Positions 1 through 64,000 of a stretch of 64,000 nt of DNA are shown here, piece by piece. The stretch lies in IMG/VR virus record IMGVR_UViG_3300046454_000825, positions 1 to 64,000 of that record. One strand, written 5' to 3'. The position numbers and the translations under genes are program-made. The DNA is from a virus. Position 1 is the first letter of the stretch, and every line of letters starts with the position of its first letter. Below the pieces are notes generated by a model. It saw only the letters and a list, made by a program, of their open reading frames with translations. It had not been told where the DNA came from and did not search any database.

Positions 1-2
1 TC

Positions 3-608
3 CGGCGCTACATGATCGAGCGCTTCCGGCCGAAGCAGATCCGCGAAGTGAACTACGCGCTCGCCTACCACTTCGGCAACAAGCTCATGAGCTACGGCAT
101 GGATGAGACCGGCCTGGGCCTGCCGATGTACCAGGAGATGGAGGATGACGAGAACGCACCGCCCCGTCTGCTCGATGTCAGCCGCGGCTACTTCTTCAAC
201 GCCAACGTACCGGTCGCTGTCGAGAAGGAGTTCGTGATCGAAGACTCCAAGGGGCAGATGCGCGATCAGTACGGCTCGGCCGTCAAGGAGGAGTACGACG
301 AGCTCAGTGGGGAACGGCGGCTGGTGACATTCATGCCAATGCTGGAGTCCTCCACTCGCTACGTGCGCAGTTGGATCGACAACGGCAAGCTACTGCTCCC
401 ATTCGATCCGGATCTGGTCTCCGACTTCCAAGGTGAGACCCATCAGCGCGTGAAAGCAGTCGGCCAGCGTGTCGGCTCCCGTAACAAGGGAAACGCCTTC
501 CACATTCTCGACTCCGTGCGGGCTGCAGCTCAGGCCGAGCACTCCGACAAGGTGGAGGCCGAAATGGAAGGAGAGTTCGTCGAGGACGTGCTCGACTACG
601 CGGGATGA
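3..608 (+). CDS. terL: Terminase large subunit, C-terminal nuclease domain (5' truncated by window edge)
   Basis: Frame is open from the window start; GMDETGLG and FHILDSVR resemble the RNase H-like terminase nuclease motifs; lies upstream of the portal. Confidence 0.75.
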   Translation, partial: RRYMIERFRPKQIREVNYALAYHFGNKLMSYGMDETGLGLPMYQEMEDDENAPPRLLDVSRGYFFNANVPVAVEKEFVIEDSKGQMRDQYGSAVKEEYDELSGERRLVTFMPMLESSTRYVRSWIDNGKLLLPFDPDLVSDFQGETHQRVKAVGQRVGSRNKGNAFHILDSVRAAAQAEHSDKVEAEMEGEFVEDVLDYAG

Positions 609-1009
609 CCTACAAAGAAGTACAAGAAGTAGTTGAGGAAATCTCGAAACTTCACATCCCGGAGTGGAAAGATCACGGTGTCAAAGAGAAAATCGAAGCG
701 CTGGAAGATCATCTTCTGCGCACCGCGCGCGCGCGAGGCATACTCGAAGAAGCCCGCCTTGGCCTTGAGGACGTGTACGAAGAAATTGACGTCAAGTGGC
801 GAGGCTTGGAGGGCTGGGAAATGTATCTGCGCAACAAGCCCAAGAGCCAGGTCGAGATCGACGACGCCAAAGGGCAGGCCGACCCGGAGCTCCACTCCGA
901 GCGCCGGCTATGCATCAAACTGCTGAGGCAGGTGGGGAACCAGATCCGCAGGCTCGAAAAAGACGACGCCGCGGCGAGTCGGATCTACACCATGCTGACG
1001 GGAAGTTAG
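605..1009 (+). CDS. Hypothetical helical/coiled-coil protein
   Basis: ATGA overlap with terL; charged helical sequence. Confidence 0.7.
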   Translation: MTYKEVQEVVEEISKLHIPEWKDHGVKEKIEALEDHLLRTARARGILEEARLGLEDVYEEIDVKWRGLEGWEMYLRNKPKSQVEIDDAKGQADPELHSERRLCIKLLRQVGNQIRRLEKDDAAASRIYTMLTGS

Positions 1010-1143
1010 CGAGCTGACCCGGACCCCCGCAGAAGAGAGGCTCGACCCCGATCCGGTGGGTTGCCGAGCTTCTGTCTTAGCCTGATCCCCGCGTACCCGC
1101 CGAAGCGGTCTCGGCGAGGGGCCGTGGCGTGTTCGCCAGCTCG
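1010..1143. ncRNA. Candidate structured RNA (multi-stem intergenic element)
   Basis: CGAGCTG(1010-1016)/CAGCTCG(1137-1143) closing stem; internal CAGAAG..GCTCG/CGAGCTTCTG and CGCCGA/TCGGCG stems. Confidence 0.35.
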
Positions 1144-1145
1144 AC

Positions 1146-1155
1146 TCGTACATTA
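1146..1155 (+). promoter_or_regulatory. Late-promoter motif TCGTAnATTA, copy 1 (TCGTACATTA)
   Basis: One of five copies; 6 nt upstream of ATG 1162; no SD (leaderless spacing). Confidence 0.7.
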
Positions 1156-1161
1156 CACGAC

Positions 1162-1749
1162 ATGTACTCCGGAGTGCAGTGTTTCTGGGTTGAGCCCAAC
1201 GGCAAAGCCGATCGGTCGCTGCGTCGCTATGGCGGCGAGGGCTGCCCGCTGAGGGAGGGTGCATACACCAGCTCCCACAACGCCAGCGTCGACATCGGCC
1301 AGTTCGACGTCATCAGGACGGAGCCCAACGACGAGGGCATCCGGTACATAGCTTCGATCCCGGTCGATGAGTACCTTGGCGACCCCCGCTGGCCGACGCA
1401 TTGCGAGTGCGGCTACGAGTTCCAGGCCGACGACAAGTGGCAGGTCAACCAGGATGAGATCTACATCGCCGAGGATGGCCGGCAGACCTACATCAGGGCC
1501 GCTCTCGGCCGCAAGCCGCTCCCAGGAGCCATGTTCGACACCTTCTGGAGGCCGAACGCCCGGAAAGAGGACGGCCTGGCGATCTCCGTGATCCTCCCGA
1601 ATGGCCTGGACTGGTGCATCGACGGCGAGGCCAGCAGCGGCGGCTTCTGGGAGCGGACGGGCACGCCGCCCAATCTGACGGTCTCCCCGTCGATCCAGGG
1701 CGGCGACTACCACGGATACCTGCGGGATGGCGCTCTGACGGACGGGTAG
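1162..1749 (+). CDS. Cys/His-containing protein with DUF6527-like C-terminus
   Basis: W..TG.PP.LTVSPSI...YHGYLRDG motif recalled from DUF6527-type proteins; start re-assigned to ATG 1162 from the promoter spacing. Confidence 0.55.
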   Translation: MYSGVQCFWVEPNGKADRSLRRYGGEGCPLREGAYTSSHNASVDIGQFDVIRTEPNDEGIRYIASIPVDEYLGDPRWPTHCECGYEFQADDKWQVNQDEIYIAEDGRQTYIRAALGRKPLPGAMFDTFWRPNARKEDGLAISVILPNGLDWCIDGEASSGGFWERTGTPPNLTVSPSIQGGDYHGYLRDGALTDG

Positions 1750-1913
1750 CGAGAGACGCGCATCGAGCTCTCGCAAGGGGCGGAGCCGCGCTGCGTCTCT
1801 CTCGTCGGCCGAAGCCCCTTGACCATAGACAAGGAGCGAGCCTTCGTGCCGGGCACCTTAACTTAGTCATCCGATGGCTAAATTGCCGTCAACGGGGTCT
1901 AGTCCGAGCGGAA

Positions 1914-1923
1914 TCGTAGATTA
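1914..1923 (+). promoter_or_regulatory. Late-promoter motif copy 2 (TCGTAGATTA)
   Basis: 5 nt upstream of the portal ATG 1929. Confidence 0.7.
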
Positions 1924-1928
1924 GGTCC

Positions 1929-4103
1929 ATGGATCTGGTTCTTCCGCCTGGCGTGTCGCCGGGCTTTCTTGACGGCGAGCCGGGTCCTATGGGCGAGGGG
2001 CCGGACGGCGTCGTCATCGACAACCAGACCGGCCTGCCCGACGACTTCATCGGCGACGCGACCCGGACGTTCATAGAGGAGAACTCATCTTTCGGGCCGC
2101 AGGTGATGGACTACCAGTTCTACAGCGGCGCGGGCTCTTCGATCATGACGCGCACCGAGTTCCGGCAGCCGTCGACGATCGTCGAGGAGATCCGCGTCGC
2201 GCGCCACCTGGCCGAGCGAGACGATGACGTCGCCGCGGTCATGGGCGAGATGATCGGCACCGCGTTCTCAGAAGGCCTGGAAACCCAGCATGCCGACGAG
2301 AAAACCAAAGCGATCTTCTGCGCGATCAACGAGGAGATGGACATCGAGGCGGTCCTCTCGGAGATGTACCGCGAGTGGCTGATCGCCAGCCAGGTCAACA
2401 CTGCGATGCTCTTCAGCCGCAGCAACCTCGAATACGAGATGAGCGAGGCGACGCGGACCCTGAACGTCTCGGCCGCGGTCCCGCGCGTGGGCGTGCTGGC
2501 CTCCGAGAACATCCGCGTGCTCGGCAACGACACCTTCGGCACCGGCACGCTGGCCTACGACCCCGACAACGAGAAACTGCGGATCTGGCTGCGCGAGTAC
2601 TTCGACAAAGGCACGAGCGTCGCTCGCAAAGCCGAAATGGGCAGGCAGGACCGAATCGCGGCGAACCTCTTCACGGCTCAGATCTACGTCAACCCCTTCG
2701 AAGTGGACATGCCGTCGACGACGACGGGCGTCCTCTACCTGCTGAACCCCCAGATCGTCCAGCGATCGACGATGCCGAAGGGCTCTTGGCGCTACCCGCG
2801 TCCGTTGCTGACGCGCAACTTCCCACTCCTGGAGGCCAAGAGACTCCTGAACATCATGGATTTCGCGCTGCTGCAGGGCGGCTCGAACTTCATCGTGGTG
2901 GCGAAGAAGGGCTCCGACAAACGGCCAGCGCGCCCCAACGAGGTGGCCAACCTGCGCGAGGTGATCCGCCGTTCCTCGAAAACGGGCGTCATCGTCGGCG
3001 ATCACCGCCTGTCCTTCGAGATCATCACCCCCAAACTCGACGAGCTCCTCAACCCGACCAAGCGCCGGCTGATCGGCCGCAAACTGGTCATGGGCATGAT
3101 GCGCGTGGCCGACCACGGCGACGACAAAGGCTCCGAAACGGCGAAGGCAGAGACCGAGACCTACGGCCGGGTGATCTCCTGGGACCGGGCGGCGATCGCC
3201 CGCCACATGAAACGGAACGTCTACAAGGAGACCGCCCGGCGCAACTCCAGCATCCTCAAAGGGCCGGCGTCGCTGTGGTTCCCGAAAGTCATTCTCCAGG
3301 GCACGCAGTATTTCACCGACTTCGTGTTGAAATTGCGCGACCGCGGAGATATTCCTCGCAAGGCGGCGGTGCAGGCAGCGGGCTTCGACTACGAGGCTGG
3401 ACTCGCGCAGCGCAAACGCGAGCTCGCCAACGGCGACGACGCCGTGCTGATCCCGGGGATGGTGCCGCACAGCTCCCCCGAACAGCCCGGCCAGCAGCCC
3501 AGCCCGAACGACAACGGCGGTGGCAGGCCTCCCGGCGGCGGTCCCGAAGACGCCTACCGCGGCAAACGGGTGATCGCTAAAAACGCCGGCGAGACGATCA
3601 AAGCGTGGCTCGACGATGACCCGGAGATCAATCAGGTCGTGCGCATGGGCGAGATCACCCTCGGGATGCTGGAGGAGTACTCCGATCGCGACGTGGGCCG
3701 CATGACGGGCAACGAGCGCACCGCACTCGACCTCACCGAGCCGACCCAGATCGCCACAACCGTCTACGTCCCGGTCAACCCCGGCTACATGGTCAACGAC
3801 GTGAAAGCCGTGCGCCTGGCCGACGGCCTCTCCGCGCTGATCGGCACCGAGGTCGCCAGCGACGCGATCGTCACCAAAGTGCTCTGCTTCCGCGAGCCGC
3901 AGTTCACCCTCAAAGAGGCCGAGGAGATGGCGCTGCGCTGGGGATTCGTCACCCGTGAGATGCCCCAGCTTGCGCCGCCGGCGGACCCGGAGGAGACGGC
4001 AGCCGTGCCGCCCGTGAACATCAACTTCAACCTGCCGGAGAGCGTGATCAAGTACCTCGAAGGGCTGGCGGGCGGCAACATCGACCCAGGGGACGGTTCG
4101 TAA
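1929..4103 (+). CDS. Portal protein with C-terminal extension
   Basis: 724 aa, between terminase and protease/capsid genes; Pro/Gly-rich linker (PGQQPSPNDNGGGRPPGG) followed by an extra domain. Confidence 0.7.
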   Translation: MDLVLPPGVSPGFLDGEPGPMGEGPDGVVIDNQTGLPDDFIGDATRTFIEENSSFGPQVMDYQFYSGAGSSIMTRTEFRQPSTIVEEIRVARHLAERDDDVAAVMGEMIGTAFSEGLETQHADEKTKAIFCAINEEMDIEAVLSEMYREWLIASQVNTAMLFSRSNLEYEMSEATRTLNVSAAVPRVGVLASENIRVLGNDTFGTGTLAYDPDNEKLRIWLREYFDKGTSVARKAEMGRQDRIAANLFTAQIYVNPFEVDMPSTTTGVLYLLNPQIVQRSTMPKGSWRYPRPLLTRNFPLLEAKRLLNIMDFALLQGGSNFIVVAKKGSDKRPARPNEVANLREVIRRSSKTGVIVGDHRLSFEIITPKLDELLNPTKRRLIGRKLVMGMMRVADHGDDKGSETAKAETETYGRVISWDRAAIARHMKRNVYKETARRNSSILKGPASLWFPKVILQGTQYFTDFVLKLRDRGDIPRKAAVQAAGFDYEAGLAQRKRELANGDDAVLIPGMVPHSSPEQPGQQPSPNDNGGGRPPGGGPEDAYRGKRVIAKNAGETIKAWLDDDPEINQVVRMGEITLGMLEEYSDRDVGRMTGNERTALDLTEPTQIATTVYVPVNPGYMVNDVKAVRLADGLSALIGTEVASDAIVTKVLCFREPQFTLKEAEEMALRWGFVTREMPQLAPPADPEETAAVPPVNINFNLPESVIKYLEGLAGGNIDPGDGS

Positions 4104-4107
4104 ATTA
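4098..4107 (+). promoter_or_regulatory. Late-promoter motif copy 3 (TCGTAAATTA), overlapping the portal stop codon
   Basis: 5 nt upstream of ATG 4113. Confidence 0.7.
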
Positions 4108-4112
4108 CGATC

Positions 4113-5390
4113 ATGGACGCCGTCGGCTTCATCACCAATCTGAGAGGCGTAGAGGAGGTCCAGGCCCGGCGTCTGTTCGTCGACCACGATGAACGGATCG
4201 CAGCGGTGGAGGCTGGCGGCGGCTCCCAGGCTGAGACCGAAGTGAAAGTCATCAACCTGGGGAGTGACTGGTCGGGAGGGGATCTGCTCGGCGCGCGCGT
4301 TAGTTCCCCGCCGAAATCTCATAAGCTCGACCTTCGAGACGGCACTGCAGCGTCGCCCGCCAAGTCTGGCGTCACCGCGAGTATCAGCCGCACAGACTCC
4401 ACGAGCAGAGCCGAACTGAACGAAATCGGCCCGACCGGCACCGACGGTCCCGACGGTGCATCAGCGATGCGGATCACGATCAAGGGGACGCCGGCGTCGC
4501 AGGTGCAGATCACAGCCCTCACTCTTCGCGCGTGGCAGACCGGCACCGAAAACGGTGGAGAAGTCAGCGCGGACGCCACGCCGCTGATGTCACTTTCCCG
4601 GGTGTCGGGTAGCGGCATGGGCCGCGCGATCGCCGCTTACTTCGAGACGGTGCGAGAAACCGCGACGTCCGGTGGGCAGCAGGGGCTGGAGATCCGGGTC
4701 AAGAACGAATCCGGCGAAGACGACTCCTACCTGACCAGCGGTGGTTCGAAGTCGATGGGGCTCTGGATCTGCGCCAGCGGCTTGAAACGTGCCGGTGCGG
4801 CCGTGCAGATCGGCCACAACTTCTCCCAGACCTTCGACGTCGGCTTCGCGGCCAATCCCGAATCGCTGGTCTCATCCTTCCTACGCGACGAGTCCGAAGC
4901 TCTGCGCTCGCTCTTCATCCGCGGCAAACACGAAAAAGGCGCGATCGTCGTCAACAAGGAAGCCGGCCATGTGATCATCGGCCGAGAAGAAGCCCAGCAG
5001 GCCACGCCGCTGCTCGAAGTCTATTCCGAATCGGGAACCGATCCGATTGTCAGCTTCGGCAGCGACAAAGGCGTCAGTCACCGCGCTCAGTTGATCCGGA
5101 ACTCGACCGGCAACCTCGGTGCCTTCGCCTCCAACATCGAAAACGGCTTCCTCACCGGGACCAAACAGGGTGACACCGGCCTCACCTTCACCGCCGGCAA
5201 GACCTTCCATATCGGTGCGGTGGGGAAAACCTCCCAGATCCGTGTGGAAGAAGCGAAACTTGGCTTCTACGGCGTCGCCCCCGTGGCAAGGGCTGGAGCG
5301 ATCTCTTCACCTGCTGCCGAAGTCGCGCCGCTGAAGACCGCCGTCGATGCAATCCGCGTAGCCCTCACCAACGTCGGGATCACCTCATGA
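4113..5390 (+). CDS. Putative head-fibre / virion appendage protein
   Basis: Gly/Ser/Thr-rich beta-type body; C-terminal LGFYGVAP...AIRVALTNVGIT resembles fibre terminal motifs; sits in the head module. Confidence 0.45.
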   Translation: MDAVGFITNLRGVEEVQARRLFVDHDERIAAVEAGGGSQAETEVKVINLGSDWSGGDLLGARVSSPPKSHKLDLRDGTAASPAKSGVTASISRTDSTSRAELNEIGPTGTDGPDGASAMRITIKGTPASQVQITALTLRAWQTGTENGGEVSADATPLMSLSRVSGSGMGRAIAAYFETVRETATSGGQQGLEIRVKNESGEDDSYLTSGGSKSMGLWICASGLKRAGAAVQIGHNFSQTFDVGFAANPESLVSSFLRDESEALRSLFIRGKHEKGAIVVNKEAGHVIIGREEAQQATPLLEVYSESGTDPIVSFGSDKGVSHRAQLIRNSTGNLGAFASNIENGFLTGTKQGDTGLTFTAGKTFHIGAVGKTSQIRVEEAKLGFYGVAPVARAGAISSPAAEVAPLKTAVDAIRVALTNVGITS

Positions 5391-5665
5391 GCACTCGACC
5401 CAAAAAGCCGCGTAAACGGGCGCGCAAAGCCAAGCCGAAAAAACCAGGTGACATCCTCAAACCGGTGAAGATCACGGGGTGTGTGCTCTGGGGAGCCAGG
5501 TACAACGAGCACGGAGAACAGATCGGCGAAGAGCCGATGACCAACCCCCAGGAGCCGTTCGTCATCTGGGCACCCAACTTCCCGAAACTGAAGCAGACAA
5601 TCGACCGGGAGCTCAAGGTGGCAGAAGCCGCCGAGGCTGCCCGAGAGGCGGACGGAGATGGCTAA
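5387..5665 (+). CDS. Hypothetical protein with Lys/Arg-rich N-terminus
   Basis: ATGA coupling with the upstream gene; overlaps the next start. Confidence 0.65.
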   Translation: MSTRPKKPRKRARKAKPKKPGDILKPVKITGCVLWGARYNEHGEQIGEEPMTNPQEPFVIWAPNFPKLKQTIDRELKVAEAAEAAREADGDG

Positions 5666-7049
5666 GTTGAAGTCGACAGTGTTCGAGCGCGGCGATCGCC
5701 TCTACATCGTCTCCGAGGTGGCACCCATCCGGCCGACCGATGAGGAGATCGCGGAGTTCGCCTTCTCACAGGAGCTGATGAAACAGGCTCCCAACCCGGC
5801 GATCAAATGGCTGCAGGGACAGTTCGTCGAGGCCGACAAACCCAATCGCAACGGCCAGCAGTGGACTGAGGGTGAGGTCGCGATCAAGTCGTTGACCCCG
5901 ATGTTCATGCCCGTGACGGTAATGCACGACACCCGCTCGGCAGTCGGCCTGATCGCCGACACAAGGCTCCAGACCCCAGACGCTGATGGCGTTCCGCGTG
6001 CTCGAATCGACAACACCTTGGCGATCTGGTCGCACCGTTTCCCGGAGGTCGCAGAAGAAATCGACATCAACTACGAGAAGGGCTCGTTGATGCAGTCGAT
6101 GGAGGCTCTGTCGCCAGCCTACGACTGCGGTGAGTGCGGTAAGACCTTCGCCAAGTTGCCGGGTGGGGCCGAGCGCGCCAACTGGTGTGAGCACCTCAAG
6201 GCTGGAGAAGGTCGAGGCACTCGTATATTACGCAATGTCGTCTTCACGGGAACCGGACTCATCTTCGGAACTCAAGGTAAGACGGGGGCAAATCCCTCAG
6301 GTCACCTAGAGGTTTTCCAGGAGGAGATCGCCGAGTTTCACGAGAGGGCTCATAAAGAGACTAGGCGAACCGGTAAGCGAAGCGACACACCAAAGCGAAG
6401 GAGAAAGACTTCAATGAGCGAGATCGAGATCAGCCACGACGAGTACGCAAGTCTCCGCGAGCGTCCCTCGAAAGAGGAGCTGGCCGCGGAGAAGCAGCGT
6501 GCCGACAAGGCCACCGAGGATCTCGCGGAGGCGAACAAGAACCTGGAGCAGGCGGAGACCGCCAAGACCAAGGCTGAGGAGGAGAAAGCCGAGGTCGACA
6601 AGAAGCTCAAGGCTGCCGAAGAGGAGAAGGCCGAGGTCACGCTTCGCGCAGAGCGGATCGGCAAATTCGGCGACGGCTTCCTGCACAAGCTCGGTGAGAA
6701 CACGAAGAAGAACCTCACCGAGCAGGCCGGCACGATGGAGGAGGACGCCTGGGAGTCCAGGGTCGCCGAAGTCGAGGAGATGGCCGGCGTCAAGCGTGAC
6801 GCCAAGCTGCAGAGCAAAAAAGGCGGCGAGGACAAGGACTCGAAAGAGACCCCCGCGGCCGAGACGTCTTCAACGGAGAGCGACGACAAGGAGTTCTCCA
6901 AAGAGGAGCTGGCCTCCACCGTCGTGCTCGACGGCGACGCGGAGGACACCAGCGGAGGAGGCGGCGGCAGCGGTGAGCCGTCCGTCAACCAGCGGAAGTC
7001 CGTGATGAGAGGTCTCATCCCGGGCCGAGAGCCGGCAAAGACCGAGTAG
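5658..7049 (+). CDS. Capsid maturation protease fused to coiled-coil scaffold
   Basis: N-terminal PNRNG..MH..SME..CGECG..CEHL..FTGTGLI protease-like domain; Glu/Lys coiled-coil C-terminal half; precedes capsid genes. Confidence 0.7.
   Translation: MAKLKSTVFERGDRLYIVSEVAPIRPTDEEIAEFAFSQELMKQAPNPAIKWLQGQFVEADKPNRNGQQWTEGEVAIKSLTPMFMPVTVMHDTRSAVGLIADTRLQTPDADGVPRARIDNTLAIWSHRFPEVAEEIDINYEKGSLMQSMEALSPAYDCGECGKTFAKLPGGAERANWCEHLKAGEGRGTRILRNVVFTGTGLIFGTQGKTGANPSGHLEVFQEEIAEFHERAHKETRRTGKRSDTPKRRRKTSMSEIEISHDEYASLRERPSKEELAAEKQRADKATEDLAEANKNLEQAETAKTKAEEEKAEVDKKLKAAEEEKAEVTLRAERIGKFGDGFLHKLGENTKKNLTEQAGTMEEDAWESRVAEVEEMAGVKRDAKLQSKKGGEDKDSKETPAAETSSTESDDKEFSKEELASTVVLDGDAEDTSGGGGGSGEPSVNQRKSVMRGLIPGREPAKTE
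6221..6230 (+). promoter_or_regulatory. Late-promoter motif copy 4 (TCGTATATTA), internal to the protease gene
   Basis: Identical to the copy at 12259; about 185 nt upstream of an in-frame internal ATG with an SD. Confidence 0.6.
6414..7049 (+). CDS. Nested in-frame scaffolding protein (MSEIEIS...)
   Basis: AAGGAG at 6398-6403, ATG 6414 in frame, start coincides with the beginning of the coiled-coil half. Confidence 0.6.
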   Translation: MSEIEISHDEYASLRERPSKEELAAEKQRADKATEDLAEANKNLEQAETAKTKAEEEKAEVDKKLKAAEEEKAEVTLRAERIGKFGDGFLHKLGENTKKNLTEQAGTMEEDAWESRVAEVEEMAGVKRDAKLQSKKGGEDKDSKETPAAETSSTESDDKEFSKEELASTVVLDGDAEDTSGGGGGSGEPSVNQRKSVMRGLIPGREPAKTE

Positions 7050-7076
7050 GCCAACGGAGACCAAGGAGAAAGTTTA

Positions 7077-7649
7077 ATGTCCTTCCTAACCGAGAATTCG
7101 GGCTCCTTCGAGCTTACGTCGGTCAAAAACCTGCCCAACGCGCAGGTCGCCCATCCGGGCGAGCACTGGTCCAACCGCAAGGCCTCGGGCGCGATCGTCC
7201 CGGGTGCCGCGGTCGTGCCGCTGGCCTCGGGCTCCGCCCCGGACGCCACGATGGTGATGCGCCTGGCGAAATCCGGCGACGCCGTCACACAGCTTGCCGT
7301 CGCCCTGCGCACGGTTCAGACCCCCGACCCGAACAAGGGTCCCGGTTCACTCGGCCCGACCGAGATCATGAACCAGACCATCGCGTCCGGGGAGTACATC
7401 CACGCCCACTACACGGGCGTCCTGCGCCTCACCCTCGTCGTCCCCGACACGTACACCCCCGGCGAACTGATCGGGTGGGACGAAGCGGCGACGATGCCCG
7501 AAGGCAAGAACGGCAAAGGTGCCTGGACCAAGGACGCGAAAGCGGACGTCAAATCCGTCTTCGAAGTCATGGAGTGGGAGGAGGTCAACACGACCACCCA
7601 CGAAGGCATCTTGACCGTCCGATTCCTCCGCGGAGGCGGCGACGGCTAG
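7077..7649 (+). CDS. Head decoration / minor capsid protein
   Basis: 190 aa, beta-rich, directly before the MCP; AAGGAG RBS. Confidence 0.6.
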   Translation: MSFLTENSGSFELTSVKNLPNAQVAHPGEHWSNRKASGAIVPGAAVVPLASGSAPDATMVMRLAKSGDAVTQLAVALRTVQTPDPNKGPGSLGPTEIMNQTIASGEYIHAHYTGVLRLTLVVPDTYTPGELIGWDEAATMPEGKNGKGAWTKDAKADVKSVFEVMEWEEVNTTTHEGILTVRFLRGGGDG

Positions 7650-7722
7650 GGCCAGCGCAAGCTGACCCAGGCAAGGCAAACCCCGACGTAACTCTCAACC
7701 AAGGACCAGGAGAAAGAAAAAC

Positions 7723-8664
7723 ATGGAGCGACGAATTTTCAATCTGCTGGAGAGGGTCCAGGGCGAGAGCGACGCCGGGAAACAGGCCGACCTGAAAGAG
7801 CAGACCAACGCCGAGTTGGGTGCTCACTTCCGCCGTCACCCGCACGAGCTGGAGGAGCTTGCCTTCGACATCCTGAACCTCGTGTGGCACGACACGATGG
7901 AACAGGACATCGTCCCCCAGGTGATCGAGGTGAAAACCGTCGGTCTGGGCGAACCGGACTATGTGGAGGAGGATCTCCGCGGAGGCCGCGCCTACTGGCA
8001 GGGCAAAGGTGGCCAGATCCTCAGCGGGATCATCCGCTACGAGCGGAGCGTCATGCCCCGCGAGGAGATGGTGACCGCTCTGGACTTCCACCAGGACGAG
8101 ATCGTCACCAACTTCTGGGGCACGTTCGACAAGCTCGTCGCCCAGGCCCAGGAGAAGCTCCGTCAGCTCCCGACCACGCGACTGATCGAACTGGTCCGTG
8201 CCGGCGTCACCGGAGGCAGCCCTGTGTTCGGGGAATTCGCCTTCTCGACGCTGACCGCCGCCCAGATCGACGCCGTGATCCAGGAGGTCGCGGTCAAGTC
8301 CAAGGGTCAGGTCACGATCCTCGGGACGCAGGTCGCGGCGCGACTCCTGGCCAACGTCGGGCTGGAATTCTCGAACGAAATCAAAACCCGGATCTTCGAC
8401 ACCGGCCAGATCGGCGTCTACAAGGGCTACCCGGTCGTCCAGGTCGAGAACTTCGAGGACTTCCACGGGCACTTCGTGCTCCCCAACGACGAGCTCTGGA
8501 TCATCGGCCGCAACGCCGGCAGGCTCACCTACTACGGTGACGTCCCGAAGGTCCAGCAGCTCCGTCGAGAGGCTTTCTACACCCGGTGGGAGACCGCTCG
8601 GGACGCCGGGATGCTGCTCTACGGTGCGCCCAAGAAGCGCATTGGCCGCATCGTCCTGACATAG
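7723..8664 (+). CDS. Major capsid protein (HK97-like fold expected)
   Basis: 313 aa; IGVYKGYPVV and terminal RIGRIVLT typical of MCPs; position; AGGAG RBS. Confidence 0.75.
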   Translation: MERRIFNLLERVQGESDAGKQADLKEQTNAELGAHFRRHPHELEELAFDILNLVWHDTMEQDIVPQVIEVKTVGLGEPDYVEEDLRGGRAYWQGKGGQILSGIIRYERSVMPREEMVTALDFHQDEIVTNFWGTFDKLVAQAQEKLRQLPTTRLIELVRAGVTGGSPVFGEFAFSTLTAAQIDAVIQEVAVKSKGQVTILGTQVAARLLANVGLEFSNEIKTRIFDTGQIGVYKGYPVVQVENFEDFHGHFVLPNDELWIIGRNAGRLTYYGDVPKVQQLRREAFYTRWETARDAGMLLYGAPKKRIGRIVLT

Positions 8665-8670
8665 AAGGGC

Positions 8671-8703
8671 CTAGCGCGCCTCGGTCGTCTGGCCGGGGCG
8701 CTA
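8671..8703 (+). terminator. GC-rich hairpin after the MCP gene
   Basis: TAGCGC..CTCGGTC/GGCCGGG..GCGCTA inverted repeat; no U-tract. Confidence 0.4.
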
Positions 8704-8740
8704 CGGTGTCACGGCTCAAGCGACGGAGGAGGAGACAGGC

Positions 8741-9343
8741 ATGGCGGTTCCGAAGAGTCAGTTCAAGAACACTTCCGGTGGCATTCTAGGTGCCACCACT
8801 CTCGACGGAAAGGGCGAACCGAAGGGCATTCCGCTCTGGCCCGACGAAACGATCTGGCTCTCCGAGGAGGAGCAGGCGCTCACCGCCAATGCTCCTCGCC
8901 ATGAAGAAGACAACCCGTTCAAGAACGGGAAACTGACCCTCCTCGTGAGGGCTCAGGACGTTCCGACCTCCCGTCCGATCGGAGACGACCAGGACATCGA
9001 CAACCCGCCGCCGCCGGCCGCACCCGCCGCCGAGGAGCCGGAGATGGACGAGATTCGCGAGGAGCAGCCTCCCACTCCCGAGGAGAGCTCCACCGGTGCT
9101 CCGCCCGAGTCCGAGGCTCCCGCCCCGGAGGGTGGCCGCGCGCAGAACGAGGAGGCCGCGGTCGTCGAGGAAAAGCCGGGCGACCCCGCCGACTTCGTCA
9201 GCCCCGACGACGAGGGCAAGGTCGAAGAGGCTCCGCTGGATACCACCGCCGACCGCGGTGCCGGCGTCCGCCCGTCGTCCTCACCGGTCGCTCCGCCGCC
9301 GGCTCCGGACCCGATGCCCGGCCCGCCGGAGTCGGCCGACTAG
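8741..9343 (+). CDS. Hypothetical protein: folded N-terminus plus acidic Pro/Glu-rich disordered tail
   Basis: GGAGGAG RBS; composition. Confidence 0.7.
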   Translation: MAVPKSQFKNTSGGILGATTLDGKGEPKGIPLWPDETIWLSEEEQALTANAPRHEEDNPFKNGKLTLLVRAQDVPTSRPIGDDQDIDNPPPPAAPAAEEPEMDEIREEQPPTPEESSTGAPPESEAPAPEGGRAQNEEAAVVEEKPGDPADFVSPDDEGKVEEAPLDTTADRGAGVRPSSSPVAPPPAPDPMPGPPESAD

Positions 9344-9363
9344 GACCGTAAGATCGGGGTTCG

Positions 9364-9960
9364 ATGGACGTCACGGACCCCACCGACACTCGGGTACTGA
9401 TTCCGCGCATCAGGCGCGCGATCGAACCGCCGAACTCCAGTGGCGAAGTGCTGCAGGATTCGCAGATCAACGCGATCGCCGCGGACGCGATCGCCGGCGT
9501 CATCTTCTACTCCGGGTCGCTGTTCGGCAAAAAGCTCGAAGTCTCGGCGCGCGACACGACCTACATGGCCCCGATCGCCTGGAAGACCGACGTCCCCCTG
9601 GAGGAGGCCGAGATCACCGCGATCGCAGCCCAGGCCTCGCTCGACTACTTCTACAGCTTCCTGGCCGGGTCCAAGACGGCCGAGACCATCGCCGACGAGG
9701 CGTCCAACTGGTCCTGGGAGAAAAGCCCGCAGGCCCTGGTCGAGCGCATGCGCCAGTTGAAGGCCGACCGAGACCAGGCGATCGAAGTCCTCTCCGAGGA
9801 AGCCGAGGCCGCGATGACCGAGTGGGTCTCCTTCATCGGCGAACGTGACGAACTCACCGCCCGGATCATCGAGCCCTGGGTGAAAGGCGAAGGCCCGATC
9901 TACAACGATCCCCGATTCGAGAGGTCAGGAGCCTTCTTCGGCGAATCGGAGTACATCTAG
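9364..9960 (+). CDS. Putative head-tail adaptor
   Basis: Position after the MCP; size; helical. Confidence 0.5.
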   Translation: MDVTDPTDTRVLIPRIRRAIEPPNSSGEVLQDSQINAIAADAIAGVIFYSGSLFGKKLEVSARDTTYMAPIAWKTDVPLEEAEITAIAAQASLDYFYSFLAGSKTAETIADEASNWSWEKSPQALVERMRQLKADRDQAIEVLSEEAEAAMTEWVSFIGERDELTARIIEPWVKGEGPIYNDPRFERSGAFFGESEYI

Positions 9961-10400
9961 TGGAACCCGACCTGGAAGGGTTCGTCGCTGCGCAGGAGCG
10001 CAAGCGGCAGGTGCTGGGCCAGGAGGTGACGTTCTTCATTCCCACCGACACCGTCTGGCCGGACGTTCCCGTCGACGAGGAGGGCGTGCCGCTCGACCCC
10101 ACTACCCAGCCGCTGTCCTCTGGCGTTGCCAGCGCCTCTGCCGTCGTCAGCCTGGTGAACCGTCCCGTGGCGGGCGGAGCCCGCGGTATCCAGCCTCATA
10201 GCGAGGAAACGGCCGTGGGCCTCGCTGAGCGCACCTCAGTGATCGCCATCATCGGCAAACCGCAGTACGACGAACTCGGGCTGGCCGGCGCGCAGGAAGC
10301 CGAAGTATTCGAAGCCCTCTACGCGGTGCGAGATAAACTTCTCGACCAGATGGGACCCGGACCACCCCAACGAGTACTGATCTTCCTGGAGAAAAGATGA
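9960..10400 (+). CDS. Putative head-closure protein
   Basis: Position, size, coupled GTG start. Confidence 0.45.
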   Translation: MEPDLEGFVAAQERKRQVLGQEVTFFIPTDTVWPDVPVDEEGVPLDPTTQPLSSGVASASAVVSLVNRPVAGGARGIQPHSEETAVGLAERTSVIAIIGKPQYDELGLAGAQEAEVFEALYAVRDKLLDQMGPGPPQRVLIFLEKR

Positions 10401-10885
10401 GCCTGACGCGCGAGGATTACGTCACCAAATCCGTGACGAAATACCTCAAGGACATACTTGCAACACGCGGCTACACAGATGACACAGTGGAGCTGCTGGA
10501 TTCCTTCCCGCAGACCGGGTTGGAATCGCCGCTCTCCAAGACCTTCATCGCCGCTGGCTTCAACTTCGACGATGGTGGTAAGCAGGCCGAGCTCGGATCG
10601 ACGCTCAAGTTCCGCCTATACACCATCGAGTTCTTCATCTTCGGAAATACCCGCACCTGGGCGAAGAATGTCGCAAACGCAGTGAAATTTTCTCTAGAGC
10701 AAGATCAAATTGTCCCCATTTTCAATATCCTCGATCCTGCGATGCCGCAGATGGATGCCATGCCGGTGATCAACTGCTCGGCAGAGCATCAGCCCATCCC
10801 GAAGCCGGCCCCCTGGGAAGAGAACGTCTGGACTGTTCACCTCCGGGTGGAAGACACCTATATAGCGGCCGACGCTGTCGCTTAG
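10397..10885 (+). CDS. Putative tail terminator/completion protein
   Basis: Position; YTIEFFIFG beta-strand pattern typical of tail terminators. Confidence 0.5.
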   Translation: MSLTREDYVTKSVTKYLKDILATRGYTDDTVELLDSFPQTGLESPLSKTFIAAGFNFDDGGKQAELGSTLKFRLYTIEFFIFGNTRTWAKNVANAVKFSLEQDQIVPIFNILDPAMPQMDAMPVINCSAEHQPIPKPAPWEENVWTVHLRVEDTYIAADAVA

Positions 10886-10891
10886 AAGGGG

Positions 10892-11265
10892 CTAGGTTGC
10901 TCGTCCTGGTTAGCTCCGACCGCTGCCAGATGACGCATCGCGGTTCGTCGGAAGACCCGCTTGCCGAGCTACACCATCGCCCGCAAGCATTATGGCATGG
11001 ATGTCCCCGGTCGACCTTCCTAGCGATCTACCAGGCGTCCAACCGGGAACAGAGCCGAGCGTCCACTCGCCCTCGCCCCCCAGAGATGCTGCTCCACTAT
11101 TCAGGGGCGGTTCGGCTCCGCCTGCCGAGCAGGGCTGACGGGAGGGCCGCAGCTTCAGACTCGGCGCGAGCCTACTAGATGGCAAGTTTTTTTGCTGTAG
11201 AACTTGCCAAAAAGTTGGCCCGCCGCCAGCCCGGTGGGTTAGGTCCGGTCTATGGGCGGCGGGCC
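10892..11265. ncRNA. Candidate structured non-coding RNA, about 370 nt
   Basis: No credible ORF; stems TAGCTC/GAGCTA, CCGAC/GTCGG, GAGCCGA/TCGGCTC, TGGCAAGTT/AACTTGCCA, GGCCCGCCGCC/GGCGGCGGGCC. Confidence 0.4.
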
Positions 11266-11294
11266 TCAACAAGGAGAAGCCAGAGGATCGTACC

Positions 11295-11456
11295 TCAGGC
11301 GGAGGGCGTTACCGGCCCCGTCGAGACGGCACCTTCGACCGCGATCTGGACGGCCTGGCTGTGCTGCAGCTCCAGGCTGTTGACCACGTTGCCGTCGTTG
11401 TCGCTGACCGTGATGGCCGGGCAACCGTCTGCGTCGTTGACGATGTCGATCTTCAC
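11295..11456 (-). CDS. Small 53-aa protein on the antisense strand (MKIDIVNDADGCPAITVSD...), absent from the ORF track
   Basis: GAAAGGA RBS before GTG; high-GC3 codon usage. Confidence 0.65.
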   Translation of the reverse strand: MKIDIVNDADGCPAITVSDNDGNVVNSLELQHSQAVQIAVEGAVSTGPVTPSA

Positions 11457-11567
11457 TGGGGTCCTTTCGTAGGTGGATATGCGCGGCCCGCGGCTTACGA
11501 GTGATCGAGGAGGGTGCTAGCCGGTCCCCCGCTCAGCGTTGGCCGCGCAGGGGGATACTATCCTCCC

Positions 11568-12224
11568 ATGGCGGAATTGGGCGAAGAAGGCTTCTACGCC
11601 GTCTTGCCGACGCCGCCGGCGCTGCTCGGCGGGCTGGAGCTCCTGGCCGAGGCCCTGGTGCTCGCGCGACGCCTGGTAGGGCTCGCCCCGACGGCCCAGA
11701 TAGAGTCCCTTATCGCTGCTGTTGAGTCTCGCGTCAACGCCACCGGGCAGGAGGTGGCGCTCGCCTCGGAGAGGCTGATCGTCGACAAGATCAACCAGAC
11801 GAGGGTCCGGCCTGAAGCAGATCGTGGCCGAAAGCACCTGGCAGACGGGGTGAAGTCAGAGTCGCTGGGGCTCGGCGCGGTTGGCATCGGCTCGATTCCC
11901 GAGCTCGACACGGTCGTAGGCAGTGATGGCAAACCCTTCTGGCGCGCGCAGGAGTACGGCTCTCACCATCTGGTTGGCAGGACGATCCCAGGCCTCTTCC
12001 AGCCCGGCGGTGTGCAGGCCTCTCAGGAGGATTTCCGGGTCCACCCGATCTTCGAGGTGGGTGAAGGCGGCGCAATGACGATTCGCCGGCCGATCCCCGC
12101 CCGTCACTTCATGCGCGACGGCGCTGCAGAGGCCACTGTGCTGCGCGAGCGACTATTCGGTGAGACCCAAACTGTGGCGATCGCCGAGATCCGCGCGATC
12201 CGCGCCGCGGTCGCTGCGCTCTAG
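11568..12224 (+). CDS. HK97 gp10-like neck/tail component
   Basis: PFWRAQEYGS and IPARHFMRD motifs; TACTAT 6 nt before ATG 11568 suggests a leaderless start. Confidence 0.6.
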   Translation: MAELGEEGFYAVLPTPPALLGGLELLAEALVLARRLVGLAPTAQIESLIAAVESRVNATGQEVALASERLIVDKINQTRVRPEADRGRKHLADGVKSESLGLGAVGIGSIPELDTVVGSDGKPFWRAQEYGSHHLVGRTIPGLFQPGGVQASQEDFRVHPIFEVGEGGAMTIRRPIPARHFMRDGAAEATVLRERLFGETQTVAIAEIRAIRAAVAAL

Positions 12225-12258
12225 CAAGCCAAATCACACTTTGGCGTCTGCCGGTCAC

Positions 12259-12268
12259 TCGTATATTA
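12259..12268 (+). promoter_or_regulatory. Late-promoter motif copy 5 (TCGTATATTA)
   Basis: 9 nt upstream of ATG 12278; heads the tail operon. Confidence 0.7.
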
Positions 12269-12277
12269 AGTCTCGGC

Positions 12278-12562
12278 ATGGCGGAGACGGGCGACGGTAG
12301 TCGAAACGCATACGTTCACAAGCGGAAGGGCCGATACATGGCGCAACTGCTGGAGGCGTTCGAGGAAACAATCGAGCCCCTGATACCAGCAGAAGCGTCG
12401 AAAGAGTTCAAAGCCCTTGTACGGCGAAAGATGAATGCACTGGCAGCGGATGCGATCGAGCTTTTGGAGTTGGAGGAAAAGGCCATTAACGGTGCAGCGC
12501 AAGACATCCGAGATCGAATCTTCCCAGACGGAGCTGCGCAGCCAACTGCGAGGAGAGGTTAG
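12278..12562 (+). CDS. Hypothetical helical protein
   Basis: ORF between the promoter motif and the major tail gene. Confidence 0.6.
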   Translation: MAETGDGSRNAYVHKRKGRYMAQLLEAFEETIEPLIPAEASKEFKALVRRKMNALAADAIELLELEEKAINGAAQDIRDRIFPDGAAQPTARRG

Positions 12563-13795
12563 ATGAGTATTCGAGCCGGAAGCATTCTGCACGTCGGTGG
12601 TCAGAACGTCATCGACCGCATCCAGCAGGCAGGGTTGGGGAACGTCAACCTCCCCGTCGAGACGATTCGCGAGGTGGGTAACCGTGAGGTGGTCGACAAG
12701 ATCACCCAGGAGCCCGACTTCTCGTTCTCGATCCAGAGCTTCAACGTCGGCATCGAGCTGATGGCCTTCCTCACCGGCAAATCCGGCACCGGGCAGGCCT
12801 CCGGCTCCGGCCCAGGTGCGGCGGACCCCGAAGGGACCGAATACAACTGGCTCGACTGCGGCTTCGTCAACATCGCGTCGCCGTGGAAGAACCCGGCCAC
12901 CGGTTCCGCCGGCATCGTCGAGGCCGGCCACCTGATCCCGGGCTACTACCCGACCAAATACTCCCTCAGCTTCGGAGTCACCGACAACGCTCAGCAGACC
13001 GCCGAGCTCTCCGGTGGCTCCTTCTTCTACGCGAAAGCCGCGCCGCGCGAGGAGAAATTCGAAGGCAACGGCGCGACGACCGCGTTCGAAACGACCGACG
13101 TCACCATTCACTACCGCAAGGGCGGCTCGGAAGGCTCAACGTTCCGCGACGTCTTCGGTGTGATCGTCGCCGGCACGCTGATGACCGAGGGGATCGACTA
13201 CACGATCACCGGCGGCAACGGGTCGAAAGCGAAAATCGAATTCACGGTCGCTCCGGCCAATAAAGCCGACATCCGCTGCTGCTACTTCACCAGCGCGGAA
13301 AAGAGCTTCCCGCAGACCGTCCACGCCTCCTCGCAGGTGGTGCCGGGCGCGGTCCGCGGTCGCAACATCGTGGTCAAGGTCGCGGGAGCCCGCCTCGGCG
13401 GCGTCCAGACCTTCACGCTGGAAGCCACCGTCGAAGGTGAAGTCGAACGCGAGATGGGCACCGAAGACGTCATCGGCTATGTCGTCAACGGGACCGACTG
13501 CACCGGGACCGCGACCGTCCGCGCCAAGGACAAAGCGGCGTTCTTCTCGGCCCTCAACAAGGTGACCGGCGTCTCCGAATCGGAGGTCTTCGGCTGGTTC
13601 AACGACCACACGGTGGAACTGCTGGTCGAAATCCAGAACCCGAAGAACCCGGGCCAGATCTTGAAGAAAGTCAAGGTGACTGACGCCAAGTTCGAGCCCC
13701 CGGGCACGCCGGCGCAGGTCAACCAGGCCACGGACTTCCAGTTCCAGTGGTCCTCGGTCACCGGCACCTTCTCCGAGGTGAAGGGCTCGATCTAA
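12563..13795 (+). CDS. Major tail (tube) protein
   Basis: 410 aa, Gly/Thr-rich, with an Ig-like insert (FEGNGATTAF..DYTITG..IEFTVAP); precedes the chaperones and tape measure. Confidence 0.7.
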   Translation: MSIRAGSILHVGGQNVIDRIQQAGLGNVNLPVETIREVGNREVVDKITQEPDFSFSIQSFNVGIELMAFLTGKSGTGQASGSGPGAADPEGTEYNWLDCGFVNIASPWKNPATGSAGIVEAGHLIPGYYPTKYSLSFGVTDNAQQTAELSGGSFFYAKAAPREEKFEGNGATTAFETTDVTIHYRKGGSEGSTFRDVFGVIVAGTLMTEGIDYTITGGNGSKAKIEFTVAPANKADIRCCYFTSAEKSFPQTVHASSQVVPGAVRGRNIVVKVAGARLGGVQTFTLEATVEGEVEREMGTEDVIGYVVNGTDCTGTATVRAKDKAAFFSALNKVTGVSESEVFGWFNDHTVELLVEIQNPKNPGQILKKVKVTDAKFEPPGTPAQVNQATDFQFQWSSVTGTFSEVKGSI

Positions 13796-13898
13796 GCCGC
13801 ACCTCACATAGCGGCTCCGGCCGCGCACTACGGACTCGGCGCTCGAAAGAGCAAGGCACAGGCAAAGCGGGCGATCAGCCCCTACAGGAAGGAAGCAC

Positions 13899-14765
13899 AT
13901 GGAGGCAGCAACCACCGAGATCCCACAGGAGTCGACCGCGGAGACCTCTCCGGCGGAGACCGACACCCCCAAGGGCATCTACAGCTACTCGCGCTACGTC
14001 CACGTCGGACCGGGCGCAGAGGAGTGCGAGCACCGCGAGGATGGGGCCTGCGAGGACAGCTCCCACTTCCACGCCTGGTGCCGGCTCCCGAACCAGTTCG
14101 AGCGCAAAAGCCTGCGCGACAAGGGCCTGGCGGCGCGAGCTCGCAAACTGCGCACGCTCGAAGACCCCGAATCAGACTCGCGGGTAGTCATGGACGGCGA
14201 GCTCAGGGCGATCGCCAACCGCGGCGACACCGCGGCGCTGGTCGAAGAAATCGTCAACCAGGAATTCCTGCGCGATCAGCTCTCCGCGATGGAACAGGTC
14301 GCCGAGGACGCCGACGGCGACTGGGATCTGATCGACGAGGACAAGGAGCGCCTGCGCGCCCTGGAGGCCCTGCCGGAGGAGGAGCGCTCCGAGGAGGAGT
14401 TCACCGGCCTGCGCAAACGGATCTCCGACTACACGGAGAAGGTCAACGCCGCGCGGGAGGAGATCCAGGCACCCCGCAAGGATGCGATCGAGGGGAAGTC
14501 GATCGACGAGCTGGTGGACATCGTCCGCGAACAGCGGATGGAGAACATCGCCAACCAGGAGCAAAACGAGGAGTACGCAAAGTGGCAGTGGTACATCGGC
14601 ACCTTCAAGCCGAAGTCACCCGACAAGCCTGGCTTTCCCGACGAGCGGATGTGGGCCGACATCAACGGCTTCACCCATGCGGCCGAGGAGGAGATCGAAG
14701 CCGTTTCGGTGGCGATCGGGGCTCTTGAAGCCGAAAGCGCCGCCTCCCTAAAAGGCTTCTCCTAG
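13899..14765 (+). CDS. Tail assembly chaperone (G-like)
   Basis: Acidic; between major tail and tape measure genes. Confidence 0.6.
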   Translation: MEAATTEIPQESTAETSPAETDTPKGIYSYSRYVHVGPGAEECEHREDGACEDSSHFHAWCRLPNQFERKSLRDKGLAARARKLRTLEDPESDSRVVMDGELRAIANRGDTAALVEEIVNQEFLRDQLSAMEQVAEDADGDWDLIDEDKERLRALEALPEEERSEEEFTGLRKRISDYTEKVNAAREEIQAPRKDAIEGKSIDELVDIVREQRMENIANQEQNEEYAKWQWYIGTFKPKSPDKPGFPDERMWADINGFTHAAEEEIEAVSVAIGALEAESAASLKGFS

Positions 14766-15082
14766 ACGACTCATGGATCGACACGGTGAGAATTGCCCGG
14801 GAAATGGGGACAGTGCAGTCACTGTTCCCTCCGGGTATCACCGACCTCAGAGAACTGCCAGGCGGCTACTTCGATGCGATCACCATGGCGCTCAGCTTCC
14901 TCAGCTTCGAGGAGCTGCCCAGCGAGGATCGCCCGCCGCGCCGCATCTGGCTCAGCCACGAGAAGCTGAAGGCACACTTCGACGCCGTCAAAGCCCGCCA
15001 GAAGGAAAAGGCGGACCCCGACAACGAGCCGATCGAGGACCCGGTGGATAACCCGGCCGCGAGGGATCTGATTGCCCGGTAG
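14746..15082 (+). CDS. Tail assembly chaperone T-like segment in the -1 frame (probable programmed frameshift)
   Basis: The -1 frame is open across the upstream stop (..KRLLLDDSWIDTVRIAREMG..); CCCTAAAAG just before the stop. Confidence 0.55.
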
Positions 15083-18000
15083 CTTCGACTTCGGGGCATT
15101 CGAGAAGGAAGCTGCTCAGCTTCTCGCTCAACTGCGCGCCAGCGCGGATCGCATTGCCGCGGTCGAGAAGGAGATCAAAGGCGGTCGGGCGACGACCTCA
15201 GAGGTTCGCTCGGCCGCAAGTGAGCCTGCCGCCGCCGGTGCTCCCGGTGAGGTCTCCAAGAGCGCAGAGGCGGAGATTCGTAGCAGGGGGCTCGCCACCG
15301 ACCAGCTCCTGGCCAAACAGCGCGAGCTGACCACTGCGACGCGCGCTTCCTCAGAGTCCGAGCGCGTCATGGCGCAGACGATGGCCCAGACCAGCGCCGG
15401 GATGCAGAAATCCGGTGCCCTCACCAACGAGTTCGTCGACGCTGCCAAACGCGGTGAGGTAACGGTCAGGGAGCTCGGACAGCAGGTTGCCGGGACGATC
15501 GCGAAGTTCGGTGGCTGGATCGTCGCCGGTTCGGCCGTGTACTTCGCCTTCGATGCGCTGTCTGCTGTTAAGCGCGGCGCGATCGACGCATCCTCAGGGG
15601 TGAATGAGCTGCAGCGAGTCGTAAACGGCGTCAACACCAGAAAGGCTCAACAGGAATTCCAATCGCTGGCCGGTCACTTCAACCTCCCGATCAAAGAGGT
15701 CGCGGACGCGGCCTACGAAATGGGGAAGGTCTTCAACAATCAAGAGCAGGCGTTCACTGCTGCCAAACAGGTGCTTTACGCGGTCAAGATCGGCGAGCTC
15801 GACACTGCGGCTGCATCTCGGTACCTGATCTCGATCATCAACGGCTTCCATCTCCCTGCGAGTCGGATGGCCGATGTGCTCGATCAGGTCAACCAGGCTC
15901 AGAATAACTTCGGCGTATCGACCGAAGATGTTCTCTCGGGTGTGGCGAAGGCATCAGGTGCCTTCCATCAGGCCAGCGGTGAGTTCAAACAGTACGGTAA
16001 GGACTACAGCTACCTGCTGGCTCTGATCACCACCGGTGTCAAGGTCACCGGCCAGACCGGGCCGACGGTCGGTACCGCGATCGCTCGCGCCCCCAACTTC
16101 CTCCGTCGCCCATCCAACCAGGAGGTGCTCCGCCAGTTCGGCATTGAACCGAACGGGCCGATCGAGAAGGTGTTGAACGAAGCCTTCAAACGGGTGAAAA
16201 CCCTCACCGGTAAACAGGTCCAGGAGCTCGCCGCCGGGATCGGCGGTCCACAGTATGGAGCGCGTGTCTTCACTGGGCTGCTCTCCAACTACCAGAAATT
16301 CAAAGAAGTATCTGAGGGGACCTCGCCGAAAGCCTCGAAAGGATCTGCACAGCGAGAGCTTAATCGACAGCTTGGTGGTGTCAATGAGCAGGTTACAAAA
16401 CTAGGGATCTCCCTCGAACGAATTGGTGAGGGACTTGTCAGCTCGCATCTGCTCGATTCACTGGGTCTCATGTTGGGTTCCATTAATTCGCTGTTGAGTG
16501 GTGTCAATTACCTCGTTCAGGACTTCAGCAAATTGCCTGATTTCACTCAGAAGTTCTTGGCCTATCTCATACAGGCTTCGATCGTGCTTCGGCTCATGCG
16601 CCGGGGTCAGGTGGGCGAGCTAATTGGAGGTGGCCCAGGGGCTCAGCCGGGTGCTGTCCGAGGTGGGATAGCCGGCTTCTTCGGCGAGGGGGACAAGGGT
16701 TTCGCTCGTCGCGCGCGCACAAGCCTGGTCAACGAGCAGGAGGCTCTCCTTCGCGAGCGTGGTGGCCTGGGTGGTCAGCTCTCCAGGGCAGCGGCCGAGG
16801 AACGTTACACAGGTCAGGGTGCAGTCGCGGCTAACGCGGCCCTGATCAAGGAGCAGCAGCGCTCCGGACCTCTCAGCGCCGAGACAGCAGCAGCGCAGAC
16901 CCGTCAGATTGCCGCCGAGCGCGCCTATGTGGCAGCGCAGGAAACGACGATCGCCCTGAAGCAGAAAGAGGCCTCCTCGGCTGAGCGGCTGGCCAGCGTG
17001 CAGGCCTCCCTGAGCAGGGTCAATAACTTCGGCGGTCGACTCAACACCAAAGCCGCATTGGAGGAGGCCCGTAGGCAGGGGCTGCCGTTGCCGGCCGGGT
17101 ACGGCAAAGGTGGTGTCGAGCCTCCCGTCCGGCTCGCCACGCCGGTCCTGCCCTCCCAACAGGCCGAGCTCGATGCGGTGAAAGAGATGGAAAAACGCGG
17201 GCTGATCCCGCCGGGTCTTGAAAGCGAGACCCAGCGCGCGACTCAGTCGACCGCCGGCGCTACGGGGCGTCTCACCGGCCTGGGGCAGAAATTCGGCGGG
17301 CTCCGCGGTGGCCTTGGCAAGATGGGCGGCGCGATGAGCCAGCTTCTCGGCCGCGCCGGTGAGCTCGCCTTCGCCGCCTTCACGATCGGCTTCCTCGCTG
17401 ACGCGCTCACCGGCGTCGCCAATAGCGTCGGTAGCGAGTTCGAACACGTCGGTTCGAGTGTGACCAGCGCCAAAGCCGCGGCCGAACGGGCGAAAGAAAA
17501 CGCCGAAGGATCAAAAGCAGGTGAATCCTTCAAGGAGCGCCTCTTCAACGCGGTCACCGAACACACCAACATCGGACCGGTTCCGATCCCGACACTTGGT
17601 CTTGGCTCACAGAAGGGCATCGGTGAAGAACGGGCAGAAGCCGAAGAACAGGCACTTGCCACCTACCGGGAGATCCAGAGCCTCCAGGCCAAAGAGCGCG
17701 GTAGCGGTAAAACAGTTCAGTACCGGTACGCCTCAGACATTGAAAAAAACATCAAGCAGGTCGAAAAGTCCGGCAAGAGCCGTAAGGAAATTCGCGAAGC
17801 TCTTAACAAGTACGACGAACAGATCGCACAGTCTTCGCAGGCACTGCTGGGTGGCAAAAACGCCAAAGGTGAACTCGAACAGGCGAAGACGGTTCTCAGT
17901 AAAGCGAGGGTCAAGAGCGCTGCGAGTAACGAACTGGTTGAAAAGCTGCAGCTACTTACCTCGAAAGAAATCTCCGAACGACTGCAGGCGTCGGTCACAC

Positions 18001-19553
18001 AGCTCGGGGGCACACTCGGCCAGGGTTACAACGCAGGCGCAGCAAAATCTGCGGCCCTTAAGTATCAGGCGCTCGTCCAGAAAGCGGGAGCCAGCCACGA
18101 CGCGACATCTGTGCAGGAACTCGCGCAGGCGCGGCAGGCCTACTTCTCAGGGATTCAGAGCGCCGTCTCCGGCGACCTGCAGTACGCACTCGACTTCGCG
18201 AAATCGCCGGGTGAACGAGGGGCGGCTTATGCACAGGCGATCTCTCGCTACCAGGCATTCGGCAGCAGCTCCGACGATGCGGCGAAGAAAGCTCAGGCCA
18301 ACCTCACCAAGCTGACTCAGGAACGGGCGAAACTCCAGAAGCGTCAGTTCGCGCCAGAGACGCCGGGCAAAGAGGTGCACCCCAGCGAAATCGCCAAAGA
18401 ACAGAACACGGCGAAAGCGATCCACGCACTCGATCTGGAAATCCAGGCCGAGACCAAAAAGATCAGCGACATCAAAAAGAGTCAGACCGAAAAGCGCAAA
18501 TACATCAAAGACATCATCCAGCAGCTCCGCATCCAGGAGTTCGAAGCCAACAGTGCACTTCGCCAGGCGCAGGAGGGTGCGCGCGAGGCTCTCACTGCCA
18601 ACCCGATCGTGCAGACCGAAGAGCAGATCAAATTCCTCGGTGGGCAGATCTCCAGGGCGATCGCGATCTACGGCAAGGAGTCCCAGCAGGTGCTCGGTCT
18701 GATCGCCGAACAGCGCCAGGCGCGTCAGCAGCTTGCCCAGAACGAACTATCGCTCTTCCAGAGCAAAGGTGGGCTGGAAACGGCAGGGATCATCGAACAG
18801 GTCCCGAAAGAGAAAGTCACGCTGCGCGGTGCCCACGGACTCGAAGCGCAGCTTGCCTTCGTCAAATCTCACGAAAACCAGTTCGACCCGAAGACTCTGA
18901 TCGACCTGGAGACGCAGGTGGCCGCGGCGAAAGCCCAGCTTGCCTTCGACATCCAGCAGGAAGCCAATCAGGTCAAGGACGCGCACTTCGGGATCGAACA
19001 GGCTCGCGCGACCGCGGCCGGCCACACTGTACGTGCAGCCGAGCTAGCCGTCCAGCAGGCGAGATACGACGTCTCCCATGCTCAGACGCCGCTCGAAAAA
19101 CTGGGAGCCCAGCAGAACCTGATTCAGAGTCTGGCGGCGAAGCGCGACGCGGTCGCTCAGGCCCGGGTGGAATCCATCACCTTCGAGGCGAACATCTCGA
19201 AAATCACCACGCAGCAGGAGATCGAACAGCTCGAAACGCTCTTGCACACGTACAAACTGAGTCTCTCCGCCCGTCGCCAGCTCCGCGAGCAGATCCACTC
19301 GCTCAAAGGTCAGCTCTCCAGTGAAGGCGAAAAGTTCAACCTCAACATCGGCGACTTCGCACTGCCGACGGCCTACGACATCCGGCGTGCGGTGCTCGGT
19401 GCCGGCGGCGGTCGCGGCGGCACGACGGTCACGCAGACCAACGAATTCCACATCGAGAACCACTCAAATGATCCCGCCGTGCTCGGTCGAGCGATCGGTC
19501 ACGCTCTCGGCCGCGGCGCGGAGTCCGCAGCTCGATCGGCAGGAGTCGTATGA
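15072..19553 (+). CDS. Tape measure protein
   Basis: 1493 aa, Ala/Gln/Lys helical with hydrophobic segments; TTG start with GAGGGA RBS; follows the chaperone pair. Confidence 0.9.
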   Translation: MPGSFDFGAFEKEAAQLLAQLRASADRIAAVEKEIKGGRATTSEVRSAASEPAAAGAPGEVSKSAEAEIRSRGLATDQLLAKQRELTTATRASSESERVMAQTMAQTSAGMQKSGALTNEFVDAAKRGEVTVRELGQQVAGTIAKFGGWIVAGSAVYFAFDALSAVKRGAIDASSGVNELQRVVNGVNTRKAQQEFQSLAGHFNLPIKEVADAAYEMGKVFNNQEQAFTAAKQVLYAVKIGELDTAAASRYLISIINGFHLPASRMADVLDQVNQAQNNFGVSTEDVLSGVAKASGAFHQASGEFKQYGKDYSYLLALITTGVKVTGQTGPTVGTAIARAPNFLRRPSNQEVLRQFGIEPNGPIEKVLNEAFKRVKTLTGKQVQELAAGIGGPQYGARVFTGLLSNYQKFKEVSEGTSPKASKGSAQRELNRQLGGVNEQVTKLGISLERIGEGLVSSHLLDSLGLMLGSINSLLSGVNYLVQDFSKLPDFTQKFLAYLIQASIVLRLMRRGQVGELIGGGPGAQPGAVRGGIAGFFGEGDKGFARRARTSLVNEQEALLRERGGLGGQLSRAAAEERYTGQGAVAANAALIKEQQRSGPLSAETAAAQTRQIAAERAYVAAQETTIALKQKEASSAERLASVQASLSRVNNFGGRLNTKAALEEARRQGLPLPAGYGKGGVEPPVRLATPVLPSQQAELDAVKEMEKRGLIPPGLESETQRATQSTAGATGRLTGLGQKFGGLRGGLGKMGGAMSQLLGRAGELAFAAFTIGFLADALTGVANSVGSEFEHVGSSVTSAKAAAERAKENAEGSKAGESFKERLFNAVTEHTNIGPVPIPTLGLGSQKGIGEERAEAEEQALATYREIQSLQAKERGSGKTVQYRYASDIEKNIKQVEKSGKSRKEIREALNKYDEQIAQSSQALLGGKNAKGELEQAKTVLSKARVKSAASNELVEKLQLLTSKEISERLQASVTQLGGTLGQGYNAGAAKSAALKYQALVQKAGASHDATSVQELAQARQAYFSGIQSAVSGDLQYALDFAKSPGERGAAYAQAISRYQAFGSSSDDAAKKAQANLTKLTQERAKLQKRQFAPETPGKEVHPSEIAKEQNTAKAIHALDLEIQAETKKISDIKKSQTEKRKYIKDIIQQLRIQEFEANSALRQAQEGAREALTANPIVQTEEQIKFLGGQISRAIAIYGKESQQVLGLIAEQRQARQQLAQNELSLFQSKGGLETAGIIEQVPKEKVTLRGAHGLEAQLAFVKSHENQFDPKTLIDLETQVAAAKAQLAFDIQQEANQVKDAHFGIEQARATAAGHTVRAAELAVQQARYDVSHAQTPLEKLGAQQNLIQSLAAKRDAVAQARVESITFEANISKITTQQEIEQLETLLHTYKLSLSARRQLREQIHSLKGQLSSEGEKFNLNIGDFALPTAYDIRRAVLGAGGGRGGTTVTQTNEFHIENHSNDPAVLGRAIGHALGRGAESAARSAGVV

Positions 19554-19978
19554 GAGACAAGTTCACAGATCCCGCGACCGGCAAAGAATACCAGTGGCAA
19601 ACCGGCCACTCCAGCGAGGACGCGATCGGCAAGACGCGCGCGACGACGCTCAGTGCCAACACCGCCAACACGGGGTTGGTCAAGCAGCAGGGCGACGTTC
19701 AGCCGCTGGTGCTCAAGTACCACGGGACGATTCGTCACAAGCATCAGCTCGAAGAATTCTGGGCCTGGTATGAGCTCTGCGAGACCCAGACGATCCACTT
19801 CACTGACTTCGCTGGCGAAGAGTACGAGGTCATCATCACCGACTTCTCGCCGCTGCGCAAACCGACCGTCAGAAACGCGACCGATCCGACGAACGCTCCG
19901 CTGTGGTATTGGTCTTACGACCTCACCATGGAAGTGATCAGCGTCGTCTCAGGAGTACTGGCGAACGTCACCCCCTGA
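19550..19978 (+). CDS. Distal tail (Dit-like) protein
   Basis: Immediately after the TMP; size. Confidence 0.55.
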   Translation: MRDKFTDPATGKEYQWQTGHSSEDAIGKTRATTLSANTANTGLVKQQGDVQPLVLKYHGTIRHKHQLEEFWAWYELCETQTIHFTDFAGEEYEVIITDFSPLRKPTVRNATDPTNAPLWYWSYDLTMEVISVVSGVLANVTP

Positions 19979-22098
19979 TGCCGACCGTCGAAGAAATCGC
20001 CCTGCAGCGCCACCGCTGGCTCTCGATGGACCACGTCGGAGATGCGCGGCCGGTGGTGCGCGCCTTCGTCCGCAAGGGCCACTTGGAGCGCACCTACCGC
20101 CGGCTGCCCGACAAAGACGTCTTCGGCTACATCCCCGGCCTGCTCTCTCCCAACGATGTCTGGTATGGGCACTGGGTGGCGGACACGGACTACGTCGAGA
20201 TCCCGAACATCAAGGATGCCAAAGGCGATCAGGACTACTCGCAGAACGGCATCGAACAGGTGACGATGACGCTCGACAACATCGCCATGATCGAAAAACA
20301 CGGCAACCTTGGCGCACTCTTCCACATGATCGACCGCGGCCACTACAGCCCGCAGCGGGGTCAGCCCTCCAACCGCGGTGAACGCACCGGGGTGAAAAAT
20401 GAGTGGTTCGACACCTGGAAGGACAAGTGCACCCAGATCATGATCCTCGGCGGCTACGGGGAGGCGATCTTCCCGCTGCATTTGGGGCTCGTCGACAAGA
20501 TCGACCTTGGCTCCCGGCCGGATCAGATCGTCGCCACGCTGCGCAGCATGGGGCAGTTCCTCACCGATCAGAATGCCTTCATGGATGCCAAGAACCTCTG
20601 GCTCCGCGATCCGATCACCTTCGCCGATCGCGTCACCGTCCAGGAGGGTCCGAACGTCGCCAATACGGCGCAGGCGAAGTCACAGAAGCCTGGCTGCCCG
20701 GGCTCGCTCGCCGTCGACGGGTCCAACAAGACCGCCTGGGTCTCCGAAGGCCACGACGACACCCAGGACATCGAGTGGATCGAGTTCCCGCTGCCGGAGG
20801 GTCACTACATCAAGTTCCAGATGTACCCGGCCTTCACCAACCTGAACATGTTCGTCTCCGTCTTCGCGAAAAACCCACAGGGCGGAGTCGCCAAGCTCGG
20901 CAGCACGAACGTCGGGGAAGGCTGGATCAACAACGGGATGGGAGTGGTGCCGGGGACGAGTATCCCCTTCGTCAACGAAGTGCCTGACATCCGCGAGGTG
21001 CTGACGACCTACCCGATCACTCGCTCCGGTCAGAAGATCATCGGGGGCGATGGGACGACGGTGAGGTTGTGGTTCCGCAACCTGCAGCGTTCACCTACCA
21101 ACAGCGGCAAAGCCTTCACGAATAGGGCCGGGGTTCGCGAGTGCCGGATCTTCGATGCTGCTGTTCCCGCGTCGGCCAAAAAAGCGCACTGGATTCTGGT
21201 CGACGACGTGACCGACATCATCAAAATGGTGTTGCAGTGGGTCGGTATCCACGACTGGGATATCGAAAGCGCCGGCGTGAGGCTCGCCGACAAGGTGGTC
21301 TTCGATCGGCAGAAAAAGCTGATCGACATCATCAACTACGTCAAGGAACAGATCGGCTACATCTTCTATGTCAAGCCGCCCGACGACTTCGACCTGAGCG
21401 ACCTCACGCCAGGCAACGCCGCCAATCTGCACATGGGTACGGCGATCTGCAGGCAGTCGAGCTCGATGAAGCAGGACCCGCTCGACGGGATCGAGAGCGT
21501 CCGCGACGACAACCTCCTGACCGGTGTGCAGGGCACCTTCGACGCCAACGCGCTGCCCGACTCGATCCGGGTCCGGGGCAAGGCGGTCGCAGACAAAATC
21601 GCCCGCAACGACCCTTCGCACGTCCATGCCCTCGGTGAGGACCGGACGAAGCGCTTCCAGGCCAGCTACCGGCCGGTCTGGGCTCGCGGCGATTCCCATG
21701 GCGGGGCTCACCTGCGCCGGCCTGTCGTGCACTACGACTACACGCTCGACTCGCTCTACCTGTGTCAGGTCGCTTGCCTGATGATCGCCTTCCGCGCCGC
21801 GGTCGAGGCTGGCAAAGGTGTCATCGAGATCCCAATGTGGCCTTTGATACATCTCGACCACCAGACCCTCCTCTTCGATCGCGGCACCGGCTTGTCGACG
21901 CGGCTGTGGAACGTGCAGCGCACCTGGAGCTACGCGAGCGGCCAGCAGGTCGAGTTCAAACTGAACCTCGGCGGCAGCTTCATCGACGTCAATGACGTGA
22001 TCGAAACGCGCGAAGAGCTGGAGGAACTGCTCAACGAAGAGGGCGGGATGCCATCGCCGATCGCCCGCGGACCCTGGACCAAACCGATCACCTTCTGA
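19978..22098 (+). CDS. Baseplate hub/Tal-like protein with an inserted discoidin (F5/8 type C)-like domain
   Basis: Start at ATG 19978 (TGATG coupling); SLAVDGSNKTAWVSEG..EWIEF is a discoidin-like signature. Confidence 0.6.
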   Translation: MPTVEEIALQRHRWLSMDHVGDARPVVRAFVRKGHLERTYRRLPDKDVFGYIPGLLSPNDVWYGHWVADTDYVEIPNIKDAKGDQDYSQNGIEQVTMTLDNIAMIEKHGNLGALFHMIDRGHYSPQRGQPSNRGERTGVKNEWFDTWKDKCTQIMILGGYGEAIFPLHLGLVDKIDLGSRPDQIVATLRSMGQFLTDQNAFMDAKNLWLRDPITFADRVTVQEGPNVANTAQAKSQKPGCPGSLAVDGSNKTAWVSEGHDDTQDIEWIEFPLPEGHYIKFQMYPAFTNLNMFVSVFAKNPQGGVAKLGSTNVGEGWINNGMGVVPGTSIPFVNEVPDIREVLTTYPITRSGQKIIGGDGTTVRLWFRNLQRSPTNSGKAFTNRAGVRECRIFDAAVPASAKKAHWILVDDVTDIIKMVLQWVGIHDWDIESAGVRLADKVVFDRQKKLIDIINYVKEQIGYIFYVKPPDDFDLSDLTPGNAANLHMGTAICRQSSSMKQDPLDGIESVRDDNLLTGVQGTFDANALPDSIRVRGKAVADKIARNDPSHVHALGEDRTKRFQASYRPVWARGDSHGGAHLRRPVVHYDYTLDSLYLCQVACLMIAFRAAVEAGKGVIEIPMWPLIHLDHQTLLFDRGTGLSTRLWNVQRTWSYASGQQVEFKLNLGGSFIDVNDVIETREELEELLNEEGGMPSPIARGPWTKPITF

Positions 22099-22562
22099 TG
22101 CCAGAGCCAGCCCTACAAGCACTGGAGCGCTCCTTCAAGGGGCTGCGAATCGGCGCGACGCTGGACATGCAGAAGCTGAAGGACCGTGCCGAAAAGGACG
22201 GCCTGATCGAGCGCGACGAGCAGTTCCACCTGGCGGTGGCCGGTCTCGCAGAGGAGTTCTTCCTGTGGACGTCGACGAAGATCAAATTCGCCACCGCGTT
22301 CGTTGACGCAACGGGCCAGAGAGATTCACCCTTCGACCGTCCACATATCTCGGTCGGCTGCGAGATCTACACACCGGTGCCGGTGGCGATCAACGCGGTG
22401 GTCATGGAATGGGACGTGACCGACCGGAATGAAACGGTAGGCGCGACCGTGGCGCTCGGCGTCGCGAGTTCCGATCAGACCACCAAGTTCAAGGGCGCTG
22501 TGCATCTGACCTTCCAGGGCTACGGCGCGCCACTCAACACCTTCGACGACGCCGAACTATGA
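22098..22562 (+). CDS. Minor tail protein
   Basis: Coupled on both sides within the tail module. Confidence 0.55.
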   Translation: MPEPALQALERSFKGLRIGATLDMQKLKDRAEKDGLIERDEQFHLAVAGLAEEFFLWTSTKIKFATAFVDATGQRDSPFDRPHISVGCEIYTPVPVAINAVVMEWDVTDRNETVGATVALGVASSDQTTKFKGAVHLTFQGYGAPLNTFDDAEL

Positions 22563-25500
22563 AAAAGACGATCTTTGCCGGCTTGACGATCCTCGAACCA
22601 GGGGAGGGCCTCAGCACTGACAACGGGTCGTTCGTCGACGCAGATCCGCAGATCGTCGATCGCTTGCTGGAAATCGGAGCCAAAACCCATCGCCACACAG
22701 GCCTGGCCGGGCTCTCCAACCCCTCCGGTGCGCCGGTGGCGAGCATCGTCGCCTCAGGGGGCGCTCTGCCATCGGATCTGGCCATCTCCGTCGGATACAC
22801 ACTGGAGGACTCCCAGGGCGGCGAGACGCTGCTGTCGCCGATCACGGTGGTCGGCACGCCGGGCGAGATCCCCGCGCCGCCAGCGGCACCCAGCGCCCAG
22901 GTCAGCCACGCGGCCGGGCAGCTTGAGGTCAACACCTACTACTACGCGACGACCTTCGTAGACAATGAAGGCGGCGAGACGGAGCTCGGACCCGCGGTCA
23001 ACGCCGAGCGCCAGCCCGGATTCGCGTCGGGCCAGGTCATCCTCACCCAGCTCTCCTTCGGCATGGCTGCAGCCGGCGCGGCAGGCTGGCGTCTCTATCG
23101 AGCGGTCGGTGGCGACACCTTCAACCTGCTCGCGACCGGCAGCGGAGACGAATTCGTCGACGATGGTAGCCAGCCGGTGAGCTGCGACGTCCACCCGCCG
23201 GCGGGCGAACAGAACACGACGGTCGGATCGTCCTCGCTGCTCGTGACGCTGCCGTCCGCGGTCCCCGGGCAGGTCTTCATCAACGTCTATGCGTCGATCT
23301 CGGGCGACTTCGGTGGCAGCAGCCTGCTGGGGCAGTTCCCGCTGGCCAGCGCCGGGCAGATCGCCGTCTTCCGCTCGCTCGAATTCTTCGACGTCAACCC
23401 GCCGTCGGTCAACCTCTCGATCGGGGGGGCGCACCAGATCGACCCCGACACCGAGCTCCTGGACTGGCACTGGAAGCGCCCGGTCCTCGCGTCGGGTGCC
23501 CTCGGGTCGGGCGTGACCGGCGACGTGCGGCTCGTGAAGAGCACAGGCGAGCTCTACGCCGTGCTCGCGCCGTCCGCAGTCGCCTCGGGCGCGAGCGAAT
23601 GGGTGAGGATCGCCAGCGCTGGCGGCGGCGGCAGCGGCAGCGTCGGCCCGCAAGGACCCACCGGCCCACAGGGTCCAGAAGGGCCAGCAGGTCCGAAAGG
23701 TGCCAGCGGGGCAAGCGGTGCGATCGGTCTGACCGGGCCGCAGGGTCCGACCGGCCTGACGGGTGCCACCGGGCCACAGGGTCCGACCGGTCCCGGTGAC
23801 AGTTGGAAGCCGCCCGTCTTCGCATCCGCCAGTCTCGGCTCGGGTGTGCTCGGCGATGTGAAAATGGTCGAGCAGGAAGGTGAGCTCTACGGTGTGCTCA
23901 GCGCGTCCGCCTCCACCGCCTCCGCGTGGGTGAAGCTGAGCAGCGCCAGCACGCTTGAAGCGAGCGCGACGCAGGGCATCGTCGCGCCGGTCCAGAGGCT
24001 CACCATCCGGGCCTCCGGGGTGGCGATCGTCGACATCGTCAAACAGTCGGCTGGGCGCGCGCTTTACACAGTCACCGTTCCTCCTGTCGCCGGCCCCCAG
24101 GGACCAGAAGGACCGAAAGGAGCAAGTGGCGCATCGGGTGCAATTGGCCTGACCGGTCCGACCGGTCCACAGGGTCCAGAAGGACCCGCCGGTCCCAAAG
24201 GGGCTAGTGGTGCATCCGGTGCCATCGGGCTGACCGGGCCACAAGGTCCGCAGGGAGAAAAAGGCACAACTGGGGAAAAAGGTGAACCAGGAGAAACCGG
24301 TCCTAAAGGCGAAACAGGATCAACGGGTGCTACTGGCGGAACGGGTCCGCAGGGACCAATTGGTCCGGGCAATAGTTGGAAGCCTCCGGTTCTGGCGTCG
24401 GGCAGTCTTGGCTCGGGTGTACTCGGCGACGTCAAAATGGTCGAGCAGGAAGGCGAGCTCTACGGTGTCCTGAGTGCCTCAGCCTCAGTCGCTTCCGGCT
24501 GGGTAAGGCTAAGCAGTGCAAGCTCGCTCGAAGCAAGTGCCACACAGGGTCTTGTCGCCCCAGTTCAGAGACTCACGATTCGGGCATCTGGAGTAGCGAC
24601 TGTCGACATCGTCAAACAATCCGCAGGCCGTGCCTTATACACAGTTACGGTGCCCCCAGTCGCAGGCCCCCAGGGGCCACAGGGAGTGCAGGGTGAAAAA
24701 GGAACCACCGGGGAAAAAGGTGAAAAAGGTGAAAAAGGATCGACCGGCGAAAAAGGCGAAACCGGGTCGACTGGATCGACCGGGGCCACCGGTGGGACTG
24801 GGCCGCAAGGTCCGGTAGGGCCAGGTAATAGCTGGAAGCCCCCTGTCCTCGCATCGGGAAGTCTGGGGTCAGGTGTACTCGGTGACGTCAAAATGGTCGA
24901 GCAGGACGGTCAAATTTATGGCGTTCTCGGGGCATCGGCCACGGTGGCGTCGGGGTGGACAAGACTGGCGAGCGGCATCTTGACCGCTAGTGCTAACAAC
25001 AGTGTCCCTGGAGTAGCCCAGCTTGTGAACAAGCTCACCTTCGAAGGTGCGGAGGGAGTGAGAGTTGCCATCTCCCAACCGAAACTTGGAGAGGGAGTAA
25101 TCACCGTGAAAGCGGGTGCGGGGGGGCTGATCTATAAAGGGGAGAGTTCCACCAATCTGGCAACAACCAACTTAGCGTGTCTTCGGAAGAACAAAGAAAA
25201 ATGGAGCGAAGTCACCGAAATATGCCTTTCCATTGAATCCTTGAACTGGACCACCGCTGAAGATCTTCTCCTAAAAGGGATGGCAGTCGGTTCGGTCATA
25301 GTGATCTCTGTTCAAAGCGAAGAGAACGTCAGGCCTATTCGCCAGATGTTCAAGATTACGAGCATCGAATCGACGGCGAACGGTCCGATCGCCAAAGTGG
25401 TTGGCCTCTCTACTACTTCGACAGCTACTGCGAACGAAATCGCCTTCAAGGAACTGGAGGTAGAGTTCTACGCCCCGTTTCATTACGGTCTCGTCACGGC

Positions 25501-25996
25501 CTTGCCAGCATCGCCAAGGCTCCTTGACAGGTGTAGCTTTATCGCGGATGAAACAAACGGTGTCATCTGGGAGCTGCTTTATGACGGCGAAGGCACAAGG
25601 CCGTGGAAGAAGATTGGTGGACCTCCACTCTTCAATGAGGTCGCTACCCAGGAGACGATCAAATCAGCGACCTACGCGAACCTAGCGACAGAAGGTCCGT
25701 CGGTCAAAGTGCCGCTACTAGGTGATTACGACGTAGCAATCGGGGCTGGGATCGGGTCGTTCTCGCCCTCAGTAGAAATCAATATGAGCTACGCGATCGG
25801 CGGAACCGCCGCTGTGGATGCTGATTGCCTCAAAGTCTTCCCAGGCCCCAACGGATGCTTCGTGGAGGCTAAGCGGGTACGGCGTAAGGCATCAATCGCG
25901 AAAAACACCACACTCTTGAGTAAGTACAAAATATCCGGTGGCGAAGGATCATTCTACTTCCGCTGGATGAGTGTTGATCCGATCAGAGTCGGCTAA
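22559..25996 (+). CDS. Collagen-like tail fibre with repeated modules
   Basis: Three G-X-Y tracts alternating with WK(R/P)PV..ASG.LGSGV.GDV modules; lower-GC C-terminal tip. Confidence 0.85.
23464..24980 (+). repeat. Internal module/collagen repeats in the fibre gene (4 module copies, 3 collagen tracts; approximate bounds)
   Basis: Near-identical translated blocks, e.g. [25 protein letters not shown]. Confidence 0.85.
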
Positions 25997-26004
25997 GGAG
26001 AACC

Positions 26005-27399
26005 ATGAAAAAGACACTATTCGCAGGCTTGACGGTTCTCGAAGCCGGTGAGGGACTCGACACCGACAGCGGAGCCTTCACCGGCCGCGACCGCGAAACC
26101 ACGGATCACCTGCTCGAAGTTGGGGCGAAGACGCATCGCCACACCGGGCTCAACGGGCTGGCCTCGCCGTCGGTCGCCCTGGGTGCGGCCGTCGTCGCTT
26201 CCGCGGGCACGATCGGCGCGGATCTTGACGTCTCCCTCGGCTACACGCTGGAGGACAGCGTCGGCGGCGAGACGCTGATCTCGCCCGTGACGGCAGTCAG
26301 CACGGGGTCGCCGGTGGAAGGCCCGCAGGCAGCGCCCAGCGCCGCGTTCGACAGCGCTGGCGGCTCGCTGCTCGTGAACACCTACTTCTACGGCGTGACC
26401 TTCACGGACGGCGAAGGCGGCGAGACGCCACTGGGTCCGACGGTCAACGTAGAGCGCCCGCCAGGCTTCGCCTCCGGCCGCGTCGACCTCTCCCAGCTCA
26501 ACTTCGGGCTTGCCGCCGCTGGCGCGAAAGGGTGGCGTCTGTACCGCGCAACGGGTGGAGGGACGTTCAACCTGCTCGCCACGGGTGGCACTGGCGAAAG
26601 CACATTTGTCGATGACGGGACGAAATCCGTCGAATGCAGCGTACATCCGCCAGCCGGGGAAACAAATACGACACTGGGCATCAACACGCTGCTGGTGACG
26701 TTACCGACGACCGGCCTGGCTTCGGCGAGCTTCATCAACGTCTACGCCTCGATCACCGGTGACTTCGGGGGTGGTTCCTTCCTGCAGCAGTTCCCTGTCG
26801 CGAGCGCCGGCGCTGTCGTGCCGTTCTCGAAACTCGAACTGCTCTCGATCAGCCCACCGTCGGTGAACCTCTCGATCGGCGGCGCGCATCAGATCGACCC
26901 GGACACCGAGCTGATCGACTACCACTGGAAGAGACCGGTGGCCAACGTCGGAGATCTGCCTGGGACCGCCGAAGAGGGCGACACGCGCATGGTGTCGTCG
27001 TTCTCCTCACCGACCGCCTACGTGTTCCACAACGGCAAATGGGAACCGTGGCAGGCCGGCGGCAGCGGGACCACAGGACCCTGGACCAGGATGACGCCGC
27101 TAGAAGGCGAATGGGAAGGCACGAGCTCTCCCGAATGGCCACCGGCGTTCCGGGTCAAGGGCGACGAGGTCGAGCTCGCCGGCGGCATCATGGAAGGAGC
27201 GGACGGAGTCACGATCTTCACCTTCCCGGTGGGAGCAAGACCCGCGGCAAACGTGCGGATAGGCCTGGGCGAGGGAGTGGCCAACGCCGGCATCACCCTC
27301 GAAGTCAAGACCGACGGCAGGCTGATCGCGATCAACTCTCAGAATGCGATCGTCTACCTGACCGGCTTGTCCTTCCCGCTGGGTGCTCCGCCCCCATGA
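26005..27399 (+). CDS. Second fibre/receptor-binding protein, paralogous N-terminus
   Basis: First ~310 aa align by eye with 22559..; different C-terminal domain. Confidence 0.8.
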   Translation: MKKTLFAGLTVLEAGEGLDTDSGAFTGRDRETTDHLLEVGAKTHRHTGLNGLASPSVALGAAVVASAGTIGADLDVSLGYTLEDSVGGETLISPVTAVSTGSPVEGPQAAPSAAFDSAGGSLLVNTYFYGVTFTDGEGGETPLGPTVNVERPPGFASGRVDLSQLNFGLAAAGAKGWRLYRATGGGTFNLLATGGTGESTFVDDGTKSVECSVHPPAGETNTTLGINTLLVTLPTTGLASASFINVYASITGDFGGGSFLQQFPVASAGAVVPFSKLELLSISPPSVNLSIGGAHQIDPDTELIDYHWKRPVANVGDLPGTAEEGDTRMVSSFSSPTAYVFHNGKWEPWQAGGSGTTGPWTRMTPLEGEWEGTSSPEWPPAFRVKGDEVELAGGIMEGADGVTIFTFPVGARPAANVRIGLGEGVANAGITLEVKTDGRLIAINSQNAIVYLTGLSFPLGAPPP

Positions 27400-28808
27400 T
27401 CCTGAAATTCATCAATGGCAGTCACGTTCAGCAGAACATGTGGGGCGAGGCGCTGCATCACCTGCTCCACTTTCCGTTCGAGGCAATCAACCTCACTGCG
27501 ACCATCGACTTCGTCGCTTCGATCTCAGGAGGGCATACCGACCTAGCGTCTACCAATTGGACCTACGACAGCCCCATCTCGTCCACGAAAGTACGTAAAG
27601 ACGCTCCTTCATTCAGCGGTCTGCAAAGTGCGCTGGTTGCCGAGGCCGCGAAGTGGGGCTTGGAATTCTCGGCGGAGCGTTTCTACATGGAGACCGCTGT
27701 GCATGAGACAGCTCACGCTCTGTACGCAGCACTGCCCCACGCGAGGCGGGTGGCGATCGCGCAGATGTTCGGGGCGAAAAGTGACTCACTGAGTGAAATA
27801 CAGCCGAACGTCGCCTGGCAGGATCGGATCATCGAGGGGATCGCGGAGACCTTCAAGGAGGCGTTCCTGCCGCGACGCTTCAGGGTATTCCCGAACAGGA
27901 CCAACAAGCGGATCTCCTACTCCATGTTCCCCGAATTCAGGGCACTGTGGCGGGCGGCAGCACCGGAAGTGGGGATCGAAGAAGTGGGCACTGTTGAAGA
28001 ACAGATGCACAAACTCGAAGAACGTGACTCCCTGCAGGTAGGACCGAAACTCAAAAATAACACCGAAGAACCGCCGACCGAAGCTGAACTCGACACGCTG
28101 TGGGCGGAATGGAAGCCGGCCGAAGACAGAGGTTGGCACATGGCCGTCGTCTCTGACCCAAACGTCGCCTATCGAACGGTGCCCAATAACAGTGGAAGCC
28201 CGCATCGCTTGCCGAAGGAAGTCGGGGCCATTTGGCAAGGCGAGTTACTCGGAGGCGGGAAAGATGGAATGGGAGTGGTGATTTTCGAGCGATCTTTTAA
28301 CTCTCACTTCGAAGCCACGATCACTGAAGATGGTGAAGTCCAGGTCTTTCTATCCGACCAGACCCTGAAAAGTGGCTACAAGCTATCGGCAAGGCGAACG
28401 AAAAGAACCGGCGAAATATACACCTACAGATTGCGCCTAGAGAGATGGGACGGGGGTGTTCCCGAAGTTCTCCATGAAGGGACGGTCGATGAGAGCGCCT
28501 CCGGTATCGGCGACCTTGGCCTTAGCGCCAAAGACGGTGTTGTTACTGCCTGGGCTGGAGTGCCGGTGGTCCCAATCTTCTCGGTGAACGACAGCAAATA
28601 CAACGAAGGCTACGCCGGCATCGGCCTCCTCCGCGACGATCTCTTCACCGGACTCTCCGAGCCTGGGCTCACGAACTTCCGAGCCGGCACGATTCTCTCT
28701 AACCAGCCAGGCCCACCGGTCGAGGTTCCTCCGCCCAATATCACACCTGCCGGATCGCTGGGTGGCTCCCTACCGCACAAACGTCCAATCGTAGGAAATA
28801 CCCAGTAA
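27396..28808 (+). CDS. Zincin-like metallopeptidase domain plus C-terminal beta-sandwich (lectin-like) protein
   Basis: Start MILKFING at ATG 27396 (ATGA overlap); VHETAH and downstream EGIAETF motifs. Confidence 0.6.
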   Translation: MILKFINGSHVQQNMWGEALHHLLHFPFEAINLTATIDFVASISGGHTDLASTNWTYDSPISSTKVRKDAPSFSGLQSALVAEAAKWGLEFSAERFYMETAVHETAHALYAALPHARRVAIAQMFGAKSDSLSEIQPNVAWQDRIIEGIAETFKEAFLPRRFRVFPNRTNKRISYSMFPEFRALWRAAAPEVGIEEVGTVEEQMHKLEERDSLQVGPKLKNNTEEPPTEAELDTLWAEWKPAEDRGWHMAVVSDPNVAYRTVPNNSGSPHRLPKEVGAIWQGELLGGGKDGMGVVIFERSFNSHFEATITEDGEVQVFLSDQTLKSGYKLSARRTKRTGEIYTYRLRLERWDGGVPEVLHEGTVDESASGIGDLGLSAKDGVVTAWAGVPVVPIFSVNDSKYNEGYAGIGLLRDDLFTGLSEPGLTNFRAGTILSNQPGPPVEVPPPNITPAGSLGGSLPHKRPIVGNTQ

Positions 28809-28829
28809 CGGGGTAGAGATATGTGTTAG

Positions 28830-28905
28830 GTTGCGCTCGCCGCCTGAGTCAAGGCGGCTTTTTTGTGCTCACGAACGGAGCGCAACACCCGGACCCGCAA
28901 GGGTC
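28830..28905 (+). promoter_or_regulatory. Structured leader of the lysin gene containing a terminator-like hairpin
   Basis: GTTGCGCTC/GAGCGCAAC stem enclosing GCCGCCT/AGGCGGC+T6; GACCC-GCAA-GGGTC hairpin. Confidence 0.5.
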
Positions 28906-28929
28906 AAACCACGCAAAGGGGGACACCCA

Positions 28930-29529
28930 ATGCGACGCGGAGCACTGCTCCTATTCACCACCGCTGCGCTGTTTACAGCGGTCGCACCGGCCGGATCTGT
29001 CGTTGTCCAGCCGGGCTCCATAGATGCATGTCCACTGAAGTTCACCGGTGGGCAGTTCGTGCAGGTGGCGAAGCAAGCATGGAACGAGCGAAAGTGGAAG
29101 GACCACACTCCGGTGGGTCCAGGGCTCCGACAAAAAAGCCGCACAATGCGATATTGCGCTGTGAGCAGGCACGCTGCGCGTCGGATGGCCGAGATCTGGT
29201 CTTCCCACAAGCGGCAGTTCAAGCTCTGGCAGCGCTACCGTCGCATCGCGCCGGAAGAAGGATTCGTCGGCGAGGGGAAATGGCTGCGGTGGTTACCGAT
29301 CCCGCGCTATATCGTCGAATGCGAGACAGAAGGTTACGGGAACGTCCCGGGGTCGAAGGGTCCGCGCATGTCGGCCGTAAACGCCTCTTCTGGGGCCGAG
29401 GGCGCGGCGCAGTTGCTCGGCTGGAACAATCCGTGGCCGGTCGTGACGGCAAGCGATTACGTCGCTTACTGGGAAGAAGCCGCCTACGTGATGGCGGTGC
29501 AGGGGTCTTCAGCCTGGGCATGTGCCTGA
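28930..29529 (+). CDS. Secreted Rpf/lytic transglycosylase-like endolysin
   Basis: Signal peptide MRRGALLLFTTAALFTAVAPA; IVECE..N.SSGAEGAAQ..W.C lysozyme-like motifs. Confidence 0.7.
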   Translation: MRRGALLLFTTAALFTAVAPAGSVVVQPGSIDACPLKFTGGQFVQVAKQAWNERKWKDHTPVGPGLRQKSRTMRYCAVSRHAARRMAEIWSSHKRQFKLWQRYRRIAPEEGFVGEGKWLRWLPIPRYIVECETEGYGNVPGSKGPRMSAVNASSGAEGAAQLLGWNNPWPVVTASDYVAYWEEAAYVMAVQGSSAWACA

Positions 29530-29581
29530 TAGGCTGACCTCCTCTGCGGTCCGGCTGGTGGGCCAACGGGGTGGATTCAGC

Positions 29582-29614
29582 GCAAAAAGGGGGGCCGCAA
29601 GGCCCCCCTTTTGC
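29582..29614. terminator. Bidirectional intrinsic terminator
   Basis: AAAAAGGGGGGCC-GCAA-GGCCCCCCTTTT between convergent genes. Confidence 0.85.
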
Positions 29615-29634
29615 AGCTCTGAGGTCTCCGCCGA

Positions 29635-29919
29635 CTACTCGGTCGAAGCCTCTCCGCCGTCGCCGCCGGCCGGACTCTCCGGCGCGGGCTCTGCGGGCGT
29701 CTCCGGCTCGGCCGGCGCTGCCGGCTCTCCGGGGGCGGGCTCGGCCGGGGTCTCCGGCTCCGCCGGGGTCGGCTCGCTGGGAGCCTCTCCCCCCTCGGGC
29801 TCGGCCGGACTCTCCGGCGCGGGCTCCGCGGGCGACTGGTCGGGAGCGTCGGGGGTCTCGGGAGCCGGGGTCTCCGGGCTCTCCGTGGGCTCCGGGGCCG
29901 GTGTGTCGCTGGCCTCCAT
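29635..29919 (-). CDS. 94-aa acidic Pro/Glu/Ala-rich disordered protein
   Basis: AAGGAG RBS 6 nt before ATG 29919; ends at the bidirectional terminator. Confidence 0.65.
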   Translation of the reverse strand: MEASDTPAPEPTESPETPAPETPDAPDQSPAEPAPESPAEPEGGEAPSEPTPAEPETPAEPAPGEPAAPAEPETPAEPAPESPAGGDGGEASTE

Positions 29920-30029
29920 ATTGCGCTCCTTCGGTCGAATTAACGTTGCCGGGCGACCATATCGACTTGTGCGGCGTCCTGCGATCGCGATAGGTTGCTC
30001 CCCCCACAAACAGGAGGAATTTACGGCGA

Positions 30030-31112
30030 ATGACACGGCAACGGCAGCAGCGACGTGAGGGTAGGGAGGGCAACCGGTGGGTGAATAAACCGCCGACGGC
30101 CGAGGAGTTGGTCTCCTGGTTCAAAGAGAATGTCGAGGTCGACGAGAAGCTAGAGGCCTCCGACTACGTGGGTGGCGTCACCTTGATCGCGAGCAAGGAG
30201 AAGTCGGCCGAAGTGATGGGCTGGGACGAGAGCAATTCACCCCAGATCGAGGACGTGTGGGACCTCGTCTACACCCCCTATATCAAGGTCGAGACCCGGA
30301 TCAAATACTTCCACGACCTGATGGAGGCCAACGAGGGCTGGCTCGGCATCATCGAGCCCGCGGCCCCGAAAGAGCAGGACGATCGCCTCCCTGCCGGCTT
30401 CTTCATCATGTCGACCAAGACCGGCGAGGCCACCGAGGTGCGCTTCATCTGCAAGTCGATGAAGGTCAGCGTCTACCGGAAGGACACCGTCAAGGAGGAG
30501 TGGGTCCTTGTCGATCGAGGTCTAGAGGAGGCGCGGCGCTGGGAGAAACAGCGCACCGGCGTGATCGTCATGGACCCGCCGGCGGCGACCAAGAACGTGC
30601 CAATGCTCAACAGCTACGGCAACGTCGACACCAACGCGCTGATGAAAGCCGAGACCGGTGCCGTCGGCCGCGCGCTGGGGATGGCCGGCATGCTCGTGAT
30701 CCCAGGGACCGGGCTGGCCACGGCCGAGGACATGCAGGAGGCCGCGGCGATCCGCGAGGACGGCGGCGATCCCTCTTCGGCGATCCTGCCCGACGAGAGG
30801 TTGCCCGGTGCCGAGAGCGAGCCCGCTTCGCTGCAGGCCGACGAGATCCTTCGCAAAGAGGTGGTCGAGTCGCTCAAGCGGATGGACATTCACCCGCCGA
30901 CGCGGGAGGAGTTCAACGAGTGGGCCAAAGGTCGCAGCTTCACCAAACTGAGCGAGGTGACGTCGCCGGCGCTGCGCGGCATGGCCAAACGGGCAGAGAC
31001 GCTGGCCGACCAGGCGGAGGTTCGAGCGGCCGAAACGAAGGCCCAGGCCGCTCCGGAGGAGCCGACCGCGGAGATGGAGGTCCCGGAGCCAGCGCCGGAG
31101 CCGGAGAAGTAG
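30030..31112 (+). CDS. Rad52/Sak-like single-strand annealing protein
   Basis: YIKVETRI and ALMKAETGAVGRALG motifs; next to an exonuclease. Confidence 0.65.
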   Translation: MTRQRQQRREGREGNRWVNKPPTAEELVSWFKENVEVDEKLEASDYVGGVTLIASKEKSAEVMGWDESNSPQIEDVWDLVYTPYIKVETRIKYFHDLMEANEGWLGIIEPAAPKEQDDRLPAGFFIMSTKTGEATEVRFICKSMKVSVYRKDTVKEEWVLVDRGLEEARRWEKQRTGVIVMDPPAATKNVPMLNSYGNVDTNALMKAETGAVGRALGMAGMLVIPGTGLATAEDMQEAAAIREDGGDPSSAILPDERLPGAESEPASLQADEILRKEVVESLKRMDIHPPTREEFNEWAKGRSFTKLSEVTSPALRGMAKRAETLADQAEVRAAETKAQAAPEEPTAEMEVPEPAPEPEK

Positions 31113-31197
31113 TGCGGCCCGGCCCGGGGCAGGGGAGCCGGGACCGGGCCGCGAGTCGATCGACCGGGCGGAAACCTAACAGTAATCGTGAGGCAAA

Positions 31198-32349
31198 ATG
31201 AAGCTCCCAGGCAATGCTGTAGGAATTAGCGACGTTATTCAGTTCCGGGACTGTCCACAGCGCTTCGAGTTCGACATGCGCAGGTGGACCGAGGAGGGTG
31301 AAGCGCCGGAGGCGACCAACCCCAACAACGTCTACGGATCTGCGATTCACCACGCGATCGCCGCCAGCGAGGAAGGCATGAGCGATGGCGAAGCGGTGCA
31401 GTCTGCGATGGACAAGTACGGGAGCTGGCTCGACCCCGAAGACCTGGAGCTCCTGATCGACGATCTCGCGACCTACCACCTCCGCGACTACGCCGGCGTC
31501 AAGACCGTGGCCTCCGAGGAAAACATCAAGGTGCCGCTCTTCGAGTGGGAAGGCGAGACGATCTACTACCGCTTCACGCTCGACCGGCTCTACGTCCGGC
31601 TCGACAACCCGACCTCTTTCGTGCACATCGACTACAAGTCGTCCAAGCACAAGAAGAGCGAGGCGGAGGTCCACAAAGACGTTCAGCTCTGGACCTACAA
31701 CTTCGCGATCTTCGAACAGTGGCCAGAGGCGGAGTCGCTGTTGCAGATCTACGATCAGCTCCGCTTCGGCAGCGTGCCCACCCGAAAGAATGCCGCACAA
31801 CGCGCGCAAATTCGGAAGTGGCTGGTCGAACAGATCACCACCATCCTCCGGCGAGACGAGATCAAGCCGCGGTTCAACCAGTGGTGCCCATGGTGTCCGC
31901 TCCTAGAGTCGTGTCCCGAGCCGAGGAAGACTGCGGAGTTTGCGCGTGCCAGGATCGAGGCGCTCGCCCCAGGAGGCGTCGACACCGCTAGTCTCCTCGC
32001 CGAACCGGGACTAATCGACACCTACGCCGAAGAGCTGGAGGAGGTCGAGACGACCCGGAAGTGTTTGGATCGCTTCGAGAAATCTGTGAAAGGTGTCATA
32101 CGTGAGTTGCCATCAGAGAAACGACGCGAGTTGGGGTTCGAACTTTCGCCGAGCTCGCGAGATGTGTGGACTCCACAGGCACTCCGCGCAGTGCACGAAG
32201 CGATCGGCGACGACTTCTATCTACTTATCAAGATGACCAAGACAAAGATCAACGAGTTCTACGCAAAAGACGCCGTGGCGGTGTCGCGAGTGCTCGACTT
32301 GGCAGAAAAAGAGGCAGCATCGCAGCGACTTAACCGCATTCGAAACTGA
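31198..32349 (+). CDS. PD-(D/E)XK (RecB/AddB/Cas4-like) exonuclease
   Basis: G.AIH, LDRL..IDYKS, QL.TY, CPWCP...C motifs. Confidence 0.85.
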   Translation: MKLPGNAVGISDVIQFRDCPQRFEFDMRRWTEEGEAPEATNPNNVYGSAIHHAIAASEEGMSDGEAVQSAMDKYGSWLDPEDLELLIDDLATYHLRDYAGVKTVASEENIKVPLFEWEGETIYYRFTLDRLYVRLDNPTSFVHIDYKSSKHKKSEAEVHKDVQLWTYNFAIFEQWPEAESLLQIYDQLRFGSVPTRKNAAQRAQIRKWLVEQITTILRRDEIKPRFNQWCPWCPLLESCPEPRKTAEFARARIEALAPGGVDTASLLAEPGLIDTYAEELEEVETTRKCLDRFEKSVKGVIRELPSEKRRELGFELSPSSRDVWTPQALRAVHEAIGDDFYLLIKMTKTKINEFYAKDAVAVSRVLDLAEKEAASQRLNRIRN

Positions 32350-32470
32350 CATAGCGAAGGCCCCCCGACTCCTTTGGCTAGTAGCTGGGGGACCTTCACA
32401 GGACGCTAAGGGCTTGTGCTGCGTCTCCCGTCACATGAAGCACATCGGGTGACCAGACAGACCTAGCGTC

Positions 32471-33391
32471 GTGAAGCATAGCGAGACGATCGGACAAATG
32501 CAACACGACCAGAGTGACGATCCGCCGGCGGAGGTTGTAACCGGCTACATCAAAAGCGAGATTTACGCCGCGGACGGCGCAATTCTGGGCACCCTGGCCG
32601 GATTTATCGAGCTCGGCGGGGCTTTCGGAGCGGGGGGAACCTCTAAGGAGGGGGGTGAGGAGATCTCGGGATTTAACAACAAACCACCTTCAACTCCAGA
32701 CGTAAGTTTTGAAGAGGGGTCTGGGGAGGGACTTTTGGTTGAGGACATCGAAGGCATGTCGATGGAAGAGATCGCCACCCGCTTGAGGCAGCGCGGGATA
32801 ACCCCGGCCTCCTCAGCCAGCAAGGACGACTTGATCGACCAGTTGGCTGTCGCCCTGCGTGCTGGTCGTTCGAAGGTCGGGGCGCAGGTGGATGCCGTGT
32901 GGTCGGCGTATGTGACCGCCATGAAGCCCAGGCGAACGGCAGCAGGTGAGGAGGAGAGGCGGATCATCCGGGCGGCGTTGAAGGTCGCGACGGTTGATGA
33001 CTGTGTCACCTGCATCAAGGCATGTGCTGCATCGGATTACCACATGAAACGCGGCGAGTACATAAAACGCAAGGGCGGGAAATATAACTCGCTCGGCAAG
33101 ATCCTCAAGCCGCGGCCCCGACTCGGTGAGACGCAACGCTCTCGCATCGACTGGTGGCTCGACAAGGAGATTTCTACCGGCGTTGCGGGATTTCCGTCCG
33201 CTGACCCTGCAATCGTGCGCCAGCATCAGCTAGAAGTACAGCGCGGTCACGGATCGGACGACACCGATGCCGTGAGGAAGGCAAAGGATGCCGAGGCTTG
33301 GCTTGCGAAACACGGAATCGAAACCACTAGACGCGAGAGCGACGGGTACCCGATCTTCAAACGGGTCGACGCTCACGGCGGGGGCCAATGA
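32471..33391 (+). CDS. Putative replication initiator / helicase loader with HeH/Rho-N-like motif
   Basis: Directly upstream of DnaB; MSMEEIATRLRQRGI..ASKDDLIDQL; C-terminal VWSAY..IRAALK..C..CI..Y.SL. Confidence 0.5.
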   Translation: MKHSETIGQMQHDQSDDPPAEVVTGYIKSEIYAADGAILGTLAGFIELGGAFGAGGTSKEGGEEISGFNNKPPSTPDVSFEEGSGEGLLVEDIEGMSMEEIATRLRQRGITPASSASKDDLIDQLAVALRAGRSKVGAQVDAVWSAYVTAMKPRRTAAGEEERRIIRAALKVATVDDCVTCIKACAASDYHMKRGEYIKRKGGKYNSLGKILKPRPRLGETQRSRIDWWLDKEISTGVAGFPSADPAIVRQHQLEVQRGHGSDDTDAVRKAKDAEAWLAKHGIETTRRESDGYPIFKRVDAHGGGQ

Positions 33392-34749
33392 AAGCTCCAC
33401 ATTCCCTGGATGCAGAGCGCAGCGTCCTTGCGACGATGCTCAGGCAGGGCGACAAAGTTGCGGCCGAAGTGATCGGAACGCTCTTGGAGGGAAAGCATTT
33501 CTACGCGCCCCCGCATCGTGTGATCTTCGAAGCGTTGCACGAGAACTACTACGCGGATATGCCGCTCGACTCGTTGACGATTGGCACGCGCTGCTCGAAA
33601 ACTCTCTCGAAGCTGTGGTCGACGTCCGAGGAGGTCGCGGTCGAACGGGTCAACGACCTGGCGGCGTCGCGGTTCCCCGGCAAGGTCATCGACCACGCCA
33701 AGCTGATCAAGGAGCACGCGGATCTGCGCGGCCTGCTCGGCCTCTGCAAGACGATCGAAGGGGAGATCGAGGCTCAGGAGCGCGGCGCGGAGGAGATCGC
33801 CGGCTTGGTCTCCCAGCAGGCGATGCGGATCGCCACGGACTCGCTGCTGACGGCCGAGATCATGGACTTCGGCCAGCTCGGCCGCAACTACTACGAGCAG
33901 GCGACGCTGGCCAAGAAAGCCACCGAAATGGGGATCGAGCTTGGCGTCAAGTTCGGGATGCCGTTCCTGGACAACTACACCCGAGGCCTGCGCGCGACCG
34001 AGTTGATGCTCGGAGCCGGCGAGCCCGGCGTCGGCAAGAGCGCCGTCTATTGGAAGGCGGCGCTGCGCTTCGCCCAGAAGCAGATGGTGAAGACCGAGGA
34101 CAAACGGATCGGCACGCTGGTGCTCAGCTTGGAGATGGGGGAAGAACCGACCAACGTCAGGCTCGCCCAGACGCTCACCCACATCGACGGCGGCAAGCTC
34201 CGCGAGGGCACGATGTCCGACGCCGAGATCAACAAGATCCTCCACGAGTGGGGCCGGCGCAAAGGCATCCCGCTCTACTTCAACTTCGCCTCCAGCGCCC
34301 GAGCCAGCCAGCTTCGAGCTCTCGTCGTCGAGGGCATTCGCCGCTACAACGTCGGCCTGGTGGTCATCGACCACTTCCGCCACTTCAACATGGATCGGCG
34401 CTACGACAACCAGATTATCGAAGACGAGGACAAGGTCAAATTCCTCAAGGAGGCGATCGCCAAGGATCTCAACACCGCGGTGATCTGCGTCTGCCACACG
34501 ACCAAGGGGATCGCCGAAGCCCGCAATCAGCGGCCAAATCTTACCCACCTTCGCGGCAGCTATCAGGTCGCAGCCGCGGCAGACTTCGTCAGTTTTATCC
34601 ACCAACCGTACATGTACGCAACCGACGAGGCTCGCGAGTCGGGAGAGGTGACTGAGTCCCAGATGGAGATGATCTGGGAGAAGAACAGGCATGGCTATAA
34701 AGGCATCGCGCAGTTCCATATGAACGCAGCGCGCATGGACATTAAATAG
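33388..34749 (+). CDS. dnaB: DnaB-like replicative helicase
   Basis: [12 protein letters not shown]-terminus; Walker A GEPGVGKS; SLEM; VVIDH; P.L.HLRGS..AD; KNRHG. Confidence 0.95.
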
Positions 34750-34759
34750 GAGGCTCACA

Positions 34760-35536
34760 GTGTCGGATGACGTAGAGTTCGGAGGTACCGAGGACGTATT
34801 CGCAGACATCGAGACCGATCCATTGGCCGATGCTGATGAGCAGCTTCCCGAGGTCGGGGAGGCGGAGCTGGGTGGTGACAATCCCAGCGAGGAGATCCCG
34901 GAGGGTGACTTCCTGACCGAACCGGAAGAGCCCGACGACCAACTGCCCGAGCCCGTGCTCGAAGATCCCCCTGCGCCCGAGCCGGAGCCTGAGCCGGAGC
35001 CTGCTCCAGAGCCAACTCCGGAGCCCGAGCCGACACCTGAGCTGGAGCCGACACCTGAGCCGGAGCCGACACCCGAGCTGGAGCCGACACCCGAGCCGGA
35101 GCCCGCACCGGAACCCACTCCTGCGCCTGAGCCGGAGCCGGAGCCGGTCCCAGATCCGGAGCCCACTCCCGAGCCGGAAGTACCAAAACCCGAGCCCGAG
35201 CCGATCGCGGCGAAGGCTGAGCCCGAGGAGAAGCCGCCGGCGAAACCCAAAAAACCGAAAGCCAAAGCGAAAAAACCCAAGGCCAAAGGTAAGAAGGACG
35301 GCCGCGCGGCGACGCGCCCCTACATCGTCATGTACGAAGACGAGAAGGGGTGGCACGAGGGTGCGGAGGTGGTCGCGCGCAGTGTCGAAAGGGCGCTCAA
35401 GGACGCCTTCCCGATCATGAAAGAGAAGACCGGGCTGACGGAGTTCGCGAACGCGACGGCGGTCCCGGCCAGCAACTGGAACCCAGAGCCGTTGAGCTCG
35501 GAGACGGAAGTCCGAGACAAGGTCAAGATTGGCTGA
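34760..35536 (+). CDS. Acidic-(PE)n-(KPK) linker protein with a small C-terminal domain
   Basis: GGAGG RBS, GTG start; composition. Confidence 0.7.
34968..35203 (+). repeat. Degenerate 6/18-nt tandem repeat encoding (PE/PT)n
   Basis: CCGACACC(T/C)GAGC(T/C)GGAG units. Confidence 0.85.
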
Positions 35537-35693
35537 TCTCGGCAAATGCGAGTGGTGCTCGCTTCCGGCGAAGCTGGAGGTCCCGATCATGAAACGGATC
35601 AAGGGCACCAAGGGCATGGCCAATTCGGGCACGAAGATGCGGTGTTGCTACGGCCACGAGGATGTCGCGAAAAGGATGGCAAGACATGAGTGA
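35529..35693 (+). CDS. 54-aa CxxC..CxxH zinc-finger protein (not in the ORF track)
   Basis: TTG start; CEWC...CCYGH; overlaps both neighbours. Confidence 0.5.
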
Positions 35694-36099
35694 CAGTGTC
35701 AAGAGAAAGCTGACGGTGACGGCCCAGAAGGAGCTTGCCACCTTCAAAAACGACAAGGACGAACCCACCACAATCTACGAGGTGAAAGCCGTCACCGAGG
35801 CCGGTGAGGCTGTCTCAGTCAAGCTGCGTACCTTCCAGTCAGAACTTCCCCAGGGAGAGCTGATCGAGTACGACGTCACCCCCTACGATCACCCGGAGCA
35901 TGGTCGCTCCTACACGATCAAGATCCCCGGTAAAGGTAGAGCCTCCAAGAAAGACATCGCCGAGCTGAAGACACAGCTCAGTGACATTGCTGGCCGGGTC
36001 TCGGCCTTGGAGGACGCGGTCGCCGCGCTCAAACCGAAGACCGAGGCCGAGAAGGCAAGGGACGAGAAATTCGGAGCCGACGACGACGTGCCGTTCTAG
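35686..36099 (+). CDS. Single-stranded DNA-binding protein-like
   Basis: OB-like beta N-terminus; acidic tail DDDVPF. Confidence 0.6.
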   Translation: MSDSVKRKLTVTAQKELATFKNDKDEPTTIYEVKAVTEAGEAVSVKLRTFQSELPQGELIEYDVTPYDHPEHGRSYTIKIPGKGRASKKDIAELKTQLSDIAGRVSALEDAVAALKPKTEAEKARDEKFGADDDVPF

Positions 36100-36105
36100 G
36101 AGACC

Positions 36106-36426
36106 ATGGAAGCCAGAGCAAGAACCAGCGATCCGGATACATCCCACGCCGCAGCGAAGAGTGTCAAAAAGCTGACGCTCGTTCAGACGCGGGTGTTGGC
36201 GCTATTCAGGCGGTGCGGCTCGATGACCGACACCAGGCTGATCGAGACATGGAATAAGGAACGCTCTCGGTTCCCCGACAGCTACCCCCAGATGTCGGAG
36301 TCAGGCCTGCGTACTCGCCGGCGCGAACTCGTCGACCTTGGTGACCTTAAGGACTCAGGGCTCAGGCAGGAGCTGCTGTCGGGGCGTAAGTCGATCCTCT
36401 GGTGCAGGCGTGTCGATCGCTGGTGA
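36106..36426 (+). CDS. Winged-HTH DNA-binding protein
   Basis: ARTSDPDTSHAAA..RTRRRELV.G..DSG, a common phage wHTH family. Confidence 0.7.
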   Translation: MEARARTSDPDTSHAAAKSVKKLTLVQTRVLALFRRCGSMTDTRLIETWNKERSRFPDSYPQMSESGLRTRRRELVDLGDLKDSGLRQELLSGRKSILWCRRVDRW

Positions 36427-37211
36427 AGCCGCTGGTCATCATCCCGATGTACCTCACCGAGGACTCAGACGTGGAGACCACGATGGAAGCTGTGCGCAGC
36501 GTCCGCAAGACGGTCAGTGACAGCGTCGAGATCCTGGTCGTCGACGATCACTCACCCGAGCGGCAGTTGGTCGACGGTATCGAAAAGGGGCTGGGGCGCT
36601 TCGACGCCGAGCTCCACCGCAAGGATGAGAACTCCGGCTTCTCCAAGACCGTCAACGTGGGCCTGCAGCGAGCGCGCGACCAAGGTCGGGACGCGGTTCT
36701 CCTCAATGCCGATGTTGAGATCAGCACCCCCGGCTGGCTGAAGATCATGCAGAAGACAGCCGATGCCAACCGTCGGCCGGCGGCTGTTGTCGGTGCGCTG
36801 CTCCTATACCCGACGGGCTTGATCCAGCACGCGGGGATCTATTTCTCCCTGCTGACCCGGACCTTCGATCACATGTACAAGTTCGGGCCGGGCAACCTAC
36901 CCGAGGCGTTGATCCAGCAGAGCAGGCCGGTCACCGGCGCGTTCCAGTTCATCCGTCACGACGCGCTGATGAAGGTGGGGCTCTACGACGAGGGCTTCCA
37001 GATGGCCCACGAGGATGTCGACTACTGCATCCGGACCTACCTTGCTGGCTTGGAATGTGTATACCAACCGAGGGTCAGGGCGTTTCACTTCGAGATGATG
37101 TTCCGCGGTAGGCCTTCTCCCAAAGTGCAGGAATGGCAACAGAAGTCGTGGGTCTATTTTGCTACTAAGTACTCAACCCAAAATTTCGCAGGGTTAGTTC
37201 CCTTCGTCTAA
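36423..37211 (+). CDS. Glycosyltransferase family 2
   Basis: VVDDHS, NSGFSKTVN.G, LLNAD, VTGA, G.YDEGF..EDVDYC. Confidence 0.92.
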   Translation: MKPLVIIPMYLTEDSDVETTMEAVRSVRKTVSDSVEILVVDDHSPERQLVDGIEKGLGRFDAELHRKDENSGFSKTVNVGLQRARDQGRDAVLLNADVEISTPGWLKIMQKTADANRRPAAVVGALLLYPTGLIQHAGIYFSLLTRTFDHMYKFGPGNLPEALIQQSRPVTGAFQFIRHDALMKVGLYDEGFQMAHEDVDYCIRTYLAGLECVYQPRVRAFHFEMMFRGRPSPKVQEWQQKSWVYFATKYSTQNFAGLVPFV

Positions 37212-37219
37212 GGAGACCA

Positions 37220-38860
37220 ATGAACGAGTGGTGGAGATACGAGCAGCTTTCCAGCCGGTGGCCCTACGATTGGGCTCCAGCAACCCGCGGCGATCGGCCG
37301 TGGGATCAGCTCGACTTCCACCTAGACCTGGGGTGTGGTCGCGTGCCCAAGGCGCGCATGGGGATCGACCGCAAATTCTCCGAGGGCGCGACGGATCTGG
37401 TCATAGATCTGGATGAGATATTCCTCTATCTGATGGAATCCGAGCGCAGCGGGCACCGCATGCAGGAGCTCCTGGAGTTCCCCGGCGAACGTAGACTGCC
37501 GTTCCCGACCGGCTCAATCGAGTCGATCATCACCCATCACTGCTTCGAGCACATCGGCGAGGGTTTCGAGCGGCTGATGGAGGAGTGCTATCGGGTGCTC
37601 AAATGGGGTGGCGTCATGCGTATTGTGACTCCCGTATTCCCATCATCGGCGGCGGTCTCTGAGTACGACCACAAGCGCTACTTCATGCAGGGCACGCTGA
37701 TGGGGTTCTGCCAGGAGCTGCCCGGCGGCGCGTCGATCTATGACGCCTTCGCCGAGCGCTACAACTCGTGCTGCTTCCGCCAGATCGACGAGGAGGTTTC
37801 ACCTCCGACGCCGGCGGAGAAGCAGTGGACAACCGAGGATGTGCGGGAGATTCGAACCACACTATGGAAATTCAGTGACGGTGAAGATGAGCCCGAACCG
37901 TCGATGTTCATACCGGAGGAGACCAATGATTTTAGTCCAATTCAAGCTGGACAAGGTGATCATCTTCGAGGGGACGATGATGGACTCGGCGCTGCCGAGC
38001 CTGGGGGAAACGATCAAAATTCCGGGGAGCCGGCGCAAACTGAAAGTGGGGATGGTGACGAGGCGGCTCTCCAAGGGCCGAGCGAAGCAGCGCAACGGGT
38101 TGATCAAGCAGGAGGCGGTGGTGGACCTAGTCCCTTCGCATCCGTCTGCGTCCTCAGCTACGAAAGGCTGAGCCTGCTGCGTGAGTGCATCGGCTCGATG
38201 CTCGCCGGCGCACACTCACCCTTCGAGCTGATCGTACATGACGATGGCTCTCGCGATCCCGAGCTCCGTCAGTGGCTCTTGCAGATGTCCGAAGAGGGCG
38301 TGATCTCGACGCTGCTGATGAATTCCCCGGGCTGGAACGAGGGGCAGGGCATAGCGATGAACCGGATGGCCGCTGTCGCGAAGGGCGATCCGATTATCAA
38401 GTGCGACCAGGACCTCGTCTTCGAGCCCGGTTGGCTGCGCAGGGTTCAAGAAGTGCTCAACACCAACGCAAGGGAGACCCACGAAACGGGTGAGCCGATG
38501 ATCGGCGCGCTGGGTATCTTCAAGTACTTCACCGATCCCGTCGACCATGAGAGGATGTTCCTTCGGGACTGGATCTCCTACGACGAAGTTCTCGATTTCG
38601 TCGGCTCGTTCATTGCGATACCGCGGACGGCGTGGGAGATCTTCGGGCCGTGGGGAGAGCGCAGCGCCGCCTTCGCCGAGGACGCCGTGTTCAAGGACAC
38701 ACTGCAGAAGACGGAGGGCTGGTGCTGCGCCCTGACGAAAGAGGATCTGGCCCGCAACCAGGGGTTCGGCGTCGGGCCTTCGACCGTGGTGGTCGCCGAG
38801 GGCACAGTGCAGGCGATCCAGACCGGTCCTAAGGTGATCGAGCCGGGGGTGATCGAGTGA
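37220..38860 (+). CDS. SAM-dependent methyltransferase fused to a GT2 glycosyltransferase
   Basis: LDLGCG..FEHI..ECYRVLKWGG (MTase); SYER..VHDDGS..KCDQD..ED (GT2). Confidence 0.85.
   Translation: MNEWWRYEQLSSRWPYDWAPATRGDRPWDQLDFHLDLGCGRVPKARMGIDRKFSEGATDLVIDLDEIFLYLMESERSGHRMQELLEFPGERRLPFPTGSIESIITHHCFEHIGEGFERLMEECYRVLKWGGVMRIVTPVFPSSAAVSEYDHKRYFMQGTLMGFCQELPGGASIYDAFAERYNSCCFRQIDEEVSPPTPAEKQWTTEDVREIRTTLWKFSDGEDEPEPSMFIPEETNDFSPIQAGQGDHLRGDDDGLGAAEPGGNDQNSGEPAQTESGDGDEAALQGPSEAAQRVDQAGGGGGPSPFASVCVLSYERLSLLRECIGSMLAGAHSPFELIVHDDGSRDPELRQWLLQMSEEGVISTLLMNSPGWNEGQGIAMNRMAAVAKGDPIIKCDQDLVFEPGWLRRVQEVLNTNARETHETGEPMIGALGIFKYFTDPVDHERMFLRDWISYDEVLDFVGSFIAIPRTAWEIFGPWGERSAAFAEDAVFKDTLQKTEGWCCALTKEDLARNQGFGVGPSTVVVAEGTVQAIQTGPKVIEPGVIE
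37926..38171 (+). CDS. Nested out-of-frame 81-aa basic protein (MILVQFKLDKVIIFEG...)
   Basis: GGAGGAGACCAATG start, same context as the AGGAGACCAATG of 37220; protein-like sequence. Confidence 0.55.
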   Translation: MILVQFKLDKVIIFEGTMMDSALPSLGETIKIPGSRRKLKVGMVTRRLSKGRAKQRNGLIKQEAVVDLVPSHPSASSATKG

Positions 38861-39054
38861 GGTACGCGGTGCTGTTCACCACTTCGCCCGAAGCCGAAGA
38901 AGGCAAGTCATGGGCGATCGTCGAAGCCGACGAGCCGGCGCAGGCTGTCTCGATGGTCGGTGGTCGCACGGTGGCCATGGATGACAAAGCCCTGTGCATC
39001 CCACTCGATGAGAAGCCGATCCCCGTCTACGCGACGGTTGGGTGGCACACATGA
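38857..39054 (+). CDS. Hypothetical protein
   Basis: GTGA coupling. Confidence 0.55.
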   Translation: MRYAVLFTTSPEAEEGKSWAIVEADEPAQAVSMVGGRTVAMDDKALCIPLDEKPIPVYATVGWHT

Positions 39055-39266
39055 GCGATCCGCAGCTCGACAAGATCCTCAAGGACGCGATCGAGGACGC
39101 CAACCTGGCCAGCAAGAAGAGCAGGCCGAAGTGGATGGGCGGCGCGGCTCCGCGTGAACGCCTGTCGGAGTCAGGGCGCAGGAAGCGGCGCAAACTCAAC
39201 AAGGCGAACGCGAAGCTCCGGCCGAAGGTCAGGAAGCGGAGTAAGCACGGGAGGCAGGTGCGATGA
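39051..39266 (+). CDS. Small Lys/Arg-rich protein
   Basis: ATGA coupling on both sides. Confidence 0.55.
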   Translation: MSDPQLDKILKDAIEDANLASKKSRPKWMGGAAPRERLSESGRRKRRKLNKANAKLRPKVRKRSKHGRQVR

Positions 39267-40120
39267 AGGCAGGCATCGTGATACCGGTTGGCCCTGGCCG
39301 GGAAGAGAACCTGGGCCGAGCGCTGGTGTCGATCGAAGAGATGAAGTTCCCGCCCGAGCACATCGTCCTGGTCTGCGACGGGCCGGAGTCAGAGGTCAGC
39401 GATCCGGGGATCTCCCTTCCTCACTCGCTCGTTGTTACGCCTCACAAGCATGAGCCCGGTAGGGAGCAGCCCCGCAACGTTGGGGTACGTGTGCTGCAGG
39501 ATCTGGGCGGCTTTACTCACGCCTGGTTCCTGGACACCGACATCATCCTGGATCCCTGGGCGCATTCGCACTTTCAGGCTGCGATGGAGGTCGACACACT
39601 GGAGCGGATCCTCGTCGGTCCCTACGACTGGCTTGCGGCGAACACCAAGGTGCCAGTGCCCGACCTGCGAAACGATCCGCGCTGGCCATCGTTCGACAAC
39701 CACGACATGCCCGAGGCCCTGACCAACGACCTCAGTGCCGGCTTGGCCTGCTTCAGCGGCAACCTGATCTGGCCGATTGAGGCCTTCGTTCGGATCGGCG
39801 GCTTCTGGAACGAGCTCCACCACGGCCGCTGTGAGGACGGCGAGCTCGGACTCCGTGCCGTGGCCTGCGGCATTCCGATTAGCTTCGTCGCCGCGGCGCG
39901 CGGTTGGCATCTCGATCACCCGATCAACGGCGAGCTGACGCTGCAGCGCAATGAGCGCGACGTCCCGATGCTGAACGATCGCCATCCCTGGGTCCAGGGC
40001 GAGGGGCTATTTGTCGTCGAAGAGGACGGCAAACGGTTCAACACTCACTGTCGCTGTGGCTGGTCAGGCAACACGATGGAGATCTGGGAGCACCAGGCAG
40101 GGTGTGAGCAAGCCCGATGA
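39263..40120 (+). CDS. Glycosyltransferase family 2
   Basis: IVIPV, VCDG, RNVG, FLDTD, GGFWNE..G.CEDGELG. Confidence 0.85.
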   Translation: MKAGIVIPVGPGREENLGRALVSIEEMKFPPEHIVLVCDGPESEVSDPGISLPHSLVVTPHKHEPGREQPRNVGVRVLQDLGGFTHAWFLDTDIILDPWAHSHFQAAMEVDTLERILVGPYDWLAANTKVPVPDLRNDPRWPSFDNHDMPEALTNDLSAGLACFSGNLIWPIEAFVRIGGFWNELHHGRCEDGELGLRAVACGIPISFVAAARGWHLDHPINGELTLQRNERDVPMLNDRHPWVQGEGLFVVEEDGKRFNTHCRCGWSGNTMEIWEHQAGCEQAR

Positions 40121-40902
40121 GCCGTCTTCTCGTCTGCATACCGACCATCGAGGGCCGGGAGAAGTTCCTGGAGCGAGCCATGTGGGGCTATCGCACTCGC
40201 ACGCCTCACACCGACATGCACATCGAGGTCGTTCACGACTATCCTACTTGTGGTCAGGGTTGGCAGGCGGCGGTCGAGCGGGGACTCTCTCGCTTGCAGC
40301 CGCCCCCTGACTTCATCCACTTCGGCAATGACGACATTATGGTGGCCGAGGGCTGGTTGCCGCCGCTAATAGATGCCGCCACACAGGGGTTTCTGCCGGC
40401 GTCTCGGATGGAGCCGGCTGGCTACCACCTTGGCGAAGAGCCGGCGGAAGCGATTGCGCCATGGTGGGTCAAGCCCAACGAGCGCAGCTACTTCTACTCC
40501 GATCTGCCCGAGAACCAGCCGAAGAATGACTGGGCTCCGGTCGACCACAGTGCATTGCCATTCTGTTCGGTCGGTCAGTGGCTGAAGATCGGTCGGTTCA
40601 TCCCGATTCACTTCGGCACTGACAAGTGGTTCTATCACCGAGCCCGTCAGGAGGGCATCACCGCGGTCGCGCGTATGGACTCCGTGATCTTCAACTACGC
40701 CACTCAGATCGGTAGGCAAAAGGGTGCGTGGACCGAGACCGACATCATCGACTTCGACTGTGTCTTCGCCTATCCGGCCTACGTGGAGGGGCGTTTGAAG
40801 CCAGAGGAAGAGGACCCCCAACGTCTCACGGGTTCTGGCCTGGCGATGGTTAGGCGCTGGCGTAAGGCGAACTTTGACGGACCACACCACTGGGAGGCTT
40901 GA
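40117..40902 (+). CDS. GT-A fold glycosyltransferase-like protein
   Basis: VCIPTI.GRE, FGNDDI (DxD), GW; FGTD.W. Confidence 0.7.
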   Translation: MSRLLVCIPTIEGREKFLERAMWGYRTRTPHTDMHIEVVHDYPTCGQGWQAAVERGLSRLQPPPDFIHFGNDDIMVAEGWLPPLIDAATQGFLPASRMEPAGYHLGEEPAEAIAPWWVKPNERSYFYSDLPENQPKNDWAPVDHSALPFCSVGQWLKIGRFIPIHFGTDKWFYHRARQEGITAVARMDSVIFNYATQIGRQKGAWTETDIIDFDCVFAYPAYVEGRLKPEEEDPQRLTGSGLAMVRRWRKANFDGPHHWEA

Positions 40903-41684
40903 TGGACACCACGCTTTTGATCTCGACCTTCAACCGTGCCCCGCTTCTTGATCGGTCGCTGGCGCGCCTGGCGCAGCTCACCGTTCCCGACGAGGTGCTG
41001 GTCGTCGATGACGGCAGCACCGACGAGACAGCCGAGGTCTGTGATCGCCACGCGGATCTCCTGCCGTTGACCTACATCTACAACCACAATCCCGAGTGGT
41101 CGATCTGCTCCATGGCCCGCAACATCGGGGTCAAAAATGCCGCCAACGAGTGGATCATTACCTCCGAGCCCGAGCTCTTTTTCGTCACCGACGTCGTTAA
41201 GCAGTTCGAGTACCTGCAGCCCGAGCATCCGGAGCAGGTGATCAGCGCTGGCACGATCTACTTTCAGCCCGAGGGAGGTCCGGATCCGAGCACGAATGTC
41301 GAGGGCCTGGAGGTCGCTGGCGACTACACGCCGCCGACGGGGATGGAGGAAGCGATCGGCTGGGTCGCTCCGTTCTCGGCTCTCTACAACCGCAACTGGC
41401 TGGAGCATGTAGGTGGGTGGGACGAGGAGTTCCCGGGTCCGTGGGGCTGGGACGATATCGACCTGCTGACCCGTCTGCGGATCAAAGGCATCAACCAACA
41501 CATTGCGCTCGACGTGAAAGCCCTGCACCAGTGGCATGGGCCGAAACATCGCGGCGACGTCGACTTCCAGAACGAGCAGTACTTCCGGGCCAAGGACTTC
41601 GTCGCCGGCGGCGTCGAGTCACCGGATCTTCCGGACCTAATCGCCAACCAGGACCGTGAGTGGGGGGTGATCGTTCCCCGATGA
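40902..41684 (+). CDS. Glycosyltransferase family 2
   Basis: STFNR, VVDDGSTD, ARNIG, GGWDEEF..WGWDDID, H.WH; DxD replaced by EPE. Confidence 0.9.
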   Translation: MDTTLLISTFNRAPLLDRSLARLAQLTVPDEVLVVDDGSTDETAEVCDRHADLLPLTYIYNHNPEWSICSMARNIGVKNAANEWIITSEPELFFVTDVVKQFEYLQPEHPEQVISAGTIYFQPEGGPDPSTNVEGLEVAGDYTPPTGMEEAIGWVAPFSALYNRNWLEHVGGWDEEFPGPWGWDDIDLLTRLRIKGINQHIALDVKALHQWHGPKHRGDVDFQNEQYFRAKDFVAGGVESPDLPDLIANQDREWGVIVPR

Positions 41685-42325
41685 AGTACGAGGAGCAGCT
41701 CATCGAGGAGGTCAAGACGTGGTGCATCCAGGATCCGGAGAGACGCGCGGAGAAGATGCAACGCGAGCGCATCCGGCATCCCAAACTGATCAAGGATCTG
41801 CTGCTCGACAAGCTCGACACGTCGACCATGAAGATCCTGGAGGTCGGTGGTGGACCCGAGCCCTTGAGTGACCTGCTCGACTTCGAGTTCCGCATCGTCG
41901 TCGACCCCTGCGCTGACGAGTACGCAGAATTCTTCCCGACTCCAGATCACCTGAACATGGAGGCCGAGGACATGGGAGACAGCACCTGGCACGAGACCTT
42001 CGACCTGATCATCTGCACCAACGCGCTCGACCACGTTCGGGATGTGCCATCGGTCATGAGCAGGATCTACCGGTGCCTCAAGCCGGGTGGTTACTTCGCT
42101 GTCATGTGCGCCGAGAACAACGCGATCACCAACCCGCACCCGTGCCACAAGATCAACCTGACCGCGGCCGACCTGCACCGATCGTGCGACAAGTGGGCCG
42201 AGACCTGCTGGGAGCTTACTTATAGTAAGGACGGGTATCGCTATGGCTGGGCCGAGTACCAGGGCAAGTGCGGCCAGCCGGCCTTCGCGATTCTGTTCCG
42301 CAAGGCGGTCGGGTATGAGCAGTGA
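41681..42325 (+). CDS. Class I SAM-dependent methyltransferase
   Basis: ILEVGGG, VDP, FDLIIC.NALDHV, LKPGG. Confidence 0.9.
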   Translation: MKYEEQLIEEVKTWCIQDPERRAEKMQRERIRHPKLIKDLLLDKLDTSTMKILEVGGGPEPLSDLLDFEFRIVVDPCADEYAEFFPTPDHLNMEAEDMGDSTWHETFDLIICTNALDHVRDVPSVMSRIYRCLKPGGYFAVMCAENNAITNPHPCHKINLTAADLHRSCDKWAETCWELTYSKDGYRYGWAEYQGKCGQPAFAILFRKAVGYEQ

Positions 42326-43364
42326 GCTCGACGTCGCCAAAGATGTCTGCTTCATAGGGCTCGGCGCGAGTGCACCGTGCTACTACCGCGTCATGCTTCC
42401 AGCGATGGCCCTGAAATGCGACTGGGCCGGAGTCGCCGGTGTTCCACCCAGCCTGCATTGGTTGACCGGCTCGGTGAAGGGTCAGTCGAAGATGCCGGAC
42501 CTGATCGACGACTACAAGATTGTGGTGCTGCAGCAGCCATGCGGTGACCAGTGGCTGAAGCTCACCGAGGCGATGCAAGAGGCGGGCAAGAAAGTTCTCT
42601 TCGAGGTTGACGATTATCTCCATGGCATTGCGAAGCGTGAGGACCACCACTTCAAAGATTCCTACGACCAGAGAGTCATGTTCTTGTTCGAGGATATGAT
42701 GCGCGCGTGCGATGGGATTATCACGTCGACTGAGTACATTGCGAAGAAATACAAGAAGTTCAACCCCAACATCTACGTATGTCGCAATGGGATTGATCTG
42801 AATCGCTACGAGCTGAGCAGACCTGACCGCAAGACGGTGAACATTGGCTGGGCGGGTGCGACCGGTCACACCAAGGCAATCATGCCGTGGATGAATCAGG
42901 TGCTCGCGGTTATGCAGGAGAAACCGGAGACCTGCTTCGTGTCGATAGGCCAGCCGTTCGCCGATGCGATCAGGCCCTACATCGACGACGAGAGGGCGAT
43001 CTCCGTGCCCTGGGCGGCGATCGAGCAGTACCCCTCGGCGATGTCCATGATCGACATCGCTCTGGCTCCCGCCGGCGCAGGCGGCTGGTACCTCGGCAAG
43101 TCGGATCTGCGCTGGCTGGAGGCCGGCGCGCTCGGGATCCCGATCATCGCTAACCGCAAGGTGTACAAGGAAATCGAGGACGGGGTGACAGGCTTCACCG
43201 CCGAGAACCCCTACATCATGACCGAAAAGCTGATGCCCTTGATCGGTGACCGAGACCTGCGGCTGCGGATCGGTGACCAGGCGAAAGAGTATGTTCGCGA
43301 GCATAGGGGCATCGAGACAATGGCCCAGTCTTGGGTCACCGCCTTCGAGGAAGCCTATGAATGA
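42315..43364 (+). CDS. GT-B (GT4-like) glycosyltransferase
   Basis: YYRV.LP, FEVDDY, ITST, NGID, IGWAG..H, DIALAP..KS.LRWLEAGALGIP. Confidence 0.88.
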   Translation: MSSELDVAKDVCFIGLGASAPCYYRVMLPAMALKCDWAGVAGVPPSLHWLTGSVKGQSKMPDLIDDYKIVVLQQPCGDQWLKLTEAMQEAGKKVLFEVDDYLHGIAKREDHHFKDSYDQRVMFLFEDMMRACDGIITSTEYIAKKYKKFNPNIYVCRNGIDLNRYELSRPDRKTVNIGWAGATGHTKAIMPWMNQVLAVMQEKPETCFVSIGQPFADAIRPYIDDERAISVPWAAIEQYPSAMSMIDIALAPAGAGGWYLGKSDLRWLEAGALGIPIIANRKVYKEIEDGVTGFTAENPYIMTEKLMPLIGDRDLRLRIGDQAKEYVREHRGIETMAQSWVTAFEEAYE

Positions 43365-43743
43365 GCTCTCGACGACTGAATCCACGACGGCGGAGGTTGC
43401 ACGGGTCCTGCGGTTGCACTCCTTTCACTACGCGGACGAGGAGCAGCTCCAGCGTGGTGTCGCTGATGCGCTGACGCTCGCCGGCGCGCCGTTCACGCGC
43501 GAGGTCCGGCTGGATGAGTTCTCACGGATTGACTTCATGGTGCACGCTCGCTGCGAGGTGGGCATCGAGGCGAAGATCGCTTCCGCGGCGAGCTCGGTGT
43601 CCAGACAGCTCGACCGCTATCTCAAGAGCGACAAGGTCGACGGGCTCGTGCTGGTGACCACGCTACGGCGTCACAAGAAGCTGGCCGGGATGCGGCTTGG
43701 CAAGCCGGTCGAGGTCGTCTGGCTGGGGTTCGCAGCGCTATGA
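43357..43743 (+). CDS. Small PD-(D/E)XK nuclease-like protein
   Basis: E..LQ..RE..RIDFMV..IEAK..QL.RY. Confidence 0.7.
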   Translation: MNELSTTESTTAEVARVLRLHSFHYADEEQLQRGVADALTLAGAPFTREVRLDEFSRIDFMVHARCEVGIEAKIASAASSVSRQLDRYLKSDKVDGLVLVTTLRRHKKLAGMRLGKPVEVVWLGFAAL

Positions 43744-43937
43744 CCTTGAAACCTGCGATCGCCTTCATACTCACCGACACTGGCCATAAGCTCCACCTGC
43801 CGGCGGACGACACCACCTTCGAATACCCAACGTCAGGACCGGATCGTCAGCAAACCCGCTGTGGCCGTTCTGGTCGTGTGGTCATCAAGGGTCGTTACGC
43901 CGACGAGGATGTCTGTGTGACGTGCCTATGGCGGTAA
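43740..43937 (+). CDS. Small Zn-binding hypothetical protein
   Basis: H..CG..CxxC; coupled. Confidence 0.5.
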   Translation: MTLKPAIAFILTDTGHKLHLPADDTTFEYPTSGPDRQQTRCGRSGRVVIKGRYADEDVCVTCLWR

Positions 43938-45610
43938 CACACGGCAAAGTAGAGCGCTACGGCGAGACGTGGTGGGTATACACCGAGCCCCATCTGATGA
44001 TCAAGCTCAAGCGCTGGTTCCCCCGCGTCGAGGCCAATCGCCAGGGCGCTCTGATCATCCGTGCCACGTCCGAGGTCTCGCGGGATCTGGAGTGGTTCAT
44101 GACGCGCTACCCGATGGAGATGAAAGAGAAGGATCGGACGGCTCTCGGCCGAGAATCGAAGGAACACAAAGGCCTGGAGCACGATGCACAAGAGATCCTG
44201 GCCGGCAAGGCGCTGAAGCGGGAGCTCAAATGGGAGGTCAAGGATGCCCGTGACTACCAGCTCGTGGCCGCGGATCTGGCGCTGCGCACCGGTCACCTGC
44301 TGATCGCCGATGATGTCGGGCTCGGCAAGACGTTGGAGGCCCTGCTGATCCTCAGGGACGCCGGCCTACTGCCCTGCCTGATCGTCTGTCAGACGCACCT
44401 GCCGCACCAGTGGAAAGAAGAAATCGAAGACTTCTGCCCCTGGCTCAAGCCGCACATTGCTCGGAAAGCGTCTCCCTACAAACTGGCTCAGTTCGAGAAG
44501 GATGGCCTGACACCGAATGTTCTGATCATGGGTTATTCGAAAGTCGCTGGCTGGGCACCGGTGTTGAAAGGGAAAATCAAATCGGTCATCATCGACGAGT
44601 GCCAAGAGGTTAGGATCGAGGGCTCTCAGAAGTACGTTGGCGTGGCCATGGTGGCCGATAAGGCCGACTGCGTGGTTGGCACCACGGCGACGCCGGTCTA
44701 CAACTACGGCGACGAGATCTTCAACATCATGGACGTGATCGCTCCTGGTTGCCTAGGCGAGCGCGACGAGTTCGTCAGGGAGTGGGGCAAGCGGATCGGC
44801 AACCACATGGGTGTCAAGGATCCCGAGGCGCTGCGTCACTACCTGATCGGCCAGAACCTGATGATCCAGCGCACCAGGGCTGAGGTCGGACGAGAACTGC
44901 CGGAGACGATCCGGGTCCATCAGTCGATCGAGTCCGACGAGATCGTCTTCAACGAGCTGATGGCCGATCACATCGAAACGGCGAAGATCCTGGCCAGCCG
45001 CGAAGCGAGCAGGGAAGAACTGTTCAGACTGAGCGGGGAGTTCGAGTGGCAGCTCCGCCGCGCGACCGGCGTGGCCAAGGCACCCTTTGTCGCCGAGATG
45101 GTGAAAGGCCTACTGGAGTCGGGCGAAAAGGTGGTCATGTTCGGCTGGCACCACTCCGTCTATGACATCTGGGAGGAGGCACTGGCCGATTATCACCCGG
45201 TGTTCTATGGCGGTAAACAGTCACCGACGCAGAAGCTGCACGCCAAGGGTAAATTTATGGATCCAGAGGGTGACTGCAAAGTCATGGTGATTTCTTTACG
45301 TTCGGGCGCAGGGCTCGACGGGTTGCAACAGGTGTCACGAATCGCGGTGTTCGGTGAGCTCGACTGGTCGCCGACTATGCATGACCAGTGCATCGGCCGG
45401 CTCCGGCGCGATGGGATGACCGACCCCGTGGTCGCCTACTTCCCCGTCTCCGAGTATGGATCGGATCCGTTCATCGCCGAGAAGCTGCAGCTTAAGCGCA
45501 GCCAGAGTGAGCCGTTCATGCATCCTGGGGCCAAGCTCCTTCAGGTCGACGAGGAGGCAATGGCGGGGAGATCTTTCCGCATGGCAACAGAGTTCCTGAA
45601 GAAGGATTGA
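43928..45610 (+). CDS. SNF2-family helicase
   Basis: DYQ, ADDVGLGKT, IIDECQ, TATP..N, GLDGLQ, Q..GRLRRDG. Confidence 0.92.
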   Translation: MAVTHGKVERYGETWWVYTEPHLMIKLKRWFPRVEANRQGALIIRATSEVSRDLEWFMTRYPMEMKEKDRTALGRESKEHKGLEHDAQEILAGKALKRELKWEVKDARDYQLVAADLALRTGHLLIADDVGLGKTLEALLILRDAGLLPCLIVCQTHLPHQWKEEIEDFCPWLKPHIARKASPYKLAQFEKDGLTPNVLIMGYSKVAGWAPVLKGKIKSVIIDECQEVRIEGSQKYVGVAMVADKADCVVGTTATPVYNYGDEIFNIMDVIAPGCLGERDEFVREWGKRIGNHMGVKDPEALRHYLIGQNLMIQRTRAEVGRELPETIRVHQSIESDEIVFNELMADHIETAKILASREASREELFRLSGEFEWQLRRATGVAKAPFVAEMVKGLLESGEKVVMFGWHHSVYDIWEEALADYHPVFYGGKQSPTQKLHAKGKFMDPEGDCKVMVISLRSGAGLDGLQQVSRIAVFGELDWSPTMHDQCIGRLRRDGMTDPVVAYFPVSEYGSDPFIAEKLQLKRSQSEPFMHPGAKLLQVDEEAMAGRSFRMATEFLKKD

Positions 45611-45711
45611 AATTGCGCCGTCGGGTTCGCTATGCTGCTGACGCTGAGTAACGGGCTTCACCCCCAACCGTCGAAAAGGTCGGCGCATCGGGGGCGAGAG
45701 CCCGTTTTTTT
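45607..45711 (+). promoter_or_regulatory. SigA-like promoter (TTGAAA-18-TATGCT) plus structured leader ending in T7 at the sigma gene start
   Basis: AACGGGCT/AGCCCGTT stem 45650-45706, T-run 45705-45711, ATG 45712. Confidence 0.5.
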
Positions 45712-46332
45712 ATGGACGCTAAAGCCGCAGAAGACCCGAAGCTACTGGCCCACTACGAGGGGCTGGTCAGAAAGACCGCCGGGCGGTATGTGAATCGGCT
45801 GGAGGAGGACTACGAGGATGTGTGTCAGTTCCTCCGCTACAAGGTGTGGAAAGCGCTACTGTCCGTGGACCCGGAGCAATTACGAAAACGGGCTCAGACC
45901 AGCCAGTACACACCGCTGGAACTGCGCGATCGCTACGTCTTCTCTTGCATTGCCAATGCCGTCAAGGATCTTCTCAAGCGCAAACGGCACAATCTCCTCT
46001 TCATCGAGGACTACACAGCCACCGAGTTCGATGTCTACGAGAGTGGCAGCACAACCGGCGTCGGCAGAAACAGACGCGACGAGTTCGATGAGAGATATCT
46101 GTGTGAACAGGACACATTTACCGACGTCGACGTGGAGGTTCTCATCCCGTCGACGTTGACGCGCGCCGAGCGGGAGATCTTACTGCTGATGTATCTCGAC
46201 TACAAACCCGCCGAGATCGCGGCGCAGAAGGCGGTTCCGCGGAAAGAGATCTCAGCCGCGATGAAGACGATCCGAGAGAAGATGGCCGACTGGAGCCCCA
46301 GCCACGACCAACAGGTTCCGGTCGCGGCTTGA
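45712..46332 (+). CDS. Phage RNA polymerase sigma factor (sigma70 regions 2 and 4)
   Basis: YEGLVRKTA..DYEDVCQ..VWKAL..YV...IANAVKDLLKR; LTRAEREILLL..Y..AEIA. Confidence 0.85.
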   Translation: MDAKAAEDPKLLAHYEGLVRKTAGRYVNRLEEDYEDVCQFLRYKVWKALLSVDPEQLRKRAQTSQYTPLELRDRYVFSCIANAVKDLLKRKRHNLLFIEDYTATEFDVYESGSTTGVGRNRRDEFDERYLCEQDTFTDVDVEVLIPSTLTRAEREILLLMYLDYKPAEIAAQKAVPRKEISAAMKTIREKMADWSPSHDQQVPVAA

Positions 46333-46333
46333 C

Positions 46334-46528
46334 ATGCGCCGGAAGCTCATCTGCCGGGGGTGCGGGGGCACGGTTCGAGACCCAGGGATGTGCGGCTTTT
46401 GCAGGGAGGAACGCGGCGAGCAGGTGGTGCCCGACGAGCCGGCGCGGCCGAACACCGCCGGCGAGCAACGGCTGAACACTGCGCTCATGCGCACCAACGA
46501 GTTCCAGAAAAACTGGGGGCTGGTCTGA
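46334..46528 (+). CDS. Small CxxC..CxxC zinc-finger protein
   Basis: CRGC..CGFC. Confidence 0.55.
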   Translation: MRRKLICRGCGGTVRDPGMCGFCREERGEQVVPDEPARPNTAGEQRLNTALMRTNEFQKNWGLV

Positions 46529-47491
46529 CTATTCCGGCCAGATTGCTGCGTGGCAGTGCGGGCAGAAGGTGGGGCGGTCGCAGTACTGGAAGACGTAGGA
46601 CTCCCAGATCAGCTCGGGTTCAATGCTGAGGTTGTCGGTTCGCTGGGCGAGCACGGTTGGTGCCTCCTCCAAAGGGCTATCGGATGGAGGAAGGTCGATA
46701 ATGCAATAGACCTTTCGGTCGGGCTTCCGCTCTCGGAATAAGTCGCCGAGAGCTAGGGTGTGCTTGTACGCAAGAGTCACAGCAGCTTCTCCTGCTCATG
46801 CTGCAGGGTGTAACGCCGGCGCAGTTCCTTGATCGTGATCCGGTCGATGCGATAGCCGGGCCGCGTGAAGCGTTCGATCTTGCAGTTCCAGGTGCTGACC
46901 TCCAGGATCTGAATGTGCGGGCTGGTGGCGCGTAGACGGCTCGGATCCTTCGCCACCCACGTCTGACCGGGTGCTGGTCTCACTGCATCGGTGCGTAGTT
47001 GAGCCAGAGCTGGGCCGAGGTCGAGTAAATGGCCACGCCGCGGCGCTCTTCCGCCCGTCTGACGTCATTGGCCGTGATCTTGCCCGGTAGGTCGAGCCTG
47101 GCCTGGTAGGCCCGGGAGGCGGGCGTTCCGTCTCTCTGCATGGTCGTGACGACGAAGACGCAGTTCATCCCTGCTCCCTATCCCTAAGTTGCGTCGCAAG
47201 CTCGTGACCGGCCTCGGTGATCCCCCACTCAACGGACTGAAATGCCTCTCCGCCCGGCGTCGAGTTCGTAGCTAGGCCCCGACGTTTGAGAGCGACCAGA
47301 ACATTCGCTGCCCCCTGTGAGGCGTAGTTCCGCTTGTGGCCTCGGCCGGGGTCGAGCAGGTCGGCCGCTGCCATCGCGCTTCCGAGAAAGTGGGCCATCG
47401 CTCCACTTCCGCTGTAGAGCGGGACGCCGGCCTTGGTCCGTTTGTCGAGCCAGAGAAGCGCGAACCGTTGGCGCTCGTTTAATGGCTTCAC
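46529..47491 (-). other. Four coupled small hypothetical genes (46529-46780, 46777-46983, 46980-47168, 47165-47491)
   Basis: Chain of 4-nt overlaps on the minus strand. Confidence 0.6.
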
Positions 47492-48462
47492 GCGACCTGA
47501 CTCTCGAACTGATCCTCGTAGCGTTCCACGTCGCGCTGTACGTCGTCGACCACGAGCTCAGCATACCCCTGGGTCTCGGAGATGTTGGCGTGGCCGAGCA
47601 GGCGGGAGACGCGCTCGATCGGCATCCCGGCGCGCAGCCAGTTGGTCGCGCACGTATGCCGCATCCTGTGCAGCGTGAAGTCGCCGGCGTCGCGCAGATA
47701 CATGGAGAAGCGCCGGAAGTCCATCGGTCGCAGCCAGACGCCCTCAGGACCGATCCTGGTGAGCGAGAGCCACGGTCGATCGTGCTTGGGCTTCAGTTCG
47801 GTGCGGAACTCGATCCAGTCTTTCACCGCGGCGCGCGCTGCCTTGGTGTAGGGCACCTCGCGGAACTTCTCGCCCTTGCCTTCGCGCACCACGATGTAGG
47901 CGTTGTCGTAGTGCATGTCGTCGAGCGAGAGGTCGAAGATCTCGCTGCGCCGGAGCCCGCAGTCGAGCGCGATCCTGGCCACGGCAGTGAGCTGCAGCCG
48001 ATGGGCATGGGGTTCGATCCGTTTGTAGGCCGACGTTCCGCGCTTGAAGCGAGCTCGCCATTTTCCATCTGAATCGAATGGATATTGCTTGGCGATCGCC
48101 GGCCAGAGCTTCTTGATCTCCTTCGAGGAGTAGGGGCGCGGCAGTCGCTTCTTGATGTCCGGGAACTTGGCACGTTTGATGGTCAGGTACTCGTCGCTGG
48201 AGTAGAGGCCGGCGTCGAAGGCCCAGCCGAAGAACGGGCGGACCAGCATGCCGTACTTACGGACGGTGATCGGTGCAAGGTTGCTCTCGTTCAGTGAGAA
48301 GAGCCAGCGCTTGTAGCCATCGCCAGTGCAGTCGAGCGGATCGGACACACCAACGAACTGACACAAATGCGCGAGTGCTTTGCCCTGTTCACGGCAGCGG
48401 CATATCGTCAGGCCGTTGTAGTCCTGATACTCGGCTTTGAAGCGATCGAGCGACTCCATCAT
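47488..48462 (-). CDS. Tyrosine recombinase (XerC/D-like)
   Basis: GLRRSE, GKGEKFR, HRMRH, LLGH..T..Y catalytic set intact; N-terminal SAM-like domain. Confidence 0.92.
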   Translation of the reverse strand: MMESLDRFKAEYQDYNGLTICRCREQGKALAHLCQFVGVSDPLDCTGDGYKRWLFSLNESNLAPITVRKYGMLVRPFFGWAFDAGLYSSDEYLTIKRAKFPDIKKRLPRPYSSKEIKKLWPAIAKQYPFDSDGKWRARFKRGTSAYKRIEPHAHRLQLTAVARIALDCGLRRSEIFDLSLDDMHYDNAYIVVREGKGEKFREVPYTKAARAAVKDWIEFRTELKPKHDRPWLSLTRIGPEGVWLRPMDFRRFSMYLRDAGDFTLHRMRHTCATNWLRAGMPIERVSRLLGHANISETQGYAELVVDDVQRDVERYEDQFESQVA

Positions 48463-49967
48463 GCCTTCCGAATGACTGGGCCGTCGTGGTAGTCGTTACA
48501 CACTACGCAGCGGCCGTTCTTGTTCGGCTTCGGAGCGCGGAGACTGAAGCGATCGTTCAACTTAGAAGCAAAGGCCTCGGCGTGCTCGTTGGCCTTCCAG
48601 CCTTCGCCGGGACCGGTGAAGAACGTGCCCATGTCCAAATAGAAGACAGCCCAGCGGGCCGGCTGCTCAGGGTCTTTGTCGACCCAGAAAGGAACGTGAG
48701 GATTGAGGTTCGTTGGCCGGCTCATGGTGCCTCCCCAGGCGGCGTCCATGGGTCGCCGTGCATTCCACTCTCGAACTCATCGGGCTTCGAGCACCTGTAC
48801 TGCGGCTCGCAATCCTGCTCAACTGACCACATGCACGCTGCGCAGTCCCCACCGCAGTCGAGACGTGGATCACCCTTACCATAGAGCTCATCTTGCGGGA
48901 GAAGTTCTCGGCCGCATATGCCGCAGGCCCTGACAGCCTTCCAGCACATAAGGTTCTCTTGCGGGTGGTCCCGTTCGAGCATCCGGAATGCCCTGACCCG
49001 ACTGTCGCGCTCATCCATCTCGGGCGGTGTGCTAACGACGATACTCGTACCGACGTCGAGCTTGCCTAGGACGCCCTCCACCTTGGTCAGCCGAATCTTC
49101 ACTATCCCTGACCGCCAGTTGTGACGGGGATGCCGAACAACCGTTCAGGTAGCTTCTTGCCATAGCCGAGCTCCAAAAGGATCTGGGTCTCGGCGTCGGG
49201 CCAGAGTCGAATCATCGTGGGCCGGCGCGCGTTTTTCTTCTCGAACTCGTTCAGCATCGAGGAGACTTCGGCCATACCACCCGAGTGCACTACCATCACG
49301 TCGATCATCGGCTTGTTCATGTGTCGCCCTCCCCCAGGAGCTTCGGGTCGGTGACGTCAGCCGGGTCAATGCCTAGCTGCTCGGCCTTCGAGACGACCAT
49401 CGCCTCAATGTCGGCCCGGGCGCGCTGCACAACATTCTCGGCGTGTTCGCTCAGGCTGTTCGCAGCGAATCTCATGTTGCCCGGGGCGTTTTTGATCGCG
49501 TACTCCAGGGTCTGTCGATTGGCCTTCGTCTTATTCTCCTGGTAGGCGGAGAATGCCGCCTGAATCTCCTCAACGGCCTTCTCGGCGGCACGACCGACCT
49601 CGTCCATGGAGACGGCAAGGCGCGGGTCGTGCTCAACTCCGGGCATAGCCTCCCTATCGACGTGCTCGATAGTGCAAGGCACGCCGTCGCCCACGTTCAT
49701 TGTGGAGACGAATGAGGCCCACTGCGCCTCACTCATCGCGACCTCCACAATCTCTTCGCGGCCACCGAGCCAATCCCGATTGAGACCTCGCCTACGCAAC
49801 GCCCGCTTGAGGCGGACGACGACGTAGTGTTGGTGGCGGATGTCGCTGTCGAATAGAGCCGCCCCGGGCGGACTACTTGAGACGCGCGATGCGCCGATCA
49901 TCCCCCAAGCGGGGTGTGTTTCGTCGCCTCCATCGGTCGTCGTCGGCTTCGCCGTATCGCGCCTCAC
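48459..49967 (-). other. Four small hypothetical genes (48459-48725, 48722-49102, 49102-49320, 49317-49967)
   Basis: Coupled starts and stops; 49317-49967 carries the HPAWGMI..LFDSDI..SEAQWASFVS motif common in phages. Confidence 0.65.
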
Positions 49968-51097
49968 GCCAGTTCCTTCGCTCGCTCGATGCCGGCGTCC
50001 GTGAGGATGCGGCCCTGACCAATCTGAATGTAGCCCTGCTCGATGAGATAGGGCTCGACGCGCAGGCTGATCGCCTTCGAGTCACGGCTCTTGCCGATGC
50101 CGGTCGCGATGGTGTTCACGGAAGCATGGTAGGTCGTGCCGCGTGGCGTCTCATGCTTACCTTTGGTAAGTAGAAAGACGAGCATCCGCTGCATGTCGAC
50201 GGTCAGCCCGTCTTCGGTGACGCCGTTCATCTCGTGCAGCACTTCGCGCGCGACATCATCAGCGACCACTTTGTCCTCAATCAGGAGCGCAGCATTCTTC
50301 ACGTAGTTGTTCACCTGACGGGGGGTACCGCGCGCCGCCTTCGCGAACACCATCGCCGCGGTCGGCGTGACGACGACGCCGAGCTTCTCACCGTTCCAGC
50401 GCGCCATGCCGGCCAGCGCATCGACGGTATAGGGCTCCAGGAGTGGGCGGATCGGGAAGCGCGCGAGGAAAGGATCCGGAAGCATCCCCTCATCGGTCGT
50501 GGTGCCGATGATCGTGATCTCCGGGAAGTCGAGCAGGCCCGCGCCAGAGGGCATAACACGATCCTCCATAATGGCGTAGAGAACCTCAGGCTGCGTCGCC
50601 GTCGACTTGCCGCGGCGCTCCATGACTGCCTGTTGGTGGATCTCCTCAATCCTCAGGATGTCGCGGTCGCGCATCGTAGTTCGAAGTTCAAGCAGTGTGT
50701 CGCGCGAGACTGGAGCCTCCACCTCGTAGACGTCGACGCCCATCTCATTCGCGATGACGTGCGAGAACGTCGACTTGCCCGTGCCGGCGGCTCCGACCAG
50801 GAGGGTATGGTCGAGCGGCTGATTACGGCGCTCACAAGCGGAGACGACGCGGCGCATCATCGCCACGGCGGCGTCCTGGCCGAGCACTTCGGCGAAGCGT
50901 TCGGGGCGAAGTGGGTTGCGCGATCGGTCGTCTGAGTGCACGGGCATCGGCGCTTCGCTCGGGATATCTGCCTTACCTGCCTGTTGTAGGCGTGCGAGAA
51001 GATCGTCGCGGCCGTGAAGCGCGTCGAGCTCGGCCTGGAGCTGCGTCGCTGTTGGCCAGACGGGGACGGTCTGAATGGTCGGCCGCGTGCCACTCAT
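49964..51097 (-). CDS. ruvB: RuvB-like AAA+ ATPase
   Basis: LRP..F..V.GQ, LDHTLL.G..GTGKS..IANEMG, EEIH, EVLY..MED, RF, RGTPR, VEPYL..G.I..GR; start at ATG 51097. Confidence 0.85.
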   Translation of the reverse strand: MSGTRPTIQTVPVWPTATQLQAELDALHGRDDLLARLQQAGKADIPSEAPMPVHSDDRSRNPLRPERFAEVLGQDAAVAMMRRVVSACERRNQPLDHTLLVGAAGTGKSTFSHVIANEMGVDVYEVEAPVSRDTLLELRTTMRDRDILRIEEIHQQAVMERRGKSTATQPEVLYAIMEDRVMPSGAGLLDFPEITIIGTTTDEGMLPDPFLARFPIRPLLEPYTVDALAGMARWNGEKLGVVVTPTAAMVFAKAARGTPRQVNNYVKNAALLIEDKVVADDVAREVLHEMNGVTEDGLTVDMQRMLVFLLTKGKHETPRGTTYHASVNTIATGIGKSRDSKAISLRVEPYLIEQGYIQIGQGRILTDAGIERAKELA

Positions 51098-51501
51098 CGG
51101 TTCATCACCCAGAGCATCGCGCGTTCGCAGGGCGCAGGAATAAACGTCACTTCCGGATACATGATGCTGCGCGGGTTGGAACTGTGTACGTGGCCGGTTA
51201 GATGTCCCACCTCGTGGAAGGTTACTGCGCATGCCATCTCGAAATAAGACGGCTGCGCGAGCTGGCGGACAAGGTAGAGAAAGCACGGCTGCGGTTCAGT
51301 CGGAATCGTCGCCTCGCCGCGCAGATCGCCCAGCGACCCGTTCGGCACGATCTCCATGTCGACGGAAGTGCAGTTCGGTTCGCCCCAATGCGCCACGGCA
51401 AGCCGATACGCCATGTTCAGGTTCGGCGTGAACGGCGCGGCGGGTGCGGCCGGCGCGAGTAGGCCAAGCGCGAGCCCGGCAATCAGTAGGATGCGCTTCA
51501 A
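51094..51501 (-). CDS. Secreted matrixin-like (metzincin) metalloprotease
   Basis: Signal peptide; HEVGHLTGHVH plus SIMYP Met-turn. Confidence 0.85.
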   Translation of the reverse strand: MKRILLIAGLALGLLAPAAPAAPFTPNLNMAYRLAVAHWGEPNCTSVDMEIVPNGSLGDLRGEATIPTEPQPCFLYLVRQLAQPSYFEMACAVTFHEVGHLTGHVHSSNPRSIMYPEVTFIPAPCERAMLWVMNR

Positions 51502-53418
51502 GTTGCCTCAGTCAGCGCGGCCCACGGCGAAACACCATCGCGCTTGGGGTTGTACTGAGCGGTCTGATGTTCGAAGTCTTCGAGCCCGTCATAGGGTCCG
51601 ATGATCGCCTTTGGGTCGACGCGGAAGAGGTTCGCGAAAAAGTCGCCCCACTCATACCACGTGGCAGCCGTATAGACACCTGCGCCGATCTTGCCGCTAT
51701 TGGTCCGCCGGCGCGTGTTACCGCGGACATCCTTTCCATCGTCGGCAGTGAGTGTGAGCTCGAAGGCGCGGGCACGCTTACGCGATCCATGCGCCTTATA
51801 GTCGACGTAGACACCGCGAAGGTTATTATCGTGAACCGCGGCAACGTGTATGTCGCGCTCGGTGATGATGTCACTGTGCATTCGCATAAAGGGCCTCCAA
51901 TGTTGACACTACGCGGGCAACGCGAGCTTGTGCATCGCGTGGATCCTCAACTACACCGATGGGGATGCTTTCGTTGAGCGCCTTCGCGACTTCGCGAGCT
52001 CGGCTCTCATCCATCCAGTCGAGATTCTGCAGGCCGAAACCTTGCCGGCAGACGCCCCAGCCGAACGTTTTGTGCGATCGACCAAACTGCTCTTCCCATA
52101 GTTCGATGGCAGTCCGATTGTTTTCGTCCAGGTCGAGCGCGAGGTAACGGCCATACGTCGCAGGATGAGTGGGAATGCCCTCTTCCTTGCCGGCCATATT
52201 GACGAAAGGAATGCACACCGGGCCGTGCTGGCGTGGGATCTCGAAGAAGCCAGTCATTTTATCAAGCCCTGACTATTGAGACGGTTTGCGGCGCGCTGTG
52301 CGTTCTCGCAGGACGAGTAACGAATTAACTGCCCGTTGACCCCATAGTGGTAACGGTCAGCCAATAGAGCTGCGTCTCGGTAGAGAAACCAGTGACGTGG
52401 CCCTGCTCCATTGGACGCGGGACGCCATTTCGCTTCGGTGGTCATACCGGACCCCTAGAGCACGGCGTGATGGTGACACGGAAGCGGTCGAGACTGATCC
52501 GGGCCTCACCGTCGCGCGACGCGCGTTCCAGGTAGCTGTTCACCGTCATGCGGGTCAGCATCGTGTCGGGGAGGCCGGCGAACTCCATTAGCGCCGTTCG
52601 CGGATCCGTGCGCGCCGGGTCGACCACGAGTTGGCCGAGACCGCGGTACTTGTCCGCCGGCGTGCCTTTGATGAATCGGTAGCCGTTCACTAGCTACGCG
52701 CCTCCCTGAACCGCTCTTCGATTTTGTCGACGGCCGGGCCGAGAAATTCCTCCCATAGCTTGTCAACGTCCATCGAGTAGAGATTATCGCCGGCGCTCGT
52801 GTCGAACTGGAATTCGCCGCGGTCTTCCATCGTCCCGAGCAGTCCGCCGACGACGCAGCCGGGATCGTGGCTATCGCTGACGCCGACTCGGTAGCAGGTA
52901 ATCACGTGTCCGCAGTTCGGGCAGTGATCCGTGTTTGCAGCGGCGTCGACCACGAGCTCGCCGAAACGGCGAATGTGCTCGCCGACTTCCGCGCTTGCCT
53001 CAAACACGAGCAGAAGGAAATTATCCCGCTCCAGTGTCTCTTCTGACCCGGGATTGGTAAGTGTCTCCGGGAGCCAGTTCTCTGTGCCGCCGACGGCGAG
53101 CCAGCCACTGGAGCGGCCGGCACTGTAGGCGGCGGTGAATCCCAGCGCTTTCGCGCGTTCATCCATCAAGCGCCAGAAATCTTCCTGAACTCCCTGATAG
53201 ATCGCTTCGACCATCGACTCATCTACCACGTCGAGCGCGTTTTGCACGGCGATGGGATATGTCGAGCGGATATTGTGATCCCGCACGTCGACGGCGAGCA
53301 TATTCTCGCGCCGAGAGATTCGTATCGAGTGGCCTGACTCATTGTCAGTAACGGTTAGGTCACTGCCGGTAAAGCCACCGGTTGCACGAGGTGAGAATGA
53401 GTATCGACTCTCAGACAT
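51498..53418 (-). other. Five small hypothetical genes (51498-51887, 51871-52257, 52254-52445, 52442-52690, 52690-53418)
   Basis: Coupled minus-strand ORFs with protein-like sequence. Confidence 0.6.
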
Positions 53419-53814
53419 ATCGAGCTTTCTGTCGAGAAGTTTATGGGTTCGGTTCCGGTAAATACACCCGGACCCGGGAACATCTCGCCGGCCTGTTCAG
53501 TATCCCAGAGTCGACGATATTTCTAGGGCTCTGTTCAGCTTGCTAGAGCCATTCGTCGCACTTTCCGGAGATTGGATCTAAGGATGCGTCCCCGTGAGTC
53601 GTGCGACGCGCTCACTGAGAGATAGACCGCAAGCCCTGCGAATGGAAGCCCAGCCAACATTATGAGCGCTGGAAGGGCTTCCATATCGCGAGGCTTGTCG
53701 GATTTATCTTGCATGGGACACATTCGGAGGAGTTGGGATTTTCCCAGCTCGCATGGTCTACCGTGGCGAGGGAACATAGAAATATGCTGACCATAGTATA
53801 AATGTCCGTAAGGC

Positions 53815-53843
53815 TTGATATATGTAGAGCGGTCGCCGATAAT
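53815..53843 (+). promoter_or_regulatory. Host SigA-type promoter TTGATA-17-GATAAT, leaderless start at 53850
   Basis: Near-consensus hexamers, 17-nt spacer, ATG 6 nt downstream; AT-rich divergent intergenic region. Confidence 0.65.
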
Positions 53844-53849
53844 GCATAC

Positions 53850-54768
53850 ATGGACGCATACGGAAGCACTACAGAAGATGAGAGCCAGAGCCTTAACGCT
53901 TGGCTGAATGGTGATGAGCCCAGCAAGCCGGAGCCATTGAAGCCCAGTATCTGGACAGGCACCCTGACGCAGGAGGCGAAATAATGCGCAAGTCAGCCAT
54001 TGAGCAGATTCGGCTAGAAGCCAAGGCCGAAGCTTTCAAGCTCGCCGCGGAATTTGTCGACGGCCCAAAACTTGGCTTGACTCCCGCCGAGCACATTCAC
54101 CAAATGGCGCGCACTAGCGCCCAGAACCTGGAGGAACATATCAGGCTCCATGGGGAGTATTGCCCATGATTGTCGGATATACATATCGAGCTGATATTTA
54201 CTGCCCGGAGCACATTCGCGACCAGATACCGGCCGCGCCTACCGTCGGGACCGTAGAGGAATCGCTAGACCGCTTGGCAGCTCACCGGAATATCGACCGC
54301 GCGGACGAATACTCATTCGACTCCGACGATTTCCCTAAGCCGATCACGCAAGAATCAATCGAGCGGGAAGGCCGACTGAGTCAGTGCGGCGACTGCGGCG
54401 ACGCGGTCGGCGTCGAGACTGACTCACTGATCCACCATTGGGAGACGGAAGCCGCGCAGGCTGGCATTCAAGCCGCTAAGGATTCGGCGAGCTGGACCGT
54501 CGACGGTAATCAGGACGTGGCGGAGCGCGCGCGAGTCCTAGCGATGATGCGGGATGGAGATCCGCAAGCTTTCGATTACCTGCCGAGCTCGCCTGACCTT
54601 AGCGGGGAATGGGCGGATGGTCCGACGCCGCGGAGTATTGCGGTCGAGATCGCAGGCGCGGAGCCAAGCCCAGAGACCGTCGACGTTATCGCCGATGCAT
54701 GGGAGTCTGGCGTGTCGGATGCTTTCGAGTCGGCGTGCGAAGCGGAATTAATCAAGTTTTGCGAGTAA
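53850..54768 (+). other. Three early hypothetical genes (53850-53984, 53984-54169, 54166-54768)
   Basis: Coupled ORFs; the last has a GYTY.ADIYC..FDSDDFPK motif seen in actinophages. Confidence 0.6.
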
Positions 54769-54787
54769 ATCGCATCTAACAAGGAAA

Positions 54788-55501
54788 GTGAGACATTCGG
54801 AGATCATGATTACTGACCACGTAAAAGATATGGCTGCGCGTCGCAGTGAGGACGCAGCAAGCCACGGATATAACGGCCGCAACGGAAAAGGCGCGGACCT
54901 ACTGCGAAGCGTTGCGCAAGCCGTGAGAATCGCATCACGCCGCGTAGAAGGTCTCTACGGCGTGCCGACAATCACAGCCGCGGAGCGCGCCGAATATACA
55001 TCGGAGCTTGTCGGCCGCTTGCTTGGAGAAAATGGCGGCAAGATCCCTGACGCAAAAAAGCTCGGCAAGGGATATCTTGCCAAGCGCGCGCAAGGAATCA
55101 TCCTCAACGATCGCGATAGACGGAACGTCGCCTATAGCGAAGGGGATCACGCGGAGCCCAGCATCGGCGAGGCTGGAGCGGATTCGCGGCTGGATGGGCC
55201 GATCATGGTCCCCGCGGAGCTGGAAGCAGCCGCGCGCCGACTCCATCTAAGCATGGCCGGCCAACGTGCGCTCATTGCTGCAGTAGTCCCGGCGACGCGC
55301 GAGGAATGGGCCGAGCATTACGGCTACAGCAACGCCGATTCCTGGAAGACCATCGCAAAGCGCGGCCGAGCCGAGCTGCGCGAGATCGGGCAGCACACGT
55401 TGCGCAAGGCATTGCGCGCAGCGGAAGCCGCTACCGTGGATCGTCTCGATATCGCAGAGTCGGCGCTGCGCGAGATGGTCGACACAATGGAGGCGATATG
55501 A
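54788..55501 (+). CDS. Divergent ECF-like sigma factor
   Basis: Region 2-like AEYTSELVGRLL..GYLAKRAQGIILNDRDRR; region 4-like LEAAARRL..QRAL..TREEWAEHYGYS..SWKTIAKRGRAELRE. Confidence 0.5.
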   Translation: MRHSEIMITDHVKDMAARRSEDAASHGYNGRNGKGADLLRSVAQAVRIASRRVEGLYGVPTITAAERAEYTSELVGRLLGENGGKIPDAKKLGKGYLAKRAQGIILNDRDRRNVAYSEGDHAEPSIGEAGADSRLDGPIMVPAELEAAARRLHLSMAGQRALIAAVVPATREEWAEHYGYSNADSWKTIAKRGRAELREIGQHTLRKALRAAEAATVDRLDIAESALREMVDTMEAI

Positions 55502-56001
55502 CCACCACCACGCTGGGCTCTATAGGTGACGTCGAACGGCTGAACAGTGCCAAAGGCAAGCACTTCTTCAGTGACGACACCATGCGCTTTTTCTCAAGCA
55601 AGATAGAGACCGATCTAATCCGTGGTCGTTTCTTTATCACATCGGAGAAGAATCGCGACGAGAGGCGACGATTCACAATCAGAGCCGCGTTTGACGACGG
55701 ATCTATTGAGACATGCGGCGACTTCCAACAGTTTGCGTCATGGAGCGCCGCAGATAAAGCACTGGCCGAGGCATGCCGGCATGGCGCGCAAGTCGTCAAT
55801 GATCCATACGACGATGTGAAAGAGCCCGAGAGAGAGGACTACTTCAACTGGCGTGTGAGGCTGGGTGAGCTGACCATCGGAGTCAGGACCACGAAAGCCG
55901 AGGCCGAGGCGATGGCCAATCAGCTTCGCCCGGCTGATGCAACCCTGGAGCTGACGCGGCAGATCCCGCGCGAGTCAGTGGAAGAGGAGGCGAGCAAATA
56001 G
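55498..56001 (+). CDS. Conserved phage hypothetical protein
   Basis: HFFS.DTMRFFSS..FITSE..RRFTIR motif; GGAGG RBS; ATG 55498. Confidence 0.7.
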   Translation: MTTTTLGSIGDVERLNSAKGKHFFSDDTMRFFSSKIETDLIRGRFFITSEKNRDERRRFTIRAAFDDGSIETCGDFQQFASWSAADKALAEACRHGAQVVNDPYDDVKEPEREDYFNWRVRLGELTIGVRTTKAEAEAMANQLRPADATLELTRQIPRESVEEEASK

Positions 56002-56075
56002 TTAGCGTCGACGGCGCGCGAGAGGGGACACACCCACCTCGTCACCACCAATAGCCATAAGCAGTAGCAGCGATT

Positions 56076-56111
56076 AGAGCTCTAGGCGGCTTTCACAGCG
56101 TCTAGGGCTTT
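56076..56111 (+). terminator. Hairpin after the early operon
   Basis: AGAGCTCTAG..GCT/AGC..CTAGGGCTTT. Confidence 0.45.
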
Positions 56112-56595
56112 CGTCGTTAGGCACGCTTTGTGCCTAGCGGACATGTCACAAACAGGGTGCGGGATCTTGCATGCTAACTGAGACTTGCGACACGGTTAGC
56201 CGAGATCCAAGCGTAGATTCGGAAACAAACACTTGCGAGCTCCGACTTTGTAACATATTCGCACAATGGTGGACGCCTACAGCCGGCATCGTCCCTGACG
56301 AACTGATGTTAGACCCCCCGGGTTTCCAGCGCCCATATATGCACGCCCAAACGGACCCCATCGCACCCACACGCTCGCTACATCTCGAAAAATAAATGCA
56401 GTGCTGTAAATTTCCCCAATCATCTAGAAATTTCTCAACCCTCCCAGATACCCAGCGACCCCCCAGATTCCGGCCCCTCCTCCTACCCAGCCGCCGTTCA
56501 AGGCCGCTGGACCCCCGCCAGACCCCCCGAGAGACAAGGCACGAGGACGAGGCCGAGAGCGAGGTGATGCGCGCCGCCGGCGAGTGCGCGCCACG

Positions 56596-56609
56596 GTTTC
56601 ACGTGGAAC
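56596..56609. promoter_or_regulatory. parS-like site GTTTCACGTGGAAC
   Basis: 13/14 match to the actinobacterial parS palindrome GTTTCACGTGAAAC; abuts a TATAGT -10. Confidence 0.55.
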
Positions 56610-56623
56610 GGTATAGTCACATC

Positions 56624-59422
56624 ATGCCCTCCCCCCTCGGCGATCACCTCAACGGCTACGACATCGAGTGGGACCCGCCCCGGTTCACCCCGGCGAAAGA
56701 CGGCCGGACCCTCCTGGTGAAGTGTGCTTCGGACGGGGCAGTGCGCGCCGGCGCTCACATCGGTAACGATGGGCACATCTCGCACGTCGCGGTCGAGCCC
56801 TCCCCGTTCGGGGTCGAGGCGATGAAGATCCTCGCCATCCTGCTGCCGTAAATGCTGCAACCTCCGGGGAAATAAACGTTCCCCCCTCCAGGTTCGGATG
56901 GTAGGGTGCGGCCATGAAGATCGAGATACTGGTGACGGAGAGCGACGGGTGGATCAGGGCCACCGTCGAAAGTGACGGGACCGTGCTCGGCGAGAGCTCC
57001 TGTCCCGTGGTCGACGGCGCAGCCTTCGACTTCCGCGCCGGTGTGGTCCGGGACGCCATCGAGCAGGCGTTCCGGCCGGGGATCTGATGGAGGCCCAGCT
57101 CGCAGCGATCGAGAAGTTCTGCCGCGAGAATGAAGGCAGCTTCGCCCTCGGCGTCAGCCAGAAGGGCGGCTGGTCGGCGATGCTCAACTTCGGCCGCGAG
57201 GCCCCCGACTCCCCGATGGCCGGCGGCTCGGCGATCGGCGGCGGCGGTCCGGAGTCCACGGCTGCAGAAGCGATCACGGATGTCGTCGAAGAACTACATC
57301 TCGACTGCTGATGGCTACCTTCGAGGTCACCGCCCGCCCGATCTTCGACAACGACGACGGCGGTCTGACGGCCCGGCAGGGTCCGGTTTGTGCCCACACG
57401 AAGGGCGATCGCCTGGCCGAAGTGATGCAGGTGGCCGGGGTCAAAATCGAGGAATGGGTGGAGGCGAGCCCCGATGACGCCGAGCTCGACCCGATCGCCT
57501 TCGACGTGCGGGTGGTGGTCAACTGATGGGCTGGCTGTTCTGGCTCGGGATCATGCTGGTCCTCCTCCTGGGCGTTGCGGAACTGGCGGCGCAGTGAGGT
57601 TCAAGCGCATCCCGAGGATGGATCTGCTCCATGTCGCGGGCTGGAATGGCTTCTGGCTTGACTTCGGCGCGCCGCCGTTCACCGCGAGGACGTTCCCGTC
57701 ATGATCTGCGCGGCCTGCGAACTCGGGATGCACGACCGCTGTGCGGCCCAGTACCCGCCGCCGCCGGGCATGGTCAACAAGGCCAATTGCGACTGCGACG
57801 GGAAGTGCAAGGAGCGCCTGCAGGCCAAATATGCGGGGGAGGAGAAATGATCGACGAGACCTTGACCTGTCCCATCCACGGCGACGTGGAGGGCCTTTCC
57901 CTCAGCGAGGGGCCGCTGTCGGAGACCCACCCCTGGGCTCTCGTCTGCGAGAACTGCCACCCCCACGCGGATGTCATCGTCGGCTGGGAACTCGACGGCC
58001 ACGGCGTCGCCCGCGACTGGGAGACCTTCGGGGAGGCCCTGCTGTGAGGTTCCGCGCCACTTCCTACTCGATGGGCACGGTCGTCGAGCAGACGACATTT
58101 GAGGCCCCGACCTACTCCGCCGCGCGCCGGCACCCCGCGGTTATCGCGCTCCCCGCCGCCGGCAGCAGCGACCGGGGTAAGGTCAAGGTCATCGGGATCA
58201 AGCCGCTGCGATGAGCCTCCGCGAGAAAGCCGAAGCCGAAGTGGAGGCCGACGAGATGCGCGCCCGGGAACAGGGCGACGCCGAAGCTGACCGCGCCTAC
58301 CGCCGGCAGATCGAGGAAGCCAAGGCCGCGGCCGAGTGGCTCTCTCGCTGGTCGTCGATGTCGGTCAACCCCGAGACGATCAAGAACGCCGACGGTTACT
58401 TCCCCGGCACCCACGCCTACAAAACGTGGAAGGTGACACTCGACCAGTTCGAGCTGGTGATCAAACAGGAAAAGCGGCACCGCAGCATCGAGGAAGAGCA
58501 CGCCCCGAAATGGGACTTCGAGCTCTACCAGCGCCTGGTCAGCGGTGAGACCCGACGGGTCGACCGCCCCGCGGATCTGCTTGCGCCTGAACGGGCCGTG
58601 GCATGAAAGCCTATGTCGTCACCGAGCACTGGAAGATCGACACAGAGATCCTCGTCTACGCTGAGACCGGCGCGGAAGCCAGGGAGCAGGTTAAAACCGG
58701 TGAGAAAATCGGTGAGTATCCGGAAGTTACCAGTACCAGTCGTGGCAAGCGCGCCCCGGAGTACGATGAAATGTCTACCCCCCCTGGTAAGTAACCCACA
58801 TGGAGATCGCCGATAATTTGAAGATCAAAGGCTACTGCCCCATGGGGTGTGGTGAAACACTCTTCGTCGGCGAGGGCGGTCTCATTACCTGCTCGCTGGT
58901 CGGTTGCCCGGTTCCAGACGCAGTCTCGACCATCCTCGAAGACAACGAGACCGATCACATCGCCCGCTTTGACGAGGAAGGATTCCGGCTACAACACCCC
59001 CTGCGCGAGCGCCTAGACGGCAAGCTCTTCGGTTGCACTTTCCATTTGCGACTCGCCGACGAGCCGGAGATGCCAGTTCAGGAGCCCGGTCTCTATCGGG
59101 TGGTGATCGAGGATGACCTTCTCTACTGCACGAAGCTATGAGTCTCGACCCCCGCATATCCGAAGACGCGCCCGAGCCCGGCGATCGCCTCGGCGGCATC
59201 GCTAACCGAGTCGGCGAGGCCTTCGACGCAGACCCGGAGAAGAACGAGGGCGACCGCCTGATCGTGTTGATAGCACCGCCGGTGAAGGGTGAACGCGGCA
59301 TGATCTACTGTCACGATTACGAGGACGAGGAGACCATGCTGGACGATCTGACGATCTACTGCAAGGCACTCTTCGAGGCGCACGGTAAGAAGCTGGCGGT
59401 CCTCCCGGTAGGTGAGGGATGA
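56624..59422 (+). other. Run of small hypothetical genes (56624-56851, 56914-57087, 57087-57311, 57311-57526, 57847-58047, 58044-58214, 58211-58606, 58603-58794, 58800-59141, 59138-59422)
   Basis: Coupled ORFs; the first two have TAnnnT 6 nt before ATG (leaderless); several Cys/His Zn-binding motifs. Confidence 0.6.
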
Positions 59423-59964
59423 AGGCGATCACCCTTACCCAGCCGTGGGCGACGCTGGTGGCGATCGGCGCGAAGCACTTCGAGACCCGTTCCTGGCGCA
59501 CCAACCACACCGGGCTTCTCGCGATCCACGCTGGCAAAGGTATCCCGGCCGAGCTTGGCGGCGAGCCCGGCTTCCGCCGGATCTGTGCGGAACAACCCTT
59601 CTTCGCAGCTCTGAGTGCGGCTGGTTACACCAGCCCCGCTTCTCTGCCCCGTGGCGAGGTGGTCGCACTCAGTAACCTGCGAGGCTGCTACACCACCAAC
59701 ATGTATCAGCCCGATGACGGAGAAGTAATCAGAGGCTGGGACGACGAGTACAAGAAGTGGAAGATCGAGCCCGCATTACATGAGCGCGCCTTCGGCGACT
59801 ACAGTCCAGATCGCTACGCCTGGGGGCTGGATGAGGTCATCAACCTCGCCGCCGGCTCCGCGGACAGATATCCCTGTCGTGGGTGGCAGCAGGTTTGGAA
59901 CCTCCCCGACGAGATCGCCGAGCCGCTGGAGCAGCGTCTCTCAATGGCGCACATGCTGCTATGA
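59419..59964 (+). CDS. ASCH-domain protein
   Basis: MKAITLTQPWATLVAIGAKHFETRSW..LAIHAG..RGWQQVW. Confidence 0.9.
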   Translation: MKAITLTQPWATLVAIGAKHFETRSWRTNHTGLLAIHAGKGIPAELGGEPGFRRICAEQPFFAALSAAGYTSPASLPRGEVVALSNLRGCYTTNMYQPDDGEVIRGWDDEYKKWKIEPALHERAFGDYSPDRYAWGLDEVINLAAGSADRYPCRGWQQVWNLPDEIAEPLEQRLSMAHMLL

Positions 59965-61214
59965 GCGCCGAGCGCACCTTCATCGTCGGCGTGCCCAAAC
60001 TCGAACTGGTAGAGGAGATCGAGGCACCCACGGCCGGCGACGCAGTTCACCGTCTGCTCGACAGCACGAGCGGTGTCTTCGAGGAGAAGACTGATTCGGT
60101 CCCCTTCGGCGAAATCTTCGGTGAGATGGCACCATCGACGATCGCCTGGGTGATCGACACCAAGGACGATTCGGTGACACGGTTCAAGTTGGTACTGGGC
60201 TGGGATAAAACCACCGAGTCGATCAACTGATGGGCGCGGCCGTCTTCTTGCTCTGGGCCTGCCTGTTCCTACTGTTCATTCTTCTTAGCGGTCCGCTGAG
60301 CTGGGTCTTCTTCGGACTGATGCTTTGCGTAGCTGGCTGGGGTGGTGCACTCTTTCGCGATTGGATCGACGGTCAATGAAAGCCCCCGTGATCGCGGTCC
60401 TCTGGCTGGTGTTAATCGCCGCATATCTTGAAACATCCGGTGAGGGACGCTGGGCGCTTCTTGTGGCGGCATGGATCGTCGCCCTCTGGGGAGGCCTTGA
60501 GTTCGGCATCTGGCTGCGTCGGCGGGAGGGCCGATGAAGGCTTACATCGTCACCCAACACTGGCGCATCGACAGTGAGATCTTGGTCTACGCTGAGACAG
60601 GTGCCCTTGCAGTGGAGGATGTCGAGACGGGTGAGAAAATCGCAGACTATCCTGAACTGCGAAGTCTCAGTCGAGCTAAGCGCGCTCCTGAGTACGATGA
60701 AGACGAGGGTTCGAAGTGAGGTGGCTACGCCGCCGGCGGGCGCGGGCATCTATCGTGCGCTGCGAAGCGATCGAGGTAAAGCTCACTCTGGTTCACTTGC
60801 GGACTCTGATCAAGCTGGAGCGCAAGGAGCGACGTTACGAGGCGGTATCGTGAAGATCGAACTCACCAAGGACGACGACGCAGTGTTCGGTCAGCGTCCG
60901 AGAGGCGAGTCCATTGTCATTAACGTACCCGACGACCTCGGCGTGCAAGATGGGCGAATCCGCGCCTTCGAGATGCTGCAGCGCGACAATATCACCGAGA
61001 ACCGGATGGAGTGGACGGCGGAGGTGGTGGAGTGATCGACCGCTGGGAAACACTGCGCGGGGCCAGCATGACGAAGGAAGACGAAGGGGCATTCTTCACG
61101 GTGGCCGACGTGAAGATGGCGCTGGCCGAGCACGCGAAGACGAATGTCGCCCCGCGCAAACGCGATCGTGACCTGTACAGGGCTCTCGGTTTCACTAAGA
61201 GGCAGCCTTCCTAA
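59961..61214 (+). other. Small genes, including two 2-TM membrane proteins (60230-60379, 60376-60537) and paralogue copies (60534-60719, 60850-61035)
   Basis: Manual translation; coupled starts and stops. Confidence 0.6.
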
Positions 61215-61705
61215 TGGGTATCGTTGCCGGCCGTCATACCCTGGTTCCCGAGGACGTCGAGTGCTTCGTACAACTGAGATTCGGCGCGTTCTGTTCGATC
61301 GCGTCGGGACTCAAGATCATCTCGGGTCAGCACCCGGGTGTAGGCGCACCAAACGCGATCTCTGACTTCCCCTTCTCAGAGCATGGCTTCGGCAAATACC
61401 CCGCCTCCGAGCATGACGGCAAGGTGGTCGTAGGTAGCGACGTCTGGATCGGCCAGGACGTGAGTATCATGGCTGGCGTCGTTGTCGGGCACGGTGCGCG
61501 GATCGGCGCGGGCGCGATGGTGGTGAAGGACGTTCCTCACTATGCAGTCGTCGTCGGCAACCCCGGTGAGATCAAACGCTTCCGCTTCGATGCCTGGCAG
61601 ATCGACAAGCTGGTGGAGATCGCCTGGTGGCGCTGGTCAGATCGAGAGATCAAGGATCAGCTCTTTGAATTCGCAAACGTCGACACGTTCCTGCACGGCA
61701 AGTGA
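61214..61705 (+). CDS. CatB/Vat-like hexapeptide-repeat O-acetyltransferase
   Basis: G.FCSIA, VGSDVWIG, GHGARIGAGAMVVKDVP.YAVV.GNP, IAWWRW. Confidence 0.9.
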   Translation: MGIVAGRHTLVPEDVECFVQLRFGAFCSIASGLKIISGQHPGVGAPNAISDFPFSEHGFGKYPASEHDGKVVVGSDVWIGQDVSIMAGVVVGHGARIGAGAMVVKDVPHYAVVVGNPGEIKRFRFDAWQIDKLVEIAWWRWSDREIKDQLFEFANVDTFLHGK

Positions 61706-61733
61706 AGTTCCCCCCGACAGGTGAGACGGTTAA

Positions 61734-63872
61734 GTGAACCAGGAGACCCAAGCCGACCTGATCGCTCGCTTCCGCGGCACTACCATGCGCGCGACGTCGA
61801 CCCAATATGAACTTCTCCGCGAGTCGATCGACACCTGCGCGATCTGCGGGTACTGGATCAACCTGGACGATCTCGATGAGGAAGGCTCCTGCGAGGATTG
61901 CCGAGGGGAGGACTGATGGACGGTCTCAGCGTCGAAGACAAGGTGGCACTCCGTCAGTTCAATGATCGCTTCGATGCGGCCCTTGATCGGCTAGAGGAGA
62001 TCACCACTAACTTCGGATACGCCGTTGAGGCTATGGGCGTGGCAGCCGATCGGCTTGAAGAGGCCGCACGGCCGATGAACGATGCCGCGGACAAGATGCT
62101 GCGTGCGGGGAAGATGGGATGATCCTCCTACTTCTCTGGCTTCTGCTGATTACCCTTGCCGCCGGCGCTGCGACAGGCTCCTACCTGTTGTTCTCGATCA
62201 TGGTGCTGATCGCGGCTTGTGCCCTCGCGAGCTGGGCCTGCTCTTCGATGGGGAGTAGACAATGACGCTCTGGGACGGGGTAGATGATCATGACCGTCGG
62301 CTCGGCGAGGCGATGGAGGAGGCTGGCTTCCCAGAGGAGATCGTGAACAAGGCCCGGCAGGGTCGGTGGTCCGACTTCAAAAGCCCACTCGACGCGCCGA
62401 AGCTCTCGCTGGTAGAGCTCATTCGTTCTGGCCGTTTTGGAGATCAAGAGCCGCTGGCGCAGCGGGTAATGGAAGGTGAGTTCGATGGATAGGTGTCTGG
62501 TCTGCGGCAATCCCAAGAGCGTCGAACACACACGCGCTGTGCATGAAGTCATCGGCAGTGATAAAGGGACTCATATGTCGATTCGCATCGAGTACTGTGC
62601 TGATCGTGCGGAGTGTGGCGAGGCGCGGGCGATGGAGTTGATGGACCTCTTCAGCGGGTCATTTGTCGCTGCTATGCACGCCAAAGGAGCAGACGTTGAC
62701 CGTTGAGAACCGATTCTCTCCCCTTACGGCGCGAGAGGCGTTGCTCGCGATCAATGTCGAGCTCGCCGAGTTCCAGGATGCAAGCCGATGGGCGCGACTG
62801 GAGCGGATCGAGACGATCGCCAAGGCTGGCCTGGACCGTACCAGCCCACCGAACTTCGAGCTGACCGACCAGTTGGCAGATCGTCTCGCGGAGGCTCACG
62901 AGGTACTGCGCAAGCTGGTCGACATGGCACCCGAAGGTCCCGAGGAGCGTGACTTGGTCGATAGCGCCGCGGAGGCTCTCGCGTTGCCCCCGGATCTCGA
63001 AGCTATGGTCGAGAGGCGCATCGGTCACTGATGACCAGCCGGCATAAGCGAGACATGGAGGACGACGTCATTCACCAGATGCTCCTACGCTGGGGCGGCG
63101 GTTGGACGATCACGGAGATGGTGGCTGGTCTCAGGGAGTCGGAGGCGATGGACATCTTCGTGCACTTTGCACGTCCGCTATTTCCGTCATTTACGCTTCG
63201 TCGGAGGCTCAAGCGCCTGCAGCGGCGAGGTAAGGTCACTAGCACTCGTCTCGCGGTCGGACTCTTCGAATGGAGAGCCATTCCAGAGGAACACCCAGTT
63301 GCTGATTCAACCCTGATCGCCAAACAGATCCCAAAGGAGCCCCAGTGAGCACACGCACCGAGTACGTTCCCGGAAAGCCTTCCTCTTCCCAGGCGCATCT
63401 CCTGGCTGAAGCGGTGTTGATCGCCTACAAGGCCGGGTGGAAGGGTTCGATGCGCGAAAACGCGCGGCCGTCGCTTCCGGGATGGGCGACCTTGCCGACC
63501 ATCAGCTCTCTCCGCTCCAAAGGACTCGTCGAGCCCGCTGAGGATGGCAAGAGGCGTGGCGGCTACAAGAAGCTAACCATCCACGGTGTTGCCGCCGGCG
63601 AGGCAACCTACAAAGCGACCTATGGCATCTCTGCCGAGGACCAGGCGGAAAAGAACGCGAAGGAAAGACAGAAAGTCGAGCAGGATGCGCAGGATCGGAA
63701 AGACAGGGTCAAGCACCTCTTCCGCGGGTTGCATGTCGACAGGCAGGCGAGCTACTCCGCCAAGGGCAAGAAAGGCCGCTCGATCGCTGCACACATCGAC
63801 CGCAGCTCGTCGATCCAGATGAACATCGACGACCTGCTCGTGCTCGGCGAGGAGATCGAGAAGCTCCGGTGA
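61734..63872 (+). other. Run of small hypothetical genes (61734-61916, 61916-62122, 62119-62265 membrane, 62262-62492, 62485-62706, 62696-63031, 63031-63348, 63345-63872)
   Basis: Coupled ORFs; the last two look wHTH-like. Confidence 0.6.
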
Positions 63873-64000
63873 CCGACGAGCCCAACGAATGCCCGGTCGA
63901 CGGCTGCGACAACGGCCGTCAGACCAATCAGCTCATGTGCAAGAAGCACTGGTACATGGTGCCGCGCGAGCTGCGCAACGAGGTCTGGGCCGCGGCCAAG
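63869..64000 (+). CDS. Zn-finger protein, 3' truncated
   Basis: CPVDGC..MCKKHWYMVP.ELR.EVW. Confidence 0.65.
   Translation, partial: MTDEPNECPVDGCDNGRQTNQLMCKKHWYMVPRELRNEVWAAAK

Follow-up and report, generated by a model that had tools for sequence, protein, structure and literature searches.

A variable island of soluble glycosyltransferases and methyltransferases inside the replication operon of an uncultured phage

To our knowledge, self-glycosylation of the phage particle has so far been demonstrated in only a few mycobacteriophages. Virion glycosylation by Che8 gp108-110 and Corndog gp35-38 was reported by Freeman et al. 2023, and in the papers through which we cite that work (PMC11600133 and PMC12363180) and in PMC4351075, Corndog is described as encoding an O-methyltransferase and three glycosyltransferases (GTs), and Che8 gp108-110 as modifying the capsid and tail tube. 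The Che8 GT genes are located outside the Che8 virion module. Che8 gp110 and Corndog gp38 are 47% identical, and the four glycosylated Che8 and Corndog proteins, whose sequences we read in this analysis, all end in G-(D)-S. A related design is found in the eukaryotic virus PBCV-1, where the GT-GT-methyltransferase (MT) fusion A064R works on the glycan of the capsid (PMC7826918).

Here, we describe a gene island in an uncultured phage (G000), sequenced from metagenome DNA only, as a complete 78.9-kb (78,875-bp) virus record of soil or rhizosphere origin that includes the 64-kb stretch analysed at the outset (the window). The island, at 36.4-43.4 kb and inside a DNA-replication operon, encodes six GT domains (five GT-A and one GT-B) and two S-adenosylmethionine (SAM) MT domains. 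The original prediction was that these soluble enzymes use host NDP-sugars to build a multi-sugar, O-methylated glycan on virion proteins.

Results

All eight domains were recovered where the original prediction had placed them, using Pfam, NCBIfam, PHROG, sequence profiles and structural models. The left landmark of the island is a DnaB-like replicative helicase (33388..34749; PHROG 19, 3.6e-61), and the right flank in G000, as in its relatives G001 and G008, is a SNF2-family helicase (43922..45610; SNF2-rel_dom, 4.8e-20), both on the plus strand, as are all the genes in between that we describe. The first of these encodes GT2a, a GT-A enzyme (36402..37211; PF00535, 1.2e-9), with a likely start at 36423 that overlaps the stop codon of an upstream wHTH-like ORF. 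It is followed by an MT-GT2 fusion protein (37220..38860), with a Methyltransf_11 match at residues 35-133 (1.7e-8) and a GT2 match at residues 308-416 (PF00535, 1.7e-14), which is laid out as a class I SAM MT (residues ~1-215), an acidic Gly-rich linker (~216-300) and a GT2 domain (~301-546). Two small ORFs come next. One of 65 aa (38857..39054), possibly not a gene, has no recognisable relative, with no Pfam match and no tblastn match in the related genomes. The other encodes a 74-aa protein with an acidic N terminus and a very basic C terminus (39042..39266), which has no Pfam match and weakly resembles an 89-aa ORF at the same site in G001 (E 3e-4 in a small database), the motif RP[KR]WM being common to both.

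Three further GT-A enzymes follow. The core enzyme at 39263..40120 matches NCBIfam EpsD (4.4e-10) and, as a single sequence, falls under Pfam thresholds; its family profile (A4) matches chondroitin synthase (1.2e-9) and TarP (6e-5) in the PDB, and it has a DTD motif at residues 91-93. The accessory protein at 40117..40902 has no Pfam match and no PDB match by sequence. Its AlphaFold2 model (pLDDT 93.7) is placed by Foldseek next to ppGalNAc-T2, WrtF and GlfT2 (E ~2e-7, TM ~0.5), which supports a GT-A fold; it carries an FGNDD motif, and its homologues form 35 metagenomic clusters, with 4/24 matching PF00535. When the 39263 and 40117 families were compared using hhalign, the N-terminal nucleotide-binding half alone was aligned, with a probability of 13%, and we gave this comparison no weight. 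Another accessory enzyme, the divergent 40117 protein's downstream neighbour GT2e (40899..41684; PF00535, 1.9e-15), starts at TTG 40899 or ATG 40902. Five domains are thus GT-A/GT2-like, on the basis of PF00535 for three of them, profile-PDB comparison for 39263 and the model for 40117. Their DxD-type motifs read DQD, DTD, NDD and ADVE, with EPE in place of it in GT2e.

The second class I SAM MT, also accessory, lies at 41660..42325 (likely start 41681; Methyltransf_23, 3.7e-13). Both MTs carry an LDLGCG motif and no DNA-methylase motifs, and their sequences point away from DNA methylases and towards O-methyltransferases of small molecules or sugars. Against the PDB, the fusion protein gave weak matches, to D-glucose O-methyltransferase (E 0.03) and GmaR (0.27), the former being the best MT match and, together with the LDLGCG motif, lending support to the predicted O-methylation.

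The last island gene encodes a GT4-like GT-B enzyme (42243..43364, likely start 42315; PHROG 7162, 6.5e-32) of an overwhelmingly viral family, with roughly 2,000 viral members. Its model (pLDDT 78.5) has two Rossmann domains, and the nearest PDB structures are GT4 enzymes, namely PglA, ManT, MshA, BshA and PimA (E 1e-13 to 1e-11, TM 0.59-0.69), with TarM and SdgB also among the neighbours. Since ManT, the mannosyltransferase of methylmannose polysaccharide, is the closest solved structure by TM-score (TMq 0.69), the product might be a methylated oligo- or polysaccharide that stays free in the cytoplasm, much like the methylmannose or methylglucose polysaccharides of mycobacteria, or the enzymes might glycosylate a host protein or small molecule during host takeover. 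The methylmannose-polysaccharide pathway uses soluble GTs and SAM O-methyltransferases, other top neighbours (MshA, BshA and TreT) act on small molecules, and early or middle expression is plausible from the position of the island. We nevertheless consider such a product unlikely: the E values of all these fold neighbours span just a few orders of magnitude and cannot tell them apart.

The genes are closely packed and translationally coupled, as expected, with junctions that are either overlaps of 1-11 nt or an 8-nt spacer. Scanned for promoters and terminators, the sequence around the island scored no better than shuffled sequence. No island protein contains a 19-residue window hydrophobic enough for a membrane helix, so the enzymes are soluble, and no flippase or membrane GT-C was found by Pfam in the scanned ORFs, in keeping with the original prediction. 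Across the 78,875-bp genome, every GT2 family match fell within the island.

As in PBCV-1 A064R and A111/114R, a GT and a methyltransferase of sugar O-methylating type share a single polypeptide, and the enzymes would work in the cytoplasm without membrane machinery; the domain order differs (MT-GT in G000), and PBCV-1 infects eukaryotes and carries its glycans N-linked on Vp54 (PMC7826918). With Che8 and Corndog it shares phage-encoded soluble GTs and an O-methyltransferase working on host sugar donors, probably in hosts of the same phylum. There is, however, no orthology: the only similarity is that of GT2e, which has 28% identity with Corndog gp37 across 124 aa, and the G000 island has twice the GT domains, two MTs and a content that varies among relatives.

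We next describe how the island is conserved. It lies 3' of DnaB in all seven relatives that have the capsid-like gene and cover the region (including G001, G002 and G005-G007, and G008 from inside the island); when DnaB served as a single-sequence query to look for relatives without the island, G001 alone came back. Content and order vary: the islands hold two to seven GTs and one or two MTs, and some add a nucleotide-sugar dehydratase/epimerase; an FkbM methyltransferase is also found in relatives' islands. GT2a (homologues of 41-70% identity in G001, G002, G003, G005, G006 and G007) and the GT-B (38-68% identity in G001-G003 and G005-G008) form the minimal conserved pair. The 39263 gene is kept in G001-G006, the 40117 gene is found among relatives only in G001, G002 and G004, GT2e in G001, G004 (two copies), G005 and G008, and the 41681 MT in G001, G004, G005 and G008. 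The MT-GT2 fusion itself is restricted to G000, its halves being separate ORFs in G001, G002 and G003. The presence of the island in every relative that could be checked, with varying content, makes it most likely that it builds a methylated sugar chain. Such hypervariable content would not readily be expected if the product were an intracellular metabolite.

G003 is an unrelated 38%-GC phage, and four core genes are all that it has in common with the G000 lineage. The island core is therefore a mobile, self-contained cassette. Its occurrence in a 38%-GC phage also takes it outside the taxa known for methylated polysaccharides. A cassette that moves between phages with unrelated capsids would depend on a very simple acceptor tag, or else on a target shared beyond the individual phage, which counts against a virion protein as the acceptor.

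A fixed site at which GT-A, GT-B, MT and NDP-sugar-modifying genes are shuffled in content and order recalls bacterial surface-glycan loci (O-antigen, capsule, TarM/TarS/TarP). We considered whether the substrate is an envelope polymer of the host, or the lipid-linked precursor of one, modified from the cytoplasmic side; examples would be teichoic acid, arabinogalactan, lipoglycan and O-antigen-like chains. The cell surface would then change in infection or lysogeny, which would block superinfection or stop progeny from adsorbing to debris. Variable gene content suits a surface glycan, TarP, TarS and TarM are soluble GT-A/GT-B enzymes of this type that appear among the profile and fold matches, TarP is prophage-encoded, and a tyrosine recombinase lies 4 kb downstream of the island in the G000 lineage. 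Several findings make this improbable. The TarP/TarM-type matches are generic GT-A/GT-B matches. The island has no initiating membrane (phosphoglycosyl) transferase, flippase, polymerase, ABC transporter or other membrane protein, and it is phage-borne, in a replication operon, without a promoter of its own such as conversion genes usually have. The core is present in G003 without a tyrosine integrase, which disfavours lysogenic conversion as a general role, and 185,579 GTDB species genomes contain no relative of the 40117 family or of the capsid-like protein, and hence no prophage copy. The island also differs from Gtr-type prophage serotype conversion, as no GtrA flippase, bactoprenol GT, membrane GT-C or acetyltransferase was found in the scanned ORFs.

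The prediction that nucleotide-sugar synthesis genes are absent holds for G000, which has no Epimerase match in its 78,875 bp, but not for G001, G002 and G004, whose islands contain an NDP-sugar 4,6-dehydratase/epimerase. In G000, host NDP-sugars must therefore serve the enzymes, as proposed.

GTs near replication genes are also known from T-even glucosyl-hmC systems and TET/JBP-associated GT clusters, and replication genes adjoin the module, or a distant relative of its GT-B, in three contexts unrelated to each other: DnaB in G000, DnaB/primase/PolIII and RNR in G003, and primase-helicase/DNA polymerase in Escherichia coli Phapecoctavirus (a literature search on the Phapecoctavirus GT cluster found nothing). 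This position, and a small C5-DNA-methylase-like ORF inside the G001 island (4.4e-5), would suit glycosylation of the phage's own DNA against restriction, through an as yet unrecognised priming chemistry. We regard this as very unlikely. Six-frame family searches found no Thymidylat_synt-family hydroxymethylase or TET/JBP enzyme in G000-G004, nor any TGT in G000, the sole genome searched for it, which extends the absence of base-priming enzymes predicted from the window to the whole genome. As the known base-priming enzymes are missing, DNA glycosylation by known routes is unlikely. Moreover, the scanned G000 ORFs yielded neither a phage DNA polymerase nor any nucleotide-metabolism gene, the T4 alpha- and beta-glucosyltransferases are missing from the top 50 fold neighbours of the GT-B, and the two MTs lack DNA-methylase motifs. 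The island also has far more GTs than DNA sugar hypermodification systems, with MTs of sugar type; we know of no DNA sugar modification that needs five or six GTs and sugar O-methylation.

We then looked for a link to the virion, for which the capsid and tail candidates of G000 were assigned by order, size and weak matches because hardly any virion-module protein was matched in PHROGs or Pfam scans. Candidate acceptors include a capsid-like protein (7723-8664), a decoration-like protein (7077-7649), a 200-aa protein whose tail is Pro/Ser (8741-9343), a tail protein (12563-13795) and the fibres. The proposal that virion proteins are the target found no support here. The essential initiating GT of Che8 and Corndog (gp110/gp38) has no homologue in G000-G004 by blastp, tblastn or a two-protein HMM, the virion-module promoter motif has no copy at the island, and the capsid and tail candidates, which end in ..RIVLT and ..VKGSI, lack the G-(D)-S ending, as do their orthologues, which differ likewise. 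Three candidate acceptor features were rejected: a C-terminal -GS tag, as such endings are not enriched and are missing from the capsid and tail candidates; a Ser/Thr tract, as there is none on any large virion protein; and a collagen fibre, as collagen tracts occur in G000 only and not in relatives with the island.

No cultured relative was identified, island megablast and tblastn of the MT-GT2 fusion being unmatched among 50,697 phage records; for a 724-aa virion-module protein the sole match among phage records was PhoH-like and partial. The host of G000 is likely actinobacterial. The implied comparison with actinobacteriophages is thus plausible, but the host is supported neither by tRNAs, as a search found none, nor by the GTDB genomes, which contain no relatives.

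Discussion

How might the island work? Working in the cytoplasm, the soluble GT-A enzymes and the single GT4-like GT-B would add sugars step by step from host nucleotide-sugars, and the two SAM methyltransferases would O-methylate some of the added sugars. In relatives, the island-encoded dehydratase/epimerase would supply an extra sugar type. If the sugars form one chain, the product would be a strain-specific, partly methylated hetero-oligosaccharide. The most likely acceptor would be a protein of the phage particle, as in the mycobacteriophages Che8, Corndog and Myrna and in the chloroviruses, and a virion protein of the phage itself is our best guess, which we hold tentatively, at somewhat under an even chance.

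There is also a slim chance that the methylated oligosaccharide is placed on phage DNA or another non-virion target, with priming by an enzyme that is not thymidylate-synthase-like or TET/JBP. Such a target would explain both how the cassette works after transfer across unrelated capsids and why it adjoins replication genes in three phage groups.

The identity of the target would guide the annotation of the GT-B family, whose viral members run into the thousands. If the glycan is indeed displayed on the virion, an uncultured lineage of soil phages would keep a dedicated glycan locus, with a content that varies like that of a bacterial O-antigen locus and a core traded among otherwise unrelated phages. 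In soil, the glycans on phage surfaces would then diversify under selection, and their interest would go beyond that of a curiosity for phage therapy.

An enzyme island within the replication operon

The window spans bases 1-64000 of the IMG/VR record, a complete genome of 78,875 bp with a 127-bp terminal repeat, and soil and rhizosphere metagenome runs contain the same DNA, while no close relative was found among cultured phages. The + strand carries a long virion module with the tape-measure gene (15072-19553, +) and, after it, a replication operon (about 29.5 to 46.5 kb) encoding a PD-(D/E)XK exonuclease, DnaB, the cluster of glycosyltransferase (GT) and methyltransferase (MT) genes at 36.4-43.4 kb (the island), an SNF2 helicase and a sigma-like protein. 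A tyrosine recombinase gene lies on the opposite strand. GC content is ~62% across the window, island included. Between two conserved virion-module genes sits a 425-aa ORF (4113-5390, +) with no Pfam, PHROG or NCBIfam match and no counterpart in the related genomes G001 and G002, where its flanking genes are adjacent. An additional ORF (61214-61705, +), 18 kb away from the island and with no evident connection to it, encodes a 163-aa hexapeptide-repeat, xenobiotic-acetyltransferase-like protein, whose matches to the Vat family (4.8e-29) and CatB (8.5e-29) are both far under the curated cut-offs.

All the GT and MT domains listed in the original prediction proved real by Pfam, PHROG, profile and model evidence. 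Three of the GT2 domains score above the Pfam thresholds, and the two methyltransferases hit class I SAM families. The 39263-40120 protein alone is under the Pfam threshold; a profile of eight homologues matched, near full length, chondroitin synthase (1.2e-9) and TarP (6e-5), and NCBIfam gave EpsD (4.4e-10). For 40117-40902, the single protein has no sequence match and PF00535 is matched by 4 of 24 homologues; its AlphaFold2 model (pLDDT 93.7) has a GT-A fold, with ppGalNAc-transferases, WrtF and GlfT2 nearest. The last gene (42315-43364) encodes a GT-B (PHROG 7162, 6.5e-32), with GT4 enzymes nearest to its model. Gene junctions are overlaps of 1-11 nt or a gap of 8 nt, in agreement with the tight packing and coupling proposed, and 36423, 41681 and 42315 are indeed the likelier starts. 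None of the island proteins has a hydrophobic segment, which bears out the view of these enzymes as soluble.

The island is lineage-wide and its content is shuffled

The main new result comes from comparative genomics. In our scan, three viral contigs matched the MT-GT2 fusion protein (37220-38860) and seventeen the capsid-like protein (7723-8664), and eight relatives (G001 to G008) were retrieved or sampled. A GT/MT island follows DnaB in G001, G002, G005, G006, G007 and G008 (in G008 from inside the island), which are all the examined genomes with the capsid-like gene and the region covered. Gene content and order vary: G005 has seven domains in a different order; G006 only the five core domains (GT2a, the two parts of the fusion, 39263-40120 and GT-B); G007 mainly GT2a, GT-B and an FkbM methyltransferase. 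The G001 and G002 islands have an extra NDP-sugar dehydratase/epimerase (1e-34), NAD-dependent and most similar to dTDP-glucose 4,6-dehydratase, with an FkbM methyltransferase also added in G002. In the 31-kb fragment G004 there are seven matches to GT2 together with the dehydratase/epimerase. Compared with these relatives, the fusion is found in G000, the genome studied here, only. The pair formed by GT2a (36402/36423-37211) and GT-B is kept wherever the region is complete. In G001, a 242-aa ORF between the second methyltransferase and GT-B (segment 16043-16771) weakly resembles C5-cytosine DNA methylases in their N-terminal portion (4.4e-5).

G003 is a complete 102-kb phage with 38% GC. What it has in common with G000 is limited to the four core genes, at 34-41% identity, and a weakly matching DnaB, and the core is therefore a mobile, self-sufficient cassette. 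No tyrosine integrase was found in G003, and its ribonucleotide reductase adjoining the cassette (segment 14762-17401) is interrupted by an intein that has a LAGLIDADG domain. E. coli phages of Phapecoctavirus also have a run of four annotated GT genes (gp055-gp052 in Escherichia phage nepoznato, segment 2642-5786), which lies directly upstream of the primase/helicase gene; two of these GTs are distant relatives (24%) of the island GT-B. We found no literature on the function of the Phapecoctavirus genes.

Virion glycosylation is the preferred explanation

Since the island combines several GT-A enzymes, a GT4-like GT-B and sugar-type O-methyltransferases, and relatives also carry a sugar-nucleotide modifying enzyme, its product would be a methylated hetero-oligosaccharide built stepwise in the cytoplasm. 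Such variation in gene content is in keeping with a surface glycan exposed to diversifying selection. The experimentally characterised roles that we found for such virus-encoded enzyme sets all concern virion glycans: mycobacteriophage Corndog gp35-38 and Che8 gp108-110 (PMC4351075, PMC11600133, PMC12363180), and chlorovirus A064R, a GT-GT-MT fusion (PMC7826918). Because of these precedents and the variable content, we tentatively favour virion glycosylation as the best explanation for the island. A rival reading, that the enzymes modify the host envelope at the cytoplasmic face, is unlikely. Gtr-type serotype conversion is not likely either, since its membrane components are absent from the island. 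That the product is a free methylated glycan, or the target a non-virion protein or small molecule, finds a point in its favour in the closest solved structure to the GT-B model by TM-score, the methylmannose-polysaccharide mannosyltransferase; we nevertheless consider it unlikely.

The original prediction had also found no base-priming enzyme, and this held in six-frame searches of G000-G004, which detected no thymidylate-synthase-family hydroxymethylase and no TET/JBP. A six-frame search of G000 found no TGT, Pfam scans of its larger ORFs found no DNA polymerase or nucleotide-metabolism enzyme, and the top-ranking fold neighbours of the GT-B model did not include T4 glucosyltransferases. These negative searches leave the known routes of DNA glycosylation unsupported and not likely, and DNA modification through an unknown priming route seems very improbable.

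If virion proteins are the target, a weak candidate acceptor is the disordered, Pro/Ser-rich C-terminal tail of a 200-aa protein encoded directly after the capsid-like gene (8741-9343, +), whose G001 and G002 orthologues have Pro/Ser/Thr-rich tails of different sequence. Several checks for a link to virion proteins gave negative results: no Ser/Thr tracts were found on virion proteins. A 1145-aa collagen-like fibre (22559-25996, +) has three long Gly-X-Y tracts (Pfam Collagen, 3.4e-25); these are missing in G001-G004, the island-bearing relatives checked, which makes the fibre G000-specific and speaks against it as the acceptor. The motif TCGTAnATTA has five exact copies in the virion module, all on the + strand (1146, 1914, 4098, 6221 and 12259), and 10 matches with one mismatch versus 2.4 expected, with no copy at the island.

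The Che8 glycosylation genes, like the island, lie outside the virion module. However, the island enzymes are not orthologous to those of Che8 and Corndog, and no gp110/gp38-type initiator is present in G000-G004. The four glycosylated mycobacteriophage proteins (Corndog gp41 and gp49, Che8 gp6 and gp11) all end in G-(D)-S, which may be an acceptor tag, whereas no capsid or tail candidate in G000 and relatives has this ending.

Host and significance

An Actinomycetota host is plausible from the high GC content, an IHF-like ORF and the phylum label of a GT-B cluster. The best host clue found is this 106-aa ORF (genome 73152-73472, +), a full-length match to the actinobacterial-type integration host factor (IHF) model (3.6e-11; 43.5 bits, under the curated 60-bit cut-off), and Actinomycetota is the commonest labelled phylum in the Atlas cluster nearest to GT-B. 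No prophage relative was found in 185,579 species genomes.

Phage GT/MT clusters are already known as a kind of finding. Specific to this island are its position in a replication operon, its lineage-wide presence with shuffled content, the minimal pair of GT2a and GT-B, the spread of its core to a phage of low GC by transfer, and enzymes unrelated to the proven mycobacteriophage ones. Judged from these genome comparisons, the core resembles, within this lineage, a glycan locus that keeps its site but varies in content.
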